Origin: a phage
Length of the DNA: 44,954 nt
Sequence record: OZ503098.1
Reading direction: 5' to 3' (one strand)
Shown here: positions 1 to 44,954 of the stretch, piece by piece
Layout of the letters: the number at the start of each line of letters is the position of its first letter
Position numbering within the stretch: position 1 is the stretch's first letter
Notes under the pieces: model-generated
Told to the model about the DNA's origin: nothing
What the model saw: the letters and a program-made list of their open reading frames with translations, nothing else
The model's database searches: none
Translations under genes and position numbers: made by a program

Positions 1-2
1 AG

Positions 3-1745
3 TTGCAGGCTATCGCAGACCGGACCATCGCGGCTAAAAACGAGGCGGAAGGATTCCGTAACGAGGCGGAAGGATTCAAGAACACCGCCAACTCTGCGAA
101 AGATGCTGCCGTAGCCGCTAAGACCGCCGCGGAGGCAGCACAAGGTAAAGCCGAGACAGCAAAAACGGCAGCAGAGTCGGCGAAGACCGCTGCGGAGACA
201 GCTAAATCGCAGGCCGTAACCGCTAAAGACCAGGCAAAAGGATTCCGCGACGAGGCTGAAGGCTTCGCCAACAGCGCTGACGCGTCAAAGAAAGTGCCGT
301 ATGCTGGCACCATTGTCACCGCGCCAACTGGCGTGGCGGATATGCTTAAGCGGTTGCGCGATTCTGTTAAAGGCGGTTTTTGGCGCGTTGATGATATTTC
401 GCAGTTCCCAGCGGGTGAGATGGCCCCTTTCATATACGGACCCGGCGTATGTGGAGGCGCAGGGGACACCTTCTTTGCCATCAACGTAGACTATCAGACC
501 TCTCGCGTCAAAGTTTACTCGGGAAACCATAATGCGATTAACGGGACGTTGGGCAGCGTTACCGCCCTTGAGCTTGCGAAGCTGGGTGCTAACGGGGACG
601 TGGCGATCGGGGACGGCGGGACAGGCGCATCGACCGACTGGGGAGCGCGCGCCAACCTTCAAGTCATGTGCGAAAGACAGAGTTCACTGACAACTGAGAA
701 CCTTAACGATCGGAAGGGTGATAAGTCTGGATTTTATTATACTAGCATGACTGCCAACGCAACGTCGGAGCGTAATTATCCCATTCGGGAAGCAGGTTGC
801 CTACTTGTTCAGCGCACTGGCGGTAACGGTCCTGAAAGCTGCATTCAGACGTATACAACATTCAGCAGCGGGCGTCGTTTTATGCGATGGCTTAACGTGG
901 GAACTGGCACTTGGTCGCAGTGGTACGAATTATATAACTCTGGGTCGTCGCCGACTTTTGCCGGGGTGGTCACTGGCTCTGCGGTAACAGCTAAGGGCGA
1001 CAATGCCGAAGCTAGTGTCCGTGTTATTGCCGATACAGGCGGCAAATATTGTGCTCGTATTTCCGTAACGAACAACACTGCAAATAGAAGCGCTAATTTG
1101 GATCTCTACGAGGATGGCTCACTAACCACCCCCCATATAACTTCTAATGGTGGTATAGACTCCAAAGGCGGGGTGCTTTTGCGCGACACACCGTACCCGG
1201 CAGTAGCCTTTCGCACAAACCGGTATACCTCACCAAACACACAACTTGGTGCATTTACTAAGTTTGAGGTTTCGGGGCAAGATGGGGAGGTGGCGTATGT
1301 ATCTCTGTCGCGGCATTACGGTACTGGTGCGGTAGACGGGGCAATATATGTTATGTTCCCCAACACAGGCGGCACGTTGGCTTTACAGGGGACTTCAGGT
1401 GTTAATTACAAGAAAAACATTGTTGATGCCGATGCTAGCGAGGCTTTTGATAGAATCATGGGCCTGCGATTAGTCAACTTTGTTTACAAAGATGATGAAC
1501 AGGAGCGCGTTCGCTTTGGTGTTATCGCCGAAGAAGCGGAAGTAATAGCGCCGCAGTACATCAAGCACCATAAGGTACCCTACGAGGATATTATTGACGA
1601 AGACGGCAACAAAATCGGCGAGAAAACACGGGATAGACCGTCCGTCGATGTAAACCCGATCGTCATGGATTTGATGGGGTGCGTTCAATACCTAAATAAG
1701 CAGGTGGAGGAATTGAAGGCGGAGATCGCGGCGCTGAAGAAGTAA
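3..1745 (+). CDS. Tail fibre protein, C-terminal part of a gene that starts at 44407 and crosses the window junction (about 721 aa in total); C-terminal intramolecular-chaperone-like domain plus short coiled coil
   Basis: Frame open from window start to stop at 1743-1745 and continuous with the ATG at 44407 because 44828-44954 duplicates 1-127. Ala/Lys-rich repeats (NEAEGFRNEAEGFKN, AKTAAESAKTAAETAK). C-terminal segment LVNFVYKDDEQERVRFGVIAEEAEVIAPQYI resembles the conserved core of tail-fibre/endosialidase auto-cleaving chaperone domains. Hairpin terminator follows. Confidence 0.7.
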   Translation: MQAIADRTIAAKNEAEGFRNEAEGFKNTANSAKDAAVAAKTAAEAAQGKAETAKTAAESAKTAAETAKSQAVTAKDQAKGFRDEAEGFANSADASKKVPYAGTIVTAPTGVADMLKRLRDSVKGGFWRVDDISQFPAGEMAPFIYGPGVCGGAGDTFFAINVDYQTSRVKVYSGNHNAINGTLGSVTALELAKLGANGDVAIGDGGTGASTDWGARANLQVMCERQSSLTTENLNDRKGDKSGFYYTSMTANATSERNYPIREAGCLLVQRTGGNGPESCIQTYTTFSSGRRFMRWLNVGTGTWSQWYELYNSGSSPTFAGVVTGSAVTAKGDNAEASVRVIADTGGKYCARISVTNNTANRSANLDLYEDGSLTTPHITSNGGIDSKGGVLLRDTPYPAVAFRTNRYTSPNTQLGAFTKFEVSGQDGEVAYVSLSRHYGTGAVDGAIYVMFPNTGGTLALQGTSGVNYKKNIVDADASEAFDRIMGLRLVNFVYKDDEQERVRFGVIAEEAEVIAPQYIKHHKVPYEDIIDEDGNKIGEKTRDRPSVDVNPIVMDLMGCVQYLNKQVEELKAEIAALKK

Positions 1746-1750
1746 ATAGA

Positions 1751-1775
1751 AGGGGCCATACGGCCCCTTTTTAGT
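1751..1775. terminator. Hairpin terminator between convergent genes (tail fibre on + strand, leftward operon end on - strand)
   Basis: AGGGGCC-atac-GGCCCCT stem-loop followed by TTTTT on the plus strand; sits between stop 1745 (+) and stop 1771 (-). Confidence 0.6.
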
Positions 1776-2346
1776 TTGCGTTTTCCCAGTCCATTTTGCG
1801 CCGCACCAGTGGGCTTTCGTAATACTCCTTTCCGTCCACTTCCACTAAGGGCCAGTCGTTCACTATAACGTATGGCTCTGCGATGTCTTCAATAACGCCG
1901 TGCGCGCTATGTTGTCCGAAATCCACCCCCACCAGGATAACACCGGCAACGCGACGAGTTAGATACTCGCGAGCGCAACGCGCCTCTACCAGCCCGCGAC
2001 GGATGCCGCTGGTAGCTTTGACCTCGTAGGTCCAGACGGCATCGATCACATGTTCGCGGAAGTCGGGGCCGGATTTAACCTTGCGCTTGCCAACCATGAT
2101 AATATCGCCGCGGTCGATAGTGTTAGCGCTAAACAGGCCGGTACGCATTAGTAAGCCCTGCGGTATGCAACTACGCCCGCCAGCCTGCCCCTCAAGGTAC
2201 ATACCCGCAAACATCTCGCCCAGCACACCGACAAGACGGCTTTGCTTGCACGCGTCGGACTTTAAACGCCACTGGTCAAACTCGATGCTGGCTATCATTG
2301 CTGCTAGGTGGAATTGTTTACCTGATATTTCATATTCGCCGTACAT
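1771..2346 (-). CDS. Hypothetical protein (191 aa), possible PD-(D/E)xK-like nuclease fold
   Basis: ORF with ATG at 2346 preceded by GAGGGA RBS; segment IDAVWTYEVKA gives a D...E-x-K arrangement, weak motif evidence only. Confidence 0.5.
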   Translation of the reverse strand: MYGEYEISGKQFHLAAMIASIEFDQWRLKSDACKQSRLVGVLGEMFAGMYLEGQAGGRSCIPQGLLMRTGLFSANTIDRGDIIMVGKRKVKSGPDFREHVIDAVWTYEVKATSGIRRGLVEARCAREYLTRRVAGVILVGVDFGQHSAHGVIEDIAEPYVIVNDWPLVEVDGKEYYESPLVRRKMDWENAN

Positions 2347-2388
2347 TGTGAATCCCTCATTGATGCGGGCCGAAGCCCGCTATTAGCA

Positions 2389-2943
2389 TTATTTAAGTGC
2401 GCTTTGTACCAGTGTTTTTTCCATGTTGCGGAAGTCTTCCGGCGTCATGAGGATTTTGGATCCGTCTTCGCCGGTGAGCACGACCAAAGGCTGGACGTCT
2501 TGACCCGCAATGCCGAAATCGCGGGCCTTAACAGTCTCGCCGAACGAGGCTACCGTGTCCTCTGCAACGCGAATGGCGCTGTTATACGCATTAATTTCAC
2601 CGTCGAGACGCACGGACAGGCCTTTTAGGCTGTCGAATTGTGCTGCCGTTGTATCGATCTGAATCTCGTCATGTACGGTCATGTAAGACTCGCCCAGCAG
2701 GGCGGCATACGCCACCAGGTCCACGATATTATCTTCCTGGTGCTTACGGTGCTGGCGAACCAGCTTCAGGCAGATCAGGAAGGTCCAGGCTTCTTGCTCG
2801 GTAAGGTCGCGACCGGTAAGCGCGTTAAACACGGCAGCGATTTGTTTAGCGCTGCGTTCTTCTTTCGCGTTGTCATAGCCATTTTCTTTCCCGCGCTGTT
2901 CCATAGTGGTAGCGGCGTTTTTGCAGTATTCGTATGCTTTCAT
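2389..2943 (-). CDS. Hypothetical protein (184 aa)
   Basis: Internal ATG at 2943 with AAGGAAAA RBS chosen over the longer ORF start at 3069, which would overlap the upstream gene; no recognisable catalytic motif. Confidence 0.5.
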   Translation of the reverse strand: MKAYEYCKNAATTMEQRGKENGYDNAKEERSAKQIAAVFNALTGRDLTEQEAWTFLICLKLVRQHRKHQEDNIVDLVAYAALLGESYMTVHDEIQIDTTAAQFDSLKGLSVRLDGEINAYNSAIRVAEDTVASFGETVKARDFGIAGQDVQPLVVLTGEDGSKILMTPEDFRNMEKTLVQSALK

Positions 2944-3005
2944 TATGTTTTCCTTTTTAGCGGGGGCGGTATTGCCCCCGACGTGATTAAGATACTGCAA
3001 CCAAC

Positions 3006-3476
3006 CTATTGGTTGCAAGTGAATTTTGCAACGTTTATCGCATAAATTTTCGGGACCAGATCGCCGCACGCCCGACGAATTGCCGCGATGTTCTTCGGAC
3101 AGTCTTCAATGATGACCAGTTCCGACACGTCCGCATAGCAGACCATTTTGAACACGGCGCACGCCTTAAACTCTGGTGGCGGGGTGTCGTCCAGCATGTG
3201 GCGCATAAACAACCGGCCTGCCGGGAAGACCTCCAATTGCTTGGCGGTGGTGTCCCAACATTCTAGCTGCCGGTTGGTCAGATACGCGATCTCGAAGCCT
3301 TGCTCTTTGTACATGCGCAACAGCGGCAGCATATCCATGTTCAGGTCTTCGCGTACATGCGCTTTGTGCCACTTTGCCCAAAAGGTTGATTTCGTTTTTA
3401 TCCCCGGCACCAGGTCGGCACGCGCATCGCTTGAACCGTTAATAACGCCATCCAAATCGCAAATAAGTAATTTCAT
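3006..3476 (-). CDS. HAD-superfamily phosphatase/nucleotidase-like protein
   Basis: N-terminus MKLLICDLDGVI contains the HAD motif I (DxDG[TV]); 156 aa. Confidence 0.55.
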   Translation of the reverse strand: MKLLICDLDGVINGSSDARADLVPGIKTKSTFWAKWHKAHVREDLNMDMLPLLRMYKEQGFEIAYLTNRQLECWDTTAKQLEVFPAGRLFMRHMLDDTPPPEFKACAVFKMVCYADVSELVIIEDCPKNIAAIRRACGDLVPKIYAINVAKFTCNQ

Positions 3477-3646
3477 TTTAATTCCGCCATTAAATTTTCA
3501 CGTACAATACGGGCCGAGAATGCGTCGCACACAAGATGGCAACTCGCCGTCATGACAAGCCAGTTAGGTCAAGGCCCAGCAATTGATGAGGTTGGCTTGC
3601 GCGCCTTACTTTATTTCCGGGGAAAACCTGGTAGCGTTTAATTATT

Positions 3647-4156
3647 TCATCCACGACGCGGGGACTTCGATCGACGACTAAGATATTCATTTAATTCACC
3701 TTCGCTCATTATTTCAATTTGTGCGCTGCCGAGGGGCGGCGCTTCGTCAAAGATTATCAATTGCTGGCACTTGTTATTGCTCGGACCGACTTCGCCGGTG
3801 ACGGCGTGAATGAATCGGATACGCCAGTCCAGAAGAATTATCAGGTTTGCGGTCTTCCGGGCCAACCTCGCCCACTTCGTCGACGTATCCTGATTCAGTA
3901 GCATGACGGTCCGGCGTCCGTGCGCTGCGCACTCGACCCACGGCAGCGGATCGGAATACGGCGGGTTGCACCACTTCCACCCTTTCAACTCGGACCAGTC
4001 CACCTCAAGCGCGCTATGTTCTGCCGTGAAGTAACGCGGTAGCAGATGATTGGCATCGCTTGCCGCCATATCGTAACGGAATCGGTATTTCCGACGAAGC
4101 GGTTTAAATAAAGCTGGCGGCGTGCGCCAGCTATCTTTCTGCTCACTCTTCGTCAT
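3647..4156 (-). CDS. DNA N6-adenine methyltransferase (phage Dam family)
   Basis: KDSWRTPPALF near the N-terminus and the catalytic NPPY motif (WCNPPYSDP), as in phage Dam-type methyltransferases. Start placed at the in-frame ATG at 4156 (MTKSEQKDSW), overlapping the upstream gene by 14 nt. Confidence 0.7.
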   Translation of the reverse strand: MTKSEQKDSWRTPPALFKPLRRKYRFRYDMAASDANHLLPRYFTAEHSALEVDWSELKGWKWCNPPYSDPLPWVECAAHGRRTVMLLNQDTSTKWARLARKTANLIILLDWRIRFIHAVTGEVGPSNNKCQQLIIFDEAPPLGSAQIEIMSEGELNEYLSRRSKSPRRG

Positions 4157-4601
4157 TCTGCGGGTCCAGTGCGTACAGGGCCGTTTTCTTGTCTCGGGTA
4201 AGTACGCGCTGGATCCGCGCCATCTCATCCTTGCCAAGAGGTCGGCTATCGGAATAGTAGCTGCCGTTCGCACGCCACGCTATCAGCACCAGGTCTTTCC
4301 TGTCGATCTTAGACTGGCGACCCTTCGGTCGCACGTACTCCTCGGCGCGTTTACAATGCTCGCGCAGACTTTCGGCAGTGATGCGGTTTAGCGCCACGCT
4401 GGTGGTGTATCCTGTGCGCTGCATAATCCCCATCAATTCGAAAAGCAGTTCGAAGCGCTCCTCTAACTCCATGCGGCGCTTTTCTTCCGTTTCATAGCTT
4501 GACAGGTAGGTATCTGCCAGCGCGTTCGCACGTTCGGCCTGTTCTCGGGCTTCGAGGCATTGCGCGGCCCAGTATGCTTTTTCTTCTTGTAAAATTTTCA
4601 T
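4143..4601 (-). CDS. Hypothetical protein (152 aa), helical/coiled-coil rich
   Basis: ORF with ATG 4601 and GGAG RBS; directly downstream of a promoter-like element and a leader hairpin. Confidence 0.5.
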   Translation of the reverse strand: MKILQEEKAYWAAQCLEAREQAERANALADTYLSSYETEEKRRMELEERFELLFELMGIMQRTGYTTSVALNRITAESLREHCKRAEEYVRPKGRQSKIDRKDLVLIAWRANGSYYSDSRPLGKDEMARIQRVLTRDKKTALYALDPQNDEE

Positions 4602-4648
4602 CGTGTTGTCTCCAGGTATTAAAAAGGGCGTCCAAACCGGACACCCTT

Positions 4649-4677
4649 AATATAATGCAACCAATCTAATTATGCAA
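4649..4677 (-). promoter_or_regulatory. Sigma70-like promoter built from two direct ATTGGTTGCAT copies (TTGCAT, 17 bp spacer, TATATT); a GC hairpin (4626-4646) lies in the leader
   Basis: Minus-strand reading: ATTGGTTGCATaattagATTGGTTGCATTATATT; the first copy supplies the -35 and the -10 follows the second copy after a 17-nt spacer. Confidence 0.35.
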
Positions 4678-5005
4678 CCAATTTACGAATAAAATTTGGG
4701 TCGCGTGCAACGTCTACCAGATACAGGTTACTAATGCGGTTGCCGTAGTGCCCTGGTGTGCGCTGGCGGCACACAACGGCGAAGCCGGGAGGGATTGTAT
4801 TGCCAGTCTCGATAATCCACGCTACGCGCGCGCCAGATAGCGTCTTGCCGTTGCACTCGATGCGCGTGCCGCCATCGGCAGTGTTGAGGTTGCCAATCTT
4901 ACATCCGGTGGACTTCAGGCGAATGACGCCGGTCTTGCTGTCGTAGGAGAATAACTGGTTAGTCATTGCAACCGAAAAATCAATGGCCTCGAATGTAGTA
5001 TTCAT
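4670..5005 (-). CDS. HNH-like endonuclease (degenerate) / hypothetical protein
   Basis: 111 aa; FSYDSKTG...NGKTLSGARVAWIIETG...GHYGNRISNLYLV follows the layout of small free-standing phage HNH proteins; catalytic residues are not all canonical. Start overlaps the stop of the upstream gene. Confidence 0.4.
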   Translation of the reverse strand: MNTTFEAIDFSVAMTNQLFSYDSKTGVIRLKSTGCKIGNLNTADGGTRIECNGKTLSGARVAWIIETGNTIPPGFAVVCRQRTPGHYGNRISNLYLVDVARDPNFIRKLVA

Positions 5006-5697
5006 TTTAAATTTTCCTCATTGACTGCTATCGCGAAGCCGCGCGGGGTGAGTGAGCGGATTAATTTTGTACGAGCGGATTTACCACCGAGGCGACTATA
5101 CTGCGTCGAGTACCCTTTTTCAACGAAAACAGGTTTCTTCTCTGGCATACGGAAGCCGTTGCCGGTCCACAAGCAGGTCAGCTTCGGATATGAATCGCGG
5201 GCGTTGATGTATTCCGGGAAGAGCGGGTGTACGTCATCCTCCGGCAGATAGCCCCCATACTCCCACGGGTCAAACGAGTGGTCTGGCTTGCGCCATTGGG
5301 TTGATAGCACGCTGCGCGGATTCTCAATCATATATGGCACTTCGAAGAAGTCCCCCAGGTAAGCGGCGATCTTCGCGGTACGCACCGCCTTAAGCTGAAA
5401 GGCTGGGTCTTTTGCCCGCTTGCGCGGGAACGCTTGCGCACCGCTCACCGCCAGATCAGTACACGGCGGGAATGCGTAGATGATATCCGGCGTACCGAAA
5501 TCACCATTCATCGCGCGGTCTACAAAGTCCAGATCAATAAACTCATTGCGATATCGGATCCCACGACCATAAATCCGGTAGTCCAGGTACGACCCGTGAT
5601 CAGCTTCGGAGTAGTTGAAGCAATAACACTTATGCCCCATCTCGGCAGCACGCTCAATCATCAAGCCGCTGCCGTCAAATAATGACCAGATAATCAT
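5002..5697 (-). CDS. Compact C5-cytosine methyltransferase-like protein (231 aa)
   Basis: Motif I-like LFDGSG (FxGxG), motif IV-like FPPC (Pro-Cys) followed by LAVSGA, motif VI-like ENP; unusually short and without an obvious target-recognition domain. Translationally coupled to the helicase (ATGA overlap at 5694-5697). Confidence 0.5.
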   Translation of the reverse strand: MIIWSLFDGSGLMIERAAEMGHKCYCFNYSEADHGSYLDYRIYGRGIRYRNEFIDLDFVDRAMNGDFGTPDIIYAFPPCTDLAVSGAQAFPRKRAKDPAFQLKAVRTAKIAAYLGDFFEVPYMIENPRSVLSTQWRKPDHSFDPWEYGGYLPEDDVHPLFPEYINARDSYPKLTCLWTGNGFRMPEKKPVFVEKGYSTQYSRLGGKSARTKLIRSLTPRGFAIAVNEENLK

Positions 5698-7118
5698 TTG
5701 CGCGCCTTTTTAGCTTTCATGTATTCCATCAAATCGTCCTGAATATCGCGCTTACTGTCGCGACGCTCGGCGACCAGTTCGTCAAGTGTTCCGCGTGCCT
5801 GGATAATATAGACGAATACAGGACGGGGGTGTCCGGCTTGCATCTGGCGAACCGGCCCGATACGCTCCACGATCTGCGAAAAGTGCTCAAAGTTCCAGGT
5901 GTCTGAGAAGATAGCAAGGTGGTGCCCACCGTCCTGCAGGTTGAGGCCGTGGCCCGCAGATGCCGGGTGCGCAAACATGATGGGGATCTCGCCCCTGTTC
6001 CATGCTTCCATATCCTTATTTCCTTGCTTACCCTTACCCATCGCTACGCCGTGCGGGAATTTCTTCTTGAGACGCGCCAGGTCATGCTTGTACTGGTATG
6101 CGACGAGCAACGGTGCTCCGTTCAACTCCTCCACGATACTTTCCAGCGCGTCCAGTTTGGCGTCGTGGATTTTCACCCATTCGTCGGTGCGCTCGCCGTC
6201 TTCGTCGACTTTATACACGGCCCCGGAAGCAAGCTGAAGGCACTTAATAGTCTTCGACGCAGCGTTCGCCGCCTCCACTGTTCCGCTTTCCAGTTCCGCA
6301 AATAGCTCCGCTTCGAACTGGTCATAAATCTTGCGGGCTTTCTTCGGCAGGTCCACAACAACCGGCGTATATATTGGCTTGTCACATCCGAAATATTCAG
6401 CCGCATCAACGGTTAGCGACACGTCTGACAGGCGTTGTTGTATTTCTTTCTCGGAGTTTTTTAGCGGGGCGTGCTGCATAGTGAAGCTGCCAGGCTTAAC
6501 CGGCTTGCTAATAAACCAGCGGTCTGTGAATGCCTTATAACTACTGCCGAGGCGTTCGCCACCGTCTACAAACCACGTCTGCCCCCATAAGTCCTTCAGC
6601 CCGTTTGGTGCGGGTGTGCCGGTAAGGTTAATCCAGCGTTTGACGTGCTTATGCGCAATAGCCGCCAGCGCGCGGGCGCGCTTACTCCCCTGCTTGCTTC
6701 TATAGCCTTTCAGCTTAGTGGATTCATCGGCAACAACTACCGTAAAGGGCCACTCGTCGCCGCAATACTCGACAAGCCACTCAACCACATCATAGTTAAC
6801 GCAAACCACGTTAGCGTCGCTCTCGAGCGCCGCGATGCGGTCCTTCTCTGGCCCAGTGCCGTCTACTACCAGCAGGGCTGGGAAACGCCATTTCTCCTGC
6901 TCCGGTGGCCATGTACCGGACGCAACGCGAAGCGGGGCCAGCACCAGTACGCGGTCCTCCTGGCTGGACAGGATACCAGTCTGGAACATTTTATTCAGCG
7001 CCCACATAGTCGCGCCGGTTTTACCCGACCCCATTGTCGCCCATATATTGCATCGCTTATGTTTTAGGATGAACGCGGTTATCAACTTCTGATATTCGCG
7101 ACGTCGGAAACGTGCCAT
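5694..7118 (-). CDS. SF2 (SNF2/DEAD-like) DNA helicase
   Basis: Walker A GSGKTG, DEAD-like box VVADESTK, C-terminal helicase domain; start placed at ATG 7118 (MARFRRREYQ) with an upstream RBS-like GGCGGA. Confidence 0.7.
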   Translation of the reverse strand: MARFRRREYQKLITAFILKHKRCNIWATMGSGKTGATMWALNKMFQTGILSSQEDRVLVLAPLRVASGTWPPEQEKWRFPALLVVDGTGPEKDRIAALESDANVVCVNYDVVEWLVEYCGDEWPFTVVVADESTKLKGYRSKQGSKRARALAAIAHKHVKRWINLTGTPAPNGLKDLWGQTWFVDGGERLGSSYKAFTDRWFISKPVKPGSFTMQHAPLKNSEKEIQQRLSDVSLTVDAAEYFGCDKPIYTPVVVDLPKKARKIYDQFEAELFAELESGTVEAANAASKTIKCLQLASGAVYKVDEDGERTDEWVKIHDAKLDALESIVEELNGAPLLVAYQYKHDLARLKKKFPHGVAMGKGKQGNKDMEAWNRGEIPIMFAHPASAGHGLNLQDGGHHLAIFSDTWNFEHFSQIVERIGPVRQMQAGHPRPVFVYIIQARGTLDELVAERRDSKRDIQDDLMEYMKAKKARK

Positions 7119-7122
7119 ATCT

Positions 7123-7341
7123 TTATTCCGCCTTTTTCCAGACTTCGGTTTCACTGTTCCAGTTCCTTTTTGTGGCGTCGTAGTTGGTGGCGTGTCCGAT
7201 GTGGACACCGGTGGCCCGGAAGCGCTTAAACTTCTGCCAGCACACCGTCAACGGCAGCGGGGAATTAATGTCCGCGATAAACCATACGCGATCTCCTGGT
7301 TTACATTCGCCCAGCTTGGTGAGCCGGTAGCGTTCTTTCAT
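7123..7341 (-). CDS. Hypothetical small protein (72 aa)
   Basis: ORF with GGGAG RBS 8 nt upstream of ATG 7341. Confidence 0.35.
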   Translation of the reverse strand: MKERYRLTKLGECKPGDRVWFIADINSPLPLTVCWQKFKRFRATGVHIGHATNYDATKRNWNSETEVWKKAE

Positions 7342-7353
7342 CGTCATGTCTCC

Positions 7354-7377
7354 CAAAAATGGCGGGACAAGCCCGCC
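7354..7377 (-). terminator. Hairpin plus U-run on the minus strand (internal terminator or attenuator)
   Basis: GGCGGG-loop-CCCGCC stem followed by ATTTTT on the minus strand; the stem contains the GCGGGACA word used in the iteron arrays. Confidence 0.4.
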
Positions 7378-7384
7378 GTATTAA

Positions 7385-7558
7385 TTATTTTTGCTCTGCG
7401 CGGTAGCGGCGCTGCCGTTCGCGCTCTTTTTTATTGCGGCACGATTTGCACTCTGCCCGATACCCATCCGGGCTTCGCGCAGTCTTCCCGGTGTATTTAT
7501 GGAACTGTGATAGCGGTTTAACGCAGCCGCAATTACTGCAACGTTTTTCTTCAATCAT
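7385..7558 (-). CDS. Small zinc-ribbon protein (57 aa)
   Basis: CSNCGC...ECKSCRNKK gives two CxxC pairs and a basic C-terminus; GAGGA RBS before ATG 7558. Confidence 0.35.
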   Translation of the reverse strand: MIEEKRCSNCGCVKPLSQFHKYTGKTARSPDGYRAECKSCRNKKERERQRRYRAEQK

Positions 7559-7598
7559 CTCTAAAATCCTCGATATGGCTAACCGGCACACTATACCG

Positions 7599-7877
7599 CT
7601 ATGCGACCAATTCAGCAACCAATAAATCACAGTCGGCGATGTTGTCTATGACGCGAACGTCCGCACCGCGGCGGGCCATCCGCTCATGCTCGCGTACCTG
7701 GTGCGGCTTCGGTTTTCCGCCGGGGCGCTTCACTTCGACGAACACTATTTTGCCGTTGATGATGATAATCAGATCGGGCGCACCCGCGCGCCCCTCCCAG
7801 GCCATTTTGCGGCAGAATCCGCCTACCTCTTTCACCCGTCGCATCAGGTGACTTTGAATCTTGCCTTCTGGTGTCAT
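7599..7877 (-). CDS. VRR-NUC domain nuclease
   Basis: APDLIIIINGKIVFVEVKRPGGKPKPHQ matches the VRR-NUC PD-(D/E)xK core (D...E-V-K); ATG 7877 abuts the upstream stop. Confidence 0.6.
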   Translation of the reverse strand: MTPEGKIQSHLMRRVKEVGGFCRKMAWEGRAGAPDLIIIINGKIVFVEVKRPGGKPKPHQVREHERMARRGADVRVIDNIADCDLLVAELVA

Positions 7878-8476
7878 TGTCGGCTTCTCCTTACGGCAGC
7901 GATGGCGGGTCCGATAAACTTCCGCATTTCGTCCGGGGTAAACCGGTCGCCGCGGGCTATGTTGCACTCTACGCAGCACGGCACACAATTATCTTTAGTA
8001 TGTCCAACCGCATTGTTGAGTCTGTCCACTCCATTGTCGCCGGTGAATCCGCAATACGTACACGGCAGGGAAGTAAGGTGCAGAACGTCCTCGGTTGTTA
8101 GGTCGGTGCTTAACCCCTTCCTTTCGTCTGACTTGCGGTATTGAAAGAGTTTATAGTAGGCGCGGACCTCTGGTGTCCGGCGGTTGTACTCTCGGCGTGA
8201 CTTATTAGCGCACGACCGGCACTCTTTACGGATATGTGACTGGCTGGCCTTGTTTCCTGGGCGGAAGTTCTCCGGCGTAAGCGTCTTGCGCTCCCCACAC
8301 CGGCGACACGTTACGATCTCCCCAGTGTACTCTCGCCATACTTCGCGCGGCGGAGCGCCTCTTTCTTTGTCCCGTCTCTCTTTCTTATATGCCGCCATGC
8401 ATTTGGCGCACCACGACTGGCCCTTGTTGAAAGCGGACTCATCTTTATCCGTATTACAACGCCCACAATGTTTCAT
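7874..8476 (-). CDS. Cys-rich zinc-finger protein with HNH-like C-terminus
   Basis: Several CxxC pairs; C-terminal CTYCGF...VDRLNNAVGHTKDNCVPCCVECNIARG resembles an HNH/zinc-binding nuclease core. Start placed at ATG 8476 (MKHCGRCN) rather than 8584, which would overlap the polymerase gene. Confidence 0.45.
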   Translation of the reverse strand: MKHCGRCNTDKDESAFNKGQSWCAKCMAAYKKERRDKERGAPPREVWREYTGEIVTCRRCGERKTLTPENFRPGNKASQSHIRKECRSCANKSRREYNRRTPEVRAYYKLFQYRKSDERKGLSTDLTTEDVLHLTSLPCTYCGFTGDNGVDRLNNAVGHTKDNCVPCCVECNIARGDRFTPDEMRKFIGPAIAAVRRSRQ

Positions 8477-8543
8477 ATACACCCCCGAAAAAGAAAACGC
8501 CAGACAATAATGCCCGACGTTTCCGCTAAAAGCAACATTTCCG

Positions 8544-10835
8544 CTACTTGCGGTAGCGATACATGCAATCGCCTTCGGCGGCAAGAGGGAAGCCTTTCGC
8601 CCAAACAGGCAGGTCGCACATCAGCGCGCATAGCTCCTCGGTCGTGTAGTCGTCAGTATCCGGAACCTCGGTGATCAGTTCATCGTGTACGGACAGTACG
8701 ATCTCATACCCAGCAGCTTCAACGCCTGGCATGGACCATGCGAGAATATCGCGACACAGCGCCTGCACGATGTTTTCCGTCAGTTTGCCGCCGTAGGTAT
8801 ACTGGAAGCCCCACTGGCGCGTCGTCTGATTCTCGCCCTGGTATTTGATGCGGGTGCTGGTGCGCTTCTTGCCGGTGTCTTCGTCAATCTCGGTCGTGAC
8901 AGACAGCGCAATGCCTGGATAACTCATAATACGCCCCGACGGCAACTCAATTTTCAACCACCACCCTGCGGCGTTCGGGTCGTCGCGCTCCTCGTCGAAG
9001 GTTGGGTCATGCTTCGCCTTCGTGCGAACAATCTTAAGCGCTTTCCTGCCATCCGGGCGAACGTTCGCACCCGCCCAGTATGCTTTGCCAGGATTGCGGA
9101 TCGCGCAGAGCACCGCGTCTTCCAGTTCAGCCCAAAATGCTACCGTCTTAGGGTGAGCCTCGCGCCACATACGTTTGATCGCGTCACACGTCAACCACAC
9201 GTTTTTCGGCAGTATGTAAGTTGGGCGCTCGTCTTTCTTGCCAGGCTTCGGCGGGCGCTTGGCTTCGTTAATGCGGGCATACTCATAACCACGTTTCGCC
9301 GCGGCCCAAATATGATCGGGGAATGTGCCCTTCATGACGTCCGCCATCGCATACAGGTCGAGGCCCAGGTTTTTAGCAAACTGCAGGAACGCTGCAACAC
9401 CGCCACCATAGCCCAACCCCAATTCGCACGCCTTACCAATCTGGCGCAAGTCTTTGCAGTTGGCTTTGATGTATTCCGGGTCGAGGCCAAACATCTTACC
9501 GGCAGTTTCACAATAGATATCGCGACCCGCCCTGAACACCATTAGCGCGGTTTTCTCCCCCGCGATCCAGGCGAGGCCACGCCCTTCCACGTTGGAGAAG
9601 TCAGCTACGACAAACTTCTTACCCTTCGCCGGAATAATGCACCCGCGAACAGTCGAGGCCGTTAGCTTCGATATGTCATACGCCCAGTGCGCTGTCCCGC
9701 GTAACAGGGAGTTGATGCCGTTGGTAAGCATGTGCGACCGCACCCAAAACGCGACGTCGCTCTCGCCTTCACGGCGTTTAATCTTCCCTTCGTGGTCGTC
9801 GCTATACTCGCCGCGTGCCAGGTTTTGCGGCTGGAAGCCTTTGCCGGCCCAGCGTAGCGTGCGTTTTGCCCCGCCATACTGGAGACAACCACGGCGGCGA
9901 CCATCGGCAGACAGCCCATTTACGAGCGGATTGTACTTAGTAGATGCCGTTGATGACGCGCCGAGGCGCATCTCGATAAGCACTTTGCCCTCGTCGGGGA
10001 AGTCCGGGTCTTCCAGCAGTTCGTTAAGCGTGGATTTCTGCGCGTTGTGTATTGTGAACGCAGGCGCGAGGTCGCGCAGCGCTGGCAGGAAGTCATTGCC
10101 GGTCAGCTTACCGCCGAAGCGCTCCCATGCTTCTTCCTTCAATTCTTCCTTATGCGCCTGCACCGCTTTGATCGCGGCGTTAGCCAGGTCAACGTCCACA
10201 TAGAAGCCGCGGTCGTTAATCATCTGGTCAATAAGCAGGATTTCATCTTCCTTCGGCGTGTTGCCCCAGTCTGGTATGCGCCAGTAGACTTCACGCATAG
10301 CAACAATATCCAGCGCGGCGTAGCGCAGGAATTTAGCCCACTCCTCGGGGTGCGTCTCGCGCGTATAGCGACGGATTTTGTAGGTCTTAGGGGTTGGCTT
10401 ACAGAATCGTTTGATTAGCGCCTTGCCAGCCTTATCCTTCGCGTGTTCTGCGTCAACGCCCAACACCTGGCACTGCATATCGAGGCTACCTGGCAGCGCG
10501 TGTCGAAAGGCCATAATCATGGTATCTTCGATCTGGCCTACCGGCAGGTCAATGCCCCACTTCTCGCGAATAACCAGGCGGTCAAACAGGAGGCCGTTAG
10601 CCATCACGATTTTTGCTTTCTTGCGGGATACCCGGCGGAGCGCCTTGCGCAGTTCACGCGGCATTGTGGGGGACTCGGTGCAATCCCATGTCTGCACGCG
10701 GCCCTCGTCGATGGCGTATGTGCAAATCATAATCTCGGTAGTTGGGTGTTCCGCGTAGGCGTATGCGCCCACTTTCTTCAGATCCACCCCGCTAAATGTC
10801 TCGGTATCGAGGAAAAGGCGTTCGAAGTCTTTCAT
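8544..10835 (-). CDS. DNA polymerase I family (family A) with 3'-5' exonuclease domain
   Basis: 763 aa; exo motif FLDTETFSG near the N-terminus, motif B-like RQIGKACELGLGYGGG, motif C VHDE (SVHDELITEV). Confidence 0.85.
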   Translation of the reverse strand: MKDFERLFLDTETFSGVDLKKVGAYAYAEHPTTEIMICTYAIDEGRVQTWDCTESPTMPRELRKALRRVSRKKAKIVMANGLLFDRLVIREKWGIDLPVGQIEDTMIMAFRHALPGSLDMQCQVLGVDAEHAKDKAGKALIKRFCKPTPKTYKIRRYTRETHPEEWAKFLRYAALDIVAMREVYWRIPDWGNTPKEDEILLIDQMINDRGFYVDVDLANAAIKAVQAHKEELKEEAWERFGGKLTGNDFLPALRDLAPAFTIHNAQKSTLNELLEDPDFPDEGKVLIEMRLGASSTASTKYNPLVNGLSADGRRRGCLQYGGAKRTLRWAGKGFQPQNLARGEYSDDHEGKIKRREGESDVAFWVRSHMLTNGINSLLRGTAHWAYDISKLTASTVRGCIIPAKGKKFVVADFSNVEGRGLAWIAGEKTALMVFRAGRDIYCETAGKMFGLDPEYIKANCKDLRQIGKACELGLGYGGGVAAFLQFAKNLGLDLYAMADVMKGTFPDHIWAAAKRGYEYARINEAKRPPKPGKKDERPTYILPKNVWLTCDAIKRMWREAHPKTVAFWAELEDAVLCAIRNPGKAYWAGANVRPDGRKALKIVRTKAKHDPTFDEERDDPNAAGWWLKIELPSGRIMSYPGIALSVTTEIDEDTGKKRTSTRIKYQGENQTTRQWGFQYTYGGKLTENIVQALCRDILAWSMPGVEAAGYEIVLSVHDELITEVPDTDDYTTEELCALMCDLPVWAKGFPLAAEGDCMYRYRK

Positions 10836-11002
10836 TGCTTAATCCTCACTACGGCGTCAGCGCTGCCGATCATGGAGAATATACCGTCGGAAAGGGTTAT
10901 CTCCTCGCCGTTGTTGCGAACCTCGGCAACGGTGAAATATTCCCCCAGTAGCTTGGACCATACCCGCATTCCGACTTTTACTTCGCTGGCTTTAATGCGC
11001 AT
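10832..11002 (-). CDS. Small hypothetical protein (56 aa), coupled to the polymerase gene
   Basis: Not in the ORF track (under 60 aa): ATG 11002 with AGGA RBS, translation MRIKASEVKVGMRVWSKLLGEYFTVAEVRNNGEEITLSDGIFSMIGSADAVVRIKQ; its stop overlaps the polymerase ATG. Confidence 0.35.
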   Translation of the reverse strand: MRIKASEVKVGMRVWSKLLGEYFTVAEVRNNGEEITLSDGIFSMIGSADAVVRIKQ

Positions 11003-11017
11003 TTTTCATTGTCCTAT

Positions 11018-11041
11018 TAAAAAGCCCGCATTAAGCGGGCT
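11018..11041 (-). terminator. Rho-independent terminator on the minus strand after the SSB-like gene
   Basis: Minus-strand AGCCCGC-uuaau-GCGGGCU followed by UUUUU, immediately after stop 11061. Confidence 0.55.
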
Positions 11042-11060
11042 TGAATAGTGGGCTTTGCCC

Positions 11061-11849
11061 TTAACGGCGGCGACGTTTGCGTGGCGCTTCGTCTTCGTCG
11101 TCGTCCTCATCTTCGTCATCGCGTGGCTTACGACGTTTGCGAGGTTTTTCATCTTCCTCATCGTCGTCGTCATCGCGGCGCTTGGACTTTTTGGACTTGC
11201 GCGGCTTGTCATCTTCATCATCGTCATCACGACGTTTTGACTTCTTAGCCTTGCGCGGTGCTTCGTCTTCGTCTTCGTCGTCGTTGTCCAGGTCTTCATC
11301 GGAGCAAGAAGAACCACCACCACCGAAGGATTCGCCGTCATCGCGGAAGCGCAGACCCAGCAAGCCAGCACCGAGTCCCTTGCCGTTGGTATTGTTCCAC
11401 GCCCAGATATCGAGTGACACGTTGCAATAACAACCGGAGTAGATCTCCTGGCCTTCGATCTCGTCGCCGTCGATGGTCAGGCCTTGTTCAGTCTGCTTCT
11501 CGCCGAGTGACGTTTGAATGATCGGCTGTTTGAACGATTTAGCGTTGATGTACAACATGCCTTCGAATTCTTCGGTTACTTCATCGCGCTCGTCGCCGTC
11601 GCGAACTGCGCATTCCTTAGAATCCTGGGCGTAGTGGCGGTCCATCCACTTATCGGCATTCTTCTCAGATTTCAGCTTGTCGGTGAGCACTGCGCGCGCT
11701 GCCGCTTCCACTTTGTCCACCTGCGGATCTTCTTTATCCAGAAGAATCACGGCGCGGTATGCTGGTTTTTGTCCATCCTGTTTAGGGGTATCACGTTCCC
11801 AAATTTTCAGGAAACATACGCGCACATTTTTCAGGTTGACTTTAGCCAT
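11061..11849 (-). CDS. Putative single-stranded DNA-binding protein (DUF2815-like) with a long acidic/basic repeat tail
   Basis: N-terminus MAKVNLKNVRVCFLKIWE resembles the DUF2815 phage SSB-like N-terminus; located next to a DUF2800-like nuclease and PolA. C-terminal about 80 aa are three reiterations of DDDDEDD / KPRKSKKSKRR blocks. ATG 11849 has a GAGGAA RBS. Confidence 0.45.
   Translation of the reverse strand: MAKVNLKNVRVCFLKIWERDTPKQDGQKPAYRAVILLDKEDPQVDKVEAAARAVLTDKLKSEKNADKWMDRHYAQDSKECAVRDGDERDEVTEEFEGMLYINAKSFKQPIIQTSLGEKQTEQGLTIDGDEIEGQEIYSGCYCNVSLDIWAWNNTNGKGLGAGLLGLRFRDDGESFGGGGSSCSDEDLDNDDEDEDEAPRKAKKSKRRDDDDEDDKPRKSKKSKRRDDDDDEEDEKPRKRRKPRDDEDEDDDEDEAPRKRRRR
11080..11290. repeat. 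In-frame tandem repeat (about 60-bp units, three copies) encoding the acidic/basic tail of the SSB-like protein
   Basis: Repeated GTC/GTCGTC/ATC and CTT/TTT/GCG runs at DNA level; the protein shows the RRDDDDEDDKPRKSKKSKRRDDDDDEEDEKPRKRRKPRDDEDEDDD periodicity. Confidence 0.5.
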
Positions 11850-11939
11850 TTTCCAATTCCTCATTTTCACATGTATCGGGGTTATTGGAAGCCACCCCGT
11901 TCGGCTTGGTTGCTAATCTACTTGGTTGCGCCTGAGCGG

Positions 11940-12182
11940 TCAAGCATTTTCGTTAAAAAGATTTCGGGTAACGTAGTTGGTAGCGTTCTCGATCCAGCTT
12001 AGCGGCGGTCGGTCGATGTTCTTTTCCACCCAATCGACGGCAACTTCGCTATAGCCGTCATCCAGCCAGCGGGTCGGATGGCGAATCATCCACGCCACCA
12101 TTAACACGCCTTGCACGCAATGCAGGATAAAGCCCAGCGCGCCGAGCAAAAACATCAATAAGATTGCGAATACTTTATTCAT
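11940..12182 (-). CDS. Small membrane protein (80 aa)
   Basis: Two hydrophobic segments (FAILLMFLLGALGFIL and VLMVAWMI); starts 2 nt after the upstream stop. Confidence 0.45.
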   Translation of the reverse strand: MNKVFAILLMFLLGALGFILHCVQGVLMVAWMIRHPTRWLDDGYSEVAVDWVEKNIDRPPLSWIENATNYVTRNLFNENA

Positions 12183-13605
12183 TGCTTAAGTCCTCATCAG
12201 TGGCTTCAGACCACACAGGGCGCGGGTCGTCTATTGGGGCTAATACCGGTTTAGCCGGTGCGCGCGTGATTTTATCACACAGCTTCGCCCACACTTTCGG
12301 TTTTTCGTCCTTCAATACCTTCTCGGCATCCGTAGGGCTGAGCAATGTTTCTTTGTACATCACATCGCGCTTGATCCGGGCCTTCGTGAAGATTTCAATC
12401 ACTTCGCTCTCGTCCGCCCACTTACGGATCCCTTCCTTACCGGCAACCATCTTGAGGCCCAGCGATTCGCCATCGCCCGCCATGACCGCCTTGAATACCG
12501 CGGACTCGATAGCCTTGATGTGCTGGCGCATTGCGTCCAGGCCTTCATAAGCCTTGCGCAGTTCCGCAGCGCTCATAGCACCGGGGGCCGCTTCTTTCTT
12601 ACCACGCTTCGCACGTCGTGCCGCCTTCCTGGCTTCGCGGGCTATATTGCGGTCATGGTTGGCGCATTCTTCCTCTGTCGCAATACTCACGTCGTCGCCC
12701 AGGTCTTCGTCGGTTGCCGTTGGGTGTGTCATCGTGTCGATTGCGGCCTTAGCGCGGGCACTACACTGATCCGCAAATCGGCACCACTGGCACGCATCAA
12801 CGCTGGGGCGGAAGTCGGCACGGGTAAGCCCCTTCTTGCCTCGGGAATACGACTCCAGTGCGGCGATAGCACGCTTGGATGCGAACTTCGCGAATATCTC
12901 CAGCGCTTCTACCGAAATATCCCACTCCGACGCCCCGCCGCAATACGGCTGGAAGATAACCAGTCGCACGGTCGTAATGTCGTACATAGTTTGCAGCTTG
13001 CGCAGCAGGCCGAGCGCGTACAACATAAGCTGTTTGTTCTCTTTCGCCTCGACCTTATGACGCCCGGTCTTCAGGTCGCCAACAATCAGCATGTACGTCC
13101 CATCGGTCTTTTTCATGACCATGACCATATCGGCAGTACCGAACGTTTTAATCCTGTTGCCGTCGATCTCGTAGCCTGAGTGAAGGACGCGGGTCAGATC
13201 GGCGTGCATCTCAAGCTGAACAAACTCCGCCACTTCGATGAGCGGTCGCCAGTGGTCTATGTACGCGTCGCACTGTTTCACCATGTCGTCGTTGACCAGT
13301 ACGCCGCCTTTCGGTGCTTTCGGGTGTGCCTTTACCGGCCCCTTGCCTTCGTTCTCGACGTAGCACCCTTTATACGTCTTCGCGGTTATCAGCTTCTCAC
13401 CGGCTATAATGCGGTTTAGCACCACCTCCGATACGGTGTGCATACTCGTACCGTTAATCGCGGCTTGCCCGGATTCGTTCGGGATATCTTTTTCTACCAC
13501 CAGGGCGGCTGGGCAACCCATCCATTTTTTAGCACCGGATGGCCCGAGTAATGAGTGTTCCGTATTGCTGCCGGATTGCGTCTTACGTTTTGGTTTAATC
13601 GCCAT
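12175..13605 (-). CDS. DUF2800-like PD-(D/E)xK (Cas4/RecB-like) nuclease
   Basis: N-terminal LLGPSGAKKWMGCPA matches the characteristic DUF2800 opening (SxSGAxRWxxCP); C-terminal Cys cluster (CQWCRFADQC); paired with the DUF2815-like gene. Confidence 0.55.
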   Translation of the reverse strand: MAIKPKRKTQSGSNTEHSLLGPSGAKKWMGCPAALVVEKDIPNESGQAAINGTSMHTVSEVVLNRIIAGEKLITAKTYKGCYVENEGKGPVKAHPKAPKGGVLVNDDMVKQCDAYIDHWRPLIEVAEFVQLEMHADLTRVLHSGYEIDGNRIKTFGTADMVMVMKKTDGTYMLIVGDLKTGRHKVEAKENKQLMLYALGLLRKLQTMYDITTVRLVIFQPYCGGASEWDISVEALEIFAKFASKRAIAALESYSRGKKGLTRADFRPSVDACQWCRFADQCSARAKAAIDTMTHPTATDEDLGDDVSIATEEECANHDRNIAREARKAARRAKRGKKEAAPGAMSAAELRKAYEGLDAMRQHIKAIESAVFKAVMAGDGESLGLKMVAGKEGIRKWADESEVIEIFTKARIKRDVMYKETLLSPTDAEKVLKDEKPKVWAKLCDKITRAPAKPVLAPIDDPRPVWSEATDEDLSNE

Positions 13606-13793
13606 TATTCCACCCGTGTAAATTGAGCAATGTAATAGTCATGTTCAACATTGGCCCGCTTAGCGGCATTGTTCATGGTAGCCGCCAGCCCCAGGGCTTG
13701 CATCCAGCAGCAATTCCAGTTTTGATTCATAACAATTTCCGGTTGCTCGTCGCCGGTAATACGGCAACGAAATAAAACAAAGAATATAGCCAT
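13605..13793 (-). CDS. Hypothetical small protein (62 aa)
   Basis: ORF with GGGAG RBS before ATG 13793; stop overlaps the next ATG (TAATG). Confidence 0.35.
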   Translation of the reverse strand: MAIFFVLFRCRITGDEQPEIVMNQNWNCCWMQALGLAATMNNAAKRANVEHDYYIAQFTRVE

Positions 13794-14045
13794 TTATTTT
13801 GTCTCCCAGCGGTCAATCGTTCTTGCTTCGGATGCAACCGCGAAGCGAACATATTCCAGATTGGAGTCTGCCCAAATATAAAAGTCGGGGTTAGTAAAGG
13901 TGGTGCGCTTAATTTGCGCGGGTGTGTTACGGCGTTTATCTATTACCGCAACGCGGGATTGAAAGCTGCCGATGCGTTCGAATAGCCAATAGTACGGGCG
14001 CTGGTCGCGGGAATCCACCGCCTCGATTAGCGTGAAGCGTGCCAT
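13794..14045 (-). CDS. Hypothetical protein (83 aa)
   Basis: ORF with ATG at 14045; no motif recognised. Confidence 0.45.
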   Translation of the reverse strand: MARFTLIEAVDSRDQRPYYWLFERIGSFQSRVAVIDKRRNTPAQIKRTTFTNPDFYIWADSNLEYVRFAVASEARTIDRWETK

Positions 14046-14057
14046 TGTCTCGTCCTC

Positions 14058-14085
14058 TAAAAATAGGCCCGCAGATTAGCGGGCC
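14058..14085 (-). terminator. Hairpin plus U-run on the minus strand inside the early leftward operon
   Basis: Minus-strand GGCCCGC-uaaucu-GCGGGCC followed by UAUUUUU; lies between stop 14094 and start 14045. Confidence 0.4.
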
Positions 14086-14093
14086 GGATAATA

Positions 14094-14219
14094 TTAATCT
14101 TCACCGCCGAGTTGTTTATAAACCTCGTCCGGGTCGTCGCCTCTTTCTTCGCAGAAGGCGGTGAATGCCGCCCAATTTTCTGCTATGAAATCGAGCATGA
14201 TTCTCATTTCATAGTCCAT
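14094..14219 (-). CDS. Hypothetical small protein (41 aa)
   Basis: Internal ATG 14219 of the 14094..14435 ORF (MDYEMRIMLDFIAENWAAFTAFCEERGDDPDEVYKQLGGED), starting just after the stop of the upstream gene at 14224. Confidence 0.3.
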   Translation of the reverse strand: MDYEMRIMLDFIAENWAAFTAFCEERGDDPDEVYKQLGGED

Positions 14220-14223
14220 GATA

Positions 14224-14769
14224 TTAATCTTCCAGTTCGAAATAAGTTTCGACGATTTCTTTAAGATCTTTGTGGAAGTCTTCGACGTCTTCATCTTCCA
14301 GCTTGGCGATTGATTTGATCTCAAACGATTCCAGCAGGTCGTCAAATTCGTCGTTCGCGTCGTCGTCGTCACCACCCGCGATAATAGCGGCGTACTGTTT
14401 GATTTCGTCGCGCATCTCTGCCAGCGGGTCGGCATCTTTCTTACCTTTGCCTTTCGCCGGTGCTTTTTTACCCTTCGCGGGCTTCACGTCATCGGCATCA
14501 TCGTCGTCGTCGTCATCTTCTACGACTTCTTTTTTGGCCTTGCCTTTAGACTTGGTTTCTTTTGCCGCGCCTTTTTTCGTTTTAGGCGTATCTTCGACTT
14601 CGTCCTGATCGTCGTCGTCTTCGACTTCAGTCTCCGGCTTGGCCTTGCCTTTCTTAGCAGTGCCGTTTGCTTTTGGGTCTACGGCAGCGCCAACGGTTTC
14701 ATAATGCTTAGCGATGGTTTCCAGTGCTACTACGCCGCGAGTAATCAGGTTTACGATTTGTTCAAACAT
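14224..14769 (-). CDS. First leftward early gene: highly charged low-complexity protein (181 aa) with alternating poly-Asp/Glu and Lys-rich blocks
   Basis: ATG 14769 with GGAGATATACC RBS; EVEDDDDQDEVEDTPKTKKGAAKETKSKGKAKKEVVEDDDDDDDADDVKPAKGKKAPAKGKGKK; first gene downstream of the divergent control region. Confidence 0.55.
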   Translation of the reverse strand: MFEQIVNLITRGVVALETIAKHYETVGAAVDPKANGTAKKGKAKPETEVEDDDDQDEVEDTPKTKKGAAKETKSKGKAKKEVVEDDDDDDDADDVKPAKGKKAPAKGKGKKDADPLAEMRDEIKQYAAIIAGGDDDDANDEFDDLLESFEIKSIAKLEDEDVEDFHKDLKEIVETYFELED

Positions 14770-15033
14770 GGTATATCTCCGATTGGTTAAGTTTGGCGTC
14801 CGGGCGGTATGCCCGGTCGACGAGGGAGATATTAGATTGGTTGCAGAAGGGAGTCAACAACTAATTTCAAAAAAAAGCGCCGAGGCAAAATGCAACGGCG
14901 CTAACCAATAAGAGACAATGAGACGGGAATTATTATTACACGCGTGCGCGCCCGTTTCAATATTCCAAAGAAGTTGACACCCTACGGTTTTAGGTGTAGT
15001 TTCGTTGGTCATTAACCAACCGAGGACAGAGCA
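14770..15033. promoter_or_regulatory. Divergent early control region: leftward promoter (about 14932-14960, TTGAAA-17-AATAAT on minus), rightward promoter (about 14974-15002, TTGACA-17-TAGTTT), leader hairpins at 14800-14816 and 14867-14902
   Basis: Only place where the two strand blocks diverge; consensus TTGACA -35 on plus; back-to-back -35 elements 14 bp apart flanking palindromic ACGCGT/GCGCGC words; minus-strand hairpin AGCGCCG...CGGCGCU followed by U8. Confidence 0.5.
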
Positions 15034-15363
15034 ATGAATGTAAACGACGCAATCGAAATGTTAACGAAGACTGTTAGCAGTGAAACAAGCCGGTCATGGG
15101 CGTATACCGATGCCGTGGGTGCGGTGCTATTTGAAATCGAACGTCTGCGACTTACCGAAAAAGAATTGCGCGCGAAGCTGGAATTACTCAACGGTACTGC
15201 AGCAAGCAAGCTGCAAAAGCACAATGAAGAAATGGAAGAATACAAAAAGCAGGTTATCCGTTTGCGCGCCGAGGGCAAATCCTGGGCGATGATTGCCGAG
15301 TTGACCGGAATTAATCAGAGCACTGTGCGCTCCTGGGTGCGCAATAATAAAACTTCCAAATAA
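15034..15363 (+). CDS. Helix-turn-helix DNA-binding regulator (sigma-70 region 4 / LuxR-type HTH at the C-terminus)
   Basis: C-terminal RAEGKSWAMIAELTGINQSTVRSWVRNN is a typical HTH (region-4-like); N-terminal coiled-coil-like segment; GAGGA RBS; first gene of the rightward block. Confidence 0.6.
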   Translation: MNVNDAIEMLTKTVSSETSRSWAYTDAVGAVLFEIERLRLTEKELRAKLELLNGTAASKLQKHNEEMEEYKKQVIRLRAEGKSWAMIAELTGINQSTVRSWVRNNKTSK

Positions 15364-15367
15364 GGCT

Positions 15368-17638
15368 ATGACCATGAGTTTAATTAAATTCGCAGTAACA
15401 AGACCCGCTAAAAAAGGCGAAAAAGCCAGGGCGGAAAACTTCCAGATGACCACCGATGAATTTTTCGAATTTATCAAAGATGCGAAAGAAATCTCCTCGG
15501 TGCATATCAATAAGACGGAAGATAAAGCCGAGTATGCGCGCCGCAAGCGTAAGGCCGATGGCATCGTGGCATATACCAGTGACGGCCTTCGCCGCAAGAC
15601 CAGTGCGGTGGACCGCTCGATCCTGTTCTTCGATATTGACCGTACCGACACCCGCACCCTACGCCGCTGCCGTAAGGCGTTCATTGACGCGGGTCTGGAA
15701 CACGTATTTCACACCACAACCGGCGACCGTCACCCACTGAAAGGAGGCACGCGTTGCGCCCGTTTCCTGGTGTTAACTGACAAGCCTGTACCGGCTGAAG
15801 ACCTGGGCCGCGTCCAGTATGCACTATTACACCAACTGGGTCTGTCAGATGTGGACTTCGACGATTGCACGAAAGACACAAACCGCCTGATGTACCTGCC
15901 TCACCAGCAGTCTGTTATTAAGTGCCACTACGGCAAGCGCGCCCGCGTCCGCCGTCTGCTCCGCCTGGCTGATAAGCTGGGAGTTGAGAAAGAGGAAGTA
16001 CGCCGCGAGCTTACCCAGGGCGACGACGCAGTGGCAGACGGCATTCTGGACTGGTGCTTCCAGGCAGGATTCGAGGAGTTATCTTCCGGGCGGGGCTTTG
16101 AAGTGCCGTGCCCGAACGAACATCTGCACAGCGGCGAAGGGTCGACGGCTATCATGGTCAAGGATGGCGAGATCCGTTTCAAGTGTATGCACACCGGCAA
16201 CGAGTGTTGCTCTGAACTGAATAGACACCAACACCTGGCGCTACGTCTTATCGGCATCCCGGACCACCTGAACGTCGAGCCACACAATATGTCCCGTAAG
16301 CAAATCGCCGCCATCCTTCCGGGGCTGGACGACGAGGAAGTCGAATCCTTATATGAACATATTGTTGATGCGGTTGGCGACGGCGAAGAATACGGCGTGT
16401 GCACCGATGCGGATCTGGATAACGAGCCGGTCGCGCTGTTCAGTAAGCACGACACGATTATCGAGGGGTTGATTAACTTTAAATCGACCTGGTACATGGC
16501 GGGTGAGTCGAATATCGGTAAGTCTTTCTATGTGCTGGGCCAAATGGGCGCGGTTGCCGCCGGTATTCCGTTTGGTGGTGCGAAGGTCGTCCAGTCTCAT
16601 TGCTTCTATTTCGACGCGGAAGGTGGCGAAGCCTCCAACCAGCGTAAAGAAGCATTGCAGATTAAATACGAGCACGACCTGGACAAGCTGCACATTATAG
16701 ACCTGCAGTCACGCGGCTGGGATATCACCAGCAAGTCCGGCTTGCGCGAAGTTATCAGTTTTATCAACCGCACCGCTAACGGCGAGCCGGTTGGCCTGGT
16801 GGCGTTCGACTCACTCAACCAGACTGTTGCGTTGCGGTCCGCCGAGGCTAAACCGTTCGACGAGAACAACGCCAGCGATATGGGCGAAGTGGTCAAAGCG
16901 CTGAAGGCCATCGCGGAAAACACAGGTGGCAGTGCGGGCGTCATTCACCACCCGGCGAAAGGTGCAAACGGCAGCAGAACCCCACGCGGGTCCGGCGCGC
17001 TGCATGGTGCTGTCGATTCCGCTTTCTTCCTGGAACAGCCGGACGACAACCAGCCCGGACAATTGAACCTGTATCACGAAAAGTCACGTAACGGCATCAA
17101 GCAAGCGCCGCGCGGCTTCGTCCTGCTCAAGTGCAAAGTTAAGGTGGATCTCCGCAAGTCAGAAGCGTTCGAGGCGCACCAGTCCACCAGCACCGGGCCA
17201 GACTTCGGGGATGTGGTTGCCGGTTGGGACGTCAAGCCGATCGCCTCCACGCCACGCGACGAGACTCTCTACCTCGTACCGGTTGCCCTGGCACCGTTCG
17301 CTATTGAACAGGCGAAGGCGGCAGGCAAGGCCGCGGTTAAGGAAGAGAACACCGCCGGACCGCGCAACGGAAAAGAGAAAGTGCTTTATGCTGCACTGGA
17401 AAAACTGATGGAAGATAACCCGGACCATACTGGATTCAGTAAATCGGCGATTGTCCGCCAGGCGGGACTCGCGAAAGGTGGCACGTCGACGAAGGCAATC
17501 GACGATATGGTGGAGCGCGGCGTGATAGGTTTTTACACCGATCCGCACACCGGGGCCATCTATGGGTCGTCTAATTTGGTCATCAAATCGGATATCCCAA
17601 TCACGCTTTCAGCGACCGATGAAGACTTAAAAGATTAA
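15368..17638 (+). CDS. Primase-helicase: archaeo-eukaryotic-type primase-like N-terminal domain fused to a RecA-like P-loop NTPase
   Basis: N-terminal LFFDIDRTD (acidic DxD-type motif), central Cys/His cluster (CPNEHLHSGEG...CMHTGNECC), C-terminal Walker A GESNIGKS and Walker B-like LVAFDSL. Confidence 0.7.
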   Translation: MTMSLIKFAVTRPAKKGEKARAENFQMTTDEFFEFIKDAKEISSVHINKTEDKAEYARRKRKADGIVAYTSDGLRRKTSAVDRSILFFDIDRTDTRTLRRCRKAFIDAGLEHVFHTTTGDRHPLKGGTRCARFLVLTDKPVPAEDLGRVQYALLHQLGLSDVDFDDCTKDTNRLMYLPHQQSVIKCHYGKRARVRRLLRLADKLGVEKEEVRRELTQGDDAVADGILDWCFQAGFEELSSGRGFEVPCPNEHLHSGEGSTAIMVKDGEIRFKCMHTGNECCSELNRHQHLALRLIGIPDHLNVEPHNMSRKQIAAILPGLDDEEVESLYEHIVDAVGDGEEYGVCTDADLDNEPVALFSKHDTIIEGLINFKSTWYMAGESNIGKSFYVLGQMGAVAAGIPFGGAKVVQSHCFYFDAEGGEASNQRKEALQIKYEHDLDKLHIIDLQSRGWDITSKSGLREVISFINRTANGEPVGLVAFDSLNQTVALRSAEAKPFDENNASDMGEVVKALKAIAENTGGSAGVIHHPAKGANGSRTPRGSGALHGAVDSAFFLEQPDDNQPGQLNLYHEKSRNGIKQAPRGFVLLKCKVKVDLRKSEAFEAHQSTSTGPDFGDVVAGWDVKPIASTPRDETLYLVPVALAPFAIEQAKAAGKAAVKEENTAGPRNGKEKVLYAALEKLMEDNPDHTGFSKSAIVRQAGLAKGGTSTKAIDDMVERGVIGFYTDPHTGAIYGSSNLVIKSDIPITLSATDEDLKD

Positions 17639-17719
17639 TTTTTGCGCGCATTGGTTGCCAAATTGCGTGCTTTTAGGTGGTCGTATTGGTTGCCGTGTAG
17701 TGTAAATATAGTGAATAGT

Positions 17720-17905
17720 TATGCAATAAAACTGCATAAACTAAGCGGGACAAAAAGCGGGACAGACAGGAGGCGGGACAAAGCGGGACAGCACCCCTGT
17801 CCCGCCCCGGATGACGCGGCCTGGCGAGGAGCGGGACAGCGGGACAGCACCCCAGTCTTTCAGACTAGACGGGGGGTCTGGCACCCCCCTCGTCTGAGAC
17901 TGCAT
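17720..17905. repeat. Iteron/hairpin array 1: at least six direct GCGGGACA copies, inverted TGTCCCGC copies and a G6/C6 hairpin, preceded by TGCATAAA
   Basis: GCGGGACA at 17745, 17757, 17773, 17783, 17831, 17839; inverted copy at 17798; AGTCTTTCAGACT palindrome and GACGGGGGG-tctggca-CCCCCCTCGTC hairpin at 17853-17895. Non-coding (the TTG-start ORF 17642..17998 is rejected). Confidence 0.7.
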
Positions 17906-18061
17906 AAAATCCGGGATTGCATAATACACGGCAACATGATGCAAATTGCGGTCGTCGGTGAACTAGGCAACCAATGCGAGTTGCAGAATGGTGGGTGAAA
18001 AATGCAGTTTGCAGTCACAGCAGATAGCGATCGACTTTTTCATACGCGTGATTAATATTGG

Positions 18062-18090
18062 TTGCACCCGCCCTGGCACCCTGCTATATT
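18062..18090 (+). promoter_or_regulatory. Sigma70-like promoter TTGCAC-17-TATATT embedded in two ATTGGTTGCAC motif copies, upstream of gene 18119
   Basis: -35 TTGCAC 18062-18067, 17-bp spacer, -10 TATATT 18085-18090; motif copies at 18057-18067 and 18088-18098. Confidence 0.45.
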
Positions 18091-18118
18091 GGTTGCACAC
18101 CAACATGAGGACTGAACA

Positions 18119-18412
18119 ATGAAAGCTTTAATCTGGAACTACACAATGGCGGTGGCAAAGCTGTACGAAGCGCGCCACCACAACGGCAACATACCAGAAG
18201 CCCAGCATGAGGCCGTCATGGCCTGGCATGCGATCATGAACGCGAGTTCGGACCAGGGGGCCCCCGAACCTCTGCGCATGGCTATCCAGGCCTACGCGCT
18301 TGCATTCGCCCGTGAGCGCCTGGCGTATCGCTTCGGTGTCGGCGAGACGGCAGTGACAAACGTCGCCCGGATTAAAGCCCAGCGCGAGCTATTCGCCCAG
18401 CTTGCGAAATAA
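18119..18412 (+). CDS. Hypothetical protein (97 aa)
   Basis: ATG with GAGGA RBS, directly downstream of the promoter above. Confidence 0.5.
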   Translation: MKALIWNYTMAVAKLYEARHHNGNIPEAQHEAVMAWHAIMNASSDQGAPEPLRMAIQAYALAFARERLAYRFGVGETAVTNVARIKAQRELFAQLAK

Positions 18413-18421
18413 GGGGCCAAA

Positions 18422-18691
18422 ATGGACCGCAGACGCGCTAAACGGCTTTCGTGGCATATTCCACTGCATTGCATACGAATATGGGCTAAGAATGCGAATG
18501 AGGGCGATTCTGTGTTCTGGTGCTATCGCGACGATGTGAAGCCACTAACGCAGACTCGCTACTTGCACCAGTTCGCCAGGGAGCATGGGTTAGCCATAAA
18601 AACGTCCTTGCAACCAATTGGCATTCGTATTACATTACGCCGGAAGCCCACCGTTGAGCGGGTAGGTAAACACTGGAGACTGAGCAAATGA
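18422..18691 (+). CDS. Hypothetical protein (89 aa)
   Basis: ATG with AAGGGG RBS. Confidence 0.5.
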   Translation: MDRRRAKRLSWHIPLHCIRIWAKNANEGDSVFWCYRDDVKPLTQTRYLHQFAREHGLAIKTSLQPIGIRITLRRKPTVERVGKHWRLSK

Positions 18692-18840
18692 CACCAATGC
18701 AAAAAACAATAATGGCAGGATTCTCGCAGAAGTTTATCTTTGTGGATTCCTGCGTAGCGGATTACGAGTACAACGGCGTTGCCACGGTGTGCGATGGCGA
18801 CACGAAGACTATTGAAGAGATCGAGGAGACAGAGCAATGA
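18688..18840 (+). CDS. Small hypothetical protein (50 aa), coupled at both ends
   Basis: ATGA overlaps at 18688-18691 and 18837-18840; GGAG RBS; translation MTPMQKTIMAGFSQKFIFVDSCVADYEYNGVATVCDGDTKTIEEIEETEQ. Confidence 0.35.
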   Translation: MTPMQKTIMAGFSQKFIFVDSCVADYEYNGVATVCDGDTKTIEEIEETEQ

Positions 18841-19382
18841 AATTACTATTCCGCCGTAAGCACGATGGCAAAATCCTGAAGCCGATCCAGACCCTGGATT
18901 CCTACGTCCGCCTACAAAACGCGGCGGGCAGTCGGGTCTGGTGGGCGAAGAAAGACGGGCTGTATGAAAACTTTGACGTACTGACCCACGATATTGAGCG
19001 CGGCGATGTGCTGCGTGATACCCGCGACGGTAGTATGTGGATCGTTGAATATGTCGGTCTTCATGGCCTGCGTATGCAATCCCGCAAGGATGGCGTAGCC
19101 GGTATGACTTACTTCGGGTTGGTCAACTACGAGCGAGTGGGCCGCAAATACTGCCTTCGTGACCACCAGCAGAATGGGCGCGCGAACGCCATAGCGGAGT
19201 TCCGCAAGTCACAGCCCGCCTATGCGACCTACGACGCGAGCAAAGCGCATGAGATTATTAATCGCTTTGATGCCGTGACGAATGCGCAACGCCATGCGCA
19301 GGAATACGGCGTTGGATTCATCCTGGTGGAACAGGACGGCAGCATGAACGCCATCGACCCGCGCTCGGTGATTCTGAAATGA
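18837..19382 (+). CDS. Hypothetical protein (181 aa)
   Basis: ORF translationally coupled to the upstream small gene. Confidence 0.5.
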   Translation: MKLLFRRKHDGKILKPIQTLDSYVRLQNAAGSRVWWAKKDGLYENFDVLTHDIERGDVLRDTRDGSMWIVEYVGLHGLRMQSRKDGVAGMTYFGLVNYERVGRKYCLRDHQQNGRANAIAEFRKSQPAYATYDASKAHEIINRFDAVTNAQRHAQEYGVGFILVEQDGSMNAIDPRSVILK

Positions 19383-19519
19383 GTGCGACGATCCGTGATA
19401 TGCTTCAGCACAACCGCTTTGAGATAGGCGGTCGGGTATTTCGCAATTACTTCGTGGCGCGTGCCTGGGCGCGCCATATTGGCAAGCCGGAAGGGGAAAT
19501 TCGATGCTACACGATTTGA
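19379..19519 (+). CDS. Small hypothetical protein (46 aa)
   Basis: ATGA overlap with the upstream stop; MSATIRDMLQHNRFEIGGRVFRNYFVARAWARHIGKPEGEIRCYTI. Confidence 0.3.
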   Translation: MSATIRDMLQHNRFEIGGRVFRNYFVARAWARHIGKPEGEIRCYTI

Positions 19520-19791
19520 TATATTGGTTTGGGTTGGGGTGTGCGACACTCTTTGCTATGGTGCTGGCGCTGTTGGTGTGGGTCTTCCTGATTTGGCCCG
19601 CTGTGGAAGCTGCCAGCATTACCCGCATGACGTTCCAGATATACAAGCGCCGTGGAATCACGGAGCACCCGACCAGGTTGCGCATGTGGTGGCTGTGGTA
19701 TCGCGATATGATAGGCGGGCGAACATTCGAAGCCGTCCGATCATCCGGGTGGGAGTGGAAAGGCGTCGGCAAGTGGTCCATTTTCGATTAA
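19504..19791 (+). CDS. Membrane protein (95 aa, two predicted TM segments)
   Basis: Hydrophobic stretch WFGLGCATLFAMVLALLVWVFLIW; overlaps the upstream small ORF. Confidence 0.45.
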   Translation: MLHDLIYWFGLGCATLFAMVLALLVWVFLIWPAVEAASITRMTFQIYKRRGITEHPTRLRMWWLWYRDMIGGRTFEAVRSSGWEWKGVGKWSIFD

Positions 19792-19808
19792 TTATGCAAG
19801 CGTGATAT

Positions 19809-19843
19809 AGTCCCAGTGAGCTAAAACTTACTGGGACTTTTTT
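19809..19843 (+). terminator. Nine-bp hairpin plus T6 immediately upstream of the holin start
   Basis: AGTCCCAGT-gagctaaaactt-ACTGGGACT followed by TTTTTT and then ATG 19844 with no intervening SD. Confidence 0.4.
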
Positions 19844-20134
19844 ATGGATAAGCTAAACGAGTGGTTATTCGCCCTTGCGTGTCTTGCTGGTGGCTTCGTC
19901 GGCGCACGCATTCATGGCGAGGCAACGAAAGGGCCGTTGAATTTCGTTTTATATGTCGTAGTTGGCTTCCTGTGTGCCATATTTGGTGCGCCAGCTATTG
20001 CGGAGTGGTCTGGTTTGTCTGGCGAGCGCACTGTCGCCGGATTGGGCTTCGTAACTGCGATCTTCTGGATGCCAATCGCTGACCGGATCCGGGAGACTAT
20101 TGCGTCGTTCCGACTTCCGGGGGGTGCAAAATGA
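19844..20134 (+). CDS. Putative holin (96 aa, multiple TM segments)
   Basis: Small hydrophobic protein with about three TM segments immediately upstream of the endolysin. Confidence 0.45.
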   Translation: MDKLNEWLFALACLAGGFVGARIHGEATKGPLNFVLYVVVGFLCAIFGAPAIAEWSGLSGERTVAGLGFVTAIFWMPIADRIRETIASFRLPGGAK

Positions 20135-20376
20135 TTATCTCCGTCCTGTTGTTTGTTATCATAGGGGCTTCGTCCCTGTTTAACGTGTATGCGCCGTCCG
20201 TCCGGGATGGCATTTTCGGTCGGGTGCTGTATCTGTTAACGGCAATGGTCTGTATTATCGGATTGTTGCAAACAGGAGACGTATCGGATACCACCTGGAC
20301 CGCGTTAATCTGGCTGTTTGCATTGCGCACCCTGCGTAATGCTGTTTTGAATGGGGTAAAACATGCGATTCAGTGA
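20131..20376 (+). CDS. Putative holin/antiholin partner (81 aa, multiple TM segments)
   Basis: Second small membrane protein; ATGA overlap with the upstream gene; GGGGGG RBS; overlaps the endolysin start. Confidence 0.4.
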   Translation: MIISVLLFVIIGASSLFNVYAPSVRDGIFGRVLYLLTAMVCIIGLLQTGDVSDTTWTALIWLFALRTLRNAVLNGVKHAIQ

Positions 20377-20854
20377 TAACGGTCTACGATTTACGGCAGC
20401 ATGGGAGGCTTTCAGCCCGGTGCCGTATTTCGCGACCAAGAAAGAGCAGGCCCGCGGCCTGTACACCTGGGGCTATGGGCACACCGGCACTAATCCGCCA
20501 CGAAGCATTACCCGTGCGGAAGCGCTGGAACTGCTCAAGCGCGATGTGGCGTATGCCGAGGACTGGGTGAACAAATACGCACATCCGAGCATTAACCAGG
20601 CGCAATTCGACGCGCTGGTGGACCTGGTAATCAACGCCGGTCCAGGTCCGATCGTACCGGATGACGTCGCGAATGATTTCGATGATGCGGTCCGCCTGGG
20701 CGACTGGGCGAAGGTCCGTGCTACTCTGCCGCAGTTCCGCAAGCAAGGTGGCGAAGTGCTTAAGGGTCTGGTGCGCCGTGCAATCGGCAGACAGGCGTTG
20801 TTTGATGGTAAGCAGTGGGACGTTGCCGAGAAAATCGGGCGTAACGCAGCATAA
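20363..20854 (+). CDS. Endolysin, T4 E / lambda R-type lysozyme (GH24)
   Basis: N-terminal FTAAWEAFSPVPY...GLYTWGYGHTG (catalytic Glu followed by the TxGYGH-type motif); 163 aa; follows the two holin-like genes. Confidence 0.75.
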   Translation: MRFSDNGLRFTAAWEAFSPVPYFATKKEQARGLYTWGYGHTGTNPPRSITRAEALELLKRDVAYAEDWVNKYAHPSINQAQFDALVDLVINAGPGPIVPDDVANDFDDAVRLGDWAKVRATLPQFRKQGGEVLKGLVRRAIGRQALFDGKQWDVAEKIGRNAA

Positions 20855-20870
20855 TACGAGGTAACACAGT

Positions 20871-21038
20871 ATGTTAAAAAGCATTCTTGATCATAACGCC
20901 GACGCGCTCGCCGCGCTGGCTAAAACCGAAGATCCGGGCGCACGCGCTATCATCGCGGACACTATCAGCCACGCGGGGGTCTTCGATGCGAAGCTGCCAA
21001 GCCCGCCACCGCCGGAAGAACCAGACCCCACAGCGTAA
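20871..21038 (+). CDS. Small hypothetical protein (55 aa), Ala-rich with a Pro-rich C-terminus
   Basis: GAGG RBS; MLKSILDHNADALAALAKTEDPGARAIIADTISHAGVFDAKLPSPPPPEEPDPTA; last gene before the terminator. Confidence 0.3.
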   Translation: MLKSILDHNADALAALAKTEDPGARAIIADTISHAGVFDAKLPSPPPPEEPDPTA

Positions 21039-21045
21039 ACAATCA

Positions 21046-21071
21046 AGCCCGGATAATACCGGGCTTTTTAT
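21046..21071 (+). terminator. Rho-independent terminator after the lysis cassette
   Basis: AGCCCGG-ataat-ACCGGGCT followed by TTTTT. Confidence 0.6.
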
Positions 21072-21074
21072 TGC

Positions 21075-21104
21075 TTGACTCGCAACCAACATAGGGGCCA
21101 TACT
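21075..21104 (+). promoter_or_regulatory. Promoter-like element TTGACT-18-CATACT overlapped by two (T)GCAACCAA(T) motif copies
   Basis: Motif copies sit in the spacer and at the start site, i.e. operator-like placement; precedes a strong GGAGGAG RBS. Confidence 0.35.
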
Positions 21105-21133
21105 GCAACCAATCAACTGGAGGAGTAATCAAG

Positions 21134-21214
21134 ATGGCACGTAAAGATATTTGGGTATTAGCGATCTGGACCACCGCGGCTTTTATCGGCATGGTTATTT
21201 GCGAATTGATATAG
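21134..21214 (+). CDS. Possible 26-aa hydrophobic micro-protein
   Basis: Strong RBS GGAGGAG 7 nt upstream of ATG; MARKDIWVLAIWTTAAFIGMVICELI; followed by a 9-bp stem hairpin (21228-21253). Confidence 0.25.
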   Translation: MARKDIWVLAIWTTAAFIGMVICELI

Positions 21215-21275
21215 CCCGCCGCCATACGGACCGTGGTATATTGTCCACGGTCCACTAATCAGGAATTAATTAAAT

Positions 21276-22418
21276 ATGCACCCGCAAACTAAAATTACCG
21301 ATGAGCAATTGATCGCAGAAATTCAGGCAGGGACTACAGTTAAAGAGATTGCGAAGAAATACGGGATTGCCCTACGCAATGTCTATATGCGGAAAGCCCG
21401 CCTGTCGAAAAAAGGCATTGGACACGGCAACGATGCTGTAATCCGCAAGCGCGTTGCCGACGGGTTTGGGGTTAAGCGCGTATCGGCCCTGGTGCGCGGC
21501 AATGGCGAAGAGGTCATGTCGTGGGTTATCACTGAGCAGGACAAAGAGCGCCAACTCGAAGCCATGCGCGCTGTTGTCGAGGGTATGAACAGCGAAATCA
21601 CACCGGCAGCGCCAGTAAAAGCCCCGCCAGTTCCGATCCAGGCGCTCGACTTGCTCAACCTGTACACCGTATCCGACTTCCACCTGGGCATGTTGGCATG
21701 GGGCGAGGAGACTGGCGAAGACTGGGATATGGCGATCGCCGAAGACCTGTTCTACCGCTGGTTTGTCGAAGCCTTCGCCCGCGCACCGGACGCAGGCACT
21801 GCCGTAATTAATATCCTCGGGGATATGGCCCACTTTGATAGCCTCGACGCTGTCACTCCGGCAAGTGGTCACATACTGGACGCTGACACCCGCTACCAGA
21901 AACTGGTCCGATACATGATTCGCATGGTGCGCAACGTAGTCGAACTGGCGCTGCAAAAACACCACAAAGTAAAACTGCTAATCGTCCAGGGAAATCATGA
22001 CGAGTCGGGTATGATTTGGCTGGCGGAGATGTTCAATACTCTGTACGAGAACGAGCCGCGCGTCGATGTGGATACGTCCCCGGACGTCTACAAAATGGTG
22101 CAGCACGGCAAGACCACGCTATTTTTCCACCACGGGCATAAAGCGCGATTCGATGCTATCGAGCAGGTTATGATTTCTAAATTCAGACAGGCTTTCGGAT
22201 CCAGTGAGTACAGCTACGCGCACGTAGGCCACTTGCACCACCAGAAGATTGTAGAATCCCGCAACATGATTGTTGAACAGCACCGGACGCTCGCAGCGAA
22301 AGACGCCTACGCCAGTCGTGGCGGTTGGATGTCCGGTCGCAGCGCAAACGTCATCACCTACAGCGCCAACTACGGCGAAGTAGCGCGCTTAACCATTAGC
22401 CCCGAAATGTTGAAGTAA
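21276..22418 (+). CDS. Calcineurin-like metallophosphoesterase with an N-terminal HTH-like segment
   Basis: Metallophosphoesterase motifs DFHLG, GDMAHFD (GDxxH), GNHDE, HHGH; N-terminal TVKEIAKKYGIALRNVYMRKARLSKKG looks like an HTH. Confidence 0.65.
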   Translation: MHPQTKITDEQLIAEIQAGTTVKEIAKKYGIALRNVYMRKARLSKKGIGHGNDAVIRKRVADGFGVKRVSALVRGNGEEVMSWVITEQDKERQLEAMRAVVEGMNSEITPAAPVKAPPVPIQALDLLNLYTVSDFHLGMLAWGEETGEDWDMAIAEDLFYRWFVEAFARAPDAGTAVINILGDMAHFDSLDAVTPASGHILDADTRYQKLVRYMIRMVRNVVELALQKHHKVKLLIVQGNHDESGMIWLAEMFNTLYENEPRVDVDTSPDVYKMVQHGKTTLFFHHGHKARFDAIEQVMISKFRQAFGSSEYSYAHVGHLHHQKIVESRNMIVEQHRTLAAKDAYASRGGWMSGRSANVITYSANYGEVARLTISPEMLK

Positions 22419-22449
22419 CGGCAACCAGTAATCCTCCCAGCCTGCCGAT

Positions 22450-22478
22450 TTGGTGGGCTTTTTTGTGCCTGTTATAAT
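22450..22478 (+). promoter_or_regulatory. Extended -10 promoter (TGtTATAAT) upstream of the packaging genes
   Basis: TGTTATAAT at 22470-22478 (perfect TATAAT with upstream TG); weak -35 TTGGTG at 17-bp spacing. Confidence 0.4.
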
Positions 22479-22548
22479 CCCACTTAGATGGCAGGGCCGT
22501 CTCCTATGTTGCCGATGGCCGGCGCATATGAACAAAAGGGCTTATATC

Positions 22549-23100
22549 ATGGCAGAAATCAAAGTTAAGGGCCGACGCGCCAAACTGGACGGACGAGTAG
22601 CAGTAACCCCGCGCCGTAAACCAGGCGAGCAAACCGAGCATACCAATCTCGGACCTGAGATCGAGTACGGCAAGCGCCGTAAAGGCGGCAAATGTGGACG
22701 CCCTACTGACTACCGATCTGTTTACTGCGACCAGCTTCGTCGCTATTTTGCCGACGCCGACGCCTGGCAGGTCAATTACTCCGATAAAGGCGCTGCGCAG
22801 GTAATCCCTCGCAACAAAATGCCAACCTTCGGCAGATTTGCCGCGGAAATCGGTGTGGGCGTAGCTTGCCTGTATCGCTGGGCGCGCGCACATGAGGAGT
22901 TTGCCGAGGCGATGGCGGACGCAATGGAGTTGCAGAAAACTTTCCTGATGGAAGCTGGCGGCGTGACTATCGCGGCAGGCTTCGCGACCTTCCTGCTCAA
23001 AGCCAATCACGGCGTACGCGACGATATCCCACTGGATGACGACGAAGATGATAACGGCGACGTCGTTGTCGAACCTACCGGCAAAGGCCAGGGTGAGTAA
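22549..23100 (+). CDS. Terminase small subunit
   Basis: Immediately upstream of and overlapping the large terminase gene; HTH-like FGRFAAEIGVGVACLYRWARAHEEF; basic N-terminus, acidic C-terminus; start chosen at ATG 22549 (MAEIKVKG). Confidence 0.55.
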   Translation: MAEIKVKGRRAKLDGRVAVTPRRKPGEQTEHTNLGPEIEYGKRRKGGKCGRPTDYRSVYCDQLRRYFADADAWQVNYSDKGAAQVIPRNKMPTFGRFAAEIGVGVACLYRWARAHEEFAEAMADAMELQKTFLMEAGGVTIAAGFATFLLKANHGVRDDIPLDDDEDDNGDVVVEPTGKGQGE

Positions 23101-24485
23101 TGCGTAACTATGCGGCAGAACACCGCGCACTGGAACGCGCGATCGCGAAGCGCAACCGACCACCGCGCCCGACACGCGTTGCGCAGGCGGTGCGGCTTTA
23201 CCAGCCTGATTGCCTACCGCACCAGGTCGAACTACTGCGGGACACGAAGACTAAAATCCTCGGCCTGTGTTCCGGCTTCGGCGGCGGCAAGTCATGGGTC
23301 GCAGCCCGTAAGGTAATCCAGCTTTTAACCCTGAACCCGGGTCATGATGGCATCGTTACAGAACCGACTATTCCCCTCCTGGTTAAAATCATGTATCCAG
23401 AATTGGAGAAGGCTTTCGACGAGGCTGGCTTCCGGTGGAAGTTCAACAAGCAGGACAAGATCTATAGCGTTCTGGTGAAAGGCAAATGGACCCGCGTGAT
23501 CTGTGAATCAATGGAGAACTATACCCGTCTGATCGGGGTCAACGCCGCGTGGATTGTTGCCGACGAGTTCGATACCACGAAACAAGACGTCGCAATGGCG
23601 GCTTATCACAAATTGCTCGGTCGTCTGCGTGCGGGCGTGGTCCGTCAGTTTGTCATCGTATCCACGCCGGAAGGCTTCCGGGCAATGTATCAAATTTTCG
23701 AGGTGGAGAAGGATAGCCAGAAACGTTTGATCCGGGCGAAGACCACCGACAACCACCATTTACCGGCAGACTTTATCGACACGCTGCGCAGTCAGTACCC
23801 GGCGAACCTTATTGACGCGTACCTGAACGGCCTGTTTGTTAACCTTACGTCGGGCGCGGTGTACAAGATGTTCAACCGCGAGGAGAACGCCAGCACCGAA
23901 GAAGTGCAGCCGGACGACACGCTGATTATCGGCATGGACTTTAACGTCACGAAGATGGCGGCGGTTGTGTACGTCAGACGGCAGCGAATCACAGAGAACA
24001 AGGAGTTCCGCGACGAGATTCACGCGGTGGATGAATTTGTGGACCTGTTTGACACTCCGGCGATGATCGAGGCGATCGAGGAGCGCTACCCGGAACATTG
24101 CGCCGCCGGTAAAGTCGTAGTTTACCCGGATAGCAGTGGCAAGTCGCGTAAGACGGTCAACGCGTCGTCGTCCGATATCGCGCAACTGGAAGATGCGGGC
24201 TTCGAGGTGGAATATGACAGTGTTAACCCGCCTGTGAAAGACCGATTGATCGCGATGAATACGATGATGTGCAACTCGAAGGGTGTGCGCCAGTATTTTG
24301 TCAACCTGGATAAATGCCCTACACTAGCGAAATGTCTGGAACAGCAGGTGTACGACCTGAAGAAAGGCGAGCCGGATAAAACTGCCGGTGTGGACCACAT
24401 GAATGACGCAGCGGGCTACCCTATTGCGCACTTGTTCCCTGTGATTCGTCCGATCGCCGTTGTTCCTACCGTAGATTTCTACTAA
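23100..24485 (+). CDS. Terminase large subunit
   Basis: Walker A-like GFGGGKS, Walker B-like AAWIVADEFD, C-terminal nuclease-like region; 461 aa; TAATG overlap with the small subunit gene. Confidence 0.8.
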   Translation: MRNYAAEHRALERAIAKRNRPPRPTRVAQAVRLYQPDCLPHQVELLRDTKTKILGLCSGFGGGKSWVAARKVIQLLTLNPGHDGIVTEPTIPLLVKIMYPELEKAFDEAGFRWKFNKQDKIYSVLVKGKWTRVICESMENYTRLIGVNAAWIVADEFDTTKQDVAMAAYHKLLGRLRAGVVRQFVIVSTPEGFRAMYQIFEVEKDSQKRLIRAKTTDNHHLPADFIDTLRSQYPANLIDAYLNGLFVNLTSGAVYKMFNREENASTEEVQPDDTLIIGMDFNVTKMAAVVYVRRQRITENKEFRDEIHAVDEFVDLFDTPAMIEAIEERYPEHCAAGKVVVYPDSSGKSRKTVNASSSDIAQLEDAGFEVEYDSVNPPVKDRLIAMNTMMCNSKGVRQYFVNLDKCPTLAKCLEQQVYDLKKGEPDKTAGVDHMNDAAGYPIAHLFPVIRPIAVVPTVDFY

Positions 24486-24496
24486 GGAAACCGACC

Positions 24497-26017
24497 ATGA
24501 CCGTTAACGTTGACAACCAGCACCCGCTCTATGCGCGCATCGCGCCAGAGTGGAAAATGATCCGTGACTGCGTAGCGGGGGAGCGCGCCGTGAAGGCGTG
24601 CGGCCCCTTGTACCTGCCACACCCCGCAAGCGGCGACACCACCGACCCGAAATCACGGGCACGGTATAAGGCGTATAAGCAACGTGCTGTCTTCCTGAAC
24701 GCCACCGCCCGCACACTGAATGCGCTGTTAGGTGTCGCCTTCGCCAAACCGGTGAGTATGGACCTTTCCGGGGCAATGGCTGACCTGATTGATGACGTAG
24801 ACGGCAGCGGGATGCCGCTGGCGCAACTCCTGCGCGGCGCTATGTCGGAAGTGCTGCAATCGGGCCGCGCAGGCTTTATGGTGGACTACGACCGCCAGGC
24901 GCATTTTGACGAACTGGGTAACGTAGTGCCGCAGACAGCCGCGGAGATGGCGGCACACCGCCCGCTTATCCGCCTGTATACGGCTGAACAGATCATTAAC
25001 TGGCGGCAGACCCACGGGGTTGACACGCTAATCGTGCTGAAGGAAACGGACGAAATCAGCACCGAAGACCCGGACGACTTCGCAAACCACGAAGTAACGA
25101 TCTGGACCGAGCTTCGCATGATTGCAGGTAAGGCCCACGCCCGCCGCTGGTTTTACAACGCGGACACGTCCGAGGTGCAGATGGACTTGCCGCGAGGCTT
25201 CACCCGCACCGACCTTGTACCATTGGTGGATGCCTCCGGTAATGCGCTAACTCAACTGCCTTTTTGTTGGTGTGGTGCGGTTGATAACAATGCAACACCA
25301 GATGCCGCACCGCTGGCGGATATCGCGTCCATCAACATTAAGCACTACAACGCCGAAGCAGACGTCGCCGAGATTGCGCACATTGTGGGCCAACCTACAC
25401 TCATTGCGACCGGTCTGACCCAATCATGGGCCGATAAAAACCTGAAGGGCGGCATCGCACTAGGCGCGACTAAGGGTGTTATCCTGGGGCAGAATATGGA
25501 CGCTAAACTGCTTCAGGCTGAGGAGAGAAACCTGTCAGTTGCGCTGTGTGAGCGACGCGAATTGCAAATGGCTAAACTGGGCGCTGCCCTGGTTGAGAAG
25601 GGGACCGCACCTAAGACGGCAACGGAGGCGGCTTATGATGCGCAGACTGATAACAGTATCTTGTCGCTGATTGCCGGTAATGTTGAGAAGGCTTTCAACC
25701 GTGCGCTGCAAATCGTCCAGCTTTTCACGGGGGACGCCGCAACCCAGCAAGTCACGTTGAATAAGTTTTACACCGAGATCACGGTGGACGCACAGCTTAT
25801 GACCGCGATGATGGCAGGTGTGCAGACTGGTACTGTCCGTCTGGCGGACTTTATCAAGTGGATGATGGCCCAGGGCGTTATCGATGACTCGCAAACCGTT
25901 GAGCAGGTGGAAGACGAATTGCGAAATCAGAATCCATTGCCTCAAATGTCCCCGGATGCGGTAGAATCTACCGAAGAAGACCCGGACAAGGTATCGGACA
26001 ATGGCGAAGACAATTAA
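24497..26017 (+). CDS. Portal protein
   Basis: 506-aa ORF immediately after the large terminase with an acidic C-terminal tail; assignment by position and size. Confidence 0.65.
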   Translation: MTVNVDNQHPLYARIAPEWKMIRDCVAGERAVKACGPLYLPHPASGDTTDPKSRARYKAYKQRAVFLNATARTLNALLGVAFAKPVSMDLSGAMADLIDDVDGSGMPLAQLLRGAMSEVLQSGRAGFMVDYDRQAHFDELGNVVPQTAAEMAAHRPLIRLYTAEQIINWRQTHGVDTLIVLKETDEISTEDPDDFANHEVTIWTELRMIAGKAHARRWFYNADTSEVQMDLPRGFTRTDLVPLVDASGNALTQLPFCWCGAVDNNATPDAAPLADIASINIKHYNAEADVAEIAHIVGQPTLIATGLTQSWADKNLKGGIALGATKGVILGQNMDAKLLQAEERNLSVALCERRELQMAKLGAALVEKGTAPKTATEAAYDAQTDNSILSLIAGNVEKAFNRALQIVQLFTGDAATQQVTLNKFYTEITVDAQLMTAMMAGVQTGTVRLADFIKWMMAQGVIDDSQTVEQVEDELRNQNPLPQMSPDAVESTEEDPDKVSDNGEDN

Positions 26018-27104
26018 TCAATATATGGCGGATCGAATGATTCGCCGACACATCTTCACCCAGCGCCTGAGTAATGACCAGGCGCGGAGGGTGCTGGCTA
26101 TGTGGGAGAAGTTCCGGCCTACATTACTAGGAAAGCTGACTGAGTTACTTGATGGCAAATCGTCAATGCATAACAAGGCACTTTCCACTCTGTTAACGCA
26201 ACTCGACAAGACCGTCAAAACGGAACTGCGCACCGAGTTTAAGGCGCTGGCTGAAAGCCTTCAGGAGTTCGCCGACACCGAGGCTGATTATCTCGCCGAC
26301 ACATTAACGGCAGCGATCCAGCCCGCGGTCGCCGTACCGGCTGTTGAGGTGGTGGGTGTTGTGACCGGCGCGCAGATCGCGGCGACTGCAATGAAAAACC
26401 CGTTCCAGGGTAACACCATGATGCAGTGGCCCGATTCACTTTCCGAGTGGACCAGGACGCAGATCGGCAATCAGGTGCGCGCCGGATTCATCCAGGGCAA
26501 GCCGACGATGGAAATTATCGCGGATGTGAGGCGCGCGCTAGGCGGTCGAAGTGCGCAAGCAATCTCAAGCGTTGTTAAGTCCGCAGTCAACCACTATGCG
26601 GCGACCGCCCGCGAATTAATGGTGAAAGCTAATGACGATATTCTCGAAGGTCGCCAATGGTTATCTACATTGGACACGCATACTTCTCCCATGTGCCAGC
26701 TACGCGATCGCCTGTTTTATCCGGTTGATGTTACTCCCGATACGAAAGGGAAGCGAGGCGGAAAAGTGGTGGCGGGATCACAATATGGCGCCGGTCCGGG
26801 CAAGCTACATTATTGCTGCCGCTCGACGGAGACGTGGAAAGTCAAAGGTATGGAAGATTGGCCCAGTGGTAAGCGTCCGGCACTGAAGGCCGACGCAGGC
26901 AGATTGCTGAGTGAGCATGTCGACGCGCAGACTGATTTCTTCTCATGGGTGCAGCGCCAGCCGCGCCATATCCTGGAGGAATTATATGGAGTGCAACGCG
27001 CCGACCAGATTATGCGCGGCGTGAAAGTGCCGAAGATGTTCACCGATTCTGGCGAACTGATGTCTATTGCACAGCTTAAAAACCGGGGGTTATGGCGTGA
27101 TTAA
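26001..27104 (+). CDS. Head morphogenesis protein (Mu F-like / SPP1 gp7-like minor head protein)
   Basis: Follows the portal gene; LSTLDTHTSPMCQLRDRLFY matches the conserved D-x-R-T...C core of this family. Confidence 0.6.
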   Translation: MAKTINQYMADRMIRRHIFTQRLSNDQARRVLAMWEKFRPTLLGKLTELLDGKSSMHNKALSTLLTQLDKTVKTELRTEFKALAESLQEFADTEADYLADTLTAAIQPAVAVPAVEVVGVVTGAQIAATAMKNPFQGNTMMQWPDSLSEWTRTQIGNQVRAGFIQGKPTMEIIADVRRALGGRSAQAISSVVKSAVNHYAATARELMVKANDDILEGRQWLSTLDTHTSPMCQLRDRLFYPVDVTPDTKGKRGGKVVAGSQYGAGPGKLHYCCRSTETWKVKGMEDWPSGKRPALKADAGRLLSEHVDAQTDFFSWVQRQPRHILEELYGVQRADQIMRGVKVPKMFTDSGELMSIAQLKNRGLWRD

Positions 27105-27426
27105 ATACGCAGCGATTGGGCTGGTTATCGGTCTGGCGGTAGGATTCTGGCTAGGTGACTCCTATCGCGCTGGCGTAGTGGCGGAGGCGGCGCAAGAAGC
27201 CCAAGCCCAAGCCCAACGGCAGCAAACTAAAGTTGTTGAGCGCTCCGTGCAGGCCGAACAAGCCCGCGACGTAGAATACCGGACTATCACGAAAGAGGTT
27301 GTTAAATATGTTACGCGCCCTAACCGCCCTGATTGTAGTTTTGATGCTGAGCGCGTGCGGATCAAGCAACGTGCCGTTGATGCCGCTAACGGAGTCGGCA
27401 CTGCGACCGCCGTGCAAGTTCGATAG
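27097..27426 (+). CDS. Putative i-spanin (Rz-like): N-terminal TM segment plus Gln/Ala-rich coiled coil
   Basis: GTG start at 27097 with GGGGG RBS (the track's TTG start at 27067 is also possible); AAIGLVIGLAVGFWLG TM segment followed by AQEAQAQAQRQQTKVVERSVQAEQ; overlaps an embedded lipoprotein ORF. Confidence 0.45.
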   Translation: MIKYAAIGLVIGLAVGFWLGDSYRAGVVAEAAQEAQAQAQRQQTKVVERSVQAEQARDVEYRTITKEVVKYVTRPNRPDCSFDAERVRIKQRAVDAANGVGTATAVQVR

Positions 27427-27580
27427 CCCGTCCGCAGACCCCGACGAGGATTTGATGATTGACGTGAAAAATATGGAATGCGGGGCGAAGCTAAGGGCGC
27501 AGGTGCTGGAGTTGCAGCAAATAATTAAGGGCCGTAATGGCCCCCTTTTCGTTAGCGCGGAATACCGCAAATCTCGTTGA
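27308..27580 (+). CDS. Putative o-spanin (Rz1-like outer-membrane lipoprotein), overlapping the i-spanin gene in the +1 frame
   Basis: ATG 27308 with AAAGAGG RBS; signal peptide with lipobox MLRALTALIVVLMLSACGSS; Pro-rich mature part; 90 aa. Confidence 0.5.
   Translation: MLRALTALIVVLMLSACGSSNVPLMPLTESALRPPCKFDSPSADPDEDLMIDVKNMECGAKLRAQVLELQQIIKGRNGPLFVSAEYRKSR
27529..27551. terminator. Bidirectional hairpin at the convergence of the o-spanin gene and the minus-strand moron
   Basis: GGGCC-gtaat-GGCCC followed by CCTTTTCGTT on plus and by UUAAUUAUUU on minus. Confidence 0.4.
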
Positions 27581-28316
27581 GAGTTTTCACATCCAGCGCC
27601 ACCGCCGTGGATTTTGGCTTGTCCGGGTAAGGGATGAATTGCTCAACTTCAGGCCATGCCTTAATCAGCTTCTTGTCAGTATTGTGCAGGTCCAGCACAC
27701 CGGTAACGGTCAACTTGAACGCGTCATACTTAGCCCGCAACTCACGGCGGGCCTTGTCGTTACGGTCCAGGCGCTTACAGAAATCATGATCCGCCGGGAA
27801 ATCCGCACGGCAGTGTGGCTTATAGATCGGCAGCGCTTTCCCGTCCTCGTCCACTTCGCACACTGACGCGAGCATAACTTCTTCAAACCCCGGTACGATA
27901 TCGCCTAAATCGGGGGATAGCTTATTCATGTATTTATATTCCCAGCATCCGCGATGTACGCGGTATTGGCGACCGTCACCGCTCAAGGATAAGGTGCGAA
28001 CATTTCCGCCTGCGTTGATTTCGAAAGTGGCGTCGTAAACGCTGCCGATACCTTTCGGGCGGTCGGCGTTATAACGATATGTCGCCTTGTTGGTGTATAC
28101 ACAGACGCCGTACATCTGCGACGGGTCATCGCCGATTGCTTCAATGTGCGCGAGTAGCTCGGCGAACGTGCGAATGCCTTCCGGCATACAGTCCAGCGTA
28201 ATGGCATAAGCCAGGTCGCGCGAGTCCATCATGATTTGTTTGGCTTCGGTTGCGATTTCGTGGTCGCGCAGGATGTTAGCCAGAATCTGATTTTTAATGT
28301 CTTTAGTAAGTCTCAT
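27552..28316 (-). CDS. Opposite-strand moron: hypothetical protein (254 aa) of unknown function
   Basis: Only minus-strand gene inside the 15-43 kb plus-strand block; ATG 28316 with GAGGA RBS; own promoter-like element upstream and hairpin downstream; Cys/His-containing (HRGCWEYKY, KPHCRADFPADHDFCKR) but no motif I can name. Confidence 0.55.
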   Translation of the reverse strand: MRLTKDIKNQILANILRDHEIATEAKQIMMDSRDLAYAITLDCMPEGIRTFAELLAHIEAIGDDPSQMYGVCVYTNKATYRYNADRPKGIGSVYDATFEINAGGNVRTLSLSGDGRQYRVHRGCWEYKYMNKLSPDLGDIVPGFEEVMLASVCEVDEDGKALPIYKPHCRADFPADHDFCKRLDRNDKARRELRAKYDAFKLTVTGVLDLHNTDKKLIKAWPEVEQFIPYPDKPKSTAVALDVKTLNEICGIPR

Positions 28317-28345
28317 TTTTGTGTCCTCGTTGTTGGTGTGCAACC

Positions 28346-28375
28346 AATATATTGCAACCAATACCCGGATTGCAA
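28346..28375 (-). promoter_or_regulatory. Promoter for the moron: TTGCAA-18-TATATT on the minus strand, overlapping two ATTGGTTGCA copies
   Basis: Minus-strand reading: TTGCAAtccgggtATTGGTTGCAaTATATTGGTTGCAC; same architecture as the 18062-18090 promoter. Confidence 0.4.
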
Positions 28376-28382
28376 GCGAATT

Positions 28383-28410
28383 TTGCGATTATTTTTATCA
28401 CTGATAATAT
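28383..28410 (+). promoter_or_regulatory. Promoter-like element TTGCGA-16-TGaTAATAT upstream of the scaffold gene
   Basis: Extended -10-like TGATAATAT at 28402-28410; divergent from the moron promoter. Confidence 0.3.
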
Positions 28411-28464
28411 TAAGGCGTGAAGTCGAGCGGGTGGCCTGCTCTGCCACAATCCCAGGGGGATAGC

Positions 28465-29166
28465 ATGAAACTTACTAAAGCAGAATATGACGCGTTGCCG
28501 GAAGGTATGAAGGCGCTTTTTGTTGCCGATGGTGACGGGTATAAATCAACGTTCATGACCGCCGAAGAAGTACAGGCGGAGATTAAGGGTCTGAAAGACA
28601 ATAACGCGAAGCTGGTTAGCGAGAAGAAAGCAGAAGCCGAACGTCGCGCCGAAGCCGAGCGCCTTGCGAAAGAGAAAGAGGAAGCCGCCGCGCGCAAAAA
28701 TGGCGACCTCGAAGCGATCGACAAGTCCTGGAAAGATAAGTTTGCGAAACACGAAGCAGACACATCGGGAAAAATCGAAGCCTACCGCAAGCAGATCCAC
28801 GACCTAACCATCGGCAGCGCTGCCAAAGATTTGGCCTCGAAGCTGTTCGGTAAGAATGCGGGCATCATGCAACGCCACGTTATGGACCGCCTGACGCTGG
28901 AAGACGGCGAAGACGGCAGCTTGAAGGTGCGTGTCTTGCAGGATGGCAAACCATCCGCGCTGACTATGGAAGAGCTTGAAAAAGAGTTCCGTAATAACGC
29001 CGATTTTGCATCCGTCCTGGCAGGCACGCCAGCCGGTGGTGCGCCGAGCAAACCGACGCAGGTCGTCGAAGATGTGAAGTCTAAAATCACTATGGGCCAC
29101 AGCTTTGGCATCACCGACCTGACGAAACAGGCGGGTGAAATCATCGCTAAAATGGGCGACGAGTAA
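28465..29166 (+). CDS. Putative scaffolding protein
   Basis: ATG 28465 with AGGGGGA RBS; Lys/Glu/Ala-rich predicted coiled coil (AEAERRAEAERLAKEKEEAAARK); immediately upstream of the major capsid gene. Confidence 0.5.
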   Translation: MKLTKAEYDALPEGMKALFVADGDGYKSTFMTAEEVQAEIKGLKDNNAKLVSEKKAEAERRAEAERLAKEKEEAAARKNGDLEAIDKSWKDKFAKHEADTSGKIEAYRKQIHDLTIGSAAKDLASKLFGKNAGIMQRHVMDRLTLEDGEDGSLKVRVLQDGKPSALTMEELEKEFRNNADFASVLAGTPAGGAPSKPTQVVEDVKSKITMGHSFGITDLTKQAGEIIAKMGDE

Positions 29167-29171
29167 GCAAA

Positions 29172-29196
29172 TTGCCCGCGAAAGCGGGCAATTTTG
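29172..29196 (+). terminator. Hairpin plus T-run after the scaffold gene
   Basis: TTGCCCGC-gaaa-GCGGGCAA followed by TTTT. Confidence 0.5.
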
Positions 29197-29263
29197 CGAG
29201 CGCGTAAATCTAAGGTAACATTAACGGTACTGGGCGAATGCTCACAACTCAAAGGATTCCGAT

Positions 29264-30364
29264 ATGTCTTTAACAGTGTTCCAGCGTAAACTCGTCACCG
29301 CGGTTACGCAAATGATCCCCGATAACCTGAACGTGTTCAACGCTGCCGCTAACGGTGCTGTTGTTCTCGGCACGGGTGAAGTGCTGAAGGATGTTGTAGA
29401 AAAAATGTCCGTAGGCTTGATCGCCAACCTCGTTACCGACCGTAACGCCTATGCCCCTGTCGGTACTCCGGCGACCGCAAAAGTGCTGGCGCGTATGCTG
29501 ACCAACTCCGTCAACCTGTCCGCGAAAGTGGGTCCGGTAGCAATCACTAAGGCTATGATGGCTAAAATCGAAACCAACGTTAACAGCGTTGCGGCTGAGA
29601 TTGCGGCACAGGCTACTCAAGCGATTATGCTGCATTACCTGAAGGCTGGCATCGGCGCAAGTAAAGCGGCGATCGAGAGCAACGCAGCGGCAAAATACAC
29701 CCAACCGGCGCGCGTTGACGGCGTTGGCGGTCGTACCTTCCCGACCCTGGCAGACTTCCCGCTGGCGGCTTCTAAGTTCGGCGATCAGGCGTCTTTGATT
29801 AAGTCCTGGTTTATGGACGGCGTCACCTGGGCAAACTTCATTGCGTACCAGGCACTCCCTTCCGCTGAACAGGTATTCGCAATTGGCGATCTCCAGGTAA
29901 TGGGTGATGGCCTGGGCCGTCGCTTCATTATCTCCGATGCCGCTGCCGATGCTATGGGCACGGGTAACATGCTGGGTCTGGTCCCTGGCGCGGTTGCAGT
30001 TACCACCAACGGTCTTGATATGCTGGCGCAGGAGAAAGGCGGTAACGAGAACATCGAACGTTGGTGGCAGGGCGAGTTCGACTTCAACGTGGCGGTTAAA
30101 GGCTATCGTCTGAAGGCGTCCGCACGTACTACGGTCGAAGGTGTTCGCTCGTTCAAACTGTCCGACATCACCACTTCCGCTAACTGGGAACTGGATCAGG
30201 GCCAGGTAGACAACGCACCGGCAACCGTTCAGGATGTTGGCGCTGTTGGTGACGGCGATACTAAAGGCCGTCGTAAGACCCCGGCCGCACAGGAAGTGCC
30301 GACCCGTCACATCAAGGAAACGGCAGGCGTACTGGTTACGCTTACCCCGACCAAAGCGTCCTGA
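29264..30364 (+). CDS. Major capsid protein
   Basis: 366-aa ORF after the scaffold gene, AAAGGA RBS, followed by a strong terminator; assignment by position, size and composition. Confidence 0.6.
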   Translation: MSLTVFQRKLVTAVTQMIPDNLNVFNAAANGAVVLGTGEVLKDVVEKMSVGLIANLVTDRNAYAPVGTPATAKVLARMLTNSVNLSAKVGPVAITKAMMAKIETNVNSVAAEIAAQATQAIMLHYLKAGIGASKAAIESNAAAKYTQPARVDGVGGRTFPTLADFPLAASKFGDQASLIKSWFMDGVTWANFIAYQALPSAEQVFAIGDLQVMGDGLGRRFIISDAAADAMGTGNMLGLVPGAVAVTTNGLDMLAQEKGGNENIERWWQGEFDFNVAVKGYRLKASARTTVEGVRSFKLSDITTSANWELDQGQVDNAPATVQDVGAVGDGDTKGRRKTPAAQEVPTRHIKETAGVLVTLTPTKAS

Positions 30365-30382
30365 TCTACGCACATCCCAAAT

Positions 30383-30408
30383 GGGCGGGCATAAGCCCGC
30401 CTTTTTTA
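30383..30408 (+). terminator. Rho-independent terminator after the major capsid gene
   Basis: GGGCGGGC-ataa-GCCCGCC followed by TTTTTT. Confidence 0.6.
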
Positions 30409-30422
30409 TAGGAGTGAATCTA

Positions 30423-30923
30423 ATGTATGGCGACCCGCAAACCTTTGTTGTTTATGCCGCGGCGCGAGGCGTTGAAATTACGCAGAGCGACGCAACTCGA
30501 CACCTTACCATTGTTAATGACTTCCTTAACGGCATCGACTGGATCGGCGAACAAGCGGACCCGACCGGAATTGACGCATGGCCCCGCGTCAACTACCCGT
30601 CAGACGGTAAGCCGGTGCAAAACACGCTTACTGAAGATTTGACAGTAGTTCCTGCGGGGCAGATTGTAGACTTCGCATCAATCCCTGTTGCCGTTGAGCA
30701 AGCAGTTTACCGGCTGGCAATGTTGGTGGCGGACGATGTTGATATTTCTCCGGTCAGCGATGGAAAGGAGACTATCCGTGAAACGGTAGGCCCGATCACG
30801 ATGGAGTATGACGCCGCGACGATTGGTAGCGGTGTGTCTTTCCCGTGGTGGGATGGCTTGCTGGGCTATTGGGTGGATGTAGACGGCAACGCAGCGGGTA
30901 ATTTTGACGTATTCAGGGGGTAA
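30423..30923 (+). CDS. Putative head-tail connector / head completion protein (166 aa)
   Basis: Internal ATG 30423 with AGGAG RBS (the long ORF start at 30234 would overlap the capsid gene); first gene after the capsid terminator. Confidence 0.45.
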   Translation: MYGDPQTFVVYAAARGVEITQSDATRHLTIVNDFLNGIDWIGEQADPTGIDAWPRVNYPSDGKPVQNTLTEDLTVVPAGQIVDFASIPVAVEQAVYRLAMLVADDVDISPVSDGKETIRETVGPITMEYDAATIGSGVSFPWWDGLLGYWVDVDGNAAGNFDVFRG

Positions 30924-30924
30924 T

Positions 30925-31023
30925 ATGAATCCAGCATTACTGGCGGCTATTATCGCCGCAAATACTAAACGCCAACCAGAACCGGAATCACCGGTACAGG
31001 AGGATGAAAATGGCGGGCTTTAA
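30925..31023 (+). CDS. Possible 32-aa micro-ORF
   Basis: TAATATG coupling to the upstream stop; MNPALLAAIIAANTKRQPEPESPVQEDENGGL; overlaps the next start; weak support. Confidence 0.25.
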   Translation: MNPALLAAIIAANTKRQPEPESPVQEDENGGL

Positions 31024-31363
31024 TTACACGGGATTAAAGCGGAAAGTCAATCCGCTGATTAAAAAGTTCGGCATGACCGTTACGGTTACGCGTCCTGGGT
31101 CGGTTGACCGCGTAGACGGCGACGAAGTGGTAATCCCGCCAACGTCGTTTGACGTCATCGGTCTTCGCGAGGAGTACGAGCCTAGCGAGATCGACGGTAC
31201 GCGTATCGTTGCCGGTGATGTGAAGTTTTTGTGCCAGGCCGTCAAGCCGGTGAAGGTAGGGGATTTGGTTAGCCTGAACAATACAGACTACCGGGTTATC
31301 AATCCCAACCCCCTGCAACCGGCGGGCGCAACCATGCTGTTTCAATTACAGCTAAGGGGCTGA
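31010..31363 (+). CDS. Putative head-tail joining protein (117 aa)
   Basis: AGGAGG RBS 6 nt upstream of ATG 31010 (the track's ATG at 31004 abuts the RBS); position in the neck module. Confidence 0.45.
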   Translation: MAGFNYTGLKRKVNPLIKKFGMTVTVTRPGSVDRVDGDEVVIPPTSFDVIGLREEYEPSEIDGTRIVAGDVKFLCQAVKPVKVGDLVSLNNTDYRVINPNPLQPAGATMLFQLQLRG

Positions 31364-31364
31364 C

Positions 31365-31958
31365 GTGGCTGAGGTCTACTCATTCGCCGCCACTATTGCT
31401 ACGTGGGTGGATAAGACGAAGGAGAACAACGATAAGGCGGTGCAGGCGTATGGGATGCAAATACTCGGACGCCTTATTGAGATCTCCCCAGTGGGCGACC
31501 CTCGCCGGTGGAAAATTAACAGGGCTTACGCGCTGGCCCGCCAGCACGCGAACAAGGTGAACGCCGCACAGCGCCGCAAGAATGGCGGCAAACTGAAGCG
31601 CGGGCAGAAGAAGCACGCCAGTGTGCTCGTTTCATTCAAGACTAAAAACGGCAACGTCACGTTCCGCCAGCGTGGCTGGGCCGCGAAGAATTACACCGGC
31701 GGGCGCTTCCGTGGTAACTGGCAGGTGACGTTCGACCGCCCGGCTGTTGGCGCTATTGACCGCGTGGATAAGGCAGGAACGGCAACATTAGCCGCGGGGC
31801 GTGAAGTGCTGGCGCACTACGATTCGAGTGAATACGGGTCAATCTGGTTTACTAACAACGTGCCATACGCGCAGCGACTTGAGTATGGCTGGAGTAAACA
31901 AGCGCCAGCGGGGATTGTTCGCGTCGTAGCGGCAGAAATTAATTCGAAGGTGAAATAA
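31365..31958 (+). CDS. Putative neck/tail-completion protein (197 aa), GTG start
   Basis: GTG 31365 with AAGGGG RBS, directly after the upstream stop; basic region RRKNGGKLKRGQKKHASV. Confidence 0.45.
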   Translation: MAEVYSFAATIATWVDKTKENNDKAVQAYGMQILGRLIEISPVGDPRRWKINRAYALARQHANKVNAAQRRKNGGKLKRGQKKHASVLVSFKTKNGNVTFRQRGWAAKNYTGGRFRGNWQVTFDRPAVGAIDRVDKAGTATLAAGREVLAHYDSSEYGSIWFTNNVPYAQRLEYGWSKQAPAGIVRVVAAEINSKVK

Positions 31959-32380
31959 TGAGCAATACCGCAATCCGCAAAGCGCTTAACAGCGTGGTAG
32001 AAGAGTTATCGTCGAGCCTGAGCACAAGCCCGCGTCCGATCCAGGTTAACTGGGAGAACGTGCAAGGGGACCACGCAAACGGTAGTGGTGTCTACCTGGA
32101 GCCGTACCTGCTACCGGCCCCGACTCAGTTTGCGGGCTTACAGCAGAAGGGCCGGATCTATGCTGGCGTATATCAAGTTGCCGTGGTGTTCCCGGCTGGC
32201 ACTGGCACACAGTACGCGAGCGAACTGGCGGACGCCATCGCTACGTCGGATAAGTGGCTGGCGGTAAAGATTTCCGGCGCTGCATTCCAGCTTCAGGACG
32301 CGCCATACACCAGTTCAGTGGTTGAGGACGTTGATCGCGCCCGCATTGTGGTTACAGTCCCCTACACCTGTTGCGCCTGA
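31958..32380 (+). CDS. Putative tail terminator/completion protein (140 aa)
   Basis: TAATG coupling to the upstream gene; position immediately before the major tail protein. Confidence 0.45.
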   Translation: MSNTAIRKALNSVVEELSSSLSTSPRPIQVNWENVQGDHANGSGVYLEPYLLPAPTQFAGLQQKGRIYAGVYQVAVVFPAGTGTQYASELADAIATSDKWLAVKISGAAFQLQDAPYTSSVVEDVDRARIVVTVPYTCCA

Positions 32381-32441
32381 TTTGGCGCAATTCTGCGCGT
32401 GCTGTATCATTAAACCGTATATCTAAACAGGAGCGTTCATT

Positions 32442-33158
32442 ATGGGTTATCAACTTCCTAACGGGTCTAGCGTCCAGATTGGGTCCGTACTGGGTAAAGG
32501 CGTCGCGGTCACGGCAGCAACCAACGCCGTCGCGTCAATCTCTGACAAAACGAAAGGTTGCGTTATCACCTGCGCGGCTTCTCATGGCCTGGTAGTTGGC
32601 GACGTGGTGATGTTCACCAAATCTCCGTGGGTCCGTGCACTTAACCGCGCGTTCATCGTGGGTAAAGTGGAGCCTAACAGCGTTACGCTGGCGGGCTTCG
32701 ACTCCTCCGATGTTACCAAATACCCTTCCGGTGCTTTCAGCACTGGCACTCCGGGCGAAGTGGTTAAGGTGTCGGGCTTTATTGACTTCCCGTACATCAC
32801 TAACGTTGCCGTGTCTGGCGGCGACCAGCAGACGACTACCTTCCAGCCGCTGCAGTTGAACACCGCGATCAGCATTAACACCACGAAAAATCCGTGGGTG
32901 CAGACTTTTACCTTCACCCATGACGTGGAAGACCCGATCCGCCCTGTCCTGGAAGACCTGGACGACACACAGAAAACCACTGTAATCCAGTTCACTAACC
33001 CCGCGGCAGCAGGCGGCAAAGGTGAGGTGCGCATTTACCCAGCTAAGGTATCTTTCCAGAAGATTCCATCCGCTGAAGTAAATAACGTGGAGACGGTGCA
33101 AGTGACTTTGACCATGCAGGCGGATATGGTCATCTACCTCAAAAGTTTGGGCGCTTAA
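32442..33158 (+). CDS. Major tail (tube) protein
   Basis: 238-aa Gly/Val/Thr-rich protein upstream of the G/GT chaperone genes, followed by a strong terminator. Confidence 0.6.
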   Translation: MGYQLPNGSSVQIGSVLGKGVAVTAATNAVASISDKTKGCVITCAASHGLVVGDVVMFTKSPWVRALNRAFIVGKVEPNSVTLAGFDSSDVTKYPSGAFSTGTPGEVVKVSGFIDFPYITNVAVSGGDQQTTTFQPLQLNTAISINTTKNPWVQTFTFTHDVEDPIRPVLEDLDDTQKTTVIQFTNPAAAGGKGEVRIYPAKVSFQKIPSAEVNNVETVQVTLTMQADMVIYLKSLGA

Positions 33159-33175
33159 ATAGCAGGTGATAATAT

Positions 33176-33198
33176 GGGGCCAGACGGCCCCTTTTTTA
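33176..33198 (+). terminator. Rho-independent terminator after the major tail protein gene
   Basis: GGGGCC-agac-GGCCCC followed by TTTTTT. Confidence 0.6.
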
Positions 33199-33213
33199 TT
33201 GGAGAATACCACA

Positions 33214-33576
33214 ATGGCTAAAGCACCACTCTTTACACTTGACCCTAAGCCTACCTTTAAGCTGCCGATTGAGATCCCGCGCCCTGGTGAGAACGAACCG
33301 GGCAAAATGACGTTTACCGTACGCCACCGCCCGATCGACGAATTTTCGCAGACCATGCAGGATACTGAGCGCAAGTTGTCGGAGTATGACGACAATGACC
33401 CTGACGGCTTTAACGTTATGGTCGAGGCCATAATGCACGTCGCTGAAGGCTGGAATCTGCCGGACGAATTTAACGCGGAGAACGTCCGCCGCCTGGTGGT
33501 CAACTACCCGCGCGCGTTCGGCGTGTTCCACACGTCGTACTATCTCGAACTGATGGGGCTGCGTGAAAAAAACTAA
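33214..33576 (+). CDS. Tail assembly chaperone (lambda gpG-like), zero-frame product
   Basis: ATG 33214 with GGAGAA RBS; 120 aa acidic protein between the major tail and tape measure genes; ends at a slippery heptamer. Confidence 0.6.
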   Translation: MAKAPLFTLDPKPTFKLPIEIPRPGENEPGKMTFTVRHRPIDEFSQTMQDTERKLSEYDDNDPDGFNVMVEAIMHVAEGWNLPDEFNAENVRRLVVNYPRAFGVFHTSYYLELMGLREKN

Positions 33577-33890
33577 TTGAGGCGGCGCGACGCTTTTATG
33601 GCCCGCCGCCACCCTCCGAAGATTTAGCCGCAAGTTTATGGGGTGCGGCCCCCGAAGATGTTTGCCCGCCGGTTGCACTATGGCCCGACAATGCGAAGGT
33701 AGTCGCAGTCTTCACGGATTGCGCCACGCAATGGCGTACCGGATTCGGTGGCGCATACGGCATCGACTACGGCGTACTGGAATGGTTATTTAATATGCAC
33801 GGCATCGAAAACGCGCAACGTGCGTTTAAAGATATCAAGCTAATGGAACGCGTTGCGCTGGATGAAATGGCGCGGCAGAACCCCGCATAA
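33214..33890 (+). CDS. Tail assembly chaperone frameshift fusion product (gpGT-like) made by -1 frameshifting at 33567-33573
   Basis: The -1 frame is open from the slippery site A_AAA_AAC (33567-33573) to TAA 33888-33890, 107 codons translated by hand with no stop; canonical arrangement upstream of tape measure genes. Confidence 0.5.
33567..33573 (+). other. Slippery heptanucleotide A_AAA_AAC for programmed -1 ribosomal frameshifting
   Basis: Codons GAA AAA AAC TAA in the zero frame; a -1 shift gives AAA AAA CTA ATT GAG and onward. Confidence 0.5.
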
Positions 33891-34215
33891 CGGAGCGGGA
33901 CAGGCGGGACGTCCCGTTTTGTCCCGCACCTCTAAAACTGCATATTTACTCACCACAATTGCATAAATCAAAAGCGGGACAGGGGTGCTGTCCCGATCTG
34001 TCCCGCCCCCAAAATGTGAATGTCTATTCAGTTTTATTGCATAAAGTAAGCGGGACAAAAAGCGGGACAGAATGAGGCGGGACAAAGCGGGACAGCACCC
34101 CTATCCCCGCCAGTGCTGCCGCGGGTTTTAGCCGATCGGGACAGGCGGGACAAAGCCCAGTCTTTCAGACTAGACGGGGGTCAATGGCCCCCCTCGTCTG
34201 AGACTGAATAAGGTT
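33891..34215. repeat. Iteron/hairpin array 2 (expanded copy of array 1) inserted between the chaperone and tape measure genes
   Basis: GCGGGACA/TGTCCCGC copies at 33895, 33904, 33926, 33975, 33991, 34002, 34051, 34063, 34079, 34089 and 34153 (approximate); block 34048-34107 nearly identical to 17742-17802; hairpin block 34157-34215 nearly identical to 17850-17905; TGCATAA words at 33939, 33960, 34038, 34251. Confidence 0.7.
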
Positions 34216-34274
34216 TGTTTTAAATTCGCTGATACAATGACCGACGGCAACTGCATAAAAAGGGGGACTGCATA

Positions 34275-36917
34275 ATGGCAGATCAGGCAGCGGGCATCAC
34301 GCTCAAGGCGGACGTCGCGCAAATTAAAACGGCTAATACTGTGCTGGACACATTTGCGCAGAAATCCGAGAACACAGAACAGAAAGTCAAAAAATTAAAC
34401 GACACCCTCGGCAAGTCGAAAAAGGTCACGGGTGACGCCGCTGGCGGAATGGAAAAGTTAGCGACTGAATCTCAGCGTGCCGCCGACGGCATGACGAAAC
34501 AGGAGCGACTCGCCAGCCGATTAGGCATGTCGACCAAAAACCTGGGATTCGCATCGCGGAACGCCGCATTCCAGTTACAGGATATCGCGGTTACGCTTGA
34601 GATGGGTATGCCGGTGCACCGCGTCATGCTTCAGCAGCTACCACAGCTAACCGGCGCATTTGGCGGACTGGGTAACACGCTGCGTTATGTTGCAGGCTTC
34701 CTCGGCCCAGTAGGGATCGGACTTGCTGCCGTAACGGCGACGTTAGGCGTGGGCGTGGCAATTACGTCACGGGCAGAGAACCAGGTAGCCGCGCTTAATA
34801 AGACGCTGGCGCTGTCCGGTAATATCTCCGGCCTCACAGCTAACCAGATCCTGGTGCTGTCCGAGAACGCCGAGCGCATGGGCGGGTCTTTTCGCAAGAC
34901 GCGTGACACAATCCAGGCACTGGCGGCGGCTGGTGTGAAAGCGGGTGGTGACTTCGGCGCATTGGCTAAGGTAGTTAATGACTTTGCGAAGGTGTCCAGC
35001 CAGCCGATCGAGGATGTGGTGGCGGCGGTGGCTAAGCTGTCAACCGACCCCGTTGGCGGACTGCGTGCGCTGGCGGATAAGTATCACGTCGTAAACGAAG
35101 CGCAGATCCAGCAGGTACAGTCGCTCGTTGATGCGGGTCGTGAGACAGACGCAGTTGCGTTGGCTAACAAAACAGCCGCTGCGTCGTTCACCAGCATGAC
35201 CAATGAAATCAAGTCCAACATGGGTACGCTTGAGCGGTCGATGAACGTCGTCACATCGGCAGCTAAATCTATGTGGGATGCCATCCTGGATGTGGGCCGC
35301 GCGCAGTCCTCGAATGAGTCAGAGATGAAAGCGCGTGAGTCATTGCAGCGCATGACCACGGCTTATTATGCCGAGATGAAAGCGGTAAACGCTGCCGGTG
35401 GGGTAATGACTGAAGCGCAGAAAGCACGTATTAACATGCTTTACAGCGAACTGGTCGCCCAGGAAAAAGTGGTGGCATCGCTCACCCTGCGTAACCGTGC
35501 TGAGCGAGACAACGCCCGCGCCGCAGACGAATCCGCAAAGGCGAACGAGGAGGCCAACCGCACTGCCCGTGACCGCGCCGCGTTCGAGAAGGAATACGCC
35601 ACCAACGCTAAGAAACGCGCCGACGAGATCGCCCGTCTCAATTTGCTGAATAAGCGCGGCGTTATCGACGAGAAAGAGCTTGCCGAGGCGGTGAAGCAGG
35701 TAAACGAGCGGTACAAAGACCCCGCCCCGAAGAAGGCCGCGGCTGTTCGCGTGGACGCCGGTATGAAAATGCTGGAAGTTGCACGGAGCGAACTGGCCCA
35801 GCTTCGAGAATCCGGCAAGCAGATCGAAGCCAACGCGTCTACGCAGACCCGCACGCAACGCGCTCAAGCGGCCTTAAACAAGCTGATCGCCGACAATGAG
35901 CAGTTAATCGCTGCGAGCAAAGAAAGAGCGCTAACGGCAGCAGAAAAGCAGCAGATGGTCGAATTCGGACGCGTGAAGGAAGTGCGCGAGCAGATCGTCG
36001 AAGAAGCCAAATTGCTGGACGCGAAAGAGAAGCAGGTTAAGGCGCACGCGCAGATCGATGCCTTCGTTAAGAACCAGAACGCCGAACTAAAAGCCACCGC
36101 CGCGGGGTATGCGCTTTCCACTCGCGAAGCGGCAAACCTGCGCGAAGAATTGCAGCTAATTGACCGCCTGAAGCGGGTTGGCGCTAACGATACCGATATT
36201 GACAAGGCGGTGTCTAAGCTGCGAGAAGTGCAGGAAGCACAGACCGGCGCTAACGCCTCGTTATGGGATGGATTCAGTCGCGGGCTTAAAGATAGCGTGG
36301 ATGAAATGGGTAACGGATATACGCAGATGGCGTCGCTCACGAAATTCACATTCAGCGCTATGCAAGACACGATGAACGAGTTTTTCGAGACTGGCAAGCT
36401 GAACGCAAAGGATATGGTTAAATCCATCCTGAGCGAACTAATCAAGCTGGCTACCTCGCAGGCGTTCAAGTCCATCGTTAGCGCTTTCGGTGGCGACGGC
36501 GGCAAAAACGGATTGTTCGGCGCTATATTCTCTGGCCTCACTAAGAATGCGGACGGCGGAGCGTACGCAGGAGGCAATCTCGCGGCCTATTCGGGGAAAG
36601 TCGTAAGCCAGCCTACCTTTTTCAGTTATGGCGTCCAGGCGTTCGCTAAGGGCGCGGGGTTGATGGGGGAGGCGGGACCCGAGGCCATCATGCCACTGAA
36701 GCGCGGGCCAGACGGAAAACTGGGCGTTGCCGCGTCTGGCGCAGGCGGTGGTATGGTCGTGACGACTAACGTTTACACGGGGACCGGTAAAACGGATACC
36801 AGTGTCAGCGGGCCGGATCCCCGTACCGCGCAGGCGTTCGGCAAGCAAATCACCGAGGCGGTGAAGGCCGAGATCGTGAAGGCGACGAAACCGGGTGGTG
36901 TACTTTACAAACGATGA
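34275..36917 (+). CDS. Tail tape measure protein
   Basis: 880-aa ORF with AGGGGGA RBS; long helical, Ala/Gln/Lys/Glu-rich middle and Gly-rich C-terminus; position after G/GT. Confidence 0.8.
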   Translation: MADQAAGITLKADVAQIKTANTVLDTFAQKSENTEQKVKKLNDTLGKSKKVTGDAAGGMEKLATESQRAADGMTKQERLASRLGMSTKNLGFASRNAAFQLQDIAVTLEMGMPVHRVMLQQLPQLTGAFGGLGNTLRYVAGFLGPVGIGLAAVTATLGVGVAITSRAENQVAALNKTLALSGNISGLTANQILVLSENAERMGGSFRKTRDTIQALAAAGVKAGGDFGALAKVVNDFAKVSSQPIEDVVAAVAKLSTDPVGGLRALADKYHVVNEAQIQQVQSLVDAGRETDAVALANKTAAASFTSMTNEIKSNMGTLERSMNVVTSAAKSMWDAILDVGRAQSSNESEMKARESLQRMTTAYYAEMKAVNAAGGVMTEAQKARINMLYSELVAQEKVVASLTLRNRAERDNARAADESAKANEEANRTARDRAAFEKEYATNAKKRADEIARLNLLNKRGVIDEKELAEAVKQVNERYKDPAPKKAAAVRVDAGMKMLEVARSELAQLRESGKQIEANASTQTRTQRAQAALNKLIADNEQLIAASKERALTAAEKQQMVEFGRVKEVREQIVEEAKLLDAKEKQVKAHAQIDAFVKNQNAELKATAAGYALSTREAANLREELQLIDRLKRVGANDTDIDKAVSKLREVQEAQTGANASLWDGFSRGLKDSVDEMGNGYTQMASLTKFTFSAMQDTMNEFFETGKLNAKDMVKSILSELIKLATSQAFKSIVSAFGGDGGKNGLFGAIFSGLTKNADGGAYAGGNLAAYSGKVVSQPTFFSYGVQAFAKGAGLMGEAGPEAIMPLKRGPDGKLGVAASGAGGGMVVTTNVYTGTGKTDTSVSGPDPRTAQAFGKQITEAVKAEIVKATKPGGVLYKR

Positions 36918-36924
36918 TAAAATG

Positions 36925-36953
36925 GCCCTCACATCCATCGTGGGGGCTTTTTT
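36925..36953 (+). terminator. Hairpin plus T6 after the tape measure gene, abutting the next start codon
   Basis: GCCCTCAC-atccatc-GTGGGGGC (one G-U pair) followed by TTTTTT, then ATG 36954. Confidence 0.4.
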
Positions 36954-37553
36954 ATGTCACAAGGTACAATCACACTAACGAAAGGAAGTAAGACCGTTAC
37001 AGGCGCGGGGACGGCGTTCCTTAGCGAGATCGGGAAGGTACTCGTATTCGCCCGCATCGACGGCAACGACTACACCGGCAAAATTGCGGCGTTCAACTCG
37101 AACACGGTCATTACACTGAAAGATAACTGGGCCGGTCCGACGAAATCCGGTGCGGCATATGAGCTAATCGAAGCGCACGACCCGAGGTCAAACGAATGGC
37201 CCTATTACTGGCACATGCAATTGCAGGGCGGTGGCGACGTGCAGTTAGCTTTCCGGTCGGAGGAATTGCAATTCGGTAACGGTTACGGGCAGAACATCGC
37301 GGACGGCCCGAACGCCGAAACGAAACAATTCCCCGTGCAATTCGTCGGGCTAACTACTGATAAGTGGTGCGACCCCAAACTGGTTTACAACTTCCTTCGC
37401 GGGCACTTCGTCAAGCCGTTTGTCGTCGCCGCCCCGGATGGCGAAACAGGTTTATTCGTGGTCGAGCGTTCGAGCTTGTCATACACAGACAACGGGCACC
37501 ACACGGCAACTGTATCCGCCACCCTTAAGACTGCTATTGGATTCGTAAGATGA
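36954..37553 (+). CDS. Minor tail protein (distal tail, gpM position)
   Basis: 199-aa ORF directly after the tape measure gene, coupled to the following L-like gene. Confidence 0.45.
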   Translation: MSQGTITLTKGSKTVTGAGTAFLSEIGKVLVFARIDGNDYTGKIAAFNSNTVITLKDNWAGPTKSGAAYELIEAHDPRSNEWPYYWHMQLQGGGDVQLAFRSEELQFGNGYGQNIADGPNAETKQFPVQFVGLTTDKWCDPKLVYNFLRGHFVKPFVVAAPDGETGLFVVERSSLSYTDNGHHTATVSATLKTAIGFVR

Positions 37554-38338
37554 ATAAACTTTATCGTGAAGCGACGCGCTTTGACCCATCGGGCCGCGTT
37601 CGCCTGATTCACATTGACGCGCAGGACGTGGAACCAGGGGATGGCGCGATCGGAGCGGGCCACCACTATTTTCACTACTGCTTCATTCCGCACACTGCGG
37701 ATGATATTGCTGCCGCGGGTGGTGACGAGGATAAGCTGAAGCCAAAATCCATCTTCTTCGGTGGGCAGGAGTTCGAATTTTGGCCCTTTGATTTGTCCGG
37801 CCTCAACTTCTCCACGACAACGGCAGCGGAACCGCAGCTAACCATCGTTGATATTGGCGGCATAATCACCCGGCTGTCGCTGAATCACGACCAGCTACTT
37901 GGCGCGAAGGTTGAGATCATTGATACGTTCGCGAAGTTCCTGGACAACGGGACAGATCCAGACCCGACGCAAAAGCGAGTCCAGGAGTATTACATCGACT
38001 CACAGGTCGGGCGCAATCCAGGCAAGCAAATCACCTTCGCACTATCCTCCCCCGCGGATATGGAAGGGCAGGTAGTCCCCCGTCGCCAAATCATGAATAT
38101 GTGCGAGTGGGCGCTCAACGGGAAGTACGCCAGCGGGGACGGGTGCACCTGGAACCTTGCGAAGCCTGGTATCAAGTATTACGACGAGCGAGGTAATGAA
38201 GTCATCGCGATGAACATGGACCGATGCGGCGGCTGTTTGTCCGACTGTTATCTTCGATTTGGGCAAGGGCTTGCGGACCCTAAAGCGGCGGTGCTGGACT
38301 TCGGCGGCTTTCCGGGGTCCAGATTAATTAAGGGGTAG
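37550..38338 (+). CDS. Minor tail protein L-like
   Basis: C-terminal Cys cluster CGGCLSDC as in lambda gpL-type proteins; order M-L-K-I-J conserved. Confidence 0.55.
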   Translation: MNKLYREATRFDPSGRVRLIHIDAQDVEPGDGAIGAGHHYFHYCFIPHTADDIAAAGGDEDKLKPKSIFFGGQEFEFWPFDLSGLNFSTTTAAEPQLTIVDIGGIITRLSLNHDQLLGAKVEIIDTFAKFLDNGTDPDPTQKRVQEYYIDSQVGRNPGKQITFALSSPADMEGQVVPRRQIMNMCEWALNGKYASGDGCTWNLAKPGIKYYDERGNEVIAMNMDRCGGCLSDCYLRFGQGLADPKAAVLDFGGFPGSRLIKG

Positions 38339-38340
38339 TC

Positions 38341-39081
38341 ATGTTAACGAAGAAGGTTAAAAGCGGTATCGCCGCACACGTTGCGGCATGTCTACCGGAA
38401 GAAGCCTGCGGCCTGGTTGTCATGGTGGGCCGCAAACAAGTTTTTGTCCCGTGCCCTAACGTCTTCGAAGACCCGACCGGGGCGCGTTCGCGTAAAGACG
38501 CATTTACTATTAGTGATATGGCCTGGATGGATGCCGAGGATATGGGCGACGTCGTGCGCGTAGTCCACTCACACCCGGGTCAGCGCGAGTTAACCCCCTC
38601 ACTGGGCGACGTTAACGGATGCAACGGCAGCGGCGTCGTCTGGACCATCACTAACGAATATGGCGACTTTATCGAGATAGACCCGGAAGACCCGCCGCTG
38701 GTAGGCCGCCGATTTGTTCTCGGAATTACGGATTGTTATGGCCTCATCATGGACTGGCACAAAAAGCAGGGAGTAAATTTGCCAGACTTCCGCGTGCCGT
38801 ATAACTGGTGGGAGACAGGCGAAAATCTGTATATGGATAATTGGTACGGTGCTGGCTTCAGGGAATGCGAGGAGAATACGCCGGGGGCGATGGTTATCAT
38901 GCAGATCAGCGCGCCAGTACCTAACCATGCCGGGATATTCCTTCCGGGCAACCAACTACTCCACCATATCTACGGCAACCTGTCTAGCGTGATACCCTTC
39001 CGGTCGGGATTTTTCCGGGACAATGTGGTTAAATGGGTACGTCATAAAGACCTACCGGGGAATATCACAGAATGGCAATGA
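38341..39081 (+). CDS. Tail assembly protein K-like (JAB/MPN metalloprotease plus NlpC/P60-like region)
   Basis: JAMM motif VVHSHPGQRELTPSLGD (HxH...S-x-x-D); 246 aa; position after the L-like gene. Confidence 0.7.
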   Translation: MLTKKVKSGIAAHVAACLPEEACGLVVMVGRKQVFVPCPNVFEDPTGARSRKDAFTISDMAWMDAEDMGDVVRVVHSHPGQRELTPSLGDVNGCNGSGVVWTITNEYGDFIEIDPEDPPLVGRRFVLGITDCYGLIMDWHKKQGVNLPDFRVPYNWWETGENLYMDNWYGAGFRECEENTPGAMVIMQISAPVPNHAGIFLPGNQLLHHIYGNLSSVIPFRSGFFRDNVVKWVRHKDLPGNITEWQ

Positions 39082-39689
39082 CAACGTTTAAATTGTACGG
39101 CGTCTTAGGGCGTCGATTCGGTAAAGTGCATAAACTGGACTGCTTCACTCCGGGTGAGGGTATTACCGGCCTGTGCGTGAAGTTACCCGGCTTACAGGAC
39201 TTTCTAATGTCGGCCCACCTGGACAACATGATGTTCAAAGTGCGCAAGGGCAACCACACAATGACCGGCTACGACGAATTGGGCGAGTTCCACGGTAACC
39301 GCGTCGTCACCATCGCGCCGGTTATGACTGGCGCAAAAAGAGGATTGGGACAATTGCTGGCGGGTGTCGCGATTGTGGTGGCGTCGTTCTACGCGCCAGC
39401 GCTTGCTACTGCCGCTTTTGGGGCTTCGGCGGCAACCGCTGCCGCTATCGGGACGGCGACGTTTTCGTTCGGAATGTCTCTTGCGATGGGCGGTGCTATG
39501 CAATTATTATCACCGCAACCGAAAGGATTGCAGACAAGGCAGGACGTGGATAACAAGGCGTCGTATGCGTTCGGCGGCCCAGTAAACACTACCGCGCAAG
39601 GCACGGCTCTTGGTGTATTATGGGGCGAGCGTGAGATCGGCGGCGCTATTATTTCAGCCGGAATCGTAACCGAGGATTTGAACGAATGA
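39072..39689 (+). CDS. Tail assembly protein I-like
   Basis: Overlaps the K-like gene; soluble N-terminal domain followed by a Gly/Ala-rich hydrophobic stretch (AGVAIVVASFYAPALATAAFGASAATAAAIG); position before the J-like gene. Confidence 0.5.
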   Translation: MAMTTFKLYGVLGRRFGKVHKLDCFTPGEGITGLCVKLPGLQDFLMSAHLDNMMFKVRKGNHTMTGYDELGEFHGNRVVTIAPVMTGAKRGLGQLLAGVAIVVASFYAPALATAAFGASAATAAAIGTATFSFGMSLAMGGAMQLLSPQPKGLQTRQDVDNKASYAFGGPVNTTAQGTALGVLWGEREIGGAIISAGIVTEDLNE

Positions 39690-42600
39690 CGATTGTATAC
39701 GACGTCACGGGACATAAAGGCGGCGGTGGCAAACAGCACACCCCACAGGAGACGCCCGATAGCCTGCATTCGCTGGCTAAAATCCGCATCTTGCTTGCGC
39801 TGGGCGAAGGGGAGTTCGAAGGTATTCCCGACCCTAACGAATTACGGCAGCGCGTATATCTGGACGGAACACCGATCCAGAACGCAGACCTGTCCGAAAA
39901 CTTCCCCGGAGCGCGTGTGGAGTTCCGCCCCGGCACACAGCACCAGGATGTGATCCACGGATTTTCAGCGGTGGAAAGTGAGCAATCTGTCGGCGTAAAA
40001 CTGGAAAACGGTACGCCGTGGGTACGCCAGATTAACGATACCAGTCTGGACGCCGTTCGCATTCGCATCGGCATTCCGGCCCTGTACACTAACGAAGATA
40101 ATGGCGACCTGGTTGGCGGACGCATTGACTATAAGATCGTTGTGTATACGGATAACGCCGACCCGCGTGAGTTCAGATTCGCCGCCGTTGGTAAAACAAT
40201 GTCGCTATATGAGCGCGACCACCGCATCGAATTACCGCCGAACGTGAATACCGGCTGGCGAGTGGAGGTGCACCGCATAACGGCGGACTCCACATCGGCG
40301 AAAGTGGTTAATGATATCCGGGTGCAATCCATTACTGAGATTATCGACGCCCGCCTGCGATACCCGCTAACCGCGCTGTTGTTCGTGGAGTTCGACGCCA
40401 AAGCGTTCCAGAACATCCCGCGCGTGTCCATCAAGTGCAAAGGACGTAAAGTGCTGGTGCCGAACAACTATGACCCGATTAGGCATACCTATTCTGGAAA
40501 CTGGGATGGGACGTTTAAACGCGCATGGACGGATAACCCTGCGTGGCACTGGTATGATATTTGTATTACTGAGCGCTTCGGCCTCGGTCGTAGGATCAAG
40601 CCGCAGATGCTAAACCGCTATGCGCTTTACCAGATCGCGCAGCGCTGCGATCAACTGGTCAGTGACGGCAACGGTGGGCAGGAAATCAGATTTAAGAATG
40701 ATATGTACATCCAGTCGCAGACCGATGCCTGGACAGTGCTTAAGGATTTAGCCGCTATCTTTGCCGGAATGACCTGGTGGGGTAATCAGATGTTGAATAT
40801 CGTCAGTGACCAACCGGTCGCGGCAGTGTCACACACTATCACCAACGCCTCGGTTATTGATGGTCGATTCGACTACGCATCTGGCAGCCAGAAAACTCGG
40901 TATTCAACTTTCGCGGTAGCATACGGCAACCCGAAAAACCACTATGATGACGCTATCGCAACGGGCCAGCGCGTCGAACTGGTGCGACGCCATAAGATTA
41001 ACCGTCTTGATATTACGGCGATCGGTTGTACGCGTGAATCTGAGGCGCAACGCCGCGGGCACTGGGCGCTAATATCCAACCAGCTTGACCAGCAAGTTAG
41101 CTTTAAAGTTGGCATGGAAGGGTTATTCTTTATTCCAGGTAGCGTAGTAGCGATCGCGGACACAAACATTTCTGGGGGTTTTGAGACGCGCGGCGGTCGA
41201 CTGTTGTCAGACCCCGGAACGCGTACCGTGCTGCACACGGACTGCGAAATCACGTTCCGCCCGGGCGATAAGTTCCTTGTGCGTACCGATAGCGGAAATG
41301 TGGAGACTCGCGAGATCGCCAGCGTCAACGGCAACAAGGTCACGCTAAAAACCGCACTGGATGCCGACCCGATTCCAGACCAGCCGTTTTGCGTTGACGG
41401 CAACGATATCCAGTTGCAAAAATTCCGCATCACCGACCTGGAATATGACGACTCTACCAGCACTTTCTCGGTGCGCGGGATTGAATATAACGATAGCAAA
41501 TATGATGCCGTTGATAATGGCGCGCGCCTAGACCCGGGCATCTTTACGCAAGTGCCGGACGGTGTAATGAAGGGGCCGGAATCCGTGACTATAACTCCGT
41601 CGCAGATTTCATCGCAAGGCCAGCTAATAACCAACGTGGATATTGTTTTCCCGCCGGTGAAAGATGCCGTGGTGTATGAAATCCAGTGGAGGCGTACTAG
41701 CCTGCAGAATATGGAAATCCAGTGGGGTAACGACTGGGTGAATATCCCGCGCACGGCGTCGAATGGTGCGCACATCCCTAACGTGTTCTCCGGCAACTAC
41801 CAAGCGCGCGTCCGCGCAATCGGTATGGGTGAGATTTCATCTCCGTGGGTGTCTTCCGAAATCACGCCGGTGGAAGGTCGCCTCGGCGGGCTTAACGCAC
41901 CAATCATCACCAACGCGATTTCAGGTTTGCATCAAATTCTATGGAAGTGGAATCACAACAACGCTGCGACTGATATCTCATACACCGAGCTTGAAGTGCG
42001 CAAGACTGGCGAAACGGAATGGAAATTCTTAACAAACGTCCCATACCCTGGGGCAGAGTATGCGCAAACGTCGCTGGAGTTCGGCATATACCAGCAGTTG
42101 CGCGCCCGTGTAGCGGATAAAATAGGCAACCTGTCGGACTGGTCGGCCCCGTTCGAAGGCCAGGTGAGTGACAAAGTTGACGAGTACATGAAGGGGCTTG
42201 ATGACGAGTTCTTGACTTCCGAGGATGGTAAACACTTCCAGGAAGCTATTAACACGATCCCGCAGGGTATTTACGAGGCAATGCTCACCGACGCGCAGCA
42301 GTTGTTTAACGCCCGTGCCGAGTACAAAGGGATTTACGCAGAAATCAAGGTGGCTTATAACGTGGCGGCGGACGCCAGCAAGGCCGTAGCGCAACTGGAG
42401 ACGTTGATCGGCACGCGACTTGACGATGCAGAAGCGGCGATCCACACGTTGCAGACAGCGCAAAGCACGCACGAGCAAGCCTTCGCCCAGTATCAGCAAA
42501 CTGTTGCCGCTAAATTTGGGGATCAGGAAGCCGCCATCCAGCAGGTACAAACGGCAACGAGCACCAATGCTCAGGCGCTGGCGGATTATAAAGTCCACGT

Positions 42601-43138
42601 AGCGGCGCAGTTTGGTCAACAGTCTGCGGCTATCGAGCAGAAGATGACGTCTTCGTTTAACCATGCCGGTGGCAACGCCACATACAGCCTTAAGGCGGGC
42701 GTGACGTATAACGGGACTTACTATGATGCCGGTATGCAGCTTTCCGTCGTGGCGGAAGGCGGCGCGGTTAAATCCCGCATCGCCTTCAAGGCGGACCAGT
42801 TCTACATCATGCACCCGTCGAATGGGTCGCTTTCGTCCGCGTTTATCGTGGATGGCGGGCAGGTGTACATTGACACGGCCCGAATCAAGAACGCGTCGAT
42901 CAACTTCGCGCAGATCACGGACACGCTCCAATCGTACAACTGGATCCCAGAGAGCAGGGGCTGGCGTATCGCGAAAGATGGTTGGGCCGAGTTCCTCAGC
43001 GCTACGGTCCGCGGCAGGCTGTACGCTGATAGTGGTGATTTTGCTTTTAACGGAATAAACAACACCGTTCAAATTAACGGAAATGGGGTGACGGTTAACC
43101 TGCCCGGAGGCGGGAGGGTTGTATTAGGTACATTCTGA
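39686..43138 (+). CDS. Central tail fibre / host specificity protein J-like (tail tip attachment protein)
   Basis: 1150-aa ORF at the end of the tail tip module, translationally coupled to the I-like gene; size and position match lambda gpJ-type proteins. Confidence 0.8.
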   Translation: MTIVYDVTGHKGGGGKQHTPQETPDSLHSLAKIRILLALGEGEFEGIPDPNELRQRVYLDGTPIQNADLSENFPGARVEFRPGTQHQDVIHGFSAVESEQSVGVKLENGTPWVRQINDTSLDAVRIRIGIPALYTNEDNGDLVGGRIDYKIVVYTDNADPREFRFAAVGKTMSLYERDHRIELPPNVNTGWRVEVHRITADSTSAKVVNDIRVQSITEIIDARLRYPLTALLFVEFDAKAFQNIPRVSIKCKGRKVLVPNNYDPIRHTYSGNWDGTFKRAWTDNPAWHWYDICITERFGLGRRIKPQMLNRYALYQIAQRCDQLVSDGNGGQEIRFKNDMYIQSQTDAWTVLKDLAAIFAGMTWWGNQMLNIVSDQPVAAVSHTITNASVIDGRFDYASGSQKTRYSTFAVAYGNPKNHYDDAIATGQRVELVRRHKINRLDITAIGCTRESEAQRRGHWALISNQLDQQVSFKVGMEGLFFIPGSVVAIADTNISGGFETRGGRLLSDPGTRTVLHTDCEITFRPGDKFLVRTDSGNVETREIASVNGNKVTLKTALDADPIPDQPFCVDGNDIQLQKFRITDLEYDDSTSTFSVRGIEYNDSKYDAVDNGARLDPGIFTQVPDGVMKGPESVTITPSQISSQGQLITNVDIVFPPVKDAVVYEIQWRRTSLQNMEIQWGNDWVNIPRTASNGAHIPNVFSGNYQARVRAIGMGEISSPWVSSEITPVEGRLGGLNAPIITNAISGLHQILWKWNHNNAATDISYTELEVRKTGETEWKFLTNVPYPGAEYAQTSLEFGIYQQLRARVADKIGNLSDWSAPFEGQVSDKVDEYMKGLDDEFLTSEDGKHFQEAINTIPQGIYEAMLTDAQQLFNARAEYKGIYAEIKVAYNVAADASKAVAQLETLIGTRLDDAEAAIHTLQTAQSTHEQAFAQYQQTVAAKFGDQEAAIQQVQTATSTNAQALADYKVHVAAQFGQQSAAIEQKMTSSFNHAGGNATYSLKAGVTYNGTYYDAGMQLSVVAEGGAVKSRIAFKADQFYIMHPSNGSLSSAFIVDGGQVYIDTARIKNASINFAQITDTLQSYNWIPESRGWRIAKDGWAEFLSATVRGRLYADSGDFAFNGINNTVQINGNGVTVNLPGGGRVVLGTF

Positions 43139-43140
43139 AA

Positions 43141-43165
43141 TTAAAGCCCCGCAAGGGGCTTTAAT
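43141..43165. terminator. Bidirectional hairpin between the J-like gene (+) and the convergent minus-strand cassette
   Basis: AAAGCCCC-gcaa-GGGGCTTT palindrome between stop 43138 (+) and stop 43161 (-). Confidence 0.45.
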
Positions 43166-44096
43166 ACATGTTGGGGAGGTACGGCAGCGGAGTTGGTATT
43201 GTAACGTCGGGTCTGTTGCCGATTTCGTACCTTACAATTCGTGAGCCAGTTCCAGACCTTACATATCCGCCGCTCATAACCACGCCTTTGTTTCTTAGTT
43301 CCTTGTAGGCGGGTATAGCCCTTGTATTGAACCCACACCGTAGAATTGGGAAGTAGGAGTCACCAATATACTGATTGCTACCTGACAGACTTATAAACCC
43401 AGACACAATAAGGGGTCTGGTAACTGTTGAAAGTGTACAGGCGCCGTTGCGGTTAAATATGTTTAACCCTGGCCCCGGCACGGGCGCAACCATCTGGAAA
43501 ATAACCAAATCCATAGTAACACTTCCGGGTGTGTGCCCTGTATCATTTGTGTTTATGTTTGTGCATATCAACCGATTAACGCCGTCGTACTCAACTGAAA
43601 CACCAGAATTATCCCACCTGCCGAAAGGTATGCCGTATATTGGAAGGGTGTAACTATCATGGAATGAAATAGTTTGAGCAAATTTGCAGATAAGCAACCT
43701 GTCAGTTGTGGTTATCGAGGTGAAATCCGTGCTGTCGGCAACGTAAAGCCCCTGTCCTGTCGATGCTCTAAGAACCTCAACTACAGTACCCGAAAACTGC
43801 GTTACGCGGTCTGGATAACCGTTCTCATAGCCAATAGATATTGTTCCACTGGATGCTGTTGAAGAAAAGCCCTTTATATAATAAACCTCAACACCACGAT
43901 CTAGTTCGAATGAGTATGCGCCATTGTTCGGCAGAAGAAACCTCGAAGCCCCTTCATTACCTTGAATAGGGAATGACTTGCTAAACCCGCCACTTGAAAC
44001 ATTGAAGTTCCCCGCAAAATTCAAGGCACGCATACCCGCGGTGATTATCATCGGGTTGCGTCCGTCCTTAAGATCAATGTAGATACCTTGCGCCAT
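43161..44096 (-). CDS. Hypothetical protein (311 aa), second gene of a reverse-strand two-gene cassette
   Basis: ATG 44096 overlaps the stop of the upstream lipoprotein gene (TAATG); Gly/Ser/Thr-rich, beta-rich composition; no signal peptide recognised. Confidence 0.5.
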   Translation of the reverse strand: MAQGIYIDLKDGRNPMIITAGMRALNFAGNFNVSSGGFSKSFPIQGNEGASRFLLPNNGAYSFELDRGVEVYYIKGFSSTASSGTISIGYENGYPDRVTQFSGTVVEVLRASTGQGLYVADSTDFTSITTTDRLLICKFAQTISFHDSYTLPIYGIPFGRWDNSGVSVEYDGVNRLICTNINTNDTGHTPGSVTMDLVIFQMVAPVPGPGLNIFNRNGACTLSTVTRPLIVSGFISLSGSNQYIGDSYFPILRCGFNTRAIPAYKELRNKGVVMSGGYVRSGTGSRIVRYEIGNRPDVTIPTPLPYLPNMY

Positions 44097-44326
44097 TAGT
44101 TCCACTCCCGAGAGCCATAATCACGAACTGAGCCACCATGCCCTTTAATTCCGTCATAACGAATATCAACTTCACCCGCCGGAACAACTACACCGCCTTT
44201 CCATTTAGCCACACATACGCCGCTTGCTTGCGTCGCGCACCAACCATCCGTACGCGGGCCAGAAGAGCAACCAACAGCCATGACTACTAACGCGGCAATG
44301 ATTGCGGATTTGATTAAAGTTTTCAT
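44096..44326 (-). CDS. Small lipoprotein (76 aa): candidate receptor-masking / superinfection-exclusion factor
   Basis: ATG 44326 with AGGAG RBS; signal peptide with lipobox [23 protein letters not shown]; several Cys in the mature part; lies between tail tip and tail fibre genes on the opposite strand. Confidence 0.55.
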
Positions 44327-44356
44327 GGTATCATCTCCTGTATTGGGTTGAGTTTT

Positions 44357-44385
44357 AGTATTACACCGCTCAATCAAGAATGCAA
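44357..44385 (-). promoter_or_regulatory. Promoter for the lipoprotein cassette: TTGCAT-17-TGtAATACT on minus, with -35 inside an ATTGGTTGCA motif
   Basis: Plus-strand TGCAACCAAT at 44381-44390; minus-strand reading ATTGGTTGCATtcttgattgagcggTGtAATACT. Confidence 0.4.
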
Positions 44386-44406
44386 CCAATTTAAGAGGAT
44401 TTAGCT

Positions 44407-44954
44407 ATGGCAGCGGGTACGCTCTCTGTAACGAACAATAGCAAGGCAGTAGTAGGGGTCGGCACAACGTTTACCGCACTTAAAGCTGGCGACTTTCTGT
44501 CGCTGGTAGTGGGGCAAGTACCCTACACTGTTGCGATCGCGTCCGTCGAAAGCGACACCGCGCTTACGCTGGTGCTGCCGTTCGACGGCCCCACGGCAAC
44601 CGGCCTTGCCTGGGACGGCATCAAACGCGACACCATGTCACTGGCAACGATGGGCGTAACCGTCCAGGCACAGAAAGCATTGCGCTTGATGATTGCTGAC
44701 GAAAACAACTGGCGTGCAATCTTCGGTAACGAGGAACAGATCTCGGTCACGCTGCCGAGTGGGCAAGTTGTGCAGGGTATGTCATGGGGATACCTGTCCA
44801 GCCTGCTTAAAGACGTGGGCCCGGTGGAGTTGCAGGCTATCGCAGACCGGACCATCGCGGCTAAAAACGAGGCGGAAGGATTCCGTAACGAGGCGGAAGG
44901 ATTCAAGAACACCGCCAACTCTGCGAAAGATGCTGCCGTAGCCGCTAAGACCGC
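44407..44954 (+). CDS. Tail fibre protein, N-terminal part (continues as 3..1745 across the junction)
   Basis: ATG 44407 with AAGAGGA RBS; frame open to the window end and in phase with the 3..1745 ORF through the duplicated 127 bp. Confidence 0.65.
   Translation, partial: MAAGTLSVTNNSKAVVGVGTTFTALKAGDFLSLVVGQVPYTVAIASVESDTALTLVLPFDGPTATGLAWDGIKRDTMSLATMGVTVQAQKALRLMIADENNWRAIFGNEEQISVTLPSGQVVQGMSWGYLSSLLKDVGPVELQAIADRTIAAKNEAEGFRNEAEGFKNTANSAKDAAVAAKT
44828..44954. repeat. Exact 127-bp duplicate of window positions 1-127 (circular closure overlap or terminal redundancy)
   Basis: Base-for-base identity of 44828-44954 with 1-127. Confidence 0.9.

Follow-up and report, generated by a model that had tools for sequence, protein, structure and literature searches.

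A predicted early promoter hub with a candidate small-RNA gene between the divergent gene arms of a Dhillonvirus

How does a virulent phage organise transcription at the only point from which its genes run in both directions? The question is raised by a 264-base gap, positions 14770-15033 of the window (i.e., the whole stretch of phage DNA analysed here, 44,954 nucleotides, OZ503098.1). The window comes from a Dhillonvirus, an HK578/SO-1-like lytic siphophage and virulent phage of E. coli, and the gap is the sole place in it where a leftward and a rightward gene arm diverge: every gene to its left lies on the minus strand, and every gene to its right, as far as about 43 kb, on the plus strand.

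Genome setting of the gap

The genes flanking the gap code for an acidic protein of unknown function (leftward) and for a small HTH protein (rightward). The HTH gene (15034-15363, plus strand) is present as a 109-aa allele and is followed by the primase-helicase gene (15368-17638, plus strand). In the RefSeq record of HK578 (NC_019724), three promoters, two leftward and one rightward, have been annotated by consensus in the same gap, and they are the only promoters annotated in that entire record; no terminator, small RNA or GCAACCAAT motif is annotated in this gap there. The initial annotation had described a divergent early control region with back-to-back promoters in a phage with no repressor or integrase, and this description agrees with the arrangement of the gene arms, with the HK578 promoters and with the annotations of HK578 and SO-1, neither of which lists a repressor or an integrase. 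A temperate-phage genetic switch, with a repressor/Cro pair and shared operators, was rejected on the same grounds, given the acidic and HTH proteins encoded on either side.

The gap region is common to at least 155 genome records. A tblastn search with the HTH protein retrieved only the same 155 Dhillonvirus records and no more distant relatives, and a literature search for Dhillonvirus transcription, HK578 promoters and the GCAACCAAT 9-mer found no relevant paper. Conservation was assessed in 18 relatives, found independently of the gap motifs, and is expressed as the percentage of variable alignment columns; the coding DNA of the flanking genes gives 35-45% by this measure. No reading frame could be upheld within the gap: a 52-aa minus-strand frame (14854-15012) and a 19-aa plus-strand frame starting at 14919 are both broken by 1-2-nt indels in relatives, and an in-frame stretch that would lengthen the first leftward gene at its N-terminus, across the long leader carried by some relatives, is interrupted in the 206-nt variants. 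Several records place spurious "hypothetical proteins" in the gap. In some records the HTH protein is named a transposase, a resolvase or a Gam-like inhibitor, in each case on thin evidence.

Predicted promoters and their leaders

The gap appears to hold three host-type promoters and not two, which will be referred to as P-right, P1-left and P2-left. Against the sigma-70 consensus, P1-left matches at 10 of 12 positions plus a TG, P2-left at 9 of 12 and P-right at 9 of 12 (6/6 and 3/6 in its two hexamers), and all three spacers measure 17 nt. Consensus alone does not raise them above chance (3 promoter-like sites versus 2.8 expected in a 3-kb scan); their position does, as only 14 comparable sites exist on both strands of the 45-kb window and 3 of these fall, correctly oriented, within the 264-bp gap. 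In the 18 relatives, the hexamers of P1-left and P-right show zero variable columns, and the spacer and flank segments adjacent to them 53-83%.

P1-left (14932-14960, minus strand), which has an extended -10, is the best sigma-70 match of the scans. It consists of TTGAAA at 14960-14955, the 17-nt spacer and AATAAT at 14937-14932, with the TG at 14940-14939 (TGtAATAAT), and its start is predicted at about 14925/14924. No column varies in the -35 or in the TG with the -10, against 83% in the 6 nt that precede the predicted start (14926-14931); this switch from variable to invariant columns at 14926/14925 would fit a P1-left start at that point. The two -35 elements named in the initial annotation, TTGAAA on the minus strand and TTGACA on the plus strand, are indeed present (14960-14955 and 14974-14979), although the distance between them is 13 bp (14961-14973) instead of the 14 bp given, and 62% of these columns vary. 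The words ACGCGT (14940-14945) and GCGCGC (14946-14951) exist as described, but they are not flanked by the two -35 elements, since both sit inside the P1-left spacer. As functional words they were discarded, with 20 and 45 copies in the genome, respectively, and free mutation in relatives.

P-right (14974-15002, plus strand) comprises TTGACA at 14974-14979, a 17-nt spacer with 53% variable columns between two invariant hexamers, and TAGTTT at 14997-15002, with a predicted start near 15009. It would drive the HTH gene and then the primase-helicase gene. The promoter scan did not list it because its -10 matches the consensus at only 3 of 6 positions. In HK578 and in one further relative (L098), TTGACA is kept and everything downstream of it is replaced, the -10 reading TAGTAT. 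The rightward leader (15005-15033, plus strand) opens with a palindrome, TTGGT-N5-ACCAA (15005-15019), that lies across the predicted start and is followed by TTAACCAACCGAGGA and the ATG. Since the start falls within the left arm of this palindrome, it cannot form an RNA hairpin; in agreement, a hairpin in this leader was rejected as RNA structure, its fold (z = 0.1) being no better than that of shuffled sequences. The palindrome is instead a candidate operator. Together with a second one, ACACC-N11-GGTGT (14977-97), it is restricted to phages that carry the 109-aa HTH allele; HK578 and L098 have neither.

P2-left (14829-14857, minus strand) is made up of TTGACT at 14857-14852, a 17-nt spacer and TAATAT at 14834-14829, with a start predicted near 14822. 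It begins 11 bp past the U-run of the terminator described below, between this terminator and the first leftward gene, and it is kept in all relatives; its -10 varies at inner positions only (TAATAT, TATTAT, TATCAT), with T1, A2 and T6 constant. These features suggest that the leftward early unit is in fact driven by P2-left. With this conserved promoter sited past the terminator, the first leftward gene would not rely on read-through. An A/T-rich stretch (14858-14876), which includes the T-run of the terminator, is likewise conserved (8% variable columns at 14858-69) and sits at the position of an UP element; P2-left probably uses it as its upstream element.

Near the 5' end of the P2-left mRNA lies a hairpin (14797-14819, minus strand; CCGGGC-5 nt-GCCCGG), one of the two leader hairpins of the initial annotation. 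It exists but is weak (z = -1.8 for a 63-nt context), and it is not a terminator because it has no U-run. Among the relatives only those with a short leader have it, mostly with a mismatch, and its stem gives no sign of compensation; the L014/LM40P1 clade lacks it, and most relatives have a 204-nt structured leader in its place. It may stabilise the mRNA. The translation start region of the first leftward gene (14770-14790, minus strand) follows and reads UUAACCAAUCGGAGAUAUACC-AUG. A second conserved terminator, with an invariant stem, a freely varying loop and 5 U, is found after the first leftward gene(s) at 14085-14066 (minus strand). The Shine-Dalgarno sequence of the next gene is within a few nt of its U-run, which leaves no room for a promoter; therefore, the genes downstream need read-through, and control by antitermination is possible.

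The spacer of P2-left also contains a copy of the GCAACCAAT motif (14836-14844, minus strand), located 1 nt from the -10 and invariant in 26 distinct relatives. This 9-mer has 15 exact copies in the window, where 0.41 ± 0.62 are expected, and 27 copies when one mismatch is allowed (12.6 expected). According to the gene map made for this analysis, all but one of the 15 are intergenic, and many are paired and sit beside promoter-like hexamers; sites are found, for example, at 11905-11929, 21082-21113 and 28340-28362. Their positions are conserved in HK578 and SO-1. Such a distribution suggests that GCAACCAAT is probably a binding site for a phage regulator and that P2-left is probably controlled through it by a phage DNA-binding protein; the product of the adjacent HTH gene is the obvious candidate, and control by this protein is possible.

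Terminator and candidate small RNA

Between P1-left and P2-left, the minus strand carries a candidate small RNA of about 55 nt (14869-14925; 5'-CGUCUCAUUGUCUCUUAUUGGUUA-[hairpin]-U8), with a single-stranded 5' part (14925-14902), a terminator hairpin (14902-14876) and a U-run (14876-14869). The hairpin, the stronger of the two leader hairpins and the one to which eight U had been ascribed, is built of 7 bp, a 2x2 internal loop, 3 bp and a UUU loop, and the eight U follow directly. It folds with -16.4 kcal/mol (z = -3.9), and none of 200 shuffled sequences folds as well. The 2x2 internal loop kept a simple terminator scan from detecting it. The element has the GC-rich hairpin and U-run of an intrinsic (Rho-independent) terminator, and its stem has been kept by compensatory substitutions: all 10 pairs are intact across 5 sequence variants (100% of the stem cells pair), two pairs being altered on both sides (GC to UA and GC to CG) and one AU having become a GU wobble, with the remaining changes confined to the internal loop. 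This covariation comes from one lineage only. In the relatives the U-run is 8-14 nt long. The terminator is one-directional, with the U-run after the hairpin on the minus strand only, and since no minus-strand gene exists from the terminator to about 43 kb, nothing nearby other than P1-left would supply it with leftward transcription.

The 5' stretch of 23-24 nt is unpaired in both the minimum-energy and the centroid folds and has no alternative anti-terminator pairing. Its variability is 8%, versus 35-45% in coding DNA. The initial annotation had proposed that the hairpin may attenuate transcription ahead of the first early gene, a proposal that finds no support in that form. A classical transcription attenuator would call for an alternative structure or a conserved leader frame; no such pairing is available to the 23 nt that precede the hairpin, no reading frame survives the 1-2-nt indels, and the gene has its own promoter, the conserved P2-left, after the terminator. 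Most likely, the hairpin and its U8 do not control the first early gene and end a separate, highly conserved RNA of about 55 bases.

In its layout this candidate resembles known short RNAs of phages and bacteria. In virulent Pseudomonas phages, ONT-cappable-seq has revealed short RNAs ended by terminators just after promoters (Putzeys et al., 2024; PMC10914365); these RNAs are conserved within the phage genus, and one of them lies upstream of a primase/helicase gene (PMC10914365). As in those phages, where the outcome is an abundant short transcript, an intrinsic terminator comes only tens of nt after the promoter. However, the Pseudomonas phage RNAs share their promoter with the downstream gene in two read-through modes, whereas here P2-left separates the terminator from the gene; besides, they were detected experimentally, whereas the present RNA is predicted, and the sequences are unrelated. 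Base-pairing small RNAs of the Hfq type have their own sigma-70 promoter, a single-stranded 5' seed, a Rho-independent terminator and a U tail. The candidate has a sigma-70 promoter of its own, a conserved single-stranded 5' seed, a U/A-rich stretch before the terminator and a U tail of at least 8; it differs in being a prediction from sequence, in belonging to no Rfam family and in a complementarity to phage start regions that reaches only the top 3% of random sites. Another example is OOP of phage lambda, a terminated 77-nt RNA that is antisense to the cII transcript. The two are alike as small phage RNAs with their own promoter and an intrinsic terminator in the early/replication region, but no gene on the opposite strand overlaps the RNA gene described here. 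Therefore, its action would have to be in trans or, alternatively, in cis on read-through RNA.

Searches for relatives of the RNA gave little. Rfam returned no match at gathering thresholds in the whole window, and permissive E-values, applied to the gap and to a relative with the long leader, gave noise below threshold (best 23 bits versus a threshold of 72). No GTDB species genome contains an exact copy of the 20-mer CCAATAAGAGACAATGAGAC from the 5' part. A metagenome scan with a 17-mer yielded mostly chance matches and about a dozen further Dhillonvirus contigs; one contig (L077), an adapter chimera, was left out.

The 5' part of the RNA is complementary to the translation start regions of neighbouring genes. 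On the left, the TAACCAAU box and the Shine-Dalgarno sequence of the first leftward gene form an inverted repeat with it (14776-89 / 14902-15), giving a duplex of 16 positions with one mismatch and an RNAduplex energy of -17 to -18 kcal/mol in nearly all relatives (calculated values from -17.2 to -18.0). On the right, the duplex reaches -17.0 kcal/mol here and -17 to -20 kcal/mol in most relatives, and the rightward leader may be considered a weaker candidate target. The gene at 14045-13794 has a perfect 9-nt match to the 5' part over its start codon. Random sense-strand 43-mers average -10.4 ± 3.2 kcal/mol, and 3.3% of them reach -17. Among the 57 translation start regions of the phage, the two that flank the gap rank just 6th and 7th. 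Perfect matches of 8-11 nt to the 5' part occur at chance frequency; genome-wide, 8-mer and 9-mer matches number 23 and 4, and by our own estimate about 23 and 5.5 would be expected. In a sliding RNAduplex scan of both phage strands, GC-rich coding sites and not start regions rank top. In the L014/LM40P1 clade, where both partners have changed, the left duplex is weaker (-13.8 instead of -18 kcal/mol), and the changes do not compensate each other cleanly. When the RNA gene was compared by BLAST with 5,426 E. coli genomes, no match came up, a result that is uninformative on host targets because the search is blind to matches under about 20 nt. As evidence for pairing of the RNA with the ribosome-binding regions of neighbouring genes, these numbers are only suggestive. 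That the 5' part is invariant could equally well stem from a role at the DNA level or in the nascent RNA (nut-like).

Competing readings and their significance

The reading that we prefer, with a probability of roughly 0.45, is that the gap is an early promoter hub with a free-standing small-RNA gene, formed by P1-left and the terminator, and with P2-left serving the leftward genes. The order of elements along the minus strand, their conservation and the compensatory changes in the stem are observed; the firing of the promoters, the efficiency of termination and everything concerning the targets of the RNA we infer. The host sigma-70 RNA polymerase would read the gap from the three promoters. 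P-right would start the rightward operon (the HTH protein, then the primase-helicase), and P1-left, back-to-back with it, would make only the transcript of about 55 nt, ending at the strong intrinsic terminator with its interrupted GC-rich 10-bp stem and eight U. P2-left would express the first leftward gene(s), in a unit ending at the second terminator (14085-14066). P1-left and the terminator would thus form a free-standing small-RNA gene, given that P2-left, after the U-run, would be what expresses the leftward gene. Through its 5' stretch the RNA might pair with phage early mRNAs at their ribosome-binding regions; the best candidate targets are the first gene of each arm and the gene at 14045-13794.

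Alternatively, the terminator may be regulated and constitute the entry point of processive antitermination, an explanation that we hold to be doubtful, though still a serious rival. It refines a suggestion of the initial annotation, in which control was ascribed either to antitermination or to the HTH protein. A phage factor would then act on the polymerase coming from P1-left, through the invariant 23-24 nt of nascent RNA used in a nut-like fashion. Early on, transcripts from P1-left would stop at the hairpin and those from P2-left at 14085-14066; later, a modified polymerase would pass both terminators and express the distal leftward replication genes, and the 55-nt RNA would be a mere by-product of the unmodified state. 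In phage lambda, PR'-tR' with its 6S RNA (acting with Q) and the pL/pR-nut-terminator arrangement (acting with N) both join a strong promoter to a nearby terminator with production of a short RNA, and the RNA of the gap would correspond to the 6S RNA from PR'-tR'. The likeness extends to a further terminator after the first early gene(s) and to a CUCUUA-containing stretch that, with a 7-nt spacer and the hairpin, resembles the boxA-spacer-boxB order of lambda nut; 6 of 8 positions match CGCUCUUA. Antitermination would also account for a strong promoter upstream of a second one and for the invariant transcribed 5' block, and it would serve the genes beyond the second terminator, which have no space for a promoter of their own. 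However, no Q or N homologue was found, either by Pfam and PHROGs, which detect no antiterminator family in the four neighbouring proteins tested, or in the annotations of HK578 and SO-1, which list no antiterminator. Unlike in the lambda systems, a second promoter follows the terminator, and the hairpin is the terminator itself, canonical and strong with its 8-14 U, its UUU and internal loops being unlike the boxB pentaloop. Neither does any alternative anti-terminator fold exist, nor does P-right have a comparable element, and the second terminator has just 5 U, so that simple partial read-through could suffice.

An unlikely explanation is that the DNA matters and the RNA does not, with P1-left and the terminator tuning the neighbouring promoters. 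This might come about by competition or supercoiling coupling with P-right, 13 bp away, by a polymerase sink, or by use of the T-run as upstream element and insulator of P2-left; furthermore, AACCAA-type boxes (14782-90, 14836-44, 14902-10 and 15005-19) could bind a regulator such as the HTH protein and so coordinate the three promoters. Consistent with such a role are the strong over-representation of GCAACCAAT, nearly always between genes and once in the P2-left spacer, the near invariance of the stretch from the T-run to the P2-left -35, and the 15-bp TTGGT-N5-ACCAA palindrome across the predicted P-right start, which cannot act as an RNA hairpin and which, like ACACC-N11-GGTGT, accompanies only the 109-aa HTH allele. 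On the other hand, the TAACCAAY boxes of the gap form a class distinct from the genome-wide GCAACCAAT, with 3 of their 4 sites in the 45-kb window falling here, and the boxes a, b and c are kept in HK578 despite an HTH protein that is just 49% identical over its C-terminal part. A function in the DNA also leaves unexplained why conservation in the 24 transcribed nt far exceeds that of the promoter spacers, and why the stem shows compensation of the RNA type, including the change from AU to GU. Finally, the short transcript might prime or activate DNA replication from an origin in the gap. The nearness of the primase-helicase gene, the A/T tract and the repeated short boxes speak for this, but a hairpin terminator releases the RNA and leaves no stable hybrid, the gap has no iteron arrays, and repeat-rich non-coding regions are found elsewhere, at 17639-18118 and about 33880-34210, which makes an origin here highly improbable. 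The SO-1 annotators flagged these two regions as special regions A and B.

Few E. coli phages are isolated as often as Dhillonviruses, which are used in phage-therapy and anti-defence studies. The predicted strong host-type promoters and tight terminator would be defined parts for engineering these phages, and the analysis corrects annotation problems, namely the spurious proteins of the gap and the misnaming of the HTH protein. As an unlikely speculation, the invariant RNA of about 55 nt and GCAACCAAT may belong together as the two arms of a regulatory circuit not described before in a virulent siphophage: the RNA would either regulate, by pairing with ribosome-binding regions, the genes at the head of several transcription units or serve as a nut-like loading site from which polymerase could get past the two leftward terminators, and the approximately 15 GCAACCAAT sites would be an HTH regulon that times early versus late transcription without a phage RNA polymerase or sigma factor. 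The map of this early control region, with its three promoters, two terminators, candidate small RNA and genome-wide motif, would offer a direct route to the first regulatory model for the genus.

Predicted divergent promoters between the gene arms

The region 14200-15400 is matched at 80-95% identity by 155 phage records. Nearly all come from Dhillonvirus phages of Escherichia or Shigella (HK578, SO-1, JL1, SSL-2009a, and EP23 among them), and at 44,954 bp the window has the length of a complete genome in this genus. Since minus-strand open reading frames (DNA polymerase and a DUF2800/PD-(D/E)XK nuclease among them) span 1771-14769 and plus-strand ones run from 15034 to ~43 kb, the gap at 14770-15033 is the sole divergence point of both gene arms. 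The first leftward gene (14769-14224, minus strand; PHROG 3127) encodes an uncharacterised acidic protein (181 aa, lysine-rich, no Pfam family), in which poly-Asp/Glu blocks alternate with Lys-rich blocks; the repeat length differs among relatives, and the record of phage welsh has a repeat_region inside the gene. Given the gene's place at the head of the early genes, its product could mimic DNA or serve in anti-defence. On the right of the gap (plus strand) lies the gene of a 109-aa helix-turn-helix (HTH) protein, followed by that of a primase-helicase. The HTH occupies the C-terminal 40 residues (HTH_23, HTH_28, and Sigma70_r4_2; E ~1e-6 to 1e-7), and the protein's family is confined to Dhillonvirus. 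In relatives it is labeled as transposase, resolvase or 'DNA recombination nuclease inhibitor gamma', the sole domain support being the generic HTH; several of their records also fill the promoter gap with hypothetical proteins, whose frames lack conservation.

Every element named in the initial annotation was found in the sequence, and its interpretation of the gap as a divergent early control region was right. The predicted leftward promoter P1-left (minus strand) has a -35 TTGAAA at 14960-55, a 17-nt spacer, and a -10 AATAAT at 14937-32 preceded by TG; the rightward promoter, P-right (plus strand), has a -35 TTGACA at 14974-79, a 17-nt spacer, and a -10 TAGTTT at 14997-15002. The two -35 elements are indeed close, at 13 bp rather than the 14 bp first given, and the words ACGCGT and GCGCGC, thought to be flanked by them, both sit in the P1-left spacer; these words are frequent in this genome and variable in relatives, and were discarded as notable elements. 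A promoter scan revealed another leftward promoter that had been overlooked, P2-left (minus strand; -35 TTGACT at 14857-52, 17-nt spacer, -10 TAATAT at 14834-29). Consensus matches alone are at chance level (3 sites versus 2.8 expected in a 3-kb scan); comparable promoter-like sites number only 14 on both strands of the window, three of them in the gap and correctly oriented. The case for these predicted promoters is thus one of position and conservation, not of consensus match. Exactly these three, and no others in that genome, are annotated by consensus in the RefSeq record of HK578, which carries no terminator or RNA in the gap. Within the P1-left spacer, 14938-14951 is a 14-nt strictly alternating purine/pyrimidine run (ACACGCGTGCGCGC), whose substitutions in relatives are all transitions and whose sole indel is the loss of a 2-nt unit, so that the alternation is never broken. 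Coincidence may explain this, or else the spacer between the divergent promoters may respond to supercoiling (Z-DNA-prone).

A conserved leftward unit with a predicted terminator

The hairpin followed by eight U residues is present on the minus strand (hairpin 14902-14876, U-run 14876-14869; -16.4 kcal/mol, z = -3.9), whereas the second leftward-leader hairpin, at 14797-14819, exists as a marginal fold. The former had been proposed as an attenuator before the first early gene. However, P2-left lies 3' of this terminator, its -35 starting 11 bp past the U-run, and because it intervenes between terminator and gene the hairpin is not an attenuator between the first gene and its promoter. Two other observations also count against a classical attenuator: the 23 nt that precede the hairpin have no alternative pairing in the fold, and relatives have no conserved leader reading frame. 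Rather, P1-left together with the terminator makes up an independent unit, predicted to give an RNA of ~55 nt (14925-14869), 5'-CGUCUCAUUGUCUCUUAUUGGUUA-(hairpin)-U8. This RNA has no Rfam family, and bacterial species genomes lack a 20-mer taken from its 5' part. Short RNAs of broadly similar type have been shown experimentally in virulent Pseudomonas phages (PMC10914365).

The homologous gap was gathered from phage records, IMG/VR contigs, and metagenome contigs (46 loci, 26-27 distinct sequences); metagenome contig OQVL01056812.1 (L077) was left out as an assembly artefact, Dhillonvirus sequence being fused within the terminator hairpin to an Illumina adapter (GATCGGAAGAGCGTCGTGTAGGGAAAGAGTGT). 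Variability was calculated from 18 sequences found via BLAST or protein similarity, and thus unbiased toward these motifs. No column varies in the P1-left -35, its TG plus -10, or the P-right -35 and -10, and 8% do in the transcribed 24 nt at 14902-14925, as against 83% of the six nt from the P1-left -10 to that block, 62% of the 13 bp separating the -35s, 53% of the P-right spacer, and 35-45% in the flanking genes. The switch from variable to invariant, at 14926/14925, coincides with the position where P1-left transcription should start. In the P2-left -10, the inner positions alone vary. The terminator stem is paired in all five sequence variants: two pairs carry a compensatory change at each position (GC to UA, GC to CG), one AU is replaced by GU, and the remaining substitutions are in the internal loop. 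U-run lengths span 8-14 nt.

Possible pairing or read-through

One possibility is that the RNA acts by pairing with phage start regions. Its 5' part (14925-14902) shows complementarity to the first leftward gene's ribosome-binding region (UAACCAAUCGGAGAUA; 16 positions, one mismatch, ~-18 kcal/mol). Two other matches are weaker or partial, one to the first rightward gene (~-17 to -20 kcal/mol in most relatives) and one of nine perfect pairs over the start codon of the gene at 14045-13794. Equally strong pairing is found at only 3.3% of random sense-strand sites, and of four TAACCAAY sites in 45 kb, the gap has three. The case is weak, because the flanking start regions rank just 6th and 7th among 57, perfect k-mer matches to the 5' part occur at chance frequency, one clade has weakened pairing without compensation, and the target search covered the phage genome alone. 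Ranked second is an explanation in which a factor loads on P1-left-initiated polymerase via the invariant nascent RNA and enables read-through. A second terminator (14085-14066, minus strand; GGCCCGC-loop-GCGGGCC then five U, the stem invariant and the loop freely variable in relatives) ends the P2-left unit directly after the first leftward gene(s), and the ribosome-binding site of the next leftward gene is within a few nt of it; therefore, distal leftward genes need read-through. Such a factor would account for why the promoters are in tandem, why the 5' block is conserved, and why there are two terminators, but no antiterminator homologue was found and the hairpin has the look of a plain strong terminator.

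The leader separating P2-left from the first gene is 67 nt in the window versus 203-206 nt in most Dhillonviruses (phage welsh, L001 3532-3735; HK578, L018 1311-1514; 16 further distinct relatives). This non-coding long leader, 97% identical across relatives, folds into several helices (RNAalifold, -45.8 kcal/mol), with AU, UA, and CG all seen at one pair; it has no counterpart in Rfam, and may represent a structured leader RNA not described before. In the window and a few relatives (L001-L003, L015), though not in most others, the acidic-protein gene is separated from the second terminator by an extra small ORF (14094-14216, minus strand; MDYEMRIML...).

Candidate regulatory sites

The P2-left spacer contains, 1 nt from the -10, the 9-mer GCAACCAAT (14844-14836), of which the window has 15 exact copies versus 0.41 expected, and 27 versus 12.6 with one mismatch. 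Sites are at 3008-3016, 4657-4682, 7603-7623, 11905-11929, 14836-14844, 17650-18096, 18610-18618, 21082-21113, 28340-28362, and 44382-44390; by our own gene map, all but one of the 15 exact copies are outside genes, often paired and adjoining promoter-like hexamers. For example, at 11943-11905 (TTGACC, 17-nt spacer, TAGATT) one copy abuts the -10 and another is just 3', and at 21070-21113 the order is TTGACT, copy, CATACT, second copy. Five copies are in the repeat-rich region 3' of the primase-helicase gene, and site positions are kept in HK578 and SO-1. The 9-mer, of which no mention was found in the phage literature, is probably a binding site for a phage regulator, the neighbouring HTH protein being a candidate. 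Non-coding 17639-18118 and ~33880-34210 abound in GCGGGACA-type direct and inverted repeats, are mutually similar (84% over 179 nt), and match 'region B' and 'region A', respectively, of the SO-1 record; they are stronger candidates than the gap for origin or packaging functions.

Around P-right there are two inverted repeats, ACACC-N11-GGTGT and TTGGT-N5-ACCAA, the latter spanning the predicted start. Both are restricted to phages with the 109-aa HTH allele, which hints at operators for HTH autoregulation, or may merely reflect a block swap. In HK578 (L018 1655-2145) and metagenome contig L098, compared with window 14980-15363, a block that begins just past the P-right -35 has been exchanged for another allele, with the -35 hexamer as the boundary. 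The exchange takes in the spacer, the -10 (here TAGTAT), the leader, and the HTH protein's N-terminal two thirds; relatedness is limited to the C-terminal HTH (49% identity).

The divergent promoters are of an ordinary sort and had previously been annotated in the relative HK578. Neither the terminated small-RNA unit nor the 9-mer motif has been described, as far as our literature and database searches show; both, with functions that we infer, are of known kinds.

Follow-up and report, generated by a model that had tools for sequence, protein, structure and literature searches.

Phage and plasmid origins are typically built of iterons and an unwinding element, and they adjoin a gene whose product acts in replication and has a DNA-binding domain. 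In the satellite phage P4, ori and crr are two separate sites that carry the same octamer-type word and are both needed in cis. The P4 alpha protein is a multifunctional primase-helicase whose C-terminal winged helix binds short repeats (PMC4234260). In RSF1010, oriV comprises iterons, an AT-rich stretch and priming hairpins, together with the RepA helicase and the RepB' primase (PMC4234260). The archaeal plasmid pRN1 has a stem-loop origin directly 3' of the gene for ORF904, a primase-helicase-winged-helix protein preceded by a small repressor gene (ORF56), and its authors pointed to similar stem-loops after the replication genes of some phages (PMC4234260). [quoted passage not shown] One of them is located at the replication genes, the other is intergenic in the late structural cluster and bracketed by transcription signals; oriR is thought to stall forks and to switch replication to concatemer synthesis (PMC6316719).

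The window, i.e. the whole analysed stretch of 44,954 nucleotides, is the complete genome of an E. coli phage of the genus Dhillonvirus (an HK578/SO-1-like coliphage). Since bases 1-127 recur exactly at 44828-44954 in a self-comparison, it represents a circularly assembled genome of 44,827 bp. Two of its non-coding gaps, called site A and site B (Table 1), lie 16.3 kb apart and carry the same module: an AT-rich box (GTGAATAGTTATGCA-N7-TGCATAA) is followed by four direct copies of an 8-bp word, an inverted word, two adjacent direct words, an imperfect hairpin of ~50 nt and finally TGCATAA-type boxes and ACGGCAAC. On balance, we favour the view that both sites are composite elements of the replication-origin type that serve in initiation, the most likely reading being an iteron origin accompanied by a second origin or an auxiliary site.

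Site B resembles its SPP1 counterpart in that its repeats and AT element interrupt late structural genes (in the gap between the tail chaperone and the tape measure), with a terminator-like unit on one side and an extended -10 element on the other. The replication modules are of different types: SPP1 relies on a separate origin-binding protein, a loader, a DnaB-type helicase and the host primase, and its oriL is situated within gene 38, whereas the phage studied here encodes DNA polymerase A, a gp2.5-like SSB and an AEP-helicase. Here it is a primase-helicase fusion that supplies the candidate binder as one of its domains, and the element contains a conserved hairpin. The likeness of this protein to P4 alpha is limited to the predicted winged helix, the primase being of the AEP fold and the helicase of the RecA type (AAA_25); at the level of the DNA, sites A and B share one word, GCGGGACA, and the words of the two sites switch together in other lineages. 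The RepA-type (AAA_25) helicase and the RepB'-like AEP primase resemble those of the IncQ plasmid RSF1010. RSF1010, however, uses three separate proteins, with RepC bound to 20-bp iterons, and two ssi hairpins on opposite strands, whereas here the functions are apparently fused, the words measure 8 bp and each module has one long hairpin; a separate RepC-like gene was not recognised in the window with Pfam or PHROG. The gene order is reminiscent of pRN1, with a small DNA-binding protein, then a primase-helicase-winged-helix protein and a stem-loop directly downstream. The element looks like a fusion of themes from SPP1, P4, RSF1010 and pRN1. New relative to these systems would be, as we propose with moderate confidence regarding function, an iteron-plus-hairpin origin, the fusion of an AEP primase, a RepA helicase and a winged helix, and a conserved second site in the tail operon.

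Organisation and conservation of sites A and B

Exact copies of GCGGGACA occur 20 times in the window, compared to an expectation of 2.02 +/- 1.42 (dinucleotide shuffles; at most 5 in a single shuffle). Sixteen of them fall within the two intergenic gaps, seven in site A (17745-17846) and nine in site B (33895-34152), the latter having three additional copies with one mismatch. When site A was compared with the rest of the genome by BLASTN, 17733-17907 aligned with 34038-34211 at 84.4% over 179 nt (E 6.5e-46). The enrichment and this match exclude a chance origin of the modules and establish that the second array, which the original prediction had placed after the primase-helicase gene, is real. 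The duplicated blocks had been described as near-identical. Both matches were recovered (57/61 positions for 17742-17802 versus 34048-34107 and 50/59 for 17850-17905 versus 34157-34215), but at 84% overall the wording was too strong, and self-alignment confirmed the duplication with wider boundaries than first given (~17711-17908 versus 34016-34212). The similarity extends well beyond G/C runs of low complexity, as it spans the AT-rich box, the ordered, equally spaced words and the ~50-nt hairpin. The small minus-strand hairpin at 7361-7377, in whose stem the word had also been noted, has the canonical features of an intrinsic terminator (GGCGGGcttgtCCCGCC and then ATTTTT), so that the GCGGGACA which it contains is incidental.

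Table 1. Positions of the features discussed, and words found at the corresponding sites of related lineages.
Feature	Position	Strand	Remarks
Early genes	1.8 kb-15.3 kb	minus	DNA polymerase A, gp2.5-like SSB, exonuclease
Plus-strand genes	from 15.0 kb on	+	HTH protein, helicase-primase, small genes, lysis, terminase, head, tail
HTH protein (HTH_23 / sigma-70 region 4-like), first gene of the helicase-primase operon	15034-15363	+	109 aa; Pfam; PHROG 9366
Helicase-primase	15368-17638	+	756 aa; AEP/Prim-Pol primase, Cys/His cluster, AAA_25 helicase, predicted C-terminal winged helix
Predicted winged-helix domain (codons for residues ~668-740)	17369-17587	+	proposed reader of the 8-bp word
Site A, entire non-coding gap 3' of the helicase-primase gene	17639-18118		480 bp
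Site A, AT-rich box GTGAATAGTTATGCA-ATAAAAC-TGCATAA	17711-17739		palindrome TTATGCA-N7-TGCATAA; proposed unwinding element
Site A, four direct GCGGGACA (17745, 17757, 17773, 17783) and inverted word (17798-17805)	17745-17805	+	
Site A, two adjacent direct GCGGGACA	17831-17846	+	pair present here in every lineage examined
Site A, long imperfect hairpin: mini-hairpin AGTCTttcAGACT and GC hairpin GACGGGGGG..CCCCCCtCGTC	17853-17902		dG -28.4 kcal/mol, z -4.15
Site A, TGCATAA boxes (17901, 17918), then ACGGCAAC (17928-17935)	17901-17935	+	
Sigma-70-like promoter TTGCAC-17-TATATT within paired TATTGGTTGCA boxes	18062-18090	+	predicted from sequence; genes from 18119 on
Site B, entire non-coding gap between the tail-assembly-chaperone frameshift product and the tape-measure gene	33891-34274		384 bp
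Site B, extra unit 1: GCGGGACAGGCGGGAC/GTCCCGTTTTGTCCCGC	33894-33930		
Site B, extra unit 2: inverted copy of 17769-17805	33973-34010		inverted repeats at 92% and 91%
Site B, AT-rich box (GTGAATGTCTATTCAGTTTTATTGCATAAAG)	34016-34049		counterpart of the site A box
Site B, four direct words (34050, 34062, 34077, 34087), degenerate inverted word, TCGGGACA (34136), GCGGGACA (34145)	34050-34152	+	
Site B, copy of the hairpin	34158-34206		dG -29.1 kcal/mol, z -4.03
Site B, extended -10 TGATACAAT, then ACGGCAAC	34230-34251	+	-10 element invariant in 15/15 genomes
Word GCGGGACA			window, all Dhillonvirus, 68%-identity lineage L036/L059
Word GTGTGGCA			L040, L044
Word GTGTGCCA			L041
Word GGTGCCA			L045
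Word GGGGGAGA			Salmonella phage SE1, L062, L074
Word TCCGACA			L067, L075
Word AGGGATAA			L069
Word CGGACAA			L070, L072, Pantoea phage AH01
Word GGGGATGA			L076
Word GGGGATC			L037, L042
Word TTGCGA			L038, L043
Word TTCCGCACA			Serratia phage Otaku

Both sites qualify as iteron arrays, with at least three copies of a short word that is conserved relative to its spacers. The direct words are spaced 12/16/10 in site A and 12/15/10 in site B; start-to-start, the full series read 12, 16, 10, 8 and 12, 15, 10, 9, respectively, and spacings of 11 and 17 are found in SE1. The spacing pattern itself is conserved, and regular helical phasing of the word repeats was not found. In site A, the fourth direct word (17783) and the inverted word next to it make up GCGGGACAGcacccCTGTCCCGC. 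In site B, unit 2 and 34076-34107 constitute a 32-nt inverted repeat flanking the AT box.

A candidate AT-rich unwinding element is present at both sites. According to nearest-neighbour calculations, the segment 17703-17743, which contains the AT box of site A, ranks first genome-wide as the least stable duplex of 30 bp and of 40 bp, and the AT box of site B ranks ~8th to 10th among non-overlapping windows of these two sizes. In the AT box, GAATAGTTATGCA is retained even where the identity of the helicase-primase is 37-47%, and the centre of the palindrome occurs in either orientation among genomes. Segment 17901-17935 aligns with the site B segment TGATACAAT..ACGGCAAC. The 21-nt TATATTGGTTGCACACCAACA recurs inverted at 28331-28351.

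Comparison with homologous phages bore out the expectation that both copies are conserved (~16/16 sampled Dhillonvirus genomes; 159 phage records). A scan of IMG/VR with the hairpin word yielded 29 loci in ~16 genomes, nearly all of which carry both sites. With identities of 80-99%, site A matched 159 phage records and the helicase-primase ~150, and almost all of these belong to Dhillonvirus of Escherichia or Shigella (HK578, JL1, EK99P-1, SO-1, BASEL Bas15). In the alignments, the CGGGACA cores are almost invariant and the spacers variable, and the entropy of word columns is lower than that of spacers both at site A (0.24 vs 0.42, p 0.004) and at site B (0.18 vs 0.48, p 2e-6). Orthologous sites are 87% (A-A) and 89% (B-B) identical, whereas A and B share 81.0% within the same genome and 79.6% between genomes. 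Because orthologues resemble each other more than A resembles B in one genome, the duplication is old and both copies have been maintained; strong concerted evolution is dismissed by the near-equality of the same-genome and between-genome values. Judged from these alignments, it is selection that keeps both copies and not frequent gene conversion.

Word switching and the candidate reader

A non-coding gap of 360-650 bp was found 3' of the helicase-primase gene in every relative examined, and the layout of this gap is the same down to 37% helicase-primase identity, with about a dozen words seen (Table 1). TTGG-NN-GC-type boxes, one or two GTGAATAGTTATGCA boxes, three to four direct words and inverted words form the 5' part; two adjacent words, the mini-hairpin and GC hairpin, a TTATTCA/TGCATAA box, ACACGGCA[AG]C and a promoter form the 3' part. 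ACACGGCA[AG]C is conserved 3' of every module; the octamer ACGGCA[AG]C, which likewise follows every module, is strand-biased and 10-fold over-represented. That the word can be exchanged while the layout stays fixed points to a co-evolving protein as the partner that recognises it.

The second site follows the first. Contig ERR11172925_9173 starts inside its site B, of which it has four GTGTGGCA words, the hairpin and GCTGATACAAT ahead of the tape-measure ATG, and ends inside its site A with GTGTGGCA words; the 27 nt shared by both ends indicate that the assembler broke at the repeat. In SRR26384698_5047 (47% helicase-primase identity), the module between chaperone and tape measure contains the words of its own site A (GGGAT[AC]/GATCC). 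The phages Otaku and AH01 have a smaller second site, located in a head-gene gap and again with their own site-A word, and SE1 has a single site only. Since site B changed wherever the word of site A changed, one specificity factor should serve both, and we hold it to be very probable that A and B are a functional pair read by this factor. The conservation of both copies, the lower variability of the word columns and the co-switching of site B all agree with the earlier proposal of a functional pair in preference to chance. In the subgroup L063-L071, apparent repeats downstream turned out to be ordinary terminators without a module. A tblastn search with the tail chaperone for further chaperone/tape-measure gaps returned mostly T1-like phages and was unhelpful.

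Two proteins of the operon were considered as readers of the word. The HTH protein is labelled 'transposase' in several records, a label that rests on an HTH match only. Its HTH segment (VIxLREEGKSWAMIAELTGINxSTVRSWVRN) is invariant in six lineages that have four different words between them, so it cannot set word specificity and was rejected as the word reader. All six lineages keep TTGGTTGC, and the HTH protein fits better as a candidate binder of this sequence. The helicase-primase varies along with the word. Its Cys/His cluster, ahead of the AAA_25 helicase of the RepA/DnaB type, is invariant, and the C-terminal domain is its fastest-evolving part. A sequence search of the PDB with the helicase-primase gave no match, and the winged helix was assigned via fold prediction.

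The start of helix 3 of this winged helix differs wherever the word differs. Protein P0007 shares helix 3 with P0010, and the word predicted on this basis, GTGTGGCA, was confirmed on the P0007 contig; with 88% overall identity between P0007 and P0010, the test has little power. Outside the C-terminal domain, P0011 shares more with P0007 (77%) than with the protein of the window (69.5%), whereas its C-terminal domain is more similar to that of the window protein, which has the same word (59.6%), than to that of P0007 (54.3%). Two different helix-3 sequences accompany GCGGGACA, and the lineages compared are few and related, so that shared ancestry confounds the covariation. We find the covariation between C-terminal domain and word suggestive and are inclined to regard the predicted winged helix of the helicase-primase as the word reader.

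Alternative readings of the modules

The modules could be transcriptional boundaries or regulatory cassettes, in which the hairpins end or process the upstream transcript, the words act as operators or as a roadblock and the 3' promoter restarts transcription, i.e. of the small, lysis and packaging genes after site A and of the tape-measure and tail-tip genes after site B. We consider this a serious rival, though rather unlikely, and it may coexist with an origin. In line with such a role, the modules are located at operon boundaries and point in the direction of transcription in all lineages; in Otaku and AH01, the second site is found immediately 5' of structural genes. At site B, the invariant extended -10 TGATACAAT is found 45 nt upstream of the tape-measure ATG (34275), and the segment around it is the probable promoter of the tape-measure and distal tail genes; GCTGATACAAT is likewise present in the GTGTGGCA lineage. 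The HK578 record annotates a rho-independent terminator in the inner part of unit 1 (first inverted word pair), where the small CGGGACGTCCCG+TTTT is a weak fit to such a terminator, and unit 2 contains a terminator-like match on the minus strand (33995-33975). At site A, the second TGCATAA box may be a weak -10-like element, and the sigma-70-like promoter further downstream was absent from a strict consensus scan. The ACACGGCA[AG]C after every module would be a possible transcript start.

Several observations speak against transcription control. The main hairpins of both sites have no U-run and received no call in terminator scans, and consensus scans for promoters and terminators at these hairpins gave nothing over shuffle expectation. 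The only obvious regulator nearby, the HTH protein, remains unchanged when the word changes, and 7-12 sites over 100-260 bp exceed what operators usually need. Moreover, nowhere in the genome should the duplex melt more easily than at the AT box of site A, and the position after the helicase-primase gene is conserved in very distant relatives whose downstream genes differ. The origin reading is plausible given this conserved position, the least stable duplex, the predicted winged helix and the precedents described above.

The hairpin bears on a second alternative. Its stems match between sites A and B and its loops differ (TCTGGCA in A, TCAATGG in B); within the genus, the stems of G-run and C-run are invariant and the loop is variable. 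The mini-hairpin is fully Watson-Crick paired in 16/16 modules, in which four stems occur (AGTCT/AGACT, CTCCT/AGGAG, TCATC/GATGA and TCCTC/GAGGA), and the inner stem shows paired substitutions (GGGGG/CCCCC, GGGTG/CACCC, GGGAG/CTCCC). Stems were verified directly in each sequence; MAFFT alignments of the divergent hairpins were out of structural register and pair counts from them meaningless. Retention of the hairpin through compensatory change suggests that it acts as a nucleic-acid structure.

The functional unit might then be a structured RNA transcribed at both sites, for example an element for RNase III processing or stability or a cis-acting RNA of the HK022 put type, with the words being mere stem sequences. 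The put sites of HK022, putL and putR, occur once in each of two operons, and sites A and B are arranged likewise. The strong hairpin (z about -4) has compensatory stems and a variable loop, and it is placed between cistrons of co-oriented operons. We nevertheless judge an RNA element to be improbable. Rfam 15 gave no match at the gathering score over the window, only sub-threshold hits to generic miRNA precursors (E-value mode). The majority of the words, as direct repeats, do not pair, and the one inverted word of site A has a degenerate counterpart in B. An RNA hairpin needs neither a G-rich arm that never changes strand nor an AT box that is always adjacent, and concerted switching of the words at both sites within an unchanged layout is a hallmark of protein-DNA recognition.

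A pac signal, a site-specific recombination site, the remnant of a MITE-like mobile repeat or chance and low complexity are highly improbable explanations: the element is repeated and rich in palindromes, a small HTH protein annotated as 'transposase' is encoded nearby and assemblies break at the modules, but there are only two copies in fixed syntenic places that stem from an old duplication, the 'transposase' label reflects an HTH match, and the assemblies break because A and B repeat each other. A cos or pac site was rejected, as Dhillonviruses package by headful (PMC9022532) and the small-terminase gene lies far from both modules, at distances of 4.7 kb and 11 kb. Likewise, an origin of the element from the host or from plasmids was discarded, with 0 matches in 5,426 E. 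coli genomes and 72,556 plasmids.

Proposed initiation and previous records

If the sites are replication origins, the predicted winged helix would bind the words and the helicase-primase would oligomerise on the array, the adjacent AT box would open and the helicase would load. The primase would then begin synthesis at or near the hairpin, whose part would correspond to that of the ssi hairpins in IncQ plasmids or of the stem-loop origin in pRN1. The primary origin would be site A, beside the helicase-primase gene. Site B, which lies inside the tail operon and is flanked by a weak terminator and a probable promoter, would serve as a second origin or as an array for auxiliary binding, in a role comparable to that of P4 crr or SPP1 oriR. 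The cumulative GC/AT skew has its minimum at ~15 kb and is uninformative on the origin, since it merely mirrors the switch in gene orientation.

More tentatively, a large clade of enterobacterial siphophages (Dhillonvirus, Guernseyvirinae-like phages and metagenomic relatives) may use a single-polypeptide initiator that fuses three IncQ functions, namely the reading of iterons (by the winged helix), a RepA-like helicase and a RepB'-like AEP primase, and a modular origin in which AT boxes and hairpin are conserved and the 8-bp words can be swapped. The roughly dozen pairs of word and helix would then form a specificity code that switches at two sites, the second site being a programmed auxiliary origin or a fork barrier among the structural genes, and ACGGCA[AG]C could be the start word of the primase. 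Dhillonvirus and its Salmonella, Serratia and Pantoea relatives are common in therapy and model collections. The exact candidate origins, the candidate initiator domain and the natural variants of word and helix provided here make the question of where their replication starts testable. If the proposal holds, phage replication would gain an architecture of fused IncQ-like functions, an iteron-plus-hairpin origin and an SPP1-like second site. Orthogonal pairs of origin and initiator would become available for phage engineering, and the breaks of assemblies at both places would be explained.

One GenBank record, that of the Sodalis phage SO-1 (NC_013600.1), had already drawn attention to the repeats: both gaps are annotated there as repeat_region, 'region A' and 'region B', with a note on direct, inverted and palindromic repeats and on the similarity of region B to region A. 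The naming is crossed, i.e. site A corresponds to 'region B' and site B to 'region A' of SO-1. Our literature search found no published analysis of these repeat regions, queries with the word GCGGGACA retrieved primer matches only, and the repeats are unmentioned in the Dhillonvirus genome papers examined. For Edwardsiella eiAU, the gap appears in a published table.

Recurrent octamer

The octamer ACGGCA[AG]C is present in 57 copies in the window, as compared with 5.7 +/- 2.1 in shuffled sequences (whole-genome counts). The plus strand carries 42 of these and the minus strand 15. The plus-strand copies recur about 1 kb apart. Because the octamer is found in all three reading frames as well as antisense to genes, the signal resides at the level of the DNA. 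One copy follows each of the two modules (AT-rich box, array of 8-bp words and hairpin) proposed as origin-type elements in site A, the non-coding gap after the helicase-primase gene, and in site B, the tail chaperone/tape-measure gap. In every one of the relatives, ACACGGCA[AG]C is located 3' of the hairpin, and 8-mers related to ACGGCA[AG]C rank at the top of the k-mer lists of the genomes of the distant relatives Otaku (Serratia) and SE1 (Salmonella). The octamer may serve as a start word for the primase, or else act as a Chi-like or another polar signal.

Coordinates of the sequence features (window, unless a relative is named)
Feature	Coordinates	Remark
ACGGCA[AG]C after module, site A	17928-17935	one per module
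ACGGCA[AG]C after module, site B	34244-34251	one per module
TTGGTTGC boxes	2997-3016, 4657-4681, 11906-11929, 17651-17693, 17967-17974, 18058-18096, 21082-21112, 28340-28361, others	
Example box pair TATTGGTTGCAccc..TATATTGGTTGCACACCAACA	18055-18105	exact inverted copy at 28331-28351
32-nt inverted repeat, site B	33976-34007 / 34076-34107	91% complementary; flanks AT-rich box and first two words
Otaku (L004)	15380-15501 and 26300-26550	
AH01 (L077)	12200-12380	
TCGTCGTC/TCATC repeat runs	11071-11290 and 14267-14652	plus-strand reading
Cys/His cluster C-P-N..H..C.H..C..N.HQH, helicase-primase (15368-17638)	residues ~248-289	invariant; between AEP and helicase domains

Paired boxes at promoters

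The box TTGGTTGC occurs 22 times in the window and ATTGGTTGC 15 times (0.56 expected). The TTGGTTGC copies are mainly paired, intergenic and located at promoters, and in relatives TTGGTTGC is replaced by TTGGCAGC, TTGGCCGC or TTGGCTGC. A candidate role for TTGGTTGC is that of an operator of the 109-aa sigma-70 region 4-like HTH protein, encoded by the first gene of the helicase-primase operon.

Inverted repeats and second sites

The long inverted repeat of site B could form a large extruded cruciform whose loop holds the AT box, and the repeat accounts for the sub-threshold matches to miRNA precursors in Rfam. The small minus-strand hairpin at 7361-7377, which the original prediction had tied to the word arrays through the word in its stem, turned out to be unrelated to them: it consists of GGCGGGcttgtCCCGCC followed by ATTTTT, comes after the gene at 7385-7630 and is a canonical intrinsic terminator.

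The second sites of Otaku and AH01 (a distant relative from Pantoea) are located in a head-gene gap instead of the gap between the chaperone and tape-measure genes, and a long GC-rich stem accompanies each of them. The two sites of Otaku have the flanks TATGCT...AGCATACCATT in common.

Sequence records and coding features

Bases 1-127 are identical to bases 44828-44954. This exact 127-bp terminal duplication is a circular-assembly overlap rather than a biological repeat; the genome is in fact 44,827 bp long. Short-read assemblies of these phages are broken by the A/B repeat, a practical caveat for Dhillonvirus genomes called 'complete'; the metagenomic contigs L040, L045 and L079 terminate within word arrays. 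MG065648.1 ('Campylobacter phage A144') and 21 'Campylobacter' records from the search with the tail chaperone share 96-99% identity with Dhillonvirus or T1-like phages of E. coli. Their host assignments are probably erroneous or the result of contamination.

The TCGTCGTC/TCATC runs are ordinary coding low complexity: on the minus strand, which is the strand of the genes, they read as GAC/GAT/GAA codons and thus specify acidic stretches in the products of the gp2.5-like SSB gene and of a neighbouring small gene. The Cys/His cluster of the helicase-primase probably serves the primase as a zinc-binding module.

Follow-up and report, generated by a model that had tools for sequence, protein, structure and literature searches.

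The repeated word and its predicted promoters

The window (the whole stretch analysed here, OZ503098.1, 44,954 nucleotides) is a complete, circularly permuted genome of an E. coli phage, a Dhillonvirus of the HK578/SSL-2009a-like type. It carries a repeated word of 9-10 bases, (A)TTGGTTGC(A), in which TTGGTTGC is the core 8-mer. The initial annotation had proposed that this word marks phage promoters and that an HTH protein resembling sigma region 4 may read it. The copies, the dyads, the HTH gene and the motif-free promoters are as follows, all promoters being predicted:

2996 to 3017: inverted pair TGCAACCAAC-ct-ATTGGTTGCA; the reversed copy gives a minus-strand -35 TTGCAA (3013-3018), and on that strand the forward copy lies at -23 to -14, before TATCTT (2989-2994), a -10 not conserved in relatives
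4656 to 4682, minus strand: two direct copies 17 bp apart; 4673-4682 gives the -35 TTGCAT (4672-4677), and 4656-4665 lies within the spacer (-23 to -14), before the -10 TATATT (4649-4654) and a terminator-like hairpin directly after it
7602 to 7623, minus strand: direct copies 12 bp apart, ATTGGTTGCT at -40 to -31 and ATTGGTCGCA at -28 to -19 (-35 TTGCTG, 7613-7618; -10 TATAGT, 7590-7595), in the final codons of the VRR-NUC gene, ahead of the Lar-like one
11905 to 11930, plus strand: copies CTTGGTTGCT and CTTGGTTGCG, reversed relative to a leftward promoter (TTGACC, 11938-11943; 17 nt; TAGATT, 11915-11920), at -22 to -13 and -6 to +4
14782 to 14791, plus strand: degenerate copy ATTGGTTAAG in the 5' UTR of the first leftward gene, kept in 8 of 8 genomes
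14836 to 14845, plus strand: reversed copy in the spacer (-23 to -14) of the leftward early promoter (TTGACT, 14852-14857; 17 nt; TAATAT, 14829-14834)
14932 to 14960, minus strand: early promoter without the word (TTGAAA, 17 nt, AATAAT; a TG precedes the -10)
15005 to 15019, plus strand: dyad TTGGTCATTAACCAA, 2 nt past the -10 (TAGTTT, 14997-15002) of the HTH gene's own promoter (-35 TTGACA, 14974-14979)
15034 to 15363, plus strand: gene of the HTH protein (109 aa; long helix at residues 21-79, C-terminal HTH at 84-107), the first of the rightward early operon
17650 to 17694, plus strand: two ATTGGTTGCC copies 35 bp apart, directly after the helicase-primase stop codon, at the start of an origin-like repeat region; a promoter was looked for here and no convincing one was found
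17966 to 17975, minus strand: single ATTGGTTGCC copy in reverse orientation inside the origin-like region
18057 to 18066, plus strand: exact ATTGGTTGCA copy at -40 to -31 of a rightward promoter, whose -35 TTGCAC (18062-18067) is the TTGCA of this copy plus the following C
18088 to 18097, plus strand: exact copy over the start site and the -10 (TATATT, 18085-18090, a 17-nt spacer after that -35) of the same promoter, and the left half of dyad TTGGTTGCACACCAA (18089-18103)
18609 to 18618, minus strand: copy within the gp56-like gene, antisense
21081 to 21113, minus strand: two copies reversed relative to a rightward promoter (TTGACT, 21075-21080; 18 nt; CATACT, 21099-21104), at -30 to -21 and -7 to +3, downstream of the terminator 21045-21066
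22470 to 22478, plus strand: extended -10 promoter without the word (TGtTATAAT), upstream of the terminase and late operon
28339 to 28362, minus strand: two direct copies 14 bp apart, at -23 to -14 and -9 to +1 of a leftward promoter (TTGCAA, 28370-28375; 18 nt; TATATT, 28346-28351) for the Nmad5-domain gene; the region contains the dyad 28333-28347
44381 to 44390, minus strand: copy at -40 to -31, giving the -35 TTGCAT (44380-44385), with a weak -10 AATACT (44357-44362), upstream of the leftward lipoprotein (Cor-like) gene

The word is clearly over-represented against shuffled controls: ATTGGTTGCA occurs exactly 11 times on both strands of the window, with 0.12 expected, and none of 100 shuffles reaches 11. 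With at most one mismatch there are 17 copies (3.3 expected), and the core TTGGTTGC is found 22 times (about 2.3 expected). An unbiased 10-mer enrichment of the window places the word among the two most over-represented, the other being AGCGGGACAG. The location at non-coding junctions is likewise confirmed: non-coding DNA, 7% of the genome, contains 16 of the 20 strong copies; three further strong copies occupy the last codons of a gene directly upstream of the next one. The first base is G at 2996 and 21081, and the last base is C at 17650, 17685 and 17966. Counted from the site list and the gene map, about 12 copies are co-oriented with transcription and about 8 are opposed. The sites listed initially, including the pair at 18057 and 18088, are real, with several coordinates off by 1-4 nt: 14832-14842 becomes 14836-14845, 17968-17976 becomes 17966-17975, 21082-21090 and 21106-21115 become 21081-21090 and 21104-21113, and 28342-28350 and 28354-28363 become 28339-28348 and 28353-28362. 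The pairs 7602/7614 and 11905/11921 and the in-gene copy 18609 had been omitted.

At the nine motif-bearing predicted promoters, all copies lie between -40 and +4. Their slots are the forward position -40 to -31, in which the word gives a TTGCAn -35, the spacer abutting the -10, and the stretch over the -10 and start site; either orientation occurs in the latter two, and predicted promoters with a TTGACy -35 contain reversed copies in the spacer or at +1. The slots are 14-17 bp apart, a poor fit to a simple same-face dimer. Phasing relative to -10-like hexamers was measured on 70 copies from five non-redundant genomes. Forward copies at -39 to -32 (the d = 27 peak) account for 11 of the 70 (P = 8e-10), a register that recurs in L008, L010 and VLCpiS11a; 14 are forward copies overlapping the -10 (the d = -4 peak, P = 1e-13), and 11 are reversed copies directly after the -10 (P = 8e-10). 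An independent promoter scan gave five matches in non-coding DNA facing a downstream gene, four of which have the word in the spacer or start site. Where the word itself supplies the -35, promoter prediction is partly circular.

The motif-bearing units are early/middle and accessory transcription units. The word is absent from the predicted promoter of the late operon and from two predicted early promoters, and thus marks one promoter class. Four copies (17650, 17685, 17966 and 18609) have no convincing promoter. The proposal that the word marks phage promoters is therefore supported in silico by location, by the -40 to +4 position, by -10 phasing and by purifying selection; it holds for the early/middle and accessory units and not for the late operon.

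The word had also been read as an extended -35-like element, one copy supplying the -35 with TATATT 17-18 bp downstream. A TTG hexamer 16-18 bp upstream of TAnnnT, facing a gene, is indeed present at 18057, 4673 and 7614 and weakly at 44381; the -35 TTGCAA at 28375, however, is supplied by no motif copy. No single position and orientation holds for all copies. Only about 4 of the 20 act as a -35, and the other 16 or so are in reverse orientation, in a spacer, across the -10/+1 or at no promoter at all, so this reading fails for most of them. The accompanying suggestion, that some copies overlap the spacer and start site like operators, is borne out.

Conservation within and between genera

Across eight genomes, 11% of motif columns are variable versus 38% of the flanking non-coding columns (Fisher p = 1.7e-14). 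Judged from these columns, the motif copies are under purifying selection. The copies at 18057 and 18088 are invariant in all eight, with an intervening spacer full of changes, and the copy at 18609 is invariant despite variable neighbouring wobble positions. Within the word, TTGG is conserved as strongly as TTGCA, and the positions after GCA carry almost no information.

The word extends well beyond these genomes. In contigs of about 71% nucleotide identity it is the top enriched k-mer, in comparable places and in the same register, and divergent relatives have two tandem reversed copies in the spacer corresponding to 14836-14845. Over-representation of TTGGTTGC is also seen in Klebsiella phage VLCpiS11a, with 13 copies, and in two Serratia phages, Otaku and Tsm2, with 12 copies each. 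Both promoter architectures are retained in VLCpiS11a and Otaku. In VLCpiS11a the promoter orthologous to 7602-7623 retains the word, a reversed copy again precedes the SSB gene, as at 11905-11930, and a full reversed copy stands at the place comparable to the degenerate one at 14782-14791. Between Otaku and Tsm2, 11 of 11 alignable copies are intact and the flanks have changed; most Otaku copies are intragenic, and a synonymous-codon shuffle accounts for about half. The 8-mer is unchanged between lineages that have different early regulators and only 45-70% protein identity. The leader ACCAACnnGAGGA is likewise common to genera, with gene insertions directly after the promoter-leader cassette, and cross-genus conservation could partly reflect horizontal spread of such cassettes. 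A scan of viral contigs for paired copies mainly picked up unrelated tandem repeats and pairs arising by chance.

One possibility is a promoter element only, with no separate factor: host sigma-70 polymerase would read the word, and the remaining copies would be remnants or duplicates of a mobile promoter-leader cassette. The word contains a -35-like TTGCA, and its usual 5' flank TAnA followed by TT makes a -10-like TAnATT, the arrangement behind the d = -4 peak; thus, a pair of copies 31 bp apart, such as 18057/18088, amounts to a complete promoter. An invariant word across lineages would fit an invariant host reader, and the shared leaders and the insertions after the cassette fit as well. 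However, promoters equipped with a TTGACy -35 of their own have reversed copies in fixed positions, in the spacer or at +1, and these are kept across genera. Conservation of TTGG, which precedes the -35, equals that of TTGCA, and TTGCAn matches the consensus TTGACA at only 3-4 of six positions. Moreover, we know of no case in which polymerase reads promoter spacer sequence in such a manner. On balance, we regard this explanation as unlikely.

Candidate readers of the word

The product of 15034-15363 is a real coiled-coil plus HTH protein, and the sigma-region-4-like HTH ascribed to it is confirmed: HTH_23 scores 30.7 bits (Pfam cut-off 24.6) and Sigma70_r4_2 27.9 (cut-off 25.7), and the GerE profile falls below its cut-off. 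Sigma region 2 and other sigma regions were not detected; only HTH-type families match, all within residues 39-107. Local Foldseek matches of about 1 A over 34 residues lead to the HTH domains of RhlR, SdiA, GerE, NarL, resolvase and IstA, and the whole-chain search gave no significant match, only generic HTH matches of about 35 residues. The C-terminal 60 residues are nearly invariant in 24 of 24 clusters, and the N-terminus is mosaic.

According to the proposal made at first, the word is an extended -35-like element and this protein activates or represses all motif promoters. Several points speak for it. Among the scanned window proteins, Pfam and PHROGs recognise no HTH regulator other than this protein, and its gene opens the rightward early operon. 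The modelled long helix plus HTH suggests a dimer, and most sites are paired. The word is unchanged across all HTH classes, as is nearly the whole C-terminal segment. Nevertheless, VLCpiS11a, Otaku and Tsm2, equally rich in TTGGTTGC and with the same slots, lack a homologue (by tblastn, a best E of 0.5 in Otaku and no match at E <= 0.01 in VLCpiS11a). In the syntenic slot they have unrelated, mutually divergent XRE-type proteins, which are only 44% identical between VLCpiS11a and Otaku. Since these sister lineages use the same word and architectures without the HTH protein, it is hardly the general reader of the core, and the claim is unsupported to that extent. The few window copies at -35, the missing sigma regions and the lack of a significant fold match also count against it, so we hold this general role to be quite unlikely. 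Within the genus, a comparison of HTH class with the word was uninformative, since the HTH segment stays invariant even where the N-terminus differs, and a locus search with the protein alignment returned close relatives only.

A narrower role may suit the HTH protein better. The dyad TTGGT-N5-ACCAA occurs three times in the window (0.03 expected) and only in genomes that encode the protein, and the HTH gene's own promoter has one at +1; in HK578, however, that promoter lacks it. The HTH protein may read only this dyad variant. None of the candidate readers co-varies with the core word; presence of the HTH protein is matched by the N5 dyad alone.

The cluster beside the helicase-primase gene points to another possibility, namely that helicase-primase or another replication protein binds the word, that the origin-like region is ancestral, and that promoter copies couple replication to transcription. 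As for iterons, five copies are clustered by a potential initiator gene, in 17650-18097 downstream of the helicase-primase gene, and copies flank or lie within the 3' end of this gene in every lineage examined: 17650/17685 in the window, three copies in L008 and L012, and four inside the gene in Otaku and Tsm2. They flank the stop codon in L008, L012 and Otaku; in SenTO17 and SP-031 they do so as three copies of the variant TTGGCTGC, found nowhere else in those genomes. In addition, the C-terminal region of helicase-primase comprises about 215 residues without a domain assignment, and its only moderately confident sub-domain in the model gives exclusively winged-helix-type fold matches. Yet the model of this region is poor (pLDDT 42) and no fold match is significant. 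The segment is only 27-35% identical among TTGGTTGC genomes and no closer there than to TTGGCTGC genomes, and thus shows no clear covariation with the word; the domain was set aside as a reader on these grounds. In the window, most copies belong to promoters a long way from the origin-like region, and the GCGGGACA repeats are better iteron candidates. We therefore consider an initiator role very unlikely.

Could a known host regulator be involved? A GntR-family repressor (PdhR, LldR) or CytR might read the ATTGGT half-site, which would couple transcription of the phage to the metabolism of its host. For CytR, the half-site GTTGCATT is similar to the 3' half in some of the copies. The PdhR box AATTGGTnnnACCAATT also has an ATTGGT half-site, and the PdhR operator is the palindrome (A)ATTGGTnnnACCAAT(T), in which a GGTnnnACC core is required (PMC7660256). 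In the window, however, TTGGT-N3-ACCAA with at most one mismatch occurs 0 times (1.0 expected), the dyads present having N5, and TTGGTNNNACCAA with at most one mismatch has no match; this spacing rules out a PdhR/GntR operator. CytR is ruled out because the positions after GCA are nearly uninformative, and so its octamer is not conserved. Altogether, a regulator of this kind is exceedingly improbable.

Other candidates were set aside as well. By inspection, a sigma-54 site (TGGCAC-N5-TTGCA) is unfit in its GG/GC spacing, and the downstream element 18073-18090 is TATAT; IHF and DnaA boxes gave no match by inspection. The outgroup XRE proteins have recognition helices that differ between two TTGGTTGC-rich genomes. 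The conserved early proteins gp50 and gp51 have no family annotation and no PDB relative. A phyletic-pattern search for a protein restricted to TTGGTTGC-rich genomes returned only the PF05869 Dam-type methyltransferase and the capsid type, a pattern that probably reflects relatedness.

From over-representation, location, phasing, selection and cross-genus conservation, we infer promoter activity, protein binding, a sign of regulation and the kind of reader, as follows. We propose, with somewhat better than even confidence, that (A/G)TTGGTTGC(A) is a cis-regulatory word in the core of sigma-70-type promoters and that a factor binding its copies modulates initiation. The word would lie within the core of host-RNA-polymerase promoters serving early/middle replication genes, a small-gene cluster and accessory genes on the opposite strand, and it would be used in two ways. 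First, the 8-mer in forward orientation at -39 to -32 would provide the -35 hexamer through its 3' half, TTGCAn. Second, copies in either orientation would occupy operator-like slots, in the spacer abutting the -10, over the -10 and start, or within the first ~15 transcribed bases, often in promoters that already have a consensus-like TTGACy -35. A sequence-specific DNA-binding factor would occupy the copies, usually two per promoter, and modulate initiation by the host polymerase, most plausibly through repression or timing; the same factor would also bind the cluster in the origin-like region beside the helicase-primase gene. Because the 8-mer is unchanged across lineages with diverged proteins and differing early regulators, we favour, as reader of the core, either a host component or a conserved phage protein not yet recognised as such, ahead of the Dhillonvirus-specific HTH protein.

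A broader version of this proposal, which we offer tentatively and consider rather doubtful, is a cross-genus promoter grammar. In it, a highly conserved host component would recognise an 8-9-bp element with three fixed slots in host-type promoters (-39 to -32, abutting the -10, and over the start), timing early/middle transcription and linking it to the origin region in Dhillonviruses and some Guernseyvirinae, with the coiled-coil HTH dimer layered on top via TTGGT-N5-ACCAA. This component might be the polymerase holoenzyme acting non-canonically, or a DNA-binding protein of enterobacteria that has so far gone unrecognised.

Significance and comparison with known systems

Dhillonviruses are common E. 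coli phages, are included in the BASEL collection, and are widely used in work on anti-phage defence and phage therapy. We found nothing published on their transcription control; a literature search on the word, on Dhillonvirus promoters, transcriptomes and start sites, and under older phage names returned nothing relevant, and neither start-site nor binding data for these phages. The present analysis provides a map of about ten predicted promoters and a 9-bp word with defined, mutable slots, together with the negative result that the obvious HTH candidate is unsupported as a general reader. It turns a vague conserved repeat into a testable question, namely which conserved factor binds TTGGTTGC. 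For phage engineering, it offers a list of insulated promoter-leader cassettes with natural adjoining gene insertions.

Four known systems resemble the one described here in part. The MotA box of T4, used with sigma appropriation at middle promoters, is likewise a phage-specific word that stands in for a poor -35, with a good sigma-70 -10 downstream; however, it is centred at -30 in one orientation and one slot, whereas the present word is also found in spacers and at +1. Pfam scans of 22 window proteins detected no MotA or AsiA family. The early turn-down by lambda Cro also relies on a small HTH protein from the first rightward gene, the position of 15034-15363, and Cro acts as a dimer on operators overlapping early promoters; outgroups have XRE/Cro-like proteins in this slot, and the gene's own promoter carries a dyad at +1. 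Cro operators, however, are 17-bp palindromes in one control region, whereas here mostly single asymmetric copies are spread over about ten promoters, and the fold of the HTH protein is not Cro-like.

A third system is formed by the operators and stoperators of the mycobacteriophage L5 repressor gp71 (see also PMC9283540). As here, a short asymmetric word has many genome copies, mostly in short intergenic regions, and contains a -35-like hexamer, and one L5 copy overlaps the early promoter. L5 stoperators all point the same way relative to transcription, and their effect is on elongation in the lysogen; the copies here take both orientations, so that a single stoperator-like orientation does not hold, and they occupy fixed promoter slots. 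Unlike L5, this phage has no recognisable lysogeny genes, and its word outlives replacement of the early regulator.

Finally, the 21-22-nt repeats of T1-like phages (aaATAGCACnnnTTGnTAAAA in TLS; also in T1 and Stevie) provide a comparable unexplained case, and their function is explicitly listed as an open question (PMC11447400, PMC4319613). Their sequence is unrelated, and the word here is shorter, present in both orientations and phased with the -10 and -35. Nevertheless, the T1-like repeats are also asymmetric and mostly intergenic, with about 16-21 copies, and belong, as here, to virulent enterobacterial siphophages relying on the host polymerase.

The recurrent word and its genome

The window is a complete, circularly permuted Dhillonvirus genome of 44,954 bp, similar to the E. 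coli siphophages HK578, SSL-2009a and SO-1. An 8-kb segment of it matched 163 phage records at 80-95% identity, 125 of which cover at least 80% of the segment length. The SSL-2009a annotation was transferred onto the window and gives the following gene map.

14769 down to 1774, - strand: leftward replication operon
15034..15363, + strand: HTH protein (109 aa), first gene of the rightward operon
15368..17638, + strand: helicase-primase, rightward operon, after the HTH gene
After the helicase-primase: non-coding repeat region of 480 bp
Then: small genes, lysis genes and the late structural operon (22528..43138)
27555..28316 and 43161..44330, opposite strand: a few accessory genes

The initial annotation had pointed out a recurrent word, here taken as the 10-mer ATTGGTTGCA with the core 8-mer TTGGTTGC, and this is confirmed: ATTGGTTGCA occurs 11 times in the window versus 0.12 expected (17 versus 3.3 with one mismatch), and an unbiased k-mer enrichment places it among the top two 10-mers. 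Its information, about 16-17 bits, is concentrated in the core (A)TTGGTTGC(A). Non-coding DNA, which makes up 7% of the genome, holds 16 of the 20 strong copies; three others lie within the final codons of a gene, directly 5' of the next gene, and one lies within a gene. The recurring copies listed earlier stand, but several coordinates were wrong by 1-4 nt, and the pairs 7602/7614 and 11905/11921 and the in-gene copy at 18609 had been omitted.

Exact copies number 9-14 per genome in eight Dhillonviruses. In aligned orthologous non-coding regions, 11% of motif columns are variable versus 38% of flanking columns (Fisher p = 1.7e-14); at the focal site (18057 and 18088) neither copy varies, whereas the 17-bp spacer separating them carries changes at many positions. 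In metagenomic relatives with about 71% nucleotide identity, the word is still the top enriched k-mer, in comparable places.

Predicted promoter anatomy

A generic promoter scan with inspection predicted nine motif-bearing promoters, and the class 2 members were recovered independently by the scan. Every copy at these promoters lies within -40 to +4.

Predicted promoters in the window
4673, 7614, 18057, 44381: class 1; forward copy at -40..-31 forms the -35 TTGCAn
3018 and 28375, both - strand: related promoters; TTGCAA, 18 nt, -10; forward copy at -23..-14
11943 (-), 14857 (-), 21075 (+): class 2; consensus-like TTGACy -35, copies in reverse orientation within the spacer and across the start site
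14932-14960, - strand: motif-free early promoter
14974-15002, + strand: motif-free early promoter
22470-22478, 5' of the terminase gene: motif-free extended -10 promoter, TGtTATAAT

Class 1 promoters have TATATT, TATAGT or AATACT 17 nt beyond the -35, and a second copy is usually present in the spacer or over the -10/+1 region. Motif-free promoters also exist; therefore, the word marks early/middle and accessory units, not all promoters.

Offsets of -10-like hexamers were measured from 70 copies in five non-redundant genomes, and the hexamers fall at discrete offsets in both orientations. The forward word occupies -39..-32 in 11 copies (P = 8e-10) and overlaps the -10 in 14 (P = 1e-13), the reversed word directly follows the -10 in 11 (P = 8e-10), and copies abutting the -10 in the spacer are found in either orientation. 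Only a minority of copies can serve as a -35; the remaining copies sit at operator positions. The proposal that the word marks promoters is supported by the predictions and refined to one temporal class of promoters, with copies in three slots and either orientation.

Several promoters have features of their own. The perfect TGtTATAAT at 22470-22478 lacks a -35, lies between a terminator (22439-22459) and the small terminase gene, and is the sole obvious promoter for the late operon. The predicted - strand promoters at 4649-4677 and 2989-3018 have a GC-rich hairpin within a few bases downstream (regions 4620-4655 and 2950-2990), the one at 4625-4648 being followed by a T-run; upstream transcripts would hit the terminator, and those initiated at the promoter would start within the hairpin and so avoid termination. 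The related genome L008 shares this layout. The opposite-strand gene in the structural module, 27555-28316 (-), encodes a nucleotide modification associated domain 5 (Nmad5) protein (E = 1e-58) and has one motif promoter as its predicted driver; its neighbours differ among relatives, and SO-1, WF5505 and CHD5UKE2 annotate a DNA polymerase III beta-like moron there.

Candidate readers of the word and the dyad

The product of 15034..15363 had been proposed as the reader of the word. It scores above the curated cut-offs for HTH_23, HTH_28 and Sigma70_r4_2, and no other HTH regulator could be recognised in the scanned non-structural proteins. Its confident model (pLDDT 87) has a long helix at residues 21-79 followed by the HTH; locally the fold resembles HTH domains of LuxR/GerE, resolvase and IS21 transposase, with no match significant over the whole chain. 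The protein is not a sigma factor. The C-terminal 60 residues are nearly invariant in 24/24 database clusters; the N-terminal ~45 residues (15034-15170) are hypervariable and mosaic, with at least five unrelated versions across relatives. Such a pattern suggests that a fixed DNA-binding module is joined to an exchangeable one for partner binding or sensing.

Outgroups of the same genome layout were reached with the helicase-primase as probe. All those examined have an XRE/Cro-like protein in the slot 5' of the helicase-primase, and a homologue of the Dhillonvirus HTH protein is absent from every one. In Klebsiella phage VLCpiS11a, TTGGTTGC occurs 13 times, largely between genes; three of these copies make class 1 promoters in identical register, and others lie in a spacer, within the 5' UTR of the first replication gene, or in reverse orientation 5' of the SSB gene. 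Each of the Serratia phages Otaku and Tsm2 contains 12 copies versus about 1.5 expected, of which coding alone could account for about half in Otaku. Between these two phages 11/11 alignable copies are intact with altered flanks, and a TTGACA-17-TATAGT promoter has one reversed copy at -3..+4. VLCpiS11a and Otaku XRE proteins share only 44% identity, and their recognition helices differ. Salmonella phages SenTO17 and FSL SP-031 show no TTGGTTGC excess; their three copies of TTGGCTGC, a variant that differs by one base, are all found near the helicase-primase stop codon; Kagunavirus K1ind2, with an E. coli host, shows no excess either. Outgroups rich in TTGGTTGC lack the HTH homologue; therefore, the core word is independent of the HTH protein, and across these genomes it tracks none of the slot regulators.

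The HTH protein survives as a putative reader solely for a second layer, the dyad TTGGT-N5-ACCAA, which occurs three times in the window versus 0.03 expected.

15005-15019: dyad just 3' of the -10 of the HTH gene's own promoter
18089-18103: dyad just 3' of the -10
28333-28347: dyad just 3' of the -10

The exact dyad is found only in HTH-bearing genomes (2-4 per Dhillonvirus genome, 0 in five outgroups). Divergent contigs have one-mismatch versions at the HTH promoter, and the HTH promoter of HK578 has no dyad.

A rival target for the HTH protein is a second over-represented word, GCGGGACA, with 20 copies in the window: seven after the helicase-primase gene, nine in the gap 5' of the tape-measure gene and only four elsewhere. 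Both clusters (17745-17846 and 33895-34152) belong to a duplicated segment of ~200 bp, which also has TGCATAA words and a common hairpin, and the SO-1 GenBank record annotates them as repeat regions A and B. The clusters are likely protein-binding arrays, of an origin or of another kind.

As for the core word, the 8-mer stays constant while phage proteins diverge to 45-70% identity, from which we infer a very conserved reader; possible candidates are a host component and a conserved phage protein that has escaped recognition. Host PdhR-type operators were ruled out by spacing. The C-terminal ~215 residues of the helicase-primase have no family assignment; their model is poor, with one moderately confident sub-domain that gave only winged-helix-type matches, none significant. 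The segment does not covary with the word and is an unlikely reader. The conserved early proteins gp50 and gp51 gave no informative matches. In the phyletic pattern, only two features coincide with TTGGTTGC-rich genomes, the PF05869 Dam-type methyltransferase and the capsid type; relatedness is the probable cause. The PF05869 N6-adenine methyltransferase (3674-4156, -) is the sole non-structural protein shared by every TTGGTTGC-rich lineage (Dhillonvirus, VLCpiS11a, Otaku, Tsm2) and is present in 0/3 lineages without excess; the word contains no GATC.

Neighbouring repeats and known systems

An GAATAGTTATGCA element stands beside a TTGG(T/C)TGC copy 3' of the helicase-primase in the window (17707-17720) and in the Salmonella phages SenTO17 and FSL SP-031 (~12900-12930 in L148 and ~13790-13830 in L152). 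This suggests a conserved non-coding module of ancient descent, which may belong to an origin. The promoter-leader cassette TATATTGGTTGCACACCAACAnnGAGGA (18098-18118 and 28317-28338) is shared by different Dhillonviruses. Directly 3' of it whole genes are inserted or missing (related genomes L001, L002, L003, L005, L006, L007), and therefore the cassette acts as a border in mosaic gene exchange. VLCpiS11a has the leader ACCAACnnGAGGA too. G[TC]TGCCGT is strongly over-represented across the window (29 copies per variant versus 2-3 expected; e.g. 22418-43181); of the 55 copies within genes, 38 are antisense, the frames are mixed, and there is a strong skew in the late operon. GTTGCCGT or closely related ...TGCCG... 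words are enriched too in K1ind2, SenTO17, Otaku and VLCpiS11a. The signal may be polar, Chi-like or codon-driven.

No description of the promoter-associated word turned up in searches of the literature or among the complete feature lists of ten Dhillonvirus and Guernseyvirinae records; the HK578 record annotates only generic sigma-70 promoters, and that of SO-1 two repeat regions. The closest known systems are the operator/stoperator network of L5 gp71 and the unexplained intergenic repeats of T1-like phages. The Dhillonvirus word differs from both in its sequence, its orientation rules and its phasing with the -10 and -35.

Follow-up and report, generated by a model that had tools for sequence, protein, structure and literature searches.

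A widespread phage metallophosphoesterase with an N-terminal helix-turn-helix is probably a stand-alone DNA nuclease

The 44,954-nucleotide phage sequence OZ503098.1 (the whole of which we refer to as the window) encodes, from an ATG start at 21276-22418 on the + strand, a 380-residue protein that joins a helix-turn-helix (HTH) to a metallophosphoesterase (MPE) domain. This protein probably works as a DNA nuclease on its own, rather than as a regulator or a protein phosphatase, because its phosphoesterase domain most resembles the nucleases Mre11/SbcD and PolD-DP1. From this likeness and from its setting we infer DNA as the substrate, the nuclease activity and the biological role; the full reading, a partner-less, HTH-tethered DNA phosphodiesterase serving phage DNA metabolism, seems to us to have somewhat better than even chances. 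All features below lie on the + strand.

The gene is already catalogued and is not new. The coding sequence is supported by its open reading frame, its profile match and its codon differences (below). It is a member of the PHROG 704 family, whose HMM ('DNA repair exonuclease') aligns residues 5-380 with profile positions 2-390 of 390 (E 1.1e-161); the PHROG 284 'exonuclease' profile also matches (E 1e-13). Homologues are found in 2,063 phage records, T1 ST16 among them, and in 4,682 representative clusters; identity is 45% to T1 ST16 and 42% to AAS23 gp38, a full-length homologue. Names carried by the family are all computational: 'DNA repair exonuclease', 'metallophosphoesterase', 'winged helix-turn-helix domain-containing protein' and 'HTH luxR-type domain-containing protein'. 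We found no biochemical or genetic study of any PHROG 704 member in the literature searched, and we treat the database label 'DNA repair exonuclease' as the unverified inference that it is. AAS23 gp38 was detected by LC-MS/MS in a virion sample (PMC8004638); because the 'virion' proteome of the T1-like phage Sfin-1 likewise includes helicase, primase, holin and terminase, we count that detection as evidence of expression only and do not accept a virion association for the family.

Residues 121-380 (21636..22415) form a binuclear MPE domain with motifs I-V, namely D134-F-H136, G182-D-M-A-H186, G239-N-H-D242, H285-H-G-H288 (with H286 the motif histidine) and G318-H-L-H321. The motifs named in the original prediction (DxH, GDxxH, GNHD/E and HxGH) are thus all there, and in 84 aligned homologues of 32-48% identity they prove invariant (D134, H136, G182, D183, N240, H241 and H286, together with G318 and H321 of the fifth motif) or at least 90% conserved (H186, D242, H285, G287 and H288, together with H319). 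Such conservation far exceeds chance matching; since the catalytic residues are invariant or nearly so, it is catalysis that selection preserves. The domain has all five metal-binding and catalytic motifs of the calcineurin-like superfamily (DxH, GD, GNH(D/E), H, GHxH) and its four-layer alpha/beta sandwich fold, together with a family-specific conserved loop, GD-xx-H-x-D-x5-TP-x3-H-x-LD-x-D-x-R (residues 182-206), running for some 25 residues after motif II. The family is divergent from the Pfam Metallophos seed sequences, judging by profile scores: our protein misses the gathering thresholds of both Metallophos_2 (PF12850; 22.8 bits, cut-off 27) and Metallophos (PF00149; 20.7, cut-off 21.5), and some homologues pass the Pfam cut-off (e.g., P0127 at 25.1).

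The full-length AF2 model is confident (pLDDT 91.9), and the closest structures are PolD-DP1, Mre11 and SbcD. In a PDB-wide sequence-profile search with the catalytic domain, the only MPE recovered was Thermotoga maritima Mre11, at E 0.3-1.2, which is not significant alone; the two align in register at motif I (tDaHlG against SDWHLG) and motif II (GDflH against GDLLH). Direct phmmer search of the PDB gave only spurious repeat-protein matches. Phage lambda encodes an MPE protein phosphatase, NinI, and the superfamily fold and metal-binding motifs of such enzymes are the same as those found here, so that the protein might be imagined as a DNA-tethered Ser/Thr/Tyr phosphatase acting on DNA-bound host or phage proteins, an alternative raised in the original prediction. 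We consider this very improbable. The PPP signatures GDxVDRG and GNHE are missing, and close structural similarity to PPP-type enzymes, lambda phosphatase included, is likewise not seen.

The original prediction had also proposed an HTH-like N-terminus, and structure prediction does yield an HTH fold. It is a three-helix DNA-binding-type domain of the resolvase, LuxR-GerE or sigma region 4 kind (residues 9-45, 21300..21410), whose model resembles DNA-bound resolvase and LuxR-type domains, and the first 60 residues carry a net charge of +8. Curated HTH models score below their cut-offs on this copy (GerE E 0.017, HTH_28 0.029, HTH_7 0.1); the best scores on homologues are 1.5e-9 for Sigma70_r4_2, 2.4e-8 for GerE and 4.3e-6 for HTH_1. 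Longer family members have extra HTH or winged-HTH segments and never a further enzyme domain. After the HTH comes a family-specific beta-hairpin and helix module (residues 64-105, 21465..21590), with G77 and W83 at least 90% conserved and with no recognisable structural relative, and then a Pro/Ala-rich linker (residues 106-120, 21591..21635), which is of low confidence in the full-length model (pLDDT ~62-71) and is the least conserved part of the protein. An HTH may also mediate protein contacts or gene regulation, which counts against reading it as a DNA tether.

The MPE domain is the best-conserved part of the protein and the HTH is among the least, and both modules are under purifying selection: synonymous and non-synonymous codon differences from close relatives number 39-60 and 2-6 in the MPE part, and 15-32 and 0-9 in the N-terminal part. 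At the same locus the gene is present in ~155 Dhillonvirus-type records with at least 90% amino-acid identity, and it is kept genus-wide here and as a syntenic gene within other genera. Such constancy of locus, with purifying selection, led us to reject a modular homing endonuclease (catalytic domain, linker and HTH), for which a sporadic, mobile distribution would be expected. Retention across whole genera, not as a sporadic accessory gene, also bears on the idea of a small-molecule phosphodiesterase serving counter-defence or metabolism, whose substrate would be a cyclic or linear nucleotide second messenger (of CBASS, Pycsar or type III CRISPR), a dinucleotide of the Ap4A type or some other metabolite that contains a nucleotide. 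The conserved, basic, DNA-binding HTH is hard to square with a soluble substrate of this kind, and the phage signal-degrading enzymes Acb1 (a 2H phosphoesterase) and Apyc1 (metallo-beta-lactamase fold) have folds other than MPE; we hold such an activity to be quite unlikely. A PADLOC search gave no defence match, and both the anti-Tmn protein of Dhillonvirus and Nmad5, which triggers Tmn, are encoded by genes other than this one, so we rejected a defence or anti-defence link. The escape mutations described in the text of a study of SECphi4 fall in SSB and DNA polymerase, and that text is silent on this gene (10.1101/2022.08.27.505566). In vitro rebooting has been applied to Dhillonvirus (PMC11846954).

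The gene looks like a separate unit, not part of the late operon, because terminator-like hairpins flank it and a conserved promoter-like element precedes it. The lysis cassette is closed upstream by the hairpin AAGCCCGG-N6-CCGGGCTT with a T-run (21045..21066), found by scanning, which folds at -15.2 kcal/mol (z -4.5), is conserved in the Dhillonvirus alignment and is an annotated terminator in PTXU06. Next comes a sigma-70-like promoter, TTGACT-N18-CATACT (21075..21104), agreeing with 9 of 12 consensus positions, that would belong to an optional cassette for a small open reading frame; because promoter and frame are both missing in JLBYU60, Gluttony and TheodorHerzl, it is not the conserved promoter of our gene. 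The frame itself (21134..21214), encoding the 26-residue hydrophobic peptide MARKDIWVLAIWTTAAFIGMVICELI behind a GAGGAG ribosome-binding site, shows synonymous and conservative changes and a retained stop codon in GeorgBuechner and PTXU06, has no PHROG match, and is a neighbour, not part of the enzyme. The only upstream element common to all eight Dhillonviruses compared is the extended -10 element TGGTATATT (21234..21242), within the block CCGTG(G/A)TATATTG; it matches TGNTATAWT and may act as the promoter of the gene, with a predicted transcription start some 7 nt past 21242 and predicted termination at 22459. A second terminator-like hairpin with a T-run follows directly after the stop codon (22439..22459; -12.3 kcal/mol, z -2.1), and the T1 homologue, ST16, also has an annotated rho-independent terminator after it. 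Beyond it another extended -10 element, TGTTATAAT (22470..22478), again a match to the pattern as read from the sequence, lies ahead of terS, and from it transcription of the packaging and structural genes would start anew. The pattern as such does not mark a genome-wide promoter class, with four matches against 1.7 expected, a number reached by 12 of 100 shuffles, and two of the four lie inside coding sequences (by offset from the HK1 annotation).

These surroundings, with an HTH of sigma-region-4, LuxR or resolvase type, could suit a regulator of transcription or gene expression whose HTH would bind specific phage or host promoters, for late-gene timing or for autoregulation, with the MPE domain accessory or sensing. 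The gene lies just upstream of the putative terS promoter, and in this phage its own -10 element is overlapped by a perfect 9-bp palindrome or hairpin, GGACCGTGG-N8-CCACGGTCC (21228..21253; -18.8 kcal/mol, z -4.7), at which autoregulation might take place. But that palindrome is unique in the genome, and in other Dhillonviruses its right arm has diverged with no sign of covariation; we therefore set aside an operator role, the conserved element being the extended -10. With the catalytic residues invariant, the catalytic domain better conserved than the HTH, and the position relative to the late genes varying between genera, regulation as the function appears improbable to us.

The position was part of the original argument. 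The gene does lie between the lysis cassette and the terminase genes as first described, with holins (19844-20134 and 20131-20376) and an endolysin (20363-20854) on one side and terS (22549-23100) and terL (23100-24485) on the other. The further step, that this is a slot for late-gene regulators, fails because the gene's position differs between genera: the lysis-terminase slot is specific to Dhillonvirus, in T1, Hanrivervirus and Webervirus the gene precedes the lysis genes, a long way from terS, the Jersey- and Kagunaviruses have it in a small island among tail genes, and its position differs again in Vibrio and Ruegeria phages. Nor did we find any tie between the gene and either late transcription or the processing of DNA ends at packaging. 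What stands of the suggested DNA- or RNA-directed activity is a DNA-directed nuclease, the best-supported form in view of the closest structures, the motif-II histidine shared with Mre11 and the DNA-metabolism neighbours.

Neighbour clustering covered 77 loci in 28 lineages, and it gave no conserved partner gene, no neighbour being present in more than 6 of the 28. Besides endolysin, the recurrent neighbours are a polynucleotide kinase (PNK)-type 3'-phosphatase, 5'-3' exonuclease, dNMP kinase, dNTP pyrophosphohydrolase, endonuclease VII, DNA ligase and DNA polymerase. The first of these raises the matter of nucleic-acid end healing, in which the MPE domain, as a 2',3'-cyclic phosphodiesterase or 3'-phosphomonoesterase, would treat the ends of broken RNA or DNA and, with a phage polynucleotide kinase/3'-phosphatase, repair damage from host-defence nucleases. 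MPE chemistry is compatible, and activities of this type occur in lambda phosphatase and in the MPE module of Clostridium thermocellum Pnkp. A PNK-type HAD 3'-phosphatase (PHROG 415) is directly downstream in 4 of the 28 lineages and also in AAS23, T1 encodes PNK too, and DNA ligase is nearby in 2 of the 28. Yet the adjacency to PNK is limited to a minority of lineages, and the annotation of the close relative HK1 lists neither PNK nor ligase, nor was either found among the window's open reading frames scanned, although the gene is conserved there. A DNA-type HTH and nuclease-like structural neighbours better suit a polymer-cleaving enzyme, and we judge end healing unlikely, if worth keeping in mind.

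For a DNA nuclease the proposed mechanism is as follows. The basic three-helix HTH would bind duplex DNA, and the hairpin/helix spacer and flexible Pro/Ala-rich linker would join it to the Mre11/SbcD/DP1-like two-metal catalytic domain, which would cleave the phosphodiester bonds of DNA with exonuclease activity, endonuclease activity or both. Because there is neither a Rad50/SbcC-type ATPase partner nor a capping domain, the HTH would take over the holding of the substrate. Expression is probably from the gene's own extended -10 promoter by host RNA polymerase, between the two terminator-like hairpins; with its own promoter and these flanking hairpins the gene would behave as an independent cassette, which fits its differing positions among phage genera. 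The role would lie in the DNA metabolism of the lytic cycle, most plausibly in breakdown of host DNA for nucleotide salvage, or alternatively in recombination-dependent replication and the formation of concatemers, for which it would process DNA ends or branches. The phage also encodes a PD-(D/E)XK exonuclease, a gp2.5-like annealing protein and endonuclease VII, and a recombination nuclease may therefore be redundant. The nuclease reading also gives no account of how the phage's own DNA would escape such a DNase, and this counts against it, as does the absence of both the capping domain and the Rad50/SbcC partner of Mre11/SbcD.

Extended to the family, this would make a new class of partner-less, HTH-guided, Mre11-like DNases with which virulent siphophages, including T1-like phages, Dhillonvirus, the Jersey- and Kagunaviruses and numerous marine phages, break down the chromosome of the host and supply nucleotide salvage, the HTH replacing Rad50 clamp and capping domain as the DNA-holding element. 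It could then be the classical host-DNA-degradation function of T1 ('gene 2.5'), which is not known to have been assigned; full-text search for literature on 'gene 2.5' or T1 host-DNA degradation returned nothing. We offer this broader proposal as speculation, with the odds well against it.

As an annotation the gene is ordinary, because near-identical copies are already deposited and named. Of the uncharacterised enzyme families in virulent siphophages, on the other hand, PHROG 704 is one of the most widespread, with homologues in more than 2,000 sequenced phages, among them the classical T1 and numerous candidates for therapy against E. coli, Klebsiella and Salmonella. If its members are stand-alone DNA-tethered nucleases, they would show an Mre11-type active site working without Rad50 or a capping domain, and could account for the way these phages break down host DNA and recycle nucleotides. 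The matter would then bear on the risk of generalised transduction by therapeutic phages, because in T1 weaker host-DNA degradation leads to more transduction.

Among known systems, the nearest relatives are the other PHROG 704 proteins, including that of T1 ST16 and the 'putative phosphoesterase' of Drexlerviridae, Guernseyvirinae and Dhillonvirus, which have the same HTH-hairpin-MPE architecture; against the family generally, this gene differs solely in genome position. Mre11/SbcD, the nuclease subunit of Mre11-Rad50 and SbcCD (with phage versions T4 gp47 and T5 D12), shares with our protein the motif-II histidine (GDxxH) of the MPE nuclease domain. Its capping domain is absent here, where the protein ends with the MPE fold, and in its stead there are the N-terminal HTH and hairpin module and the conserved post-motif-II loop. 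No Rad50/SbcC SMC-like ATPase is annotated in HK1 or was found among the larger replication-arm open reading frames scanned in the window, or among the gene neighbours in the 28 lineages. PolD DP1, the archaeal 3'-5' proofreading exonuclease, and the eukaryotic polymerase B-subunits are set apart by an OB-fold before the MPE domain and by association with a catalytic polymerase subunit. Our protein has neither OB-fold nor DP2-type partner and only 13% identity to DP1, and we rejected its membership there; the phage polymerase is of family-A type with its own proofreading domain (PHROG 17), and the SECphi4 polymerase has been described (10.1101/2022.08.27.505566). The MPE of cluster-A mycobacteriophages (A10ZJ24 Gp48, Bxb1 gp47, L5 gp54; PHROG 221) is, like ours, solitary and without an ATPase partner. 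Orthology was rejected, as Bxb1 gp47 matches PHROG 221 and not 704, and the hhalign probability against the family profile is only 3.5%. The cluster-A protein has 255 residues, lacks an HTH or hairpin module, because its motif I is already at residue 10, and belongs to hosts and phage lineages unrelated to those of this phage. Gp48 has phosphodiesterase and DNase activity, degrades host DNA, and is needed for phage DNA replication and counter-defence (PMC12287305); it is the best functional analogy for our protein and shows that a phage MPE without a partner can attack host DNA as a DNase.

The gene at 21276-22418 (plus strand) lies, as the original prediction placed it, between the lysis and terminase genes of a Dhillonvirus-type coliphage genome; the ORF and the PHROG assignments of its neighbors bear this out. 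Upstream are two holins (PHROG 2359 and PHROG 2508) and an endolysin (PHROG 7), then a plus-strand 55-aa ORF of unknown function directly 3' of the endolysin (20871-21038; PHROG 11068); downstream are terS (22549-23100; PHROG 3064), then terL and the portal gene. Over the surrounding 4.5 kb, nucleotide identity to many Escherichia phages, among them UDS3lw, HK1, JL1 and SECphi4, is 93-95%. Some public records (HK1, JLBYU60) label the 55-aa ORF 'major tail protein', which looks like a propagated mis-annotation, and it has no annotation in TheodorHerzl.

All metallophosphoesterase (MPE) motifs named in the original prediction were found in the 380-aa product. Across 84 aligned homologues of 32-48% identity, the metal-binding and catalytic residues (D134, H136, G182, D183, H186, N240, H241, D242, H285-H288, G318, H319 and H321) show little or no variation. 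Against close Dhillonviruses, the N-terminal 120 codons show 15-32 synonymous vs. 0-9 non-synonymous differences, and the catalytic part 39-60 vs. 2-6. Residue conservation and synonymous excess together point to a real gene under purifying selection, with a predicted active enzyme as its product.

PHROG 704 ('DNA repair exonuclease') matches over the full protein length (E 1e-161), and tblastn found homologues in 2063 phage records: in Dhillonvirus, Kagunavirus (~75-80% identity), Jerseyvirus (~50%) and Drexlerviridae including T1 and Webervirus (43-47%), as well as in Vibrio, Ruegeria, Campylobacter and other phages. The T1 homologue, ST16, is full-length (45% identity, E 7e-110). An exhaustive profile-free search gave 4682 representative clusters at E ≤ 1e-3, 1133 of them at E ≤ 1e-30. 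Near-identical proteins (99-99.7%) are deposited in GenBank, and public names range over 'hypothetical protein', 'putative phosphoesterase', 'metallophosphoesterase', 'DNA repair exonuclease', 'winged helix-turn-helix domain-containing protein' and 'HTH luxR-type domain-containing protein'; the databases thus already carry both halves of the original observation. The family is thus catalogued and computationally named, and its sequence novelty is low; the remaining interest is in a very widespread, partner-less, putatively HTH-tethered Mre11-like enzyme, for no family member of which did our literature search find experimental work. LC-MS/MS of purified virions detected one homologue, AAS23 gp38 (PMC8004638), of 42% identity; because the 'virion' proteome of another T1-like phage holds many replication and lysis proteins (PMC6714547), we read this as a sign of expression and nothing more.

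The 84-sequence alignment yielded a confident AlphaFold2 model (mean pLDDT 91.9, pTM 0.79), in which residues 9-45 form a three-helix bundle, 64-73 and 79-88 a beta-hairpin, 90-105 a helix, ~106-120 a Pro/Ala-rich linker of lower confidence, and residue 121 onwards, through to the C-terminus, an alpha/beta sandwich. At the sequence level the window copy matches HTH models weakly (E 0.017-0.18), and individual family members match Sigma70_r4_2 (1.5e-9), GerE (2.4e-8), LysR-type HTH (4e-6), Fis-type and other models; GerE is also the best PDB match of the family profile. Net charge is +8 in the first 60 residues vs. -8 in the catalytic domain, and longer family members carry additional HTH or winged-HTH segments, never a second enzyme. 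A check for a missing HTH fold thus came out in favor of the HTH-like N-terminus originally proposed. The extension appears to be a constant family feature, since family ORFs span 351-425 aa in nearly all fetched viral-contig loci.

The closest structural relatives of the modelled MPE domain are nucleases: Foldseek ranked Mre11 first (2.8e-8), then DP1, the PolD small subunit, which was also indicated by an independent annotator's HHpred note on a Kagunavirus homologue. When the catalytic-domain profile was searched against all PDB sequences, the only MPE recovered was Thermotoga maritima Mre11, weakly (E 0.3-1.2). Motifs I (tDaHlG vs. SDWHLG) and II (GDflH vs. GDLLH) are in register with it, so the near-invariant H186 would correspond to the Mre11 motif-II histidine. 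Non-nuclease MPEs follow close behind in structure comparison (LpxH 13.8, MJ0936 13.4, YfcE 12.8, GpdQ 12.5, Rv0805 12.2), and this small margin speaks for a phosphodiesterase acting on small molecules or signalling nucleotides, a reading that the HTH argues against and that we consider quite unlikely. The DNA-tethered protein phosphatase that was originally offered beside a nuclease is hardly credible: Ser/Thr phosphatases are structurally distant (PP5 9.1, PP1 8.5, calcineurin 8.4) and the motif signatures are wrong.

The original prediction also pointed to the position of the gene as one where many phages carry late-gene regulators, reasoning that fails because the lysis-terminase slot is specific to Dhillonvirus and position varies among genera. 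The T1 copy sits 3' of the dam methylase, with an annotated terminator of its own behind it and then an HNH gene and the lysis genes; the Hanrivervirus copy immediately precedes the holin; in Webervirus and AAS23 the gene has a methyltransferase on one side and polynucleotide kinase (PNK), dNMP kinase and holin genes on the other. The Jersey- and Kagunavirus copies occupy a small, oppositely oriented island amid tail genes, beside a superinfection-immunity gene and not far from an HNH-type gene, and the gene adjoins an HNH gene in a Vibrio phage and a DNA methylase in a Ruegeria phage.

We called ORFs in 80 viral-contig loci, clustered up to four flanking genes per side into families and tallied these by lineage (28 lineages, defined at ≥75% MPE identity). 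No neighbor family occurred in more than 6 of the 28. Recurrent were endolysin (6), PNK-type HAD 3'-phosphatase at +1 (4), 5'-3' exonuclease (4), dNMP kinase (3), dNTP pyrophosphohydrolase (3), endonuclease VII (2), DNA ligase (2) and DNA polymerase (2). From these counts, the enzyme has no obligatory partner and its neighbors lean to DNA and nucleotide metabolism. An end-healing 2',3'-cyclic phosphodiesterase or 3'-phosphatase acting with PNK would suit the minority of lineages with PNK adjacency, but the close relative HK1 has no annotated PNK or ligase, and we judge such a role unlikely. Phages of the Webervirus and Sauletekiovirus types carry, 3' of the homologue and on the same strand, PNK-type 3'-phosphatase and dNMP kinase genes, which immediately precede the lysis genes (5122-5649 in Klebsiella phage FZ10, locus L005; 30800-33057 in AAS23, locus L096); these could form a nucleotide-salvage or end-healing set. 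In FZ10 the stretch expected to hold the PNK gene carries no annotation.

At 21045-21066, 3' of the lysis cassette, is a stable terminator-like hairpin (-15.2 kcal/mol, z -4.5), and a second lies 3' of the MPE stop codon (22439-22459; -12.3 kcal/mol). When the upstream regions of eight Dhillonviruses were aligned, the single element kept in all eight was CCGTG(G/A)TATATTG, which holds an extended -10, TGGTATATT (21234-21242, plus strand), ~34 nt before the start codon. From the flanking hairpins and this conserved element, the gene appears to form a transcription unit of its own served by host RNA polymerase, a reading that fits its mobility between genome positions. The terS gene is likewise preceded by a terminator-like hairpin and then an extended -10, TGTTATAAT (22470-22478, plus strand). 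Two further same-strand TGNTATAWT matches (18082 and 19517) appear inside coding sequence, and the total of 4 vs. 1.7 expected is not significant. The eight-phage alignment places a sigma-70-like promoter, TTGACT-N18-CATACT, with a GAGGAG ribosome-binding site and a hydrophobic 26-aa ORF (MARKDIWVLAIWTTAAFIGMVICELI; 21134-21214, plus strand) in an indel cassette (21075-21214, plus strand) cleanly missing from three of the eight (JLBYU60, Gluttony and TheodorHerzl). The 26-aa ORF has no PHROG match; in most Dhillonviruses compared it shows synonymous and conservative changes and retains its stop codon, and it appears to be a genuine, optional gene for a membrane peptide, unannotated in several fetched records. 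A perfect 9-bp palindrome, GGACCGTGG-N8-CCACGGTCC (21228-21253, plus strand; -18.8 kcal/mol, z -4.7), spans the extended -10 and is unique in the genome; in other Dhillonviruses its right arm is not kept and shows no compensatory changes, and it may be an operator, an RNA structure or without function. That the protein is a transcription regulator is very improbable, given the unconserved palindrome and genome position and the invariant catalytic residues.

In sum, the HTH-hairpin-linker-MPE protein is conserved and, judged by its residues, has an intact active site; no partner ATPase was found for it, the predicted expression signals of its gene are independent, and the genome position of the gene varies. 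On balance we lean towards a DNA-directed phosphodiesterase, in which the MPE domain would cleave DNA phosphodiester bonds while the enzyme is held on DNA by its HTH, most plausibly in host-DNA breakdown for nucleotide salvage or in end or branch processing for recombination-dependent replication; of the original interpretation, the two domains survive, and of the activities that it offered, nuclease is more likely than phosphatase. The phage has a separate candidate recombination nuclease, as its replication arm encodes, on the minus strand, a DUF2800 / PD-(D/E)XK exonuclease (12178-13605; PHROG 69) beside a T7 gp2.5-like SSB/annealing protein (11064-11870; PHROG 112); 7877-8584 holds an endonuclease VII-like gene. 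Within the head-morphogenesis module is a minus-strand Nmad5 domain gene (27555-28361; PF18757, E 1.4e-58), adjoined by a second minus-strand ORF (27154-27570) with no Pfam match; one Lys-to-Glu substitution in the Nmad5 gene lets a Dhillonvirus escape the Tmn defence system (PMC11846954).

Unlike Mre11/SbcD, the window protein has no capping domain, no Rad50/SbcC partner was found among the larger replication-arm ORFs scanned, in the annotation of the relative HK1 or among the neighbors in the 28 lineages, and its family has a strongly conserved, family-specific loop after motif II (GD-xx-H-x-D-x5-TP-x3-H-x-LD-x-D-x-R, residues 182-206). A solitary phage MPE nuclease that has been characterised experimentally, Gp48 of mycobacteriophage A10ZJ24, degrades host DNA and is required for phage replication and counter-defence (PMC12287305). 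Gp48 (Bxb1 gp47 family) belongs to PHROG 221, a different family from PHROG 704, and the hhalign probability of 3.5% likewise rules out orthology; the likeness of Gp48 to the window enzyme would be one of functional analogy.

Follow-up and report, generated by a model that had tools for sequence, protein, structure and literature searches.

Spanins are the phage proteins that disrupt the outer membrane of the bacterium during lysis, and in phage P2 the spanin genes are located in the lysis cassette. The sequence examined here, OZ503098.1 (44,954 nt in all, hereafter the window), is a near-complete Dhillonvirus genome from an HK578-like coliphage, in which an earlier note made from the letters alone had proposed an overlapped Rz/Rz1-type spanin pair lying among the head genes. 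This locus raises the questions of whether the two overlapping open reading frames (ORFs) encode a spanin, whether both reading frames are genuine, and whether the location of the pair is unusual. Our analysis indicates that the two ORFs very probably encode the overlapped two-component Dhillonvirus spanin of the "Jersey" family. The pair is already catalogued and annotated in the Dhillonvirus group in the same head-cluster slot, and is thus ordinary rather than novel. The features discussed below are collected in Table 1.

Table 1 Features of the spanin locus and of the lysis genes in the window
Feature	Coordinates	Strand	Basis
Putative i-spanin gene	27097..27426	+	GTG start, 109 aa; phrog_2536 "Rz-like spanin", 1.9e-36
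i-spanin Shine-Dalgarno, GGGGG	27085..27089	+	Read from sequence
Predicted N-terminal transmembrane helix of the i-spanin, codons (aa 4-20)	27106..27156	+	Kyte-Doolittle; helical in AF2
Putative o-spanin gene	27308..27580	+	ATG start, 90 aa; phrog_5672, 1.2e-25, and phrog_1267, 1.9e-11, both "Rz-like spanin"
o-spanin Shine-Dalgarno, AAGAGG, 9 nt before the ATG	27293..27298	+	Read from sequence
Lipobox codons, L-S-A-C (aa 14-17)	27347..27358	+	Pattern search; L14 and C17 invariant in alignment
Holin gene 1 (96 aa)	19844..20134	+	phrog_2359 "holin", 1.3e-31
Holin gene 2 (81 aa)	20131..20376	+	phrog_2508 "holin", 1.9e-27; two hydrophobic segments
Endolysin gene (163 aa, soluble lysozyme)	20363..20854	+	PF00959, 6.4e-21; phrog_7 "endolysin"
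Terminator-like hairpin after the lysis cassette	21045..21066	.	Consensus scan only
Promoter-like site downstream of that hairpin	21075-21104		Consensus scan only
Bidirectional terminator-like hairpin, GGGCC-GTAAT-GGCCC plus T tract	27529..27549	.	Terminator scan; common to the convergent Nmad5 gene

Family assignment of the overlapping ORFs

Both ORFs match PHROG spanin families. The first also matches phrog_8821 and phrog_1152, and all five families recovered (phrog_2536, phrog_8821, phrog_1152, phrog_5672, and phrog_1267) carry the annotation "Rz-like spanin". A curated census provides near-identical sister proteins, as Kongari et al. 2018 (PMC6139136) assign the HK578, EP23, JL1, EK99P-1, and SSL-2009a pairs to the "Jersey" families of overlapped i- and o-spanins. 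Alignment with these annotated spanins, a check suggested in the earlier note, showed that the 109-aa protein differs from the JL1 i-spanin (109 aa in the census table) at one position and that residues 1-75 of the second protein are identical to the curated EP23 o-spanin (76 aa). The sequence matches (1.9e-36 and 1.2e-25), the near-identity to listed members, and the alignability of the Jerseyvirus and Kagunavirus proteins place both partners in the Jersey family. GenBank entries of relatives likewise label the locus i-spanin and o-spanin, or Rz-like spanin.

The Dhillonvirus pairs (HK578 gp05 with an unannotated o-spanin, EP23p05/p06, and those of JL1, EK99P-1, and SSL-2009a) comprise the same genes with the same Shine-Dalgarno sites and overlap, lie in the same place after the head-morphogenesis gene, and correspond to phrog_2536 plus phrog_5672. 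The window pair differs from them at the 3´ end only, by a 1-nt deletion. The i-spanin Shine-Dalgarno site is the one marked for HK578, EP23, and JL1, and the o-spanin site the one marked for EP23, by Kongari et al. 2018 (PMC6139136). More distant relatives are found in Jerseyvirus and Kagunavirus (Guernseyvirinae), where the PVP-SE2 gp53/gp52, phiEc3 gp06/gp07, and SeF1 Gp_009/Gp_010 pairs are homologous (38-45% identity) and also overlapped. The i-spanins of these phages are longer (~125-128 aa), with extra residues after the transmembrane segment and at the C-terminus, and, unlike in the window, no Nmad5 gene lies downstream.

By contrast, a Pfam search with both proteins gave no family at E ≤ 1, including lambda Rz (PF03245) and Rz1 (PF06085), an NCBIfam search gave no significant match, and a PDB sequence search found no relative. 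These searches gave nothing meaningful, neither a direct link by homology to lambda Rz/Rz1 nor a solved structure. The tie to experimentally studied spanins is one of architecture and of PHROG and curator annotation, without direct sequence homology.

Two proteins from two reading frames

The first ORF begins within the last 8 nt of the head-morphogenesis gene (26001..27104) and had been described as encoding a transmembrane segment plus a coiled coil. The transmembrane segment is borne out: residues 4-20, YAAIGLVIGLAVGFWLG, form the sole hydrophobic segment of the protein (Kyte-Doolittle 15-residue mean up to 2.33) and alone exceed the threshold of 1.6 that we applied. The coiled coil is not robust, and the table of Kongari et al. 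2018 (PMC6139136) predicts none in the HK578, EP23, and JL1 i-spanins, while putting the helix content of the periplasmic domain at ~49-51% in sister i-spanins. Single-sequence AF2 models, which served as rough secondary-structure support only, were of low confidence for both proteins (pLDDT 58.5 and 52.5 for the i- and o-spanin, respectively) and placed i-spanin helices at residues 3-72 and 84-97. Hydropathy and the low-confidence model thus describe one N-terminal transmembrane helix and, after it, a largely helical periplasmic domain, as in an i-spanin.

The second ORF carries a lipoprotein signal. Its signal sequence reads MLRALTALIVVLMLSA up to the cysteine and continues CGSS; the n-region is positively charged, the core is hydrophobic, and the +2 position is Gly, not Asp. 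The LSAC lipobox claimed for this frame is present on pattern search, and its Leu and Cys are invariant across genera. The mature protein is predicted to begin with a lipidated Cys17, and the +2 Gly is consistent with sorting to the outer membrane. In the mature part, a linker containing Pro precedes a conserved acidic motif and an amphipathic helix at the C-terminus (DPDEDLxIDVxNxEC...LRxxVxxLQ); the description of the mature part as Pro-rich holds for the N-terminal portion but not overall, as Pro accounts for 7 of the 74 mature residues. Cysteines are available in the predicted periplasmic parts of both partners: C80 of the i-spanin, which has homologues in Jerseyvirus, Kagunavirus, and a Serratia phage, and C36 and C58 of the o-spanin are invariant in the four genera aligned, as is o-spanin C17. 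A unimolecular spanin of the T1 gp11 type was considered and rejected: hydrophobic windows in the o-spanin start at residues 1-8 only, within the signal sequence, and the C-terminus is polar.

The o-spanin ORF lies in the +1 frame of the i-spanin gene, shares 119 nt with it (27308-27426), and extends beyond its stop, exactly as the coordinates first proposed for the pair (27308..27580 starting inside 27097..27426) imply. This is the overlapped architecture, for which P2 LysB/LysC is the prototype: there too the o-spanin gene begins in the +1 frame within the i-spanin gene and ends beyond the i-spanin stop, although no sequence similarity to the window pair was detected and the two belong to different families of the Kongari census. 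The lambda Rz/Rz1 genes, by contrast, are embedded and adjoin S and R. The window pair resembles them in predicted topology (a type II inner-membrane protein and an outer-membrane lipoprotein), in its periplasmic cysteines, and in presumed mechanism, but the o-spanin is longer than lambda Rz1 and has a predicted C-terminal helix. Such a helix is also predicted for the o-spanin of T4 PseT.3/PseT.2, which differ in their separated architecture and belong to another sequence family.

An overlap of this kind could in principle be spurious, with only the 109-aa membrane protein being real and the +1-frame ORF a chance open frame. Many GenBank records indeed omit the o-spanin or use a downstream start that yields 52 aa without a signal sequence; however, Kongari et al. 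2018 (PMC6139136) ascribe such short annotations to wrong start calls. Moreover, both frames are kept at 38-45% amino acid identity in Jerseyvirus, Kagunavirus, and the Serratia phage, and the o-spanin ORF is conserved across genera (42-45% identity), together with its Shine-Dalgarno sequence, the lipobox, and two more cysteines. The second ORF also matches PHROG families of its own. The distribution of variable sites is telling: counted at i-spanin codon positions 1, 2, and 3, they number 19, 11, and 44 before the overlap, 16, 5, and 13 within it, and 20, 11, and 4 after it. Past 27426, 20 of 35 variable sites thus fall at o-spanin codon position 3 compared to 4 at position 2. Up to 27307 variability tracks the first frame, inside the overlap it tracks both, and beyond the overlap it tracks the second, a switch that indicates selection on both reading frames and hence dual coding. 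The comparative data therefore already refute the chance-frame explanation, to which we assign a practically negligible probability.

To place the lipobox in context, the window was scanned in six frames for strict lipoboxes, which recovered the o-spanin ORF and three others, all antisense inside long genes; the strict pattern overlooked one genuine lipoprotein (AVGC box, 44096..44329, minus strand). The gene for this second lipoprotein adjoins the tail-fibre genes, like the RTP rtp44/45 pair. As an o-spanin candidate it was rejected, as its PHROG family has no known function and no gene for a type II membrane protein overlaps it. A spanin beside the endolysin was rejected as well: that slot holds a conserved 55-aa ORF (phrog_11068) without a transmembrane segment or lipobox. 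Across the lipobox scan, the endolysin slot, and the second lipoprotein, no other spanin-like candidate was found in the window.

Placement in the head cluster and the lysis pathway

The pair lies within the packaging/head gene cluster, apart from the holin-endolysin cassette, as the earlier note had held. The cassette is where it was said to be (19844..20854), but 6.2 kb, rather than the 7 kb given, separates the endolysin stop from the spanin start. The novelty implied for this arrangement does not hold, as the slot between the head-morphogenesis and scaffold genes is the same in all four genera inspected (Dhillonvirus, Jerseyvirus, Kagunavirus, and that of the Serratia phage) and already appears in annotations. 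We found no comment in the literature on the head-module location of spanins in Jersey-like phages; one Dhillonvirus and one Jerseyvirus genome paper name the genes but do not comment on where they lie. The SeF1 holins fall into the same two PHROG families as those of the window (phrog_2359 and phrog_2508), and the pair is located elsewhere in the SeF1 genome, while the best PHROG match of its endolysin is phrog_33083 versus phrog_7 in the window. The window endolysin shows no transmembrane-like segment on hydropathy analysis, the N-terminus included. Between the endolysin and the packaging/head genes fall the 21045-21066 hairpin and the 21075-21104 promoter-like site, making it plausible that lysis functions are split over two transcription units, with the candidate boundary at 21045-21104 taken from consensus scans alone.

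This placement also allows a different function to be envisaged, in which the pair would be a membrane protein and lipoprotein acting in superinfection exclusion, in receptor masking (T5 Llp, Cor-type), or as a head-assembly accessory; such a role would account for the position inside the packaging/head cluster, 6.2 kb from the holin and endolysin genes. That the lambda Rz/Rz1 Pfam models went unmatched and that our literature search found no experimental study of any Jersey-family spanin are compatible with it. However, unlinked spanins are known: T4 PseT.3/PseT.2, whose genes are unlinked to the holin and endolysin genes, are the classic case. In addition, an outer-membrane lipoprotein gene nested in the +1 frame of a gene for a type II inner-membrane protein is diagnostic of spanins, both proteins match curated spanin families, and both partners have conserved periplasmic cysteines. 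Without the pair, the genome would lack a spanin, and a separate exclusion-type lipoprotein candidate already adjoins the tail-fibre genes. A non-lysis role thus appears very improbable.

For the pair as a spanin, we infer the mechanism of the Jersey family from that of lambda Rz/Rz1. Because the GTG overlaps the head-morphogenesis stop, the i-spanin would probably be produced from the late packaging/head transcript by translational coupling, while the o-spanin would be translated from the internal +1-frame ATG with its own Shine-Dalgarno sequence. The i-spanin is expected to be anchored in the inner membrane by the helix of residues 4-20, with ~85 residues, most of them helical, projecting into the periplasm. 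After export, the o-spanin would receive its lipid at Cys17 and, because the +2 residue is Gly and not Asp, be delivered to the outer membrane, into its inner leaflet. By analogy with lambda, the periplasmic ends of the two proteins may then bind and become disulfide-linked via C80, C36, and C58, forming complexes that would cross the periplasm through the peptidoglycan mesh. Once the holins (19844..20376) release the endolysin (20363..20854) and this enzyme destroys the peptidoglycan, the freed complexes would collapse and fuse the inner membrane with the outer, the final step of lysis.

A missing G and a displaced stop at the 3´ end of the o-spanin gene

At 27529-27531 the window reads GGG where all relatives read GGGG. 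Because the run is 1 nt short, the family stop TAA (27535-27537) is out of frame, and the gene has 90 codons here compared to 76 aa in all eight GenBank relatives translated, whose stop lies 14 codons earlier; the terminal "P-stop" of the relatives becomes "RNGPLFVSAEYRKSR-stop". As tblastn with the 90-aa ORF ran through the in-frame stop of the relatives, the extension was compared by a 61-nt megablast and exact-pattern scans instead. The 14-codon extension reflects a sequencing error or a mutation private to the window, not a family feature.

A homopolymer sequencing or assembly artefact would make the extension (27536..27580) illusory and the true gene 76 aa, ending at the family stop. The missing G is the sole indel in the alignment of both spanin genes and is private to the window: no GenBank phage matched the 61-nt stretch around it without a gap, and the exact-pattern scan of IMG/VR gave 0 matches compared to 7 for the normal version. 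It also weakens the terminator stem (-10.1 kcal/mol here versus -13.4 and -15.4 in relatives), at a site where the HK578 record annotates terminators, and would move the stop codon past the terminator. A genuine mutation is, however, compatible with all of these data. The tail past the conserved helix varies in length, the Serratia phage protein having 5 more residues than those of Jerseyvirus and Kagunavirus, and lambda spanin defects are tolerated under laboratory plating, which also counts against an artefact. We give the artefact about an even chance. If the sequence is accurate, much of the o-spanin mRNA might lack a stop, and the o-spanin of this isolate could be impaired, because the stop is displaced past the terminator hairpin. 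That the o-spanin gene of the window truly carries the private frameshift and, separately, that spanin dosage is tied to head-gene expression through the conserved position of the pair as a translationally coupled final cistron of the packaging/head operon, a position found in Dhillonvirus, Jerseyvirus, Kagunavirus, and the Serratia phage, is a combination we regard as unlikely.

Beyond correct annotation, the significance of the locus is small. The o-spanin annotation should begin at ATG 27308 and not at a downstream Met, as it does in several GenBank records. If the frameshift is true, with the stop ~30 nt past the hairpin, the isolate would be a natural variant with either a 14-residue extension or largely non-stop mRNA, and would show how far the C-terminus and dosage of a Jersey-family o-spanin can change without loss of viability. 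With the pair assigned, the lysis set of this genome is complete, comprising two holins, an endolysin, an i-spanin, and an o-spanin, and gene position is a poor guide to spanins in this phage lineage.

Overlapped spanin genes of the Jersey family

Both members of the overlapped Rz/Rz1-type pair proposed in the earlier note were confirmed from the sequence and the ORF list. The i-spanin ORF runs from a GTG to a stop codon ending at 27426 (109 residues), carries a GGGGG Shine-Dalgarno 7 nt upstream and overlaps the head-morphogenesis stop by 8 nt (GTGATTAA). The o-spanin ORF (90 residues) starts at an ATG in the +1 frame relative to the i-spanin, 9 nt downstream of AAGAGG; it overlaps the i-spanin ORF by 119 nt and extends beyond it. 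Its N-terminus, MLRALTALIVVLMLSA followed by CGSS, has a basic n-region, a hydrophobic core and the anticipated LSAC lipobox with Gly at +2, and two more cysteines lie at positions 36 and 58. A unimolecular spanin was rejected because this protein is a lipoprotein without a C-terminal TMD. The mature part had been described as Pro-rich; prolines are concentrated in its N-terminal portion but overall account for only 7 of 74 residues. Similarly, the expected i-spanin TM segment corresponds to its sole hydrophobic segment (residues 4–20; the remainder, with a single Cys at position 80, is polar and charged), but the coiled coil proposed with it is not robust. None is predicted for the HK578, EP23 and JL1 i-spanins in the spanin census by Kongari et al. 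2018 (PMC6139136). The single-sequence AF2 model of the i-spanin has helices at 3–72 and 84–97, at low confidence, and that of the o-spanin a disordered linker followed by a C-terminal helix (53–77).

The i-spanin matches phrog_2536 (1.9e-36) and, more weakly, phrog_8821 and phrog_1152, and the o-spanin matches phrog_5672 (1.2e-25) and phrog_1267 (1.9e-11); these five families all carry the annotation "Rz-like spanin". The census places both spanins of EK99P-1, EP23, HK578, JL1 and SSL-2009a, all five Dhillonviruses or close kin, in the overlapped "Jersey" family, and its supplementary table lists the same Shine-Dalgarno sites (PMC6139136). There, the 109-residue JL1 i-spanin differs from ours at one position, while the 76-residue EP23 o-spanin is identical to residues 1–75 of ours. 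By sequence, the pair is a member of the Jersey family (phrog_2536/phrog_5672). Its genes overlap in the manner of P2 LysB/LysC, the prototype of that architecture, and its predicted topology and mechanism are those of lambda Rz/Rz1, although the Pfam Rz and Rz1 models do not match it; no significant NCBIfam or PDB relative of either spanin was found.

The spanin reading, and the placement of the pair, are already known and annotated. GenBank labels the locus "i-spanin" and "o-spanin" in the BASEL phages KarlBarth and Oekolampad, "Rz-like spanin" twice in EP23 and EK99P-1, and elsewhere "putative spanin", and a 2025 Dhillonvirus genome paper includes an Rz-like spanin in the lysis system. Several GenBank Dhillonvirus records (L001, 2881..3039; L004 and L007, both 630..788) call a 52-residue o-spanin from a downstream Met, without signal peptide and lipobox, and further records leave out one or the other spanin entirely. 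The census curators noted a wrong start in the deposited EP23 o-spanin gene (PMC6139136).

Several data argue against chance ORFs. A strict lipobox pattern, sought in six frames across the window, was found in the o-spanin ORF and in three others, all antisense within long genes. When 11 distinct Dhillonvirus sequences were aligned, variable sites at i-spanin codon positions 1/2/3 numbered 19/11/44 upstream of the overlap, 16/5/13 within it and 20/11/4 downstream; thus, the third-position signal moves to the o-spanin frame exactly where the i-spanin ORF ends. Judged from these counts, the overlap is constrained by both frames. Both proteins are also detectable in Jerseyvirus PVP-SE2, Kagunavirus phiEc3 and Serratia phage Smarc3 (38–45% identity), with invariant residues that include EV.[KR]Y...P.R..C.F...RV..K..A...AN in the i-spanin and the lipobox Leu and Cys, a PPC motif and DxDxDL..DV.N..C...LR..V..LQ in the o-spanin.

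The analysis shows topology signals, overlapping genes, conserved sequences and cysteines in both spanins, and the partner holins with a soluble lysozyme-type endolysin. The likely mechanism is modelled on lambda Rz/Rz1, as reviewed in PMC6139136. The inner membrane would anchor the i-spanin and the outer membrane the lipidated o-spanin, with the periplasmic ends of the two proteins joining into disulfide-stabilised complexes across the periplasm; once the endolysin had stripped the peptidoglycan, these complexes would fuse the two membranes. Plausible, if speculative, contact surfaces are an acidic motif (DPDEDL) in the o-spanin and a basic stretch (ERVRIKQR) in the i-spanin.

Genomic setting and the split lysis genes

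A megablast search of GenBank phages with 26000–29200 returned 159 records, nearly all from Dhillonvirus phages (HK578-like siphophages) of Escherichia or Shigella; Shigella phage StarDew was the best match (96.1%, whole query). Dhillonvirus genomes are roughly 44–45 kb, similar to the 44,954 nt of the window, which is therefore an essentially complete Dhillonvirus genome. Campylobacter phage A144 (MG065648.1, ~97% identical to the spanin locus) and one "Acinetobacter" phage record also contain Dhillonvirus DNA and are probably mislabelled or contaminated entries.

Features of the window, with local gene order derived from PHROG and Pfam scans
Feature	Coordinates	Strand	Basis
Terminator-like hairpin	19809–19838		consensus scan
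Holin	19844..20134	+	PHROG/Pfam scans
Holin	20131..20376	+	PHROG/Pfam scans
Endolysin, PF00959	20363..20854	+	PHROG/Pfam scans
55-aa ORF, phrog_11068	20871..21038	+	
Strong terminator-like hairpin	21045–21066		consensus scan
Promoter-like site	21075–21104		consensus scan
Interval with 26-aa ORF	21075..21214	+	
DNA repair exonuclease	21276..22418	+	PHROG/Pfam scans
Terminase small subunit	22450..23100	+	PHROG/Pfam scans
Terminase large subunit	23100..24485	+	PHROG/Pfam scans
Portal	24497..26017	+	PHROG/Pfam scans
Head morphogenesis	26001..27104	+	PHROG/Pfam scans
Spanin ORF pair	27097..27580	+	PHROG/Pfam scans
i-spanin ORF	27097..27426	+	sequence, ORF list
o-spanin ORF	27308..27580	+	sequence, ORF list
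Hairpin	27529–27543		consensus scan
Nmad5-domain gene	27552..28361	−	PHROG/Pfam scans
Scaffold	28417..29166	+	PHROG/Pfam scans
Major head protein	29264..30364	+	PHROG/Pfam scans
Lipoprotein/membrane protein pair	43161..44329	−	

The noted separation of the spanins from the holin-endolysin cassette is real, 6.2 kb from endolysin end to i-spanin start, and is not unusual in this phage lineage. The o-spanin retrieved 647 phage records by tblastn; the examples from Jerseyvirus, Kagunavirus and Serratia phage have it in the same slot, with the head-morphogenesis gene and a small neighbour upstream and the scaffold and major capsid genes directly downstream of the pair. The HK578 map has the same split, as does Jerseyvirus SeF1, whose genome paper lists spanins Gp_009/010 (phrog_2536, phrog_5672) at a distance from holins Gp_063/064 (phrog_2359, phrog_2508) and from endolysin Gp_065; its spanins and holins fall into the families found in the window. 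T4 is the textbook case of spanins unlinked to holin and endolysin.

Consensus scans suggest that the lysis cassette and the spanins form separate transcription units, with terminator-like hairpins on either side of the cassette, a promoter-like site (TTGACT-18-CATACT) just after the second, and a hairpin at the very end of the o-spanin gene, where HK578 depositors also annotate terminators. The overlap of the i-spanin GTG with the head-morphogenesis stop suggests, speculatively, that i-spanin translation is coupled to that of the late head operon.

Other genes were also observed. The usual spanin slot, directly 3' of the endolysin, holds a conserved 55-aa ORF of unknown function with a Pro-rich C-terminus (PSPPPPEEPDP), in which no TMD or lipobox was found; HK578 has an Ig-domain gene there. 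Downstream of the promoter-like site is a hydrophobic ORF of 26 aa (MARKDIWVLAIWTTAAFIGMVICELI); its Shine-Dalgarno is GGAGGAG, and it matched no PHROG. Adjoining the tail-fibre genes are two further genes, the upstream one for a second lipoprotein (77 aa; phrog_4281, function unknown) and the downstream one for a 314-aa "membrane protein" of phrog_1265. In HK578 these two are annotated as resembling RTP rtp44 and an RTP putative lipoprotein; they probably belong to the superinfection-exclusion type and are not a spanin. Between the spanins and the scaffold gene, and convergent to the former, is a gene with nucleotide modification associated domain 5 (Nmad5; PF18757, 1.4e-58). This slot is variable: Jerseyvirus, Kagunavirus and Serratia relatives lack the Nmad5 gene, HK578 has a different gene there, and phage "rolling" carries an additional one on the minus strand, under the annotation "DNA polymerase III beta subunit".

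A one-base deletion at the o-spanin stop

Novelty is confined to the o-spanin stop, which is affected by a probable one-nucleotide error or mutation. In all eight GenBank relatives that were translated, the o-spanin ends in ...IIKGP-TAA, the TAA lying within the loop of a terminator hairpin, GGGGCC-GTAAT-GGCCCC. The window has GGG in the hairpin stem at 27529–27531, where relatives have GGGG, and so loses the family stop codon (altered region 27529..27537); the frame thus shifts at the last two o-spanin codons and continues for 14 further codons (RNGPLFVSAEYRKSR) to a TGA at 27578–27580, and this extension reaches into the convergent Nmad5 gene at its 3' end. The missing G, the sole indel in the two-gene alignment of Dhillonvirus sequences, is private to the window among GenBank phages and IMG/VR: no GenBank phage gave an ungapped match to a 61-nt stretch across the deletion, and an exact IMG/VR search found the deletion variant 0 times versus 7 for the normal version. 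The hairpin is also weaker, at -10.1 kcal/mol, whereas relatives reach -13.4 and -15.4. The missing G is about as likely to reflect a homopolymer sequencing error as a private mutation; in the latter case, any transcript terminated at the hairpin would carry no o-spanin stop codon.
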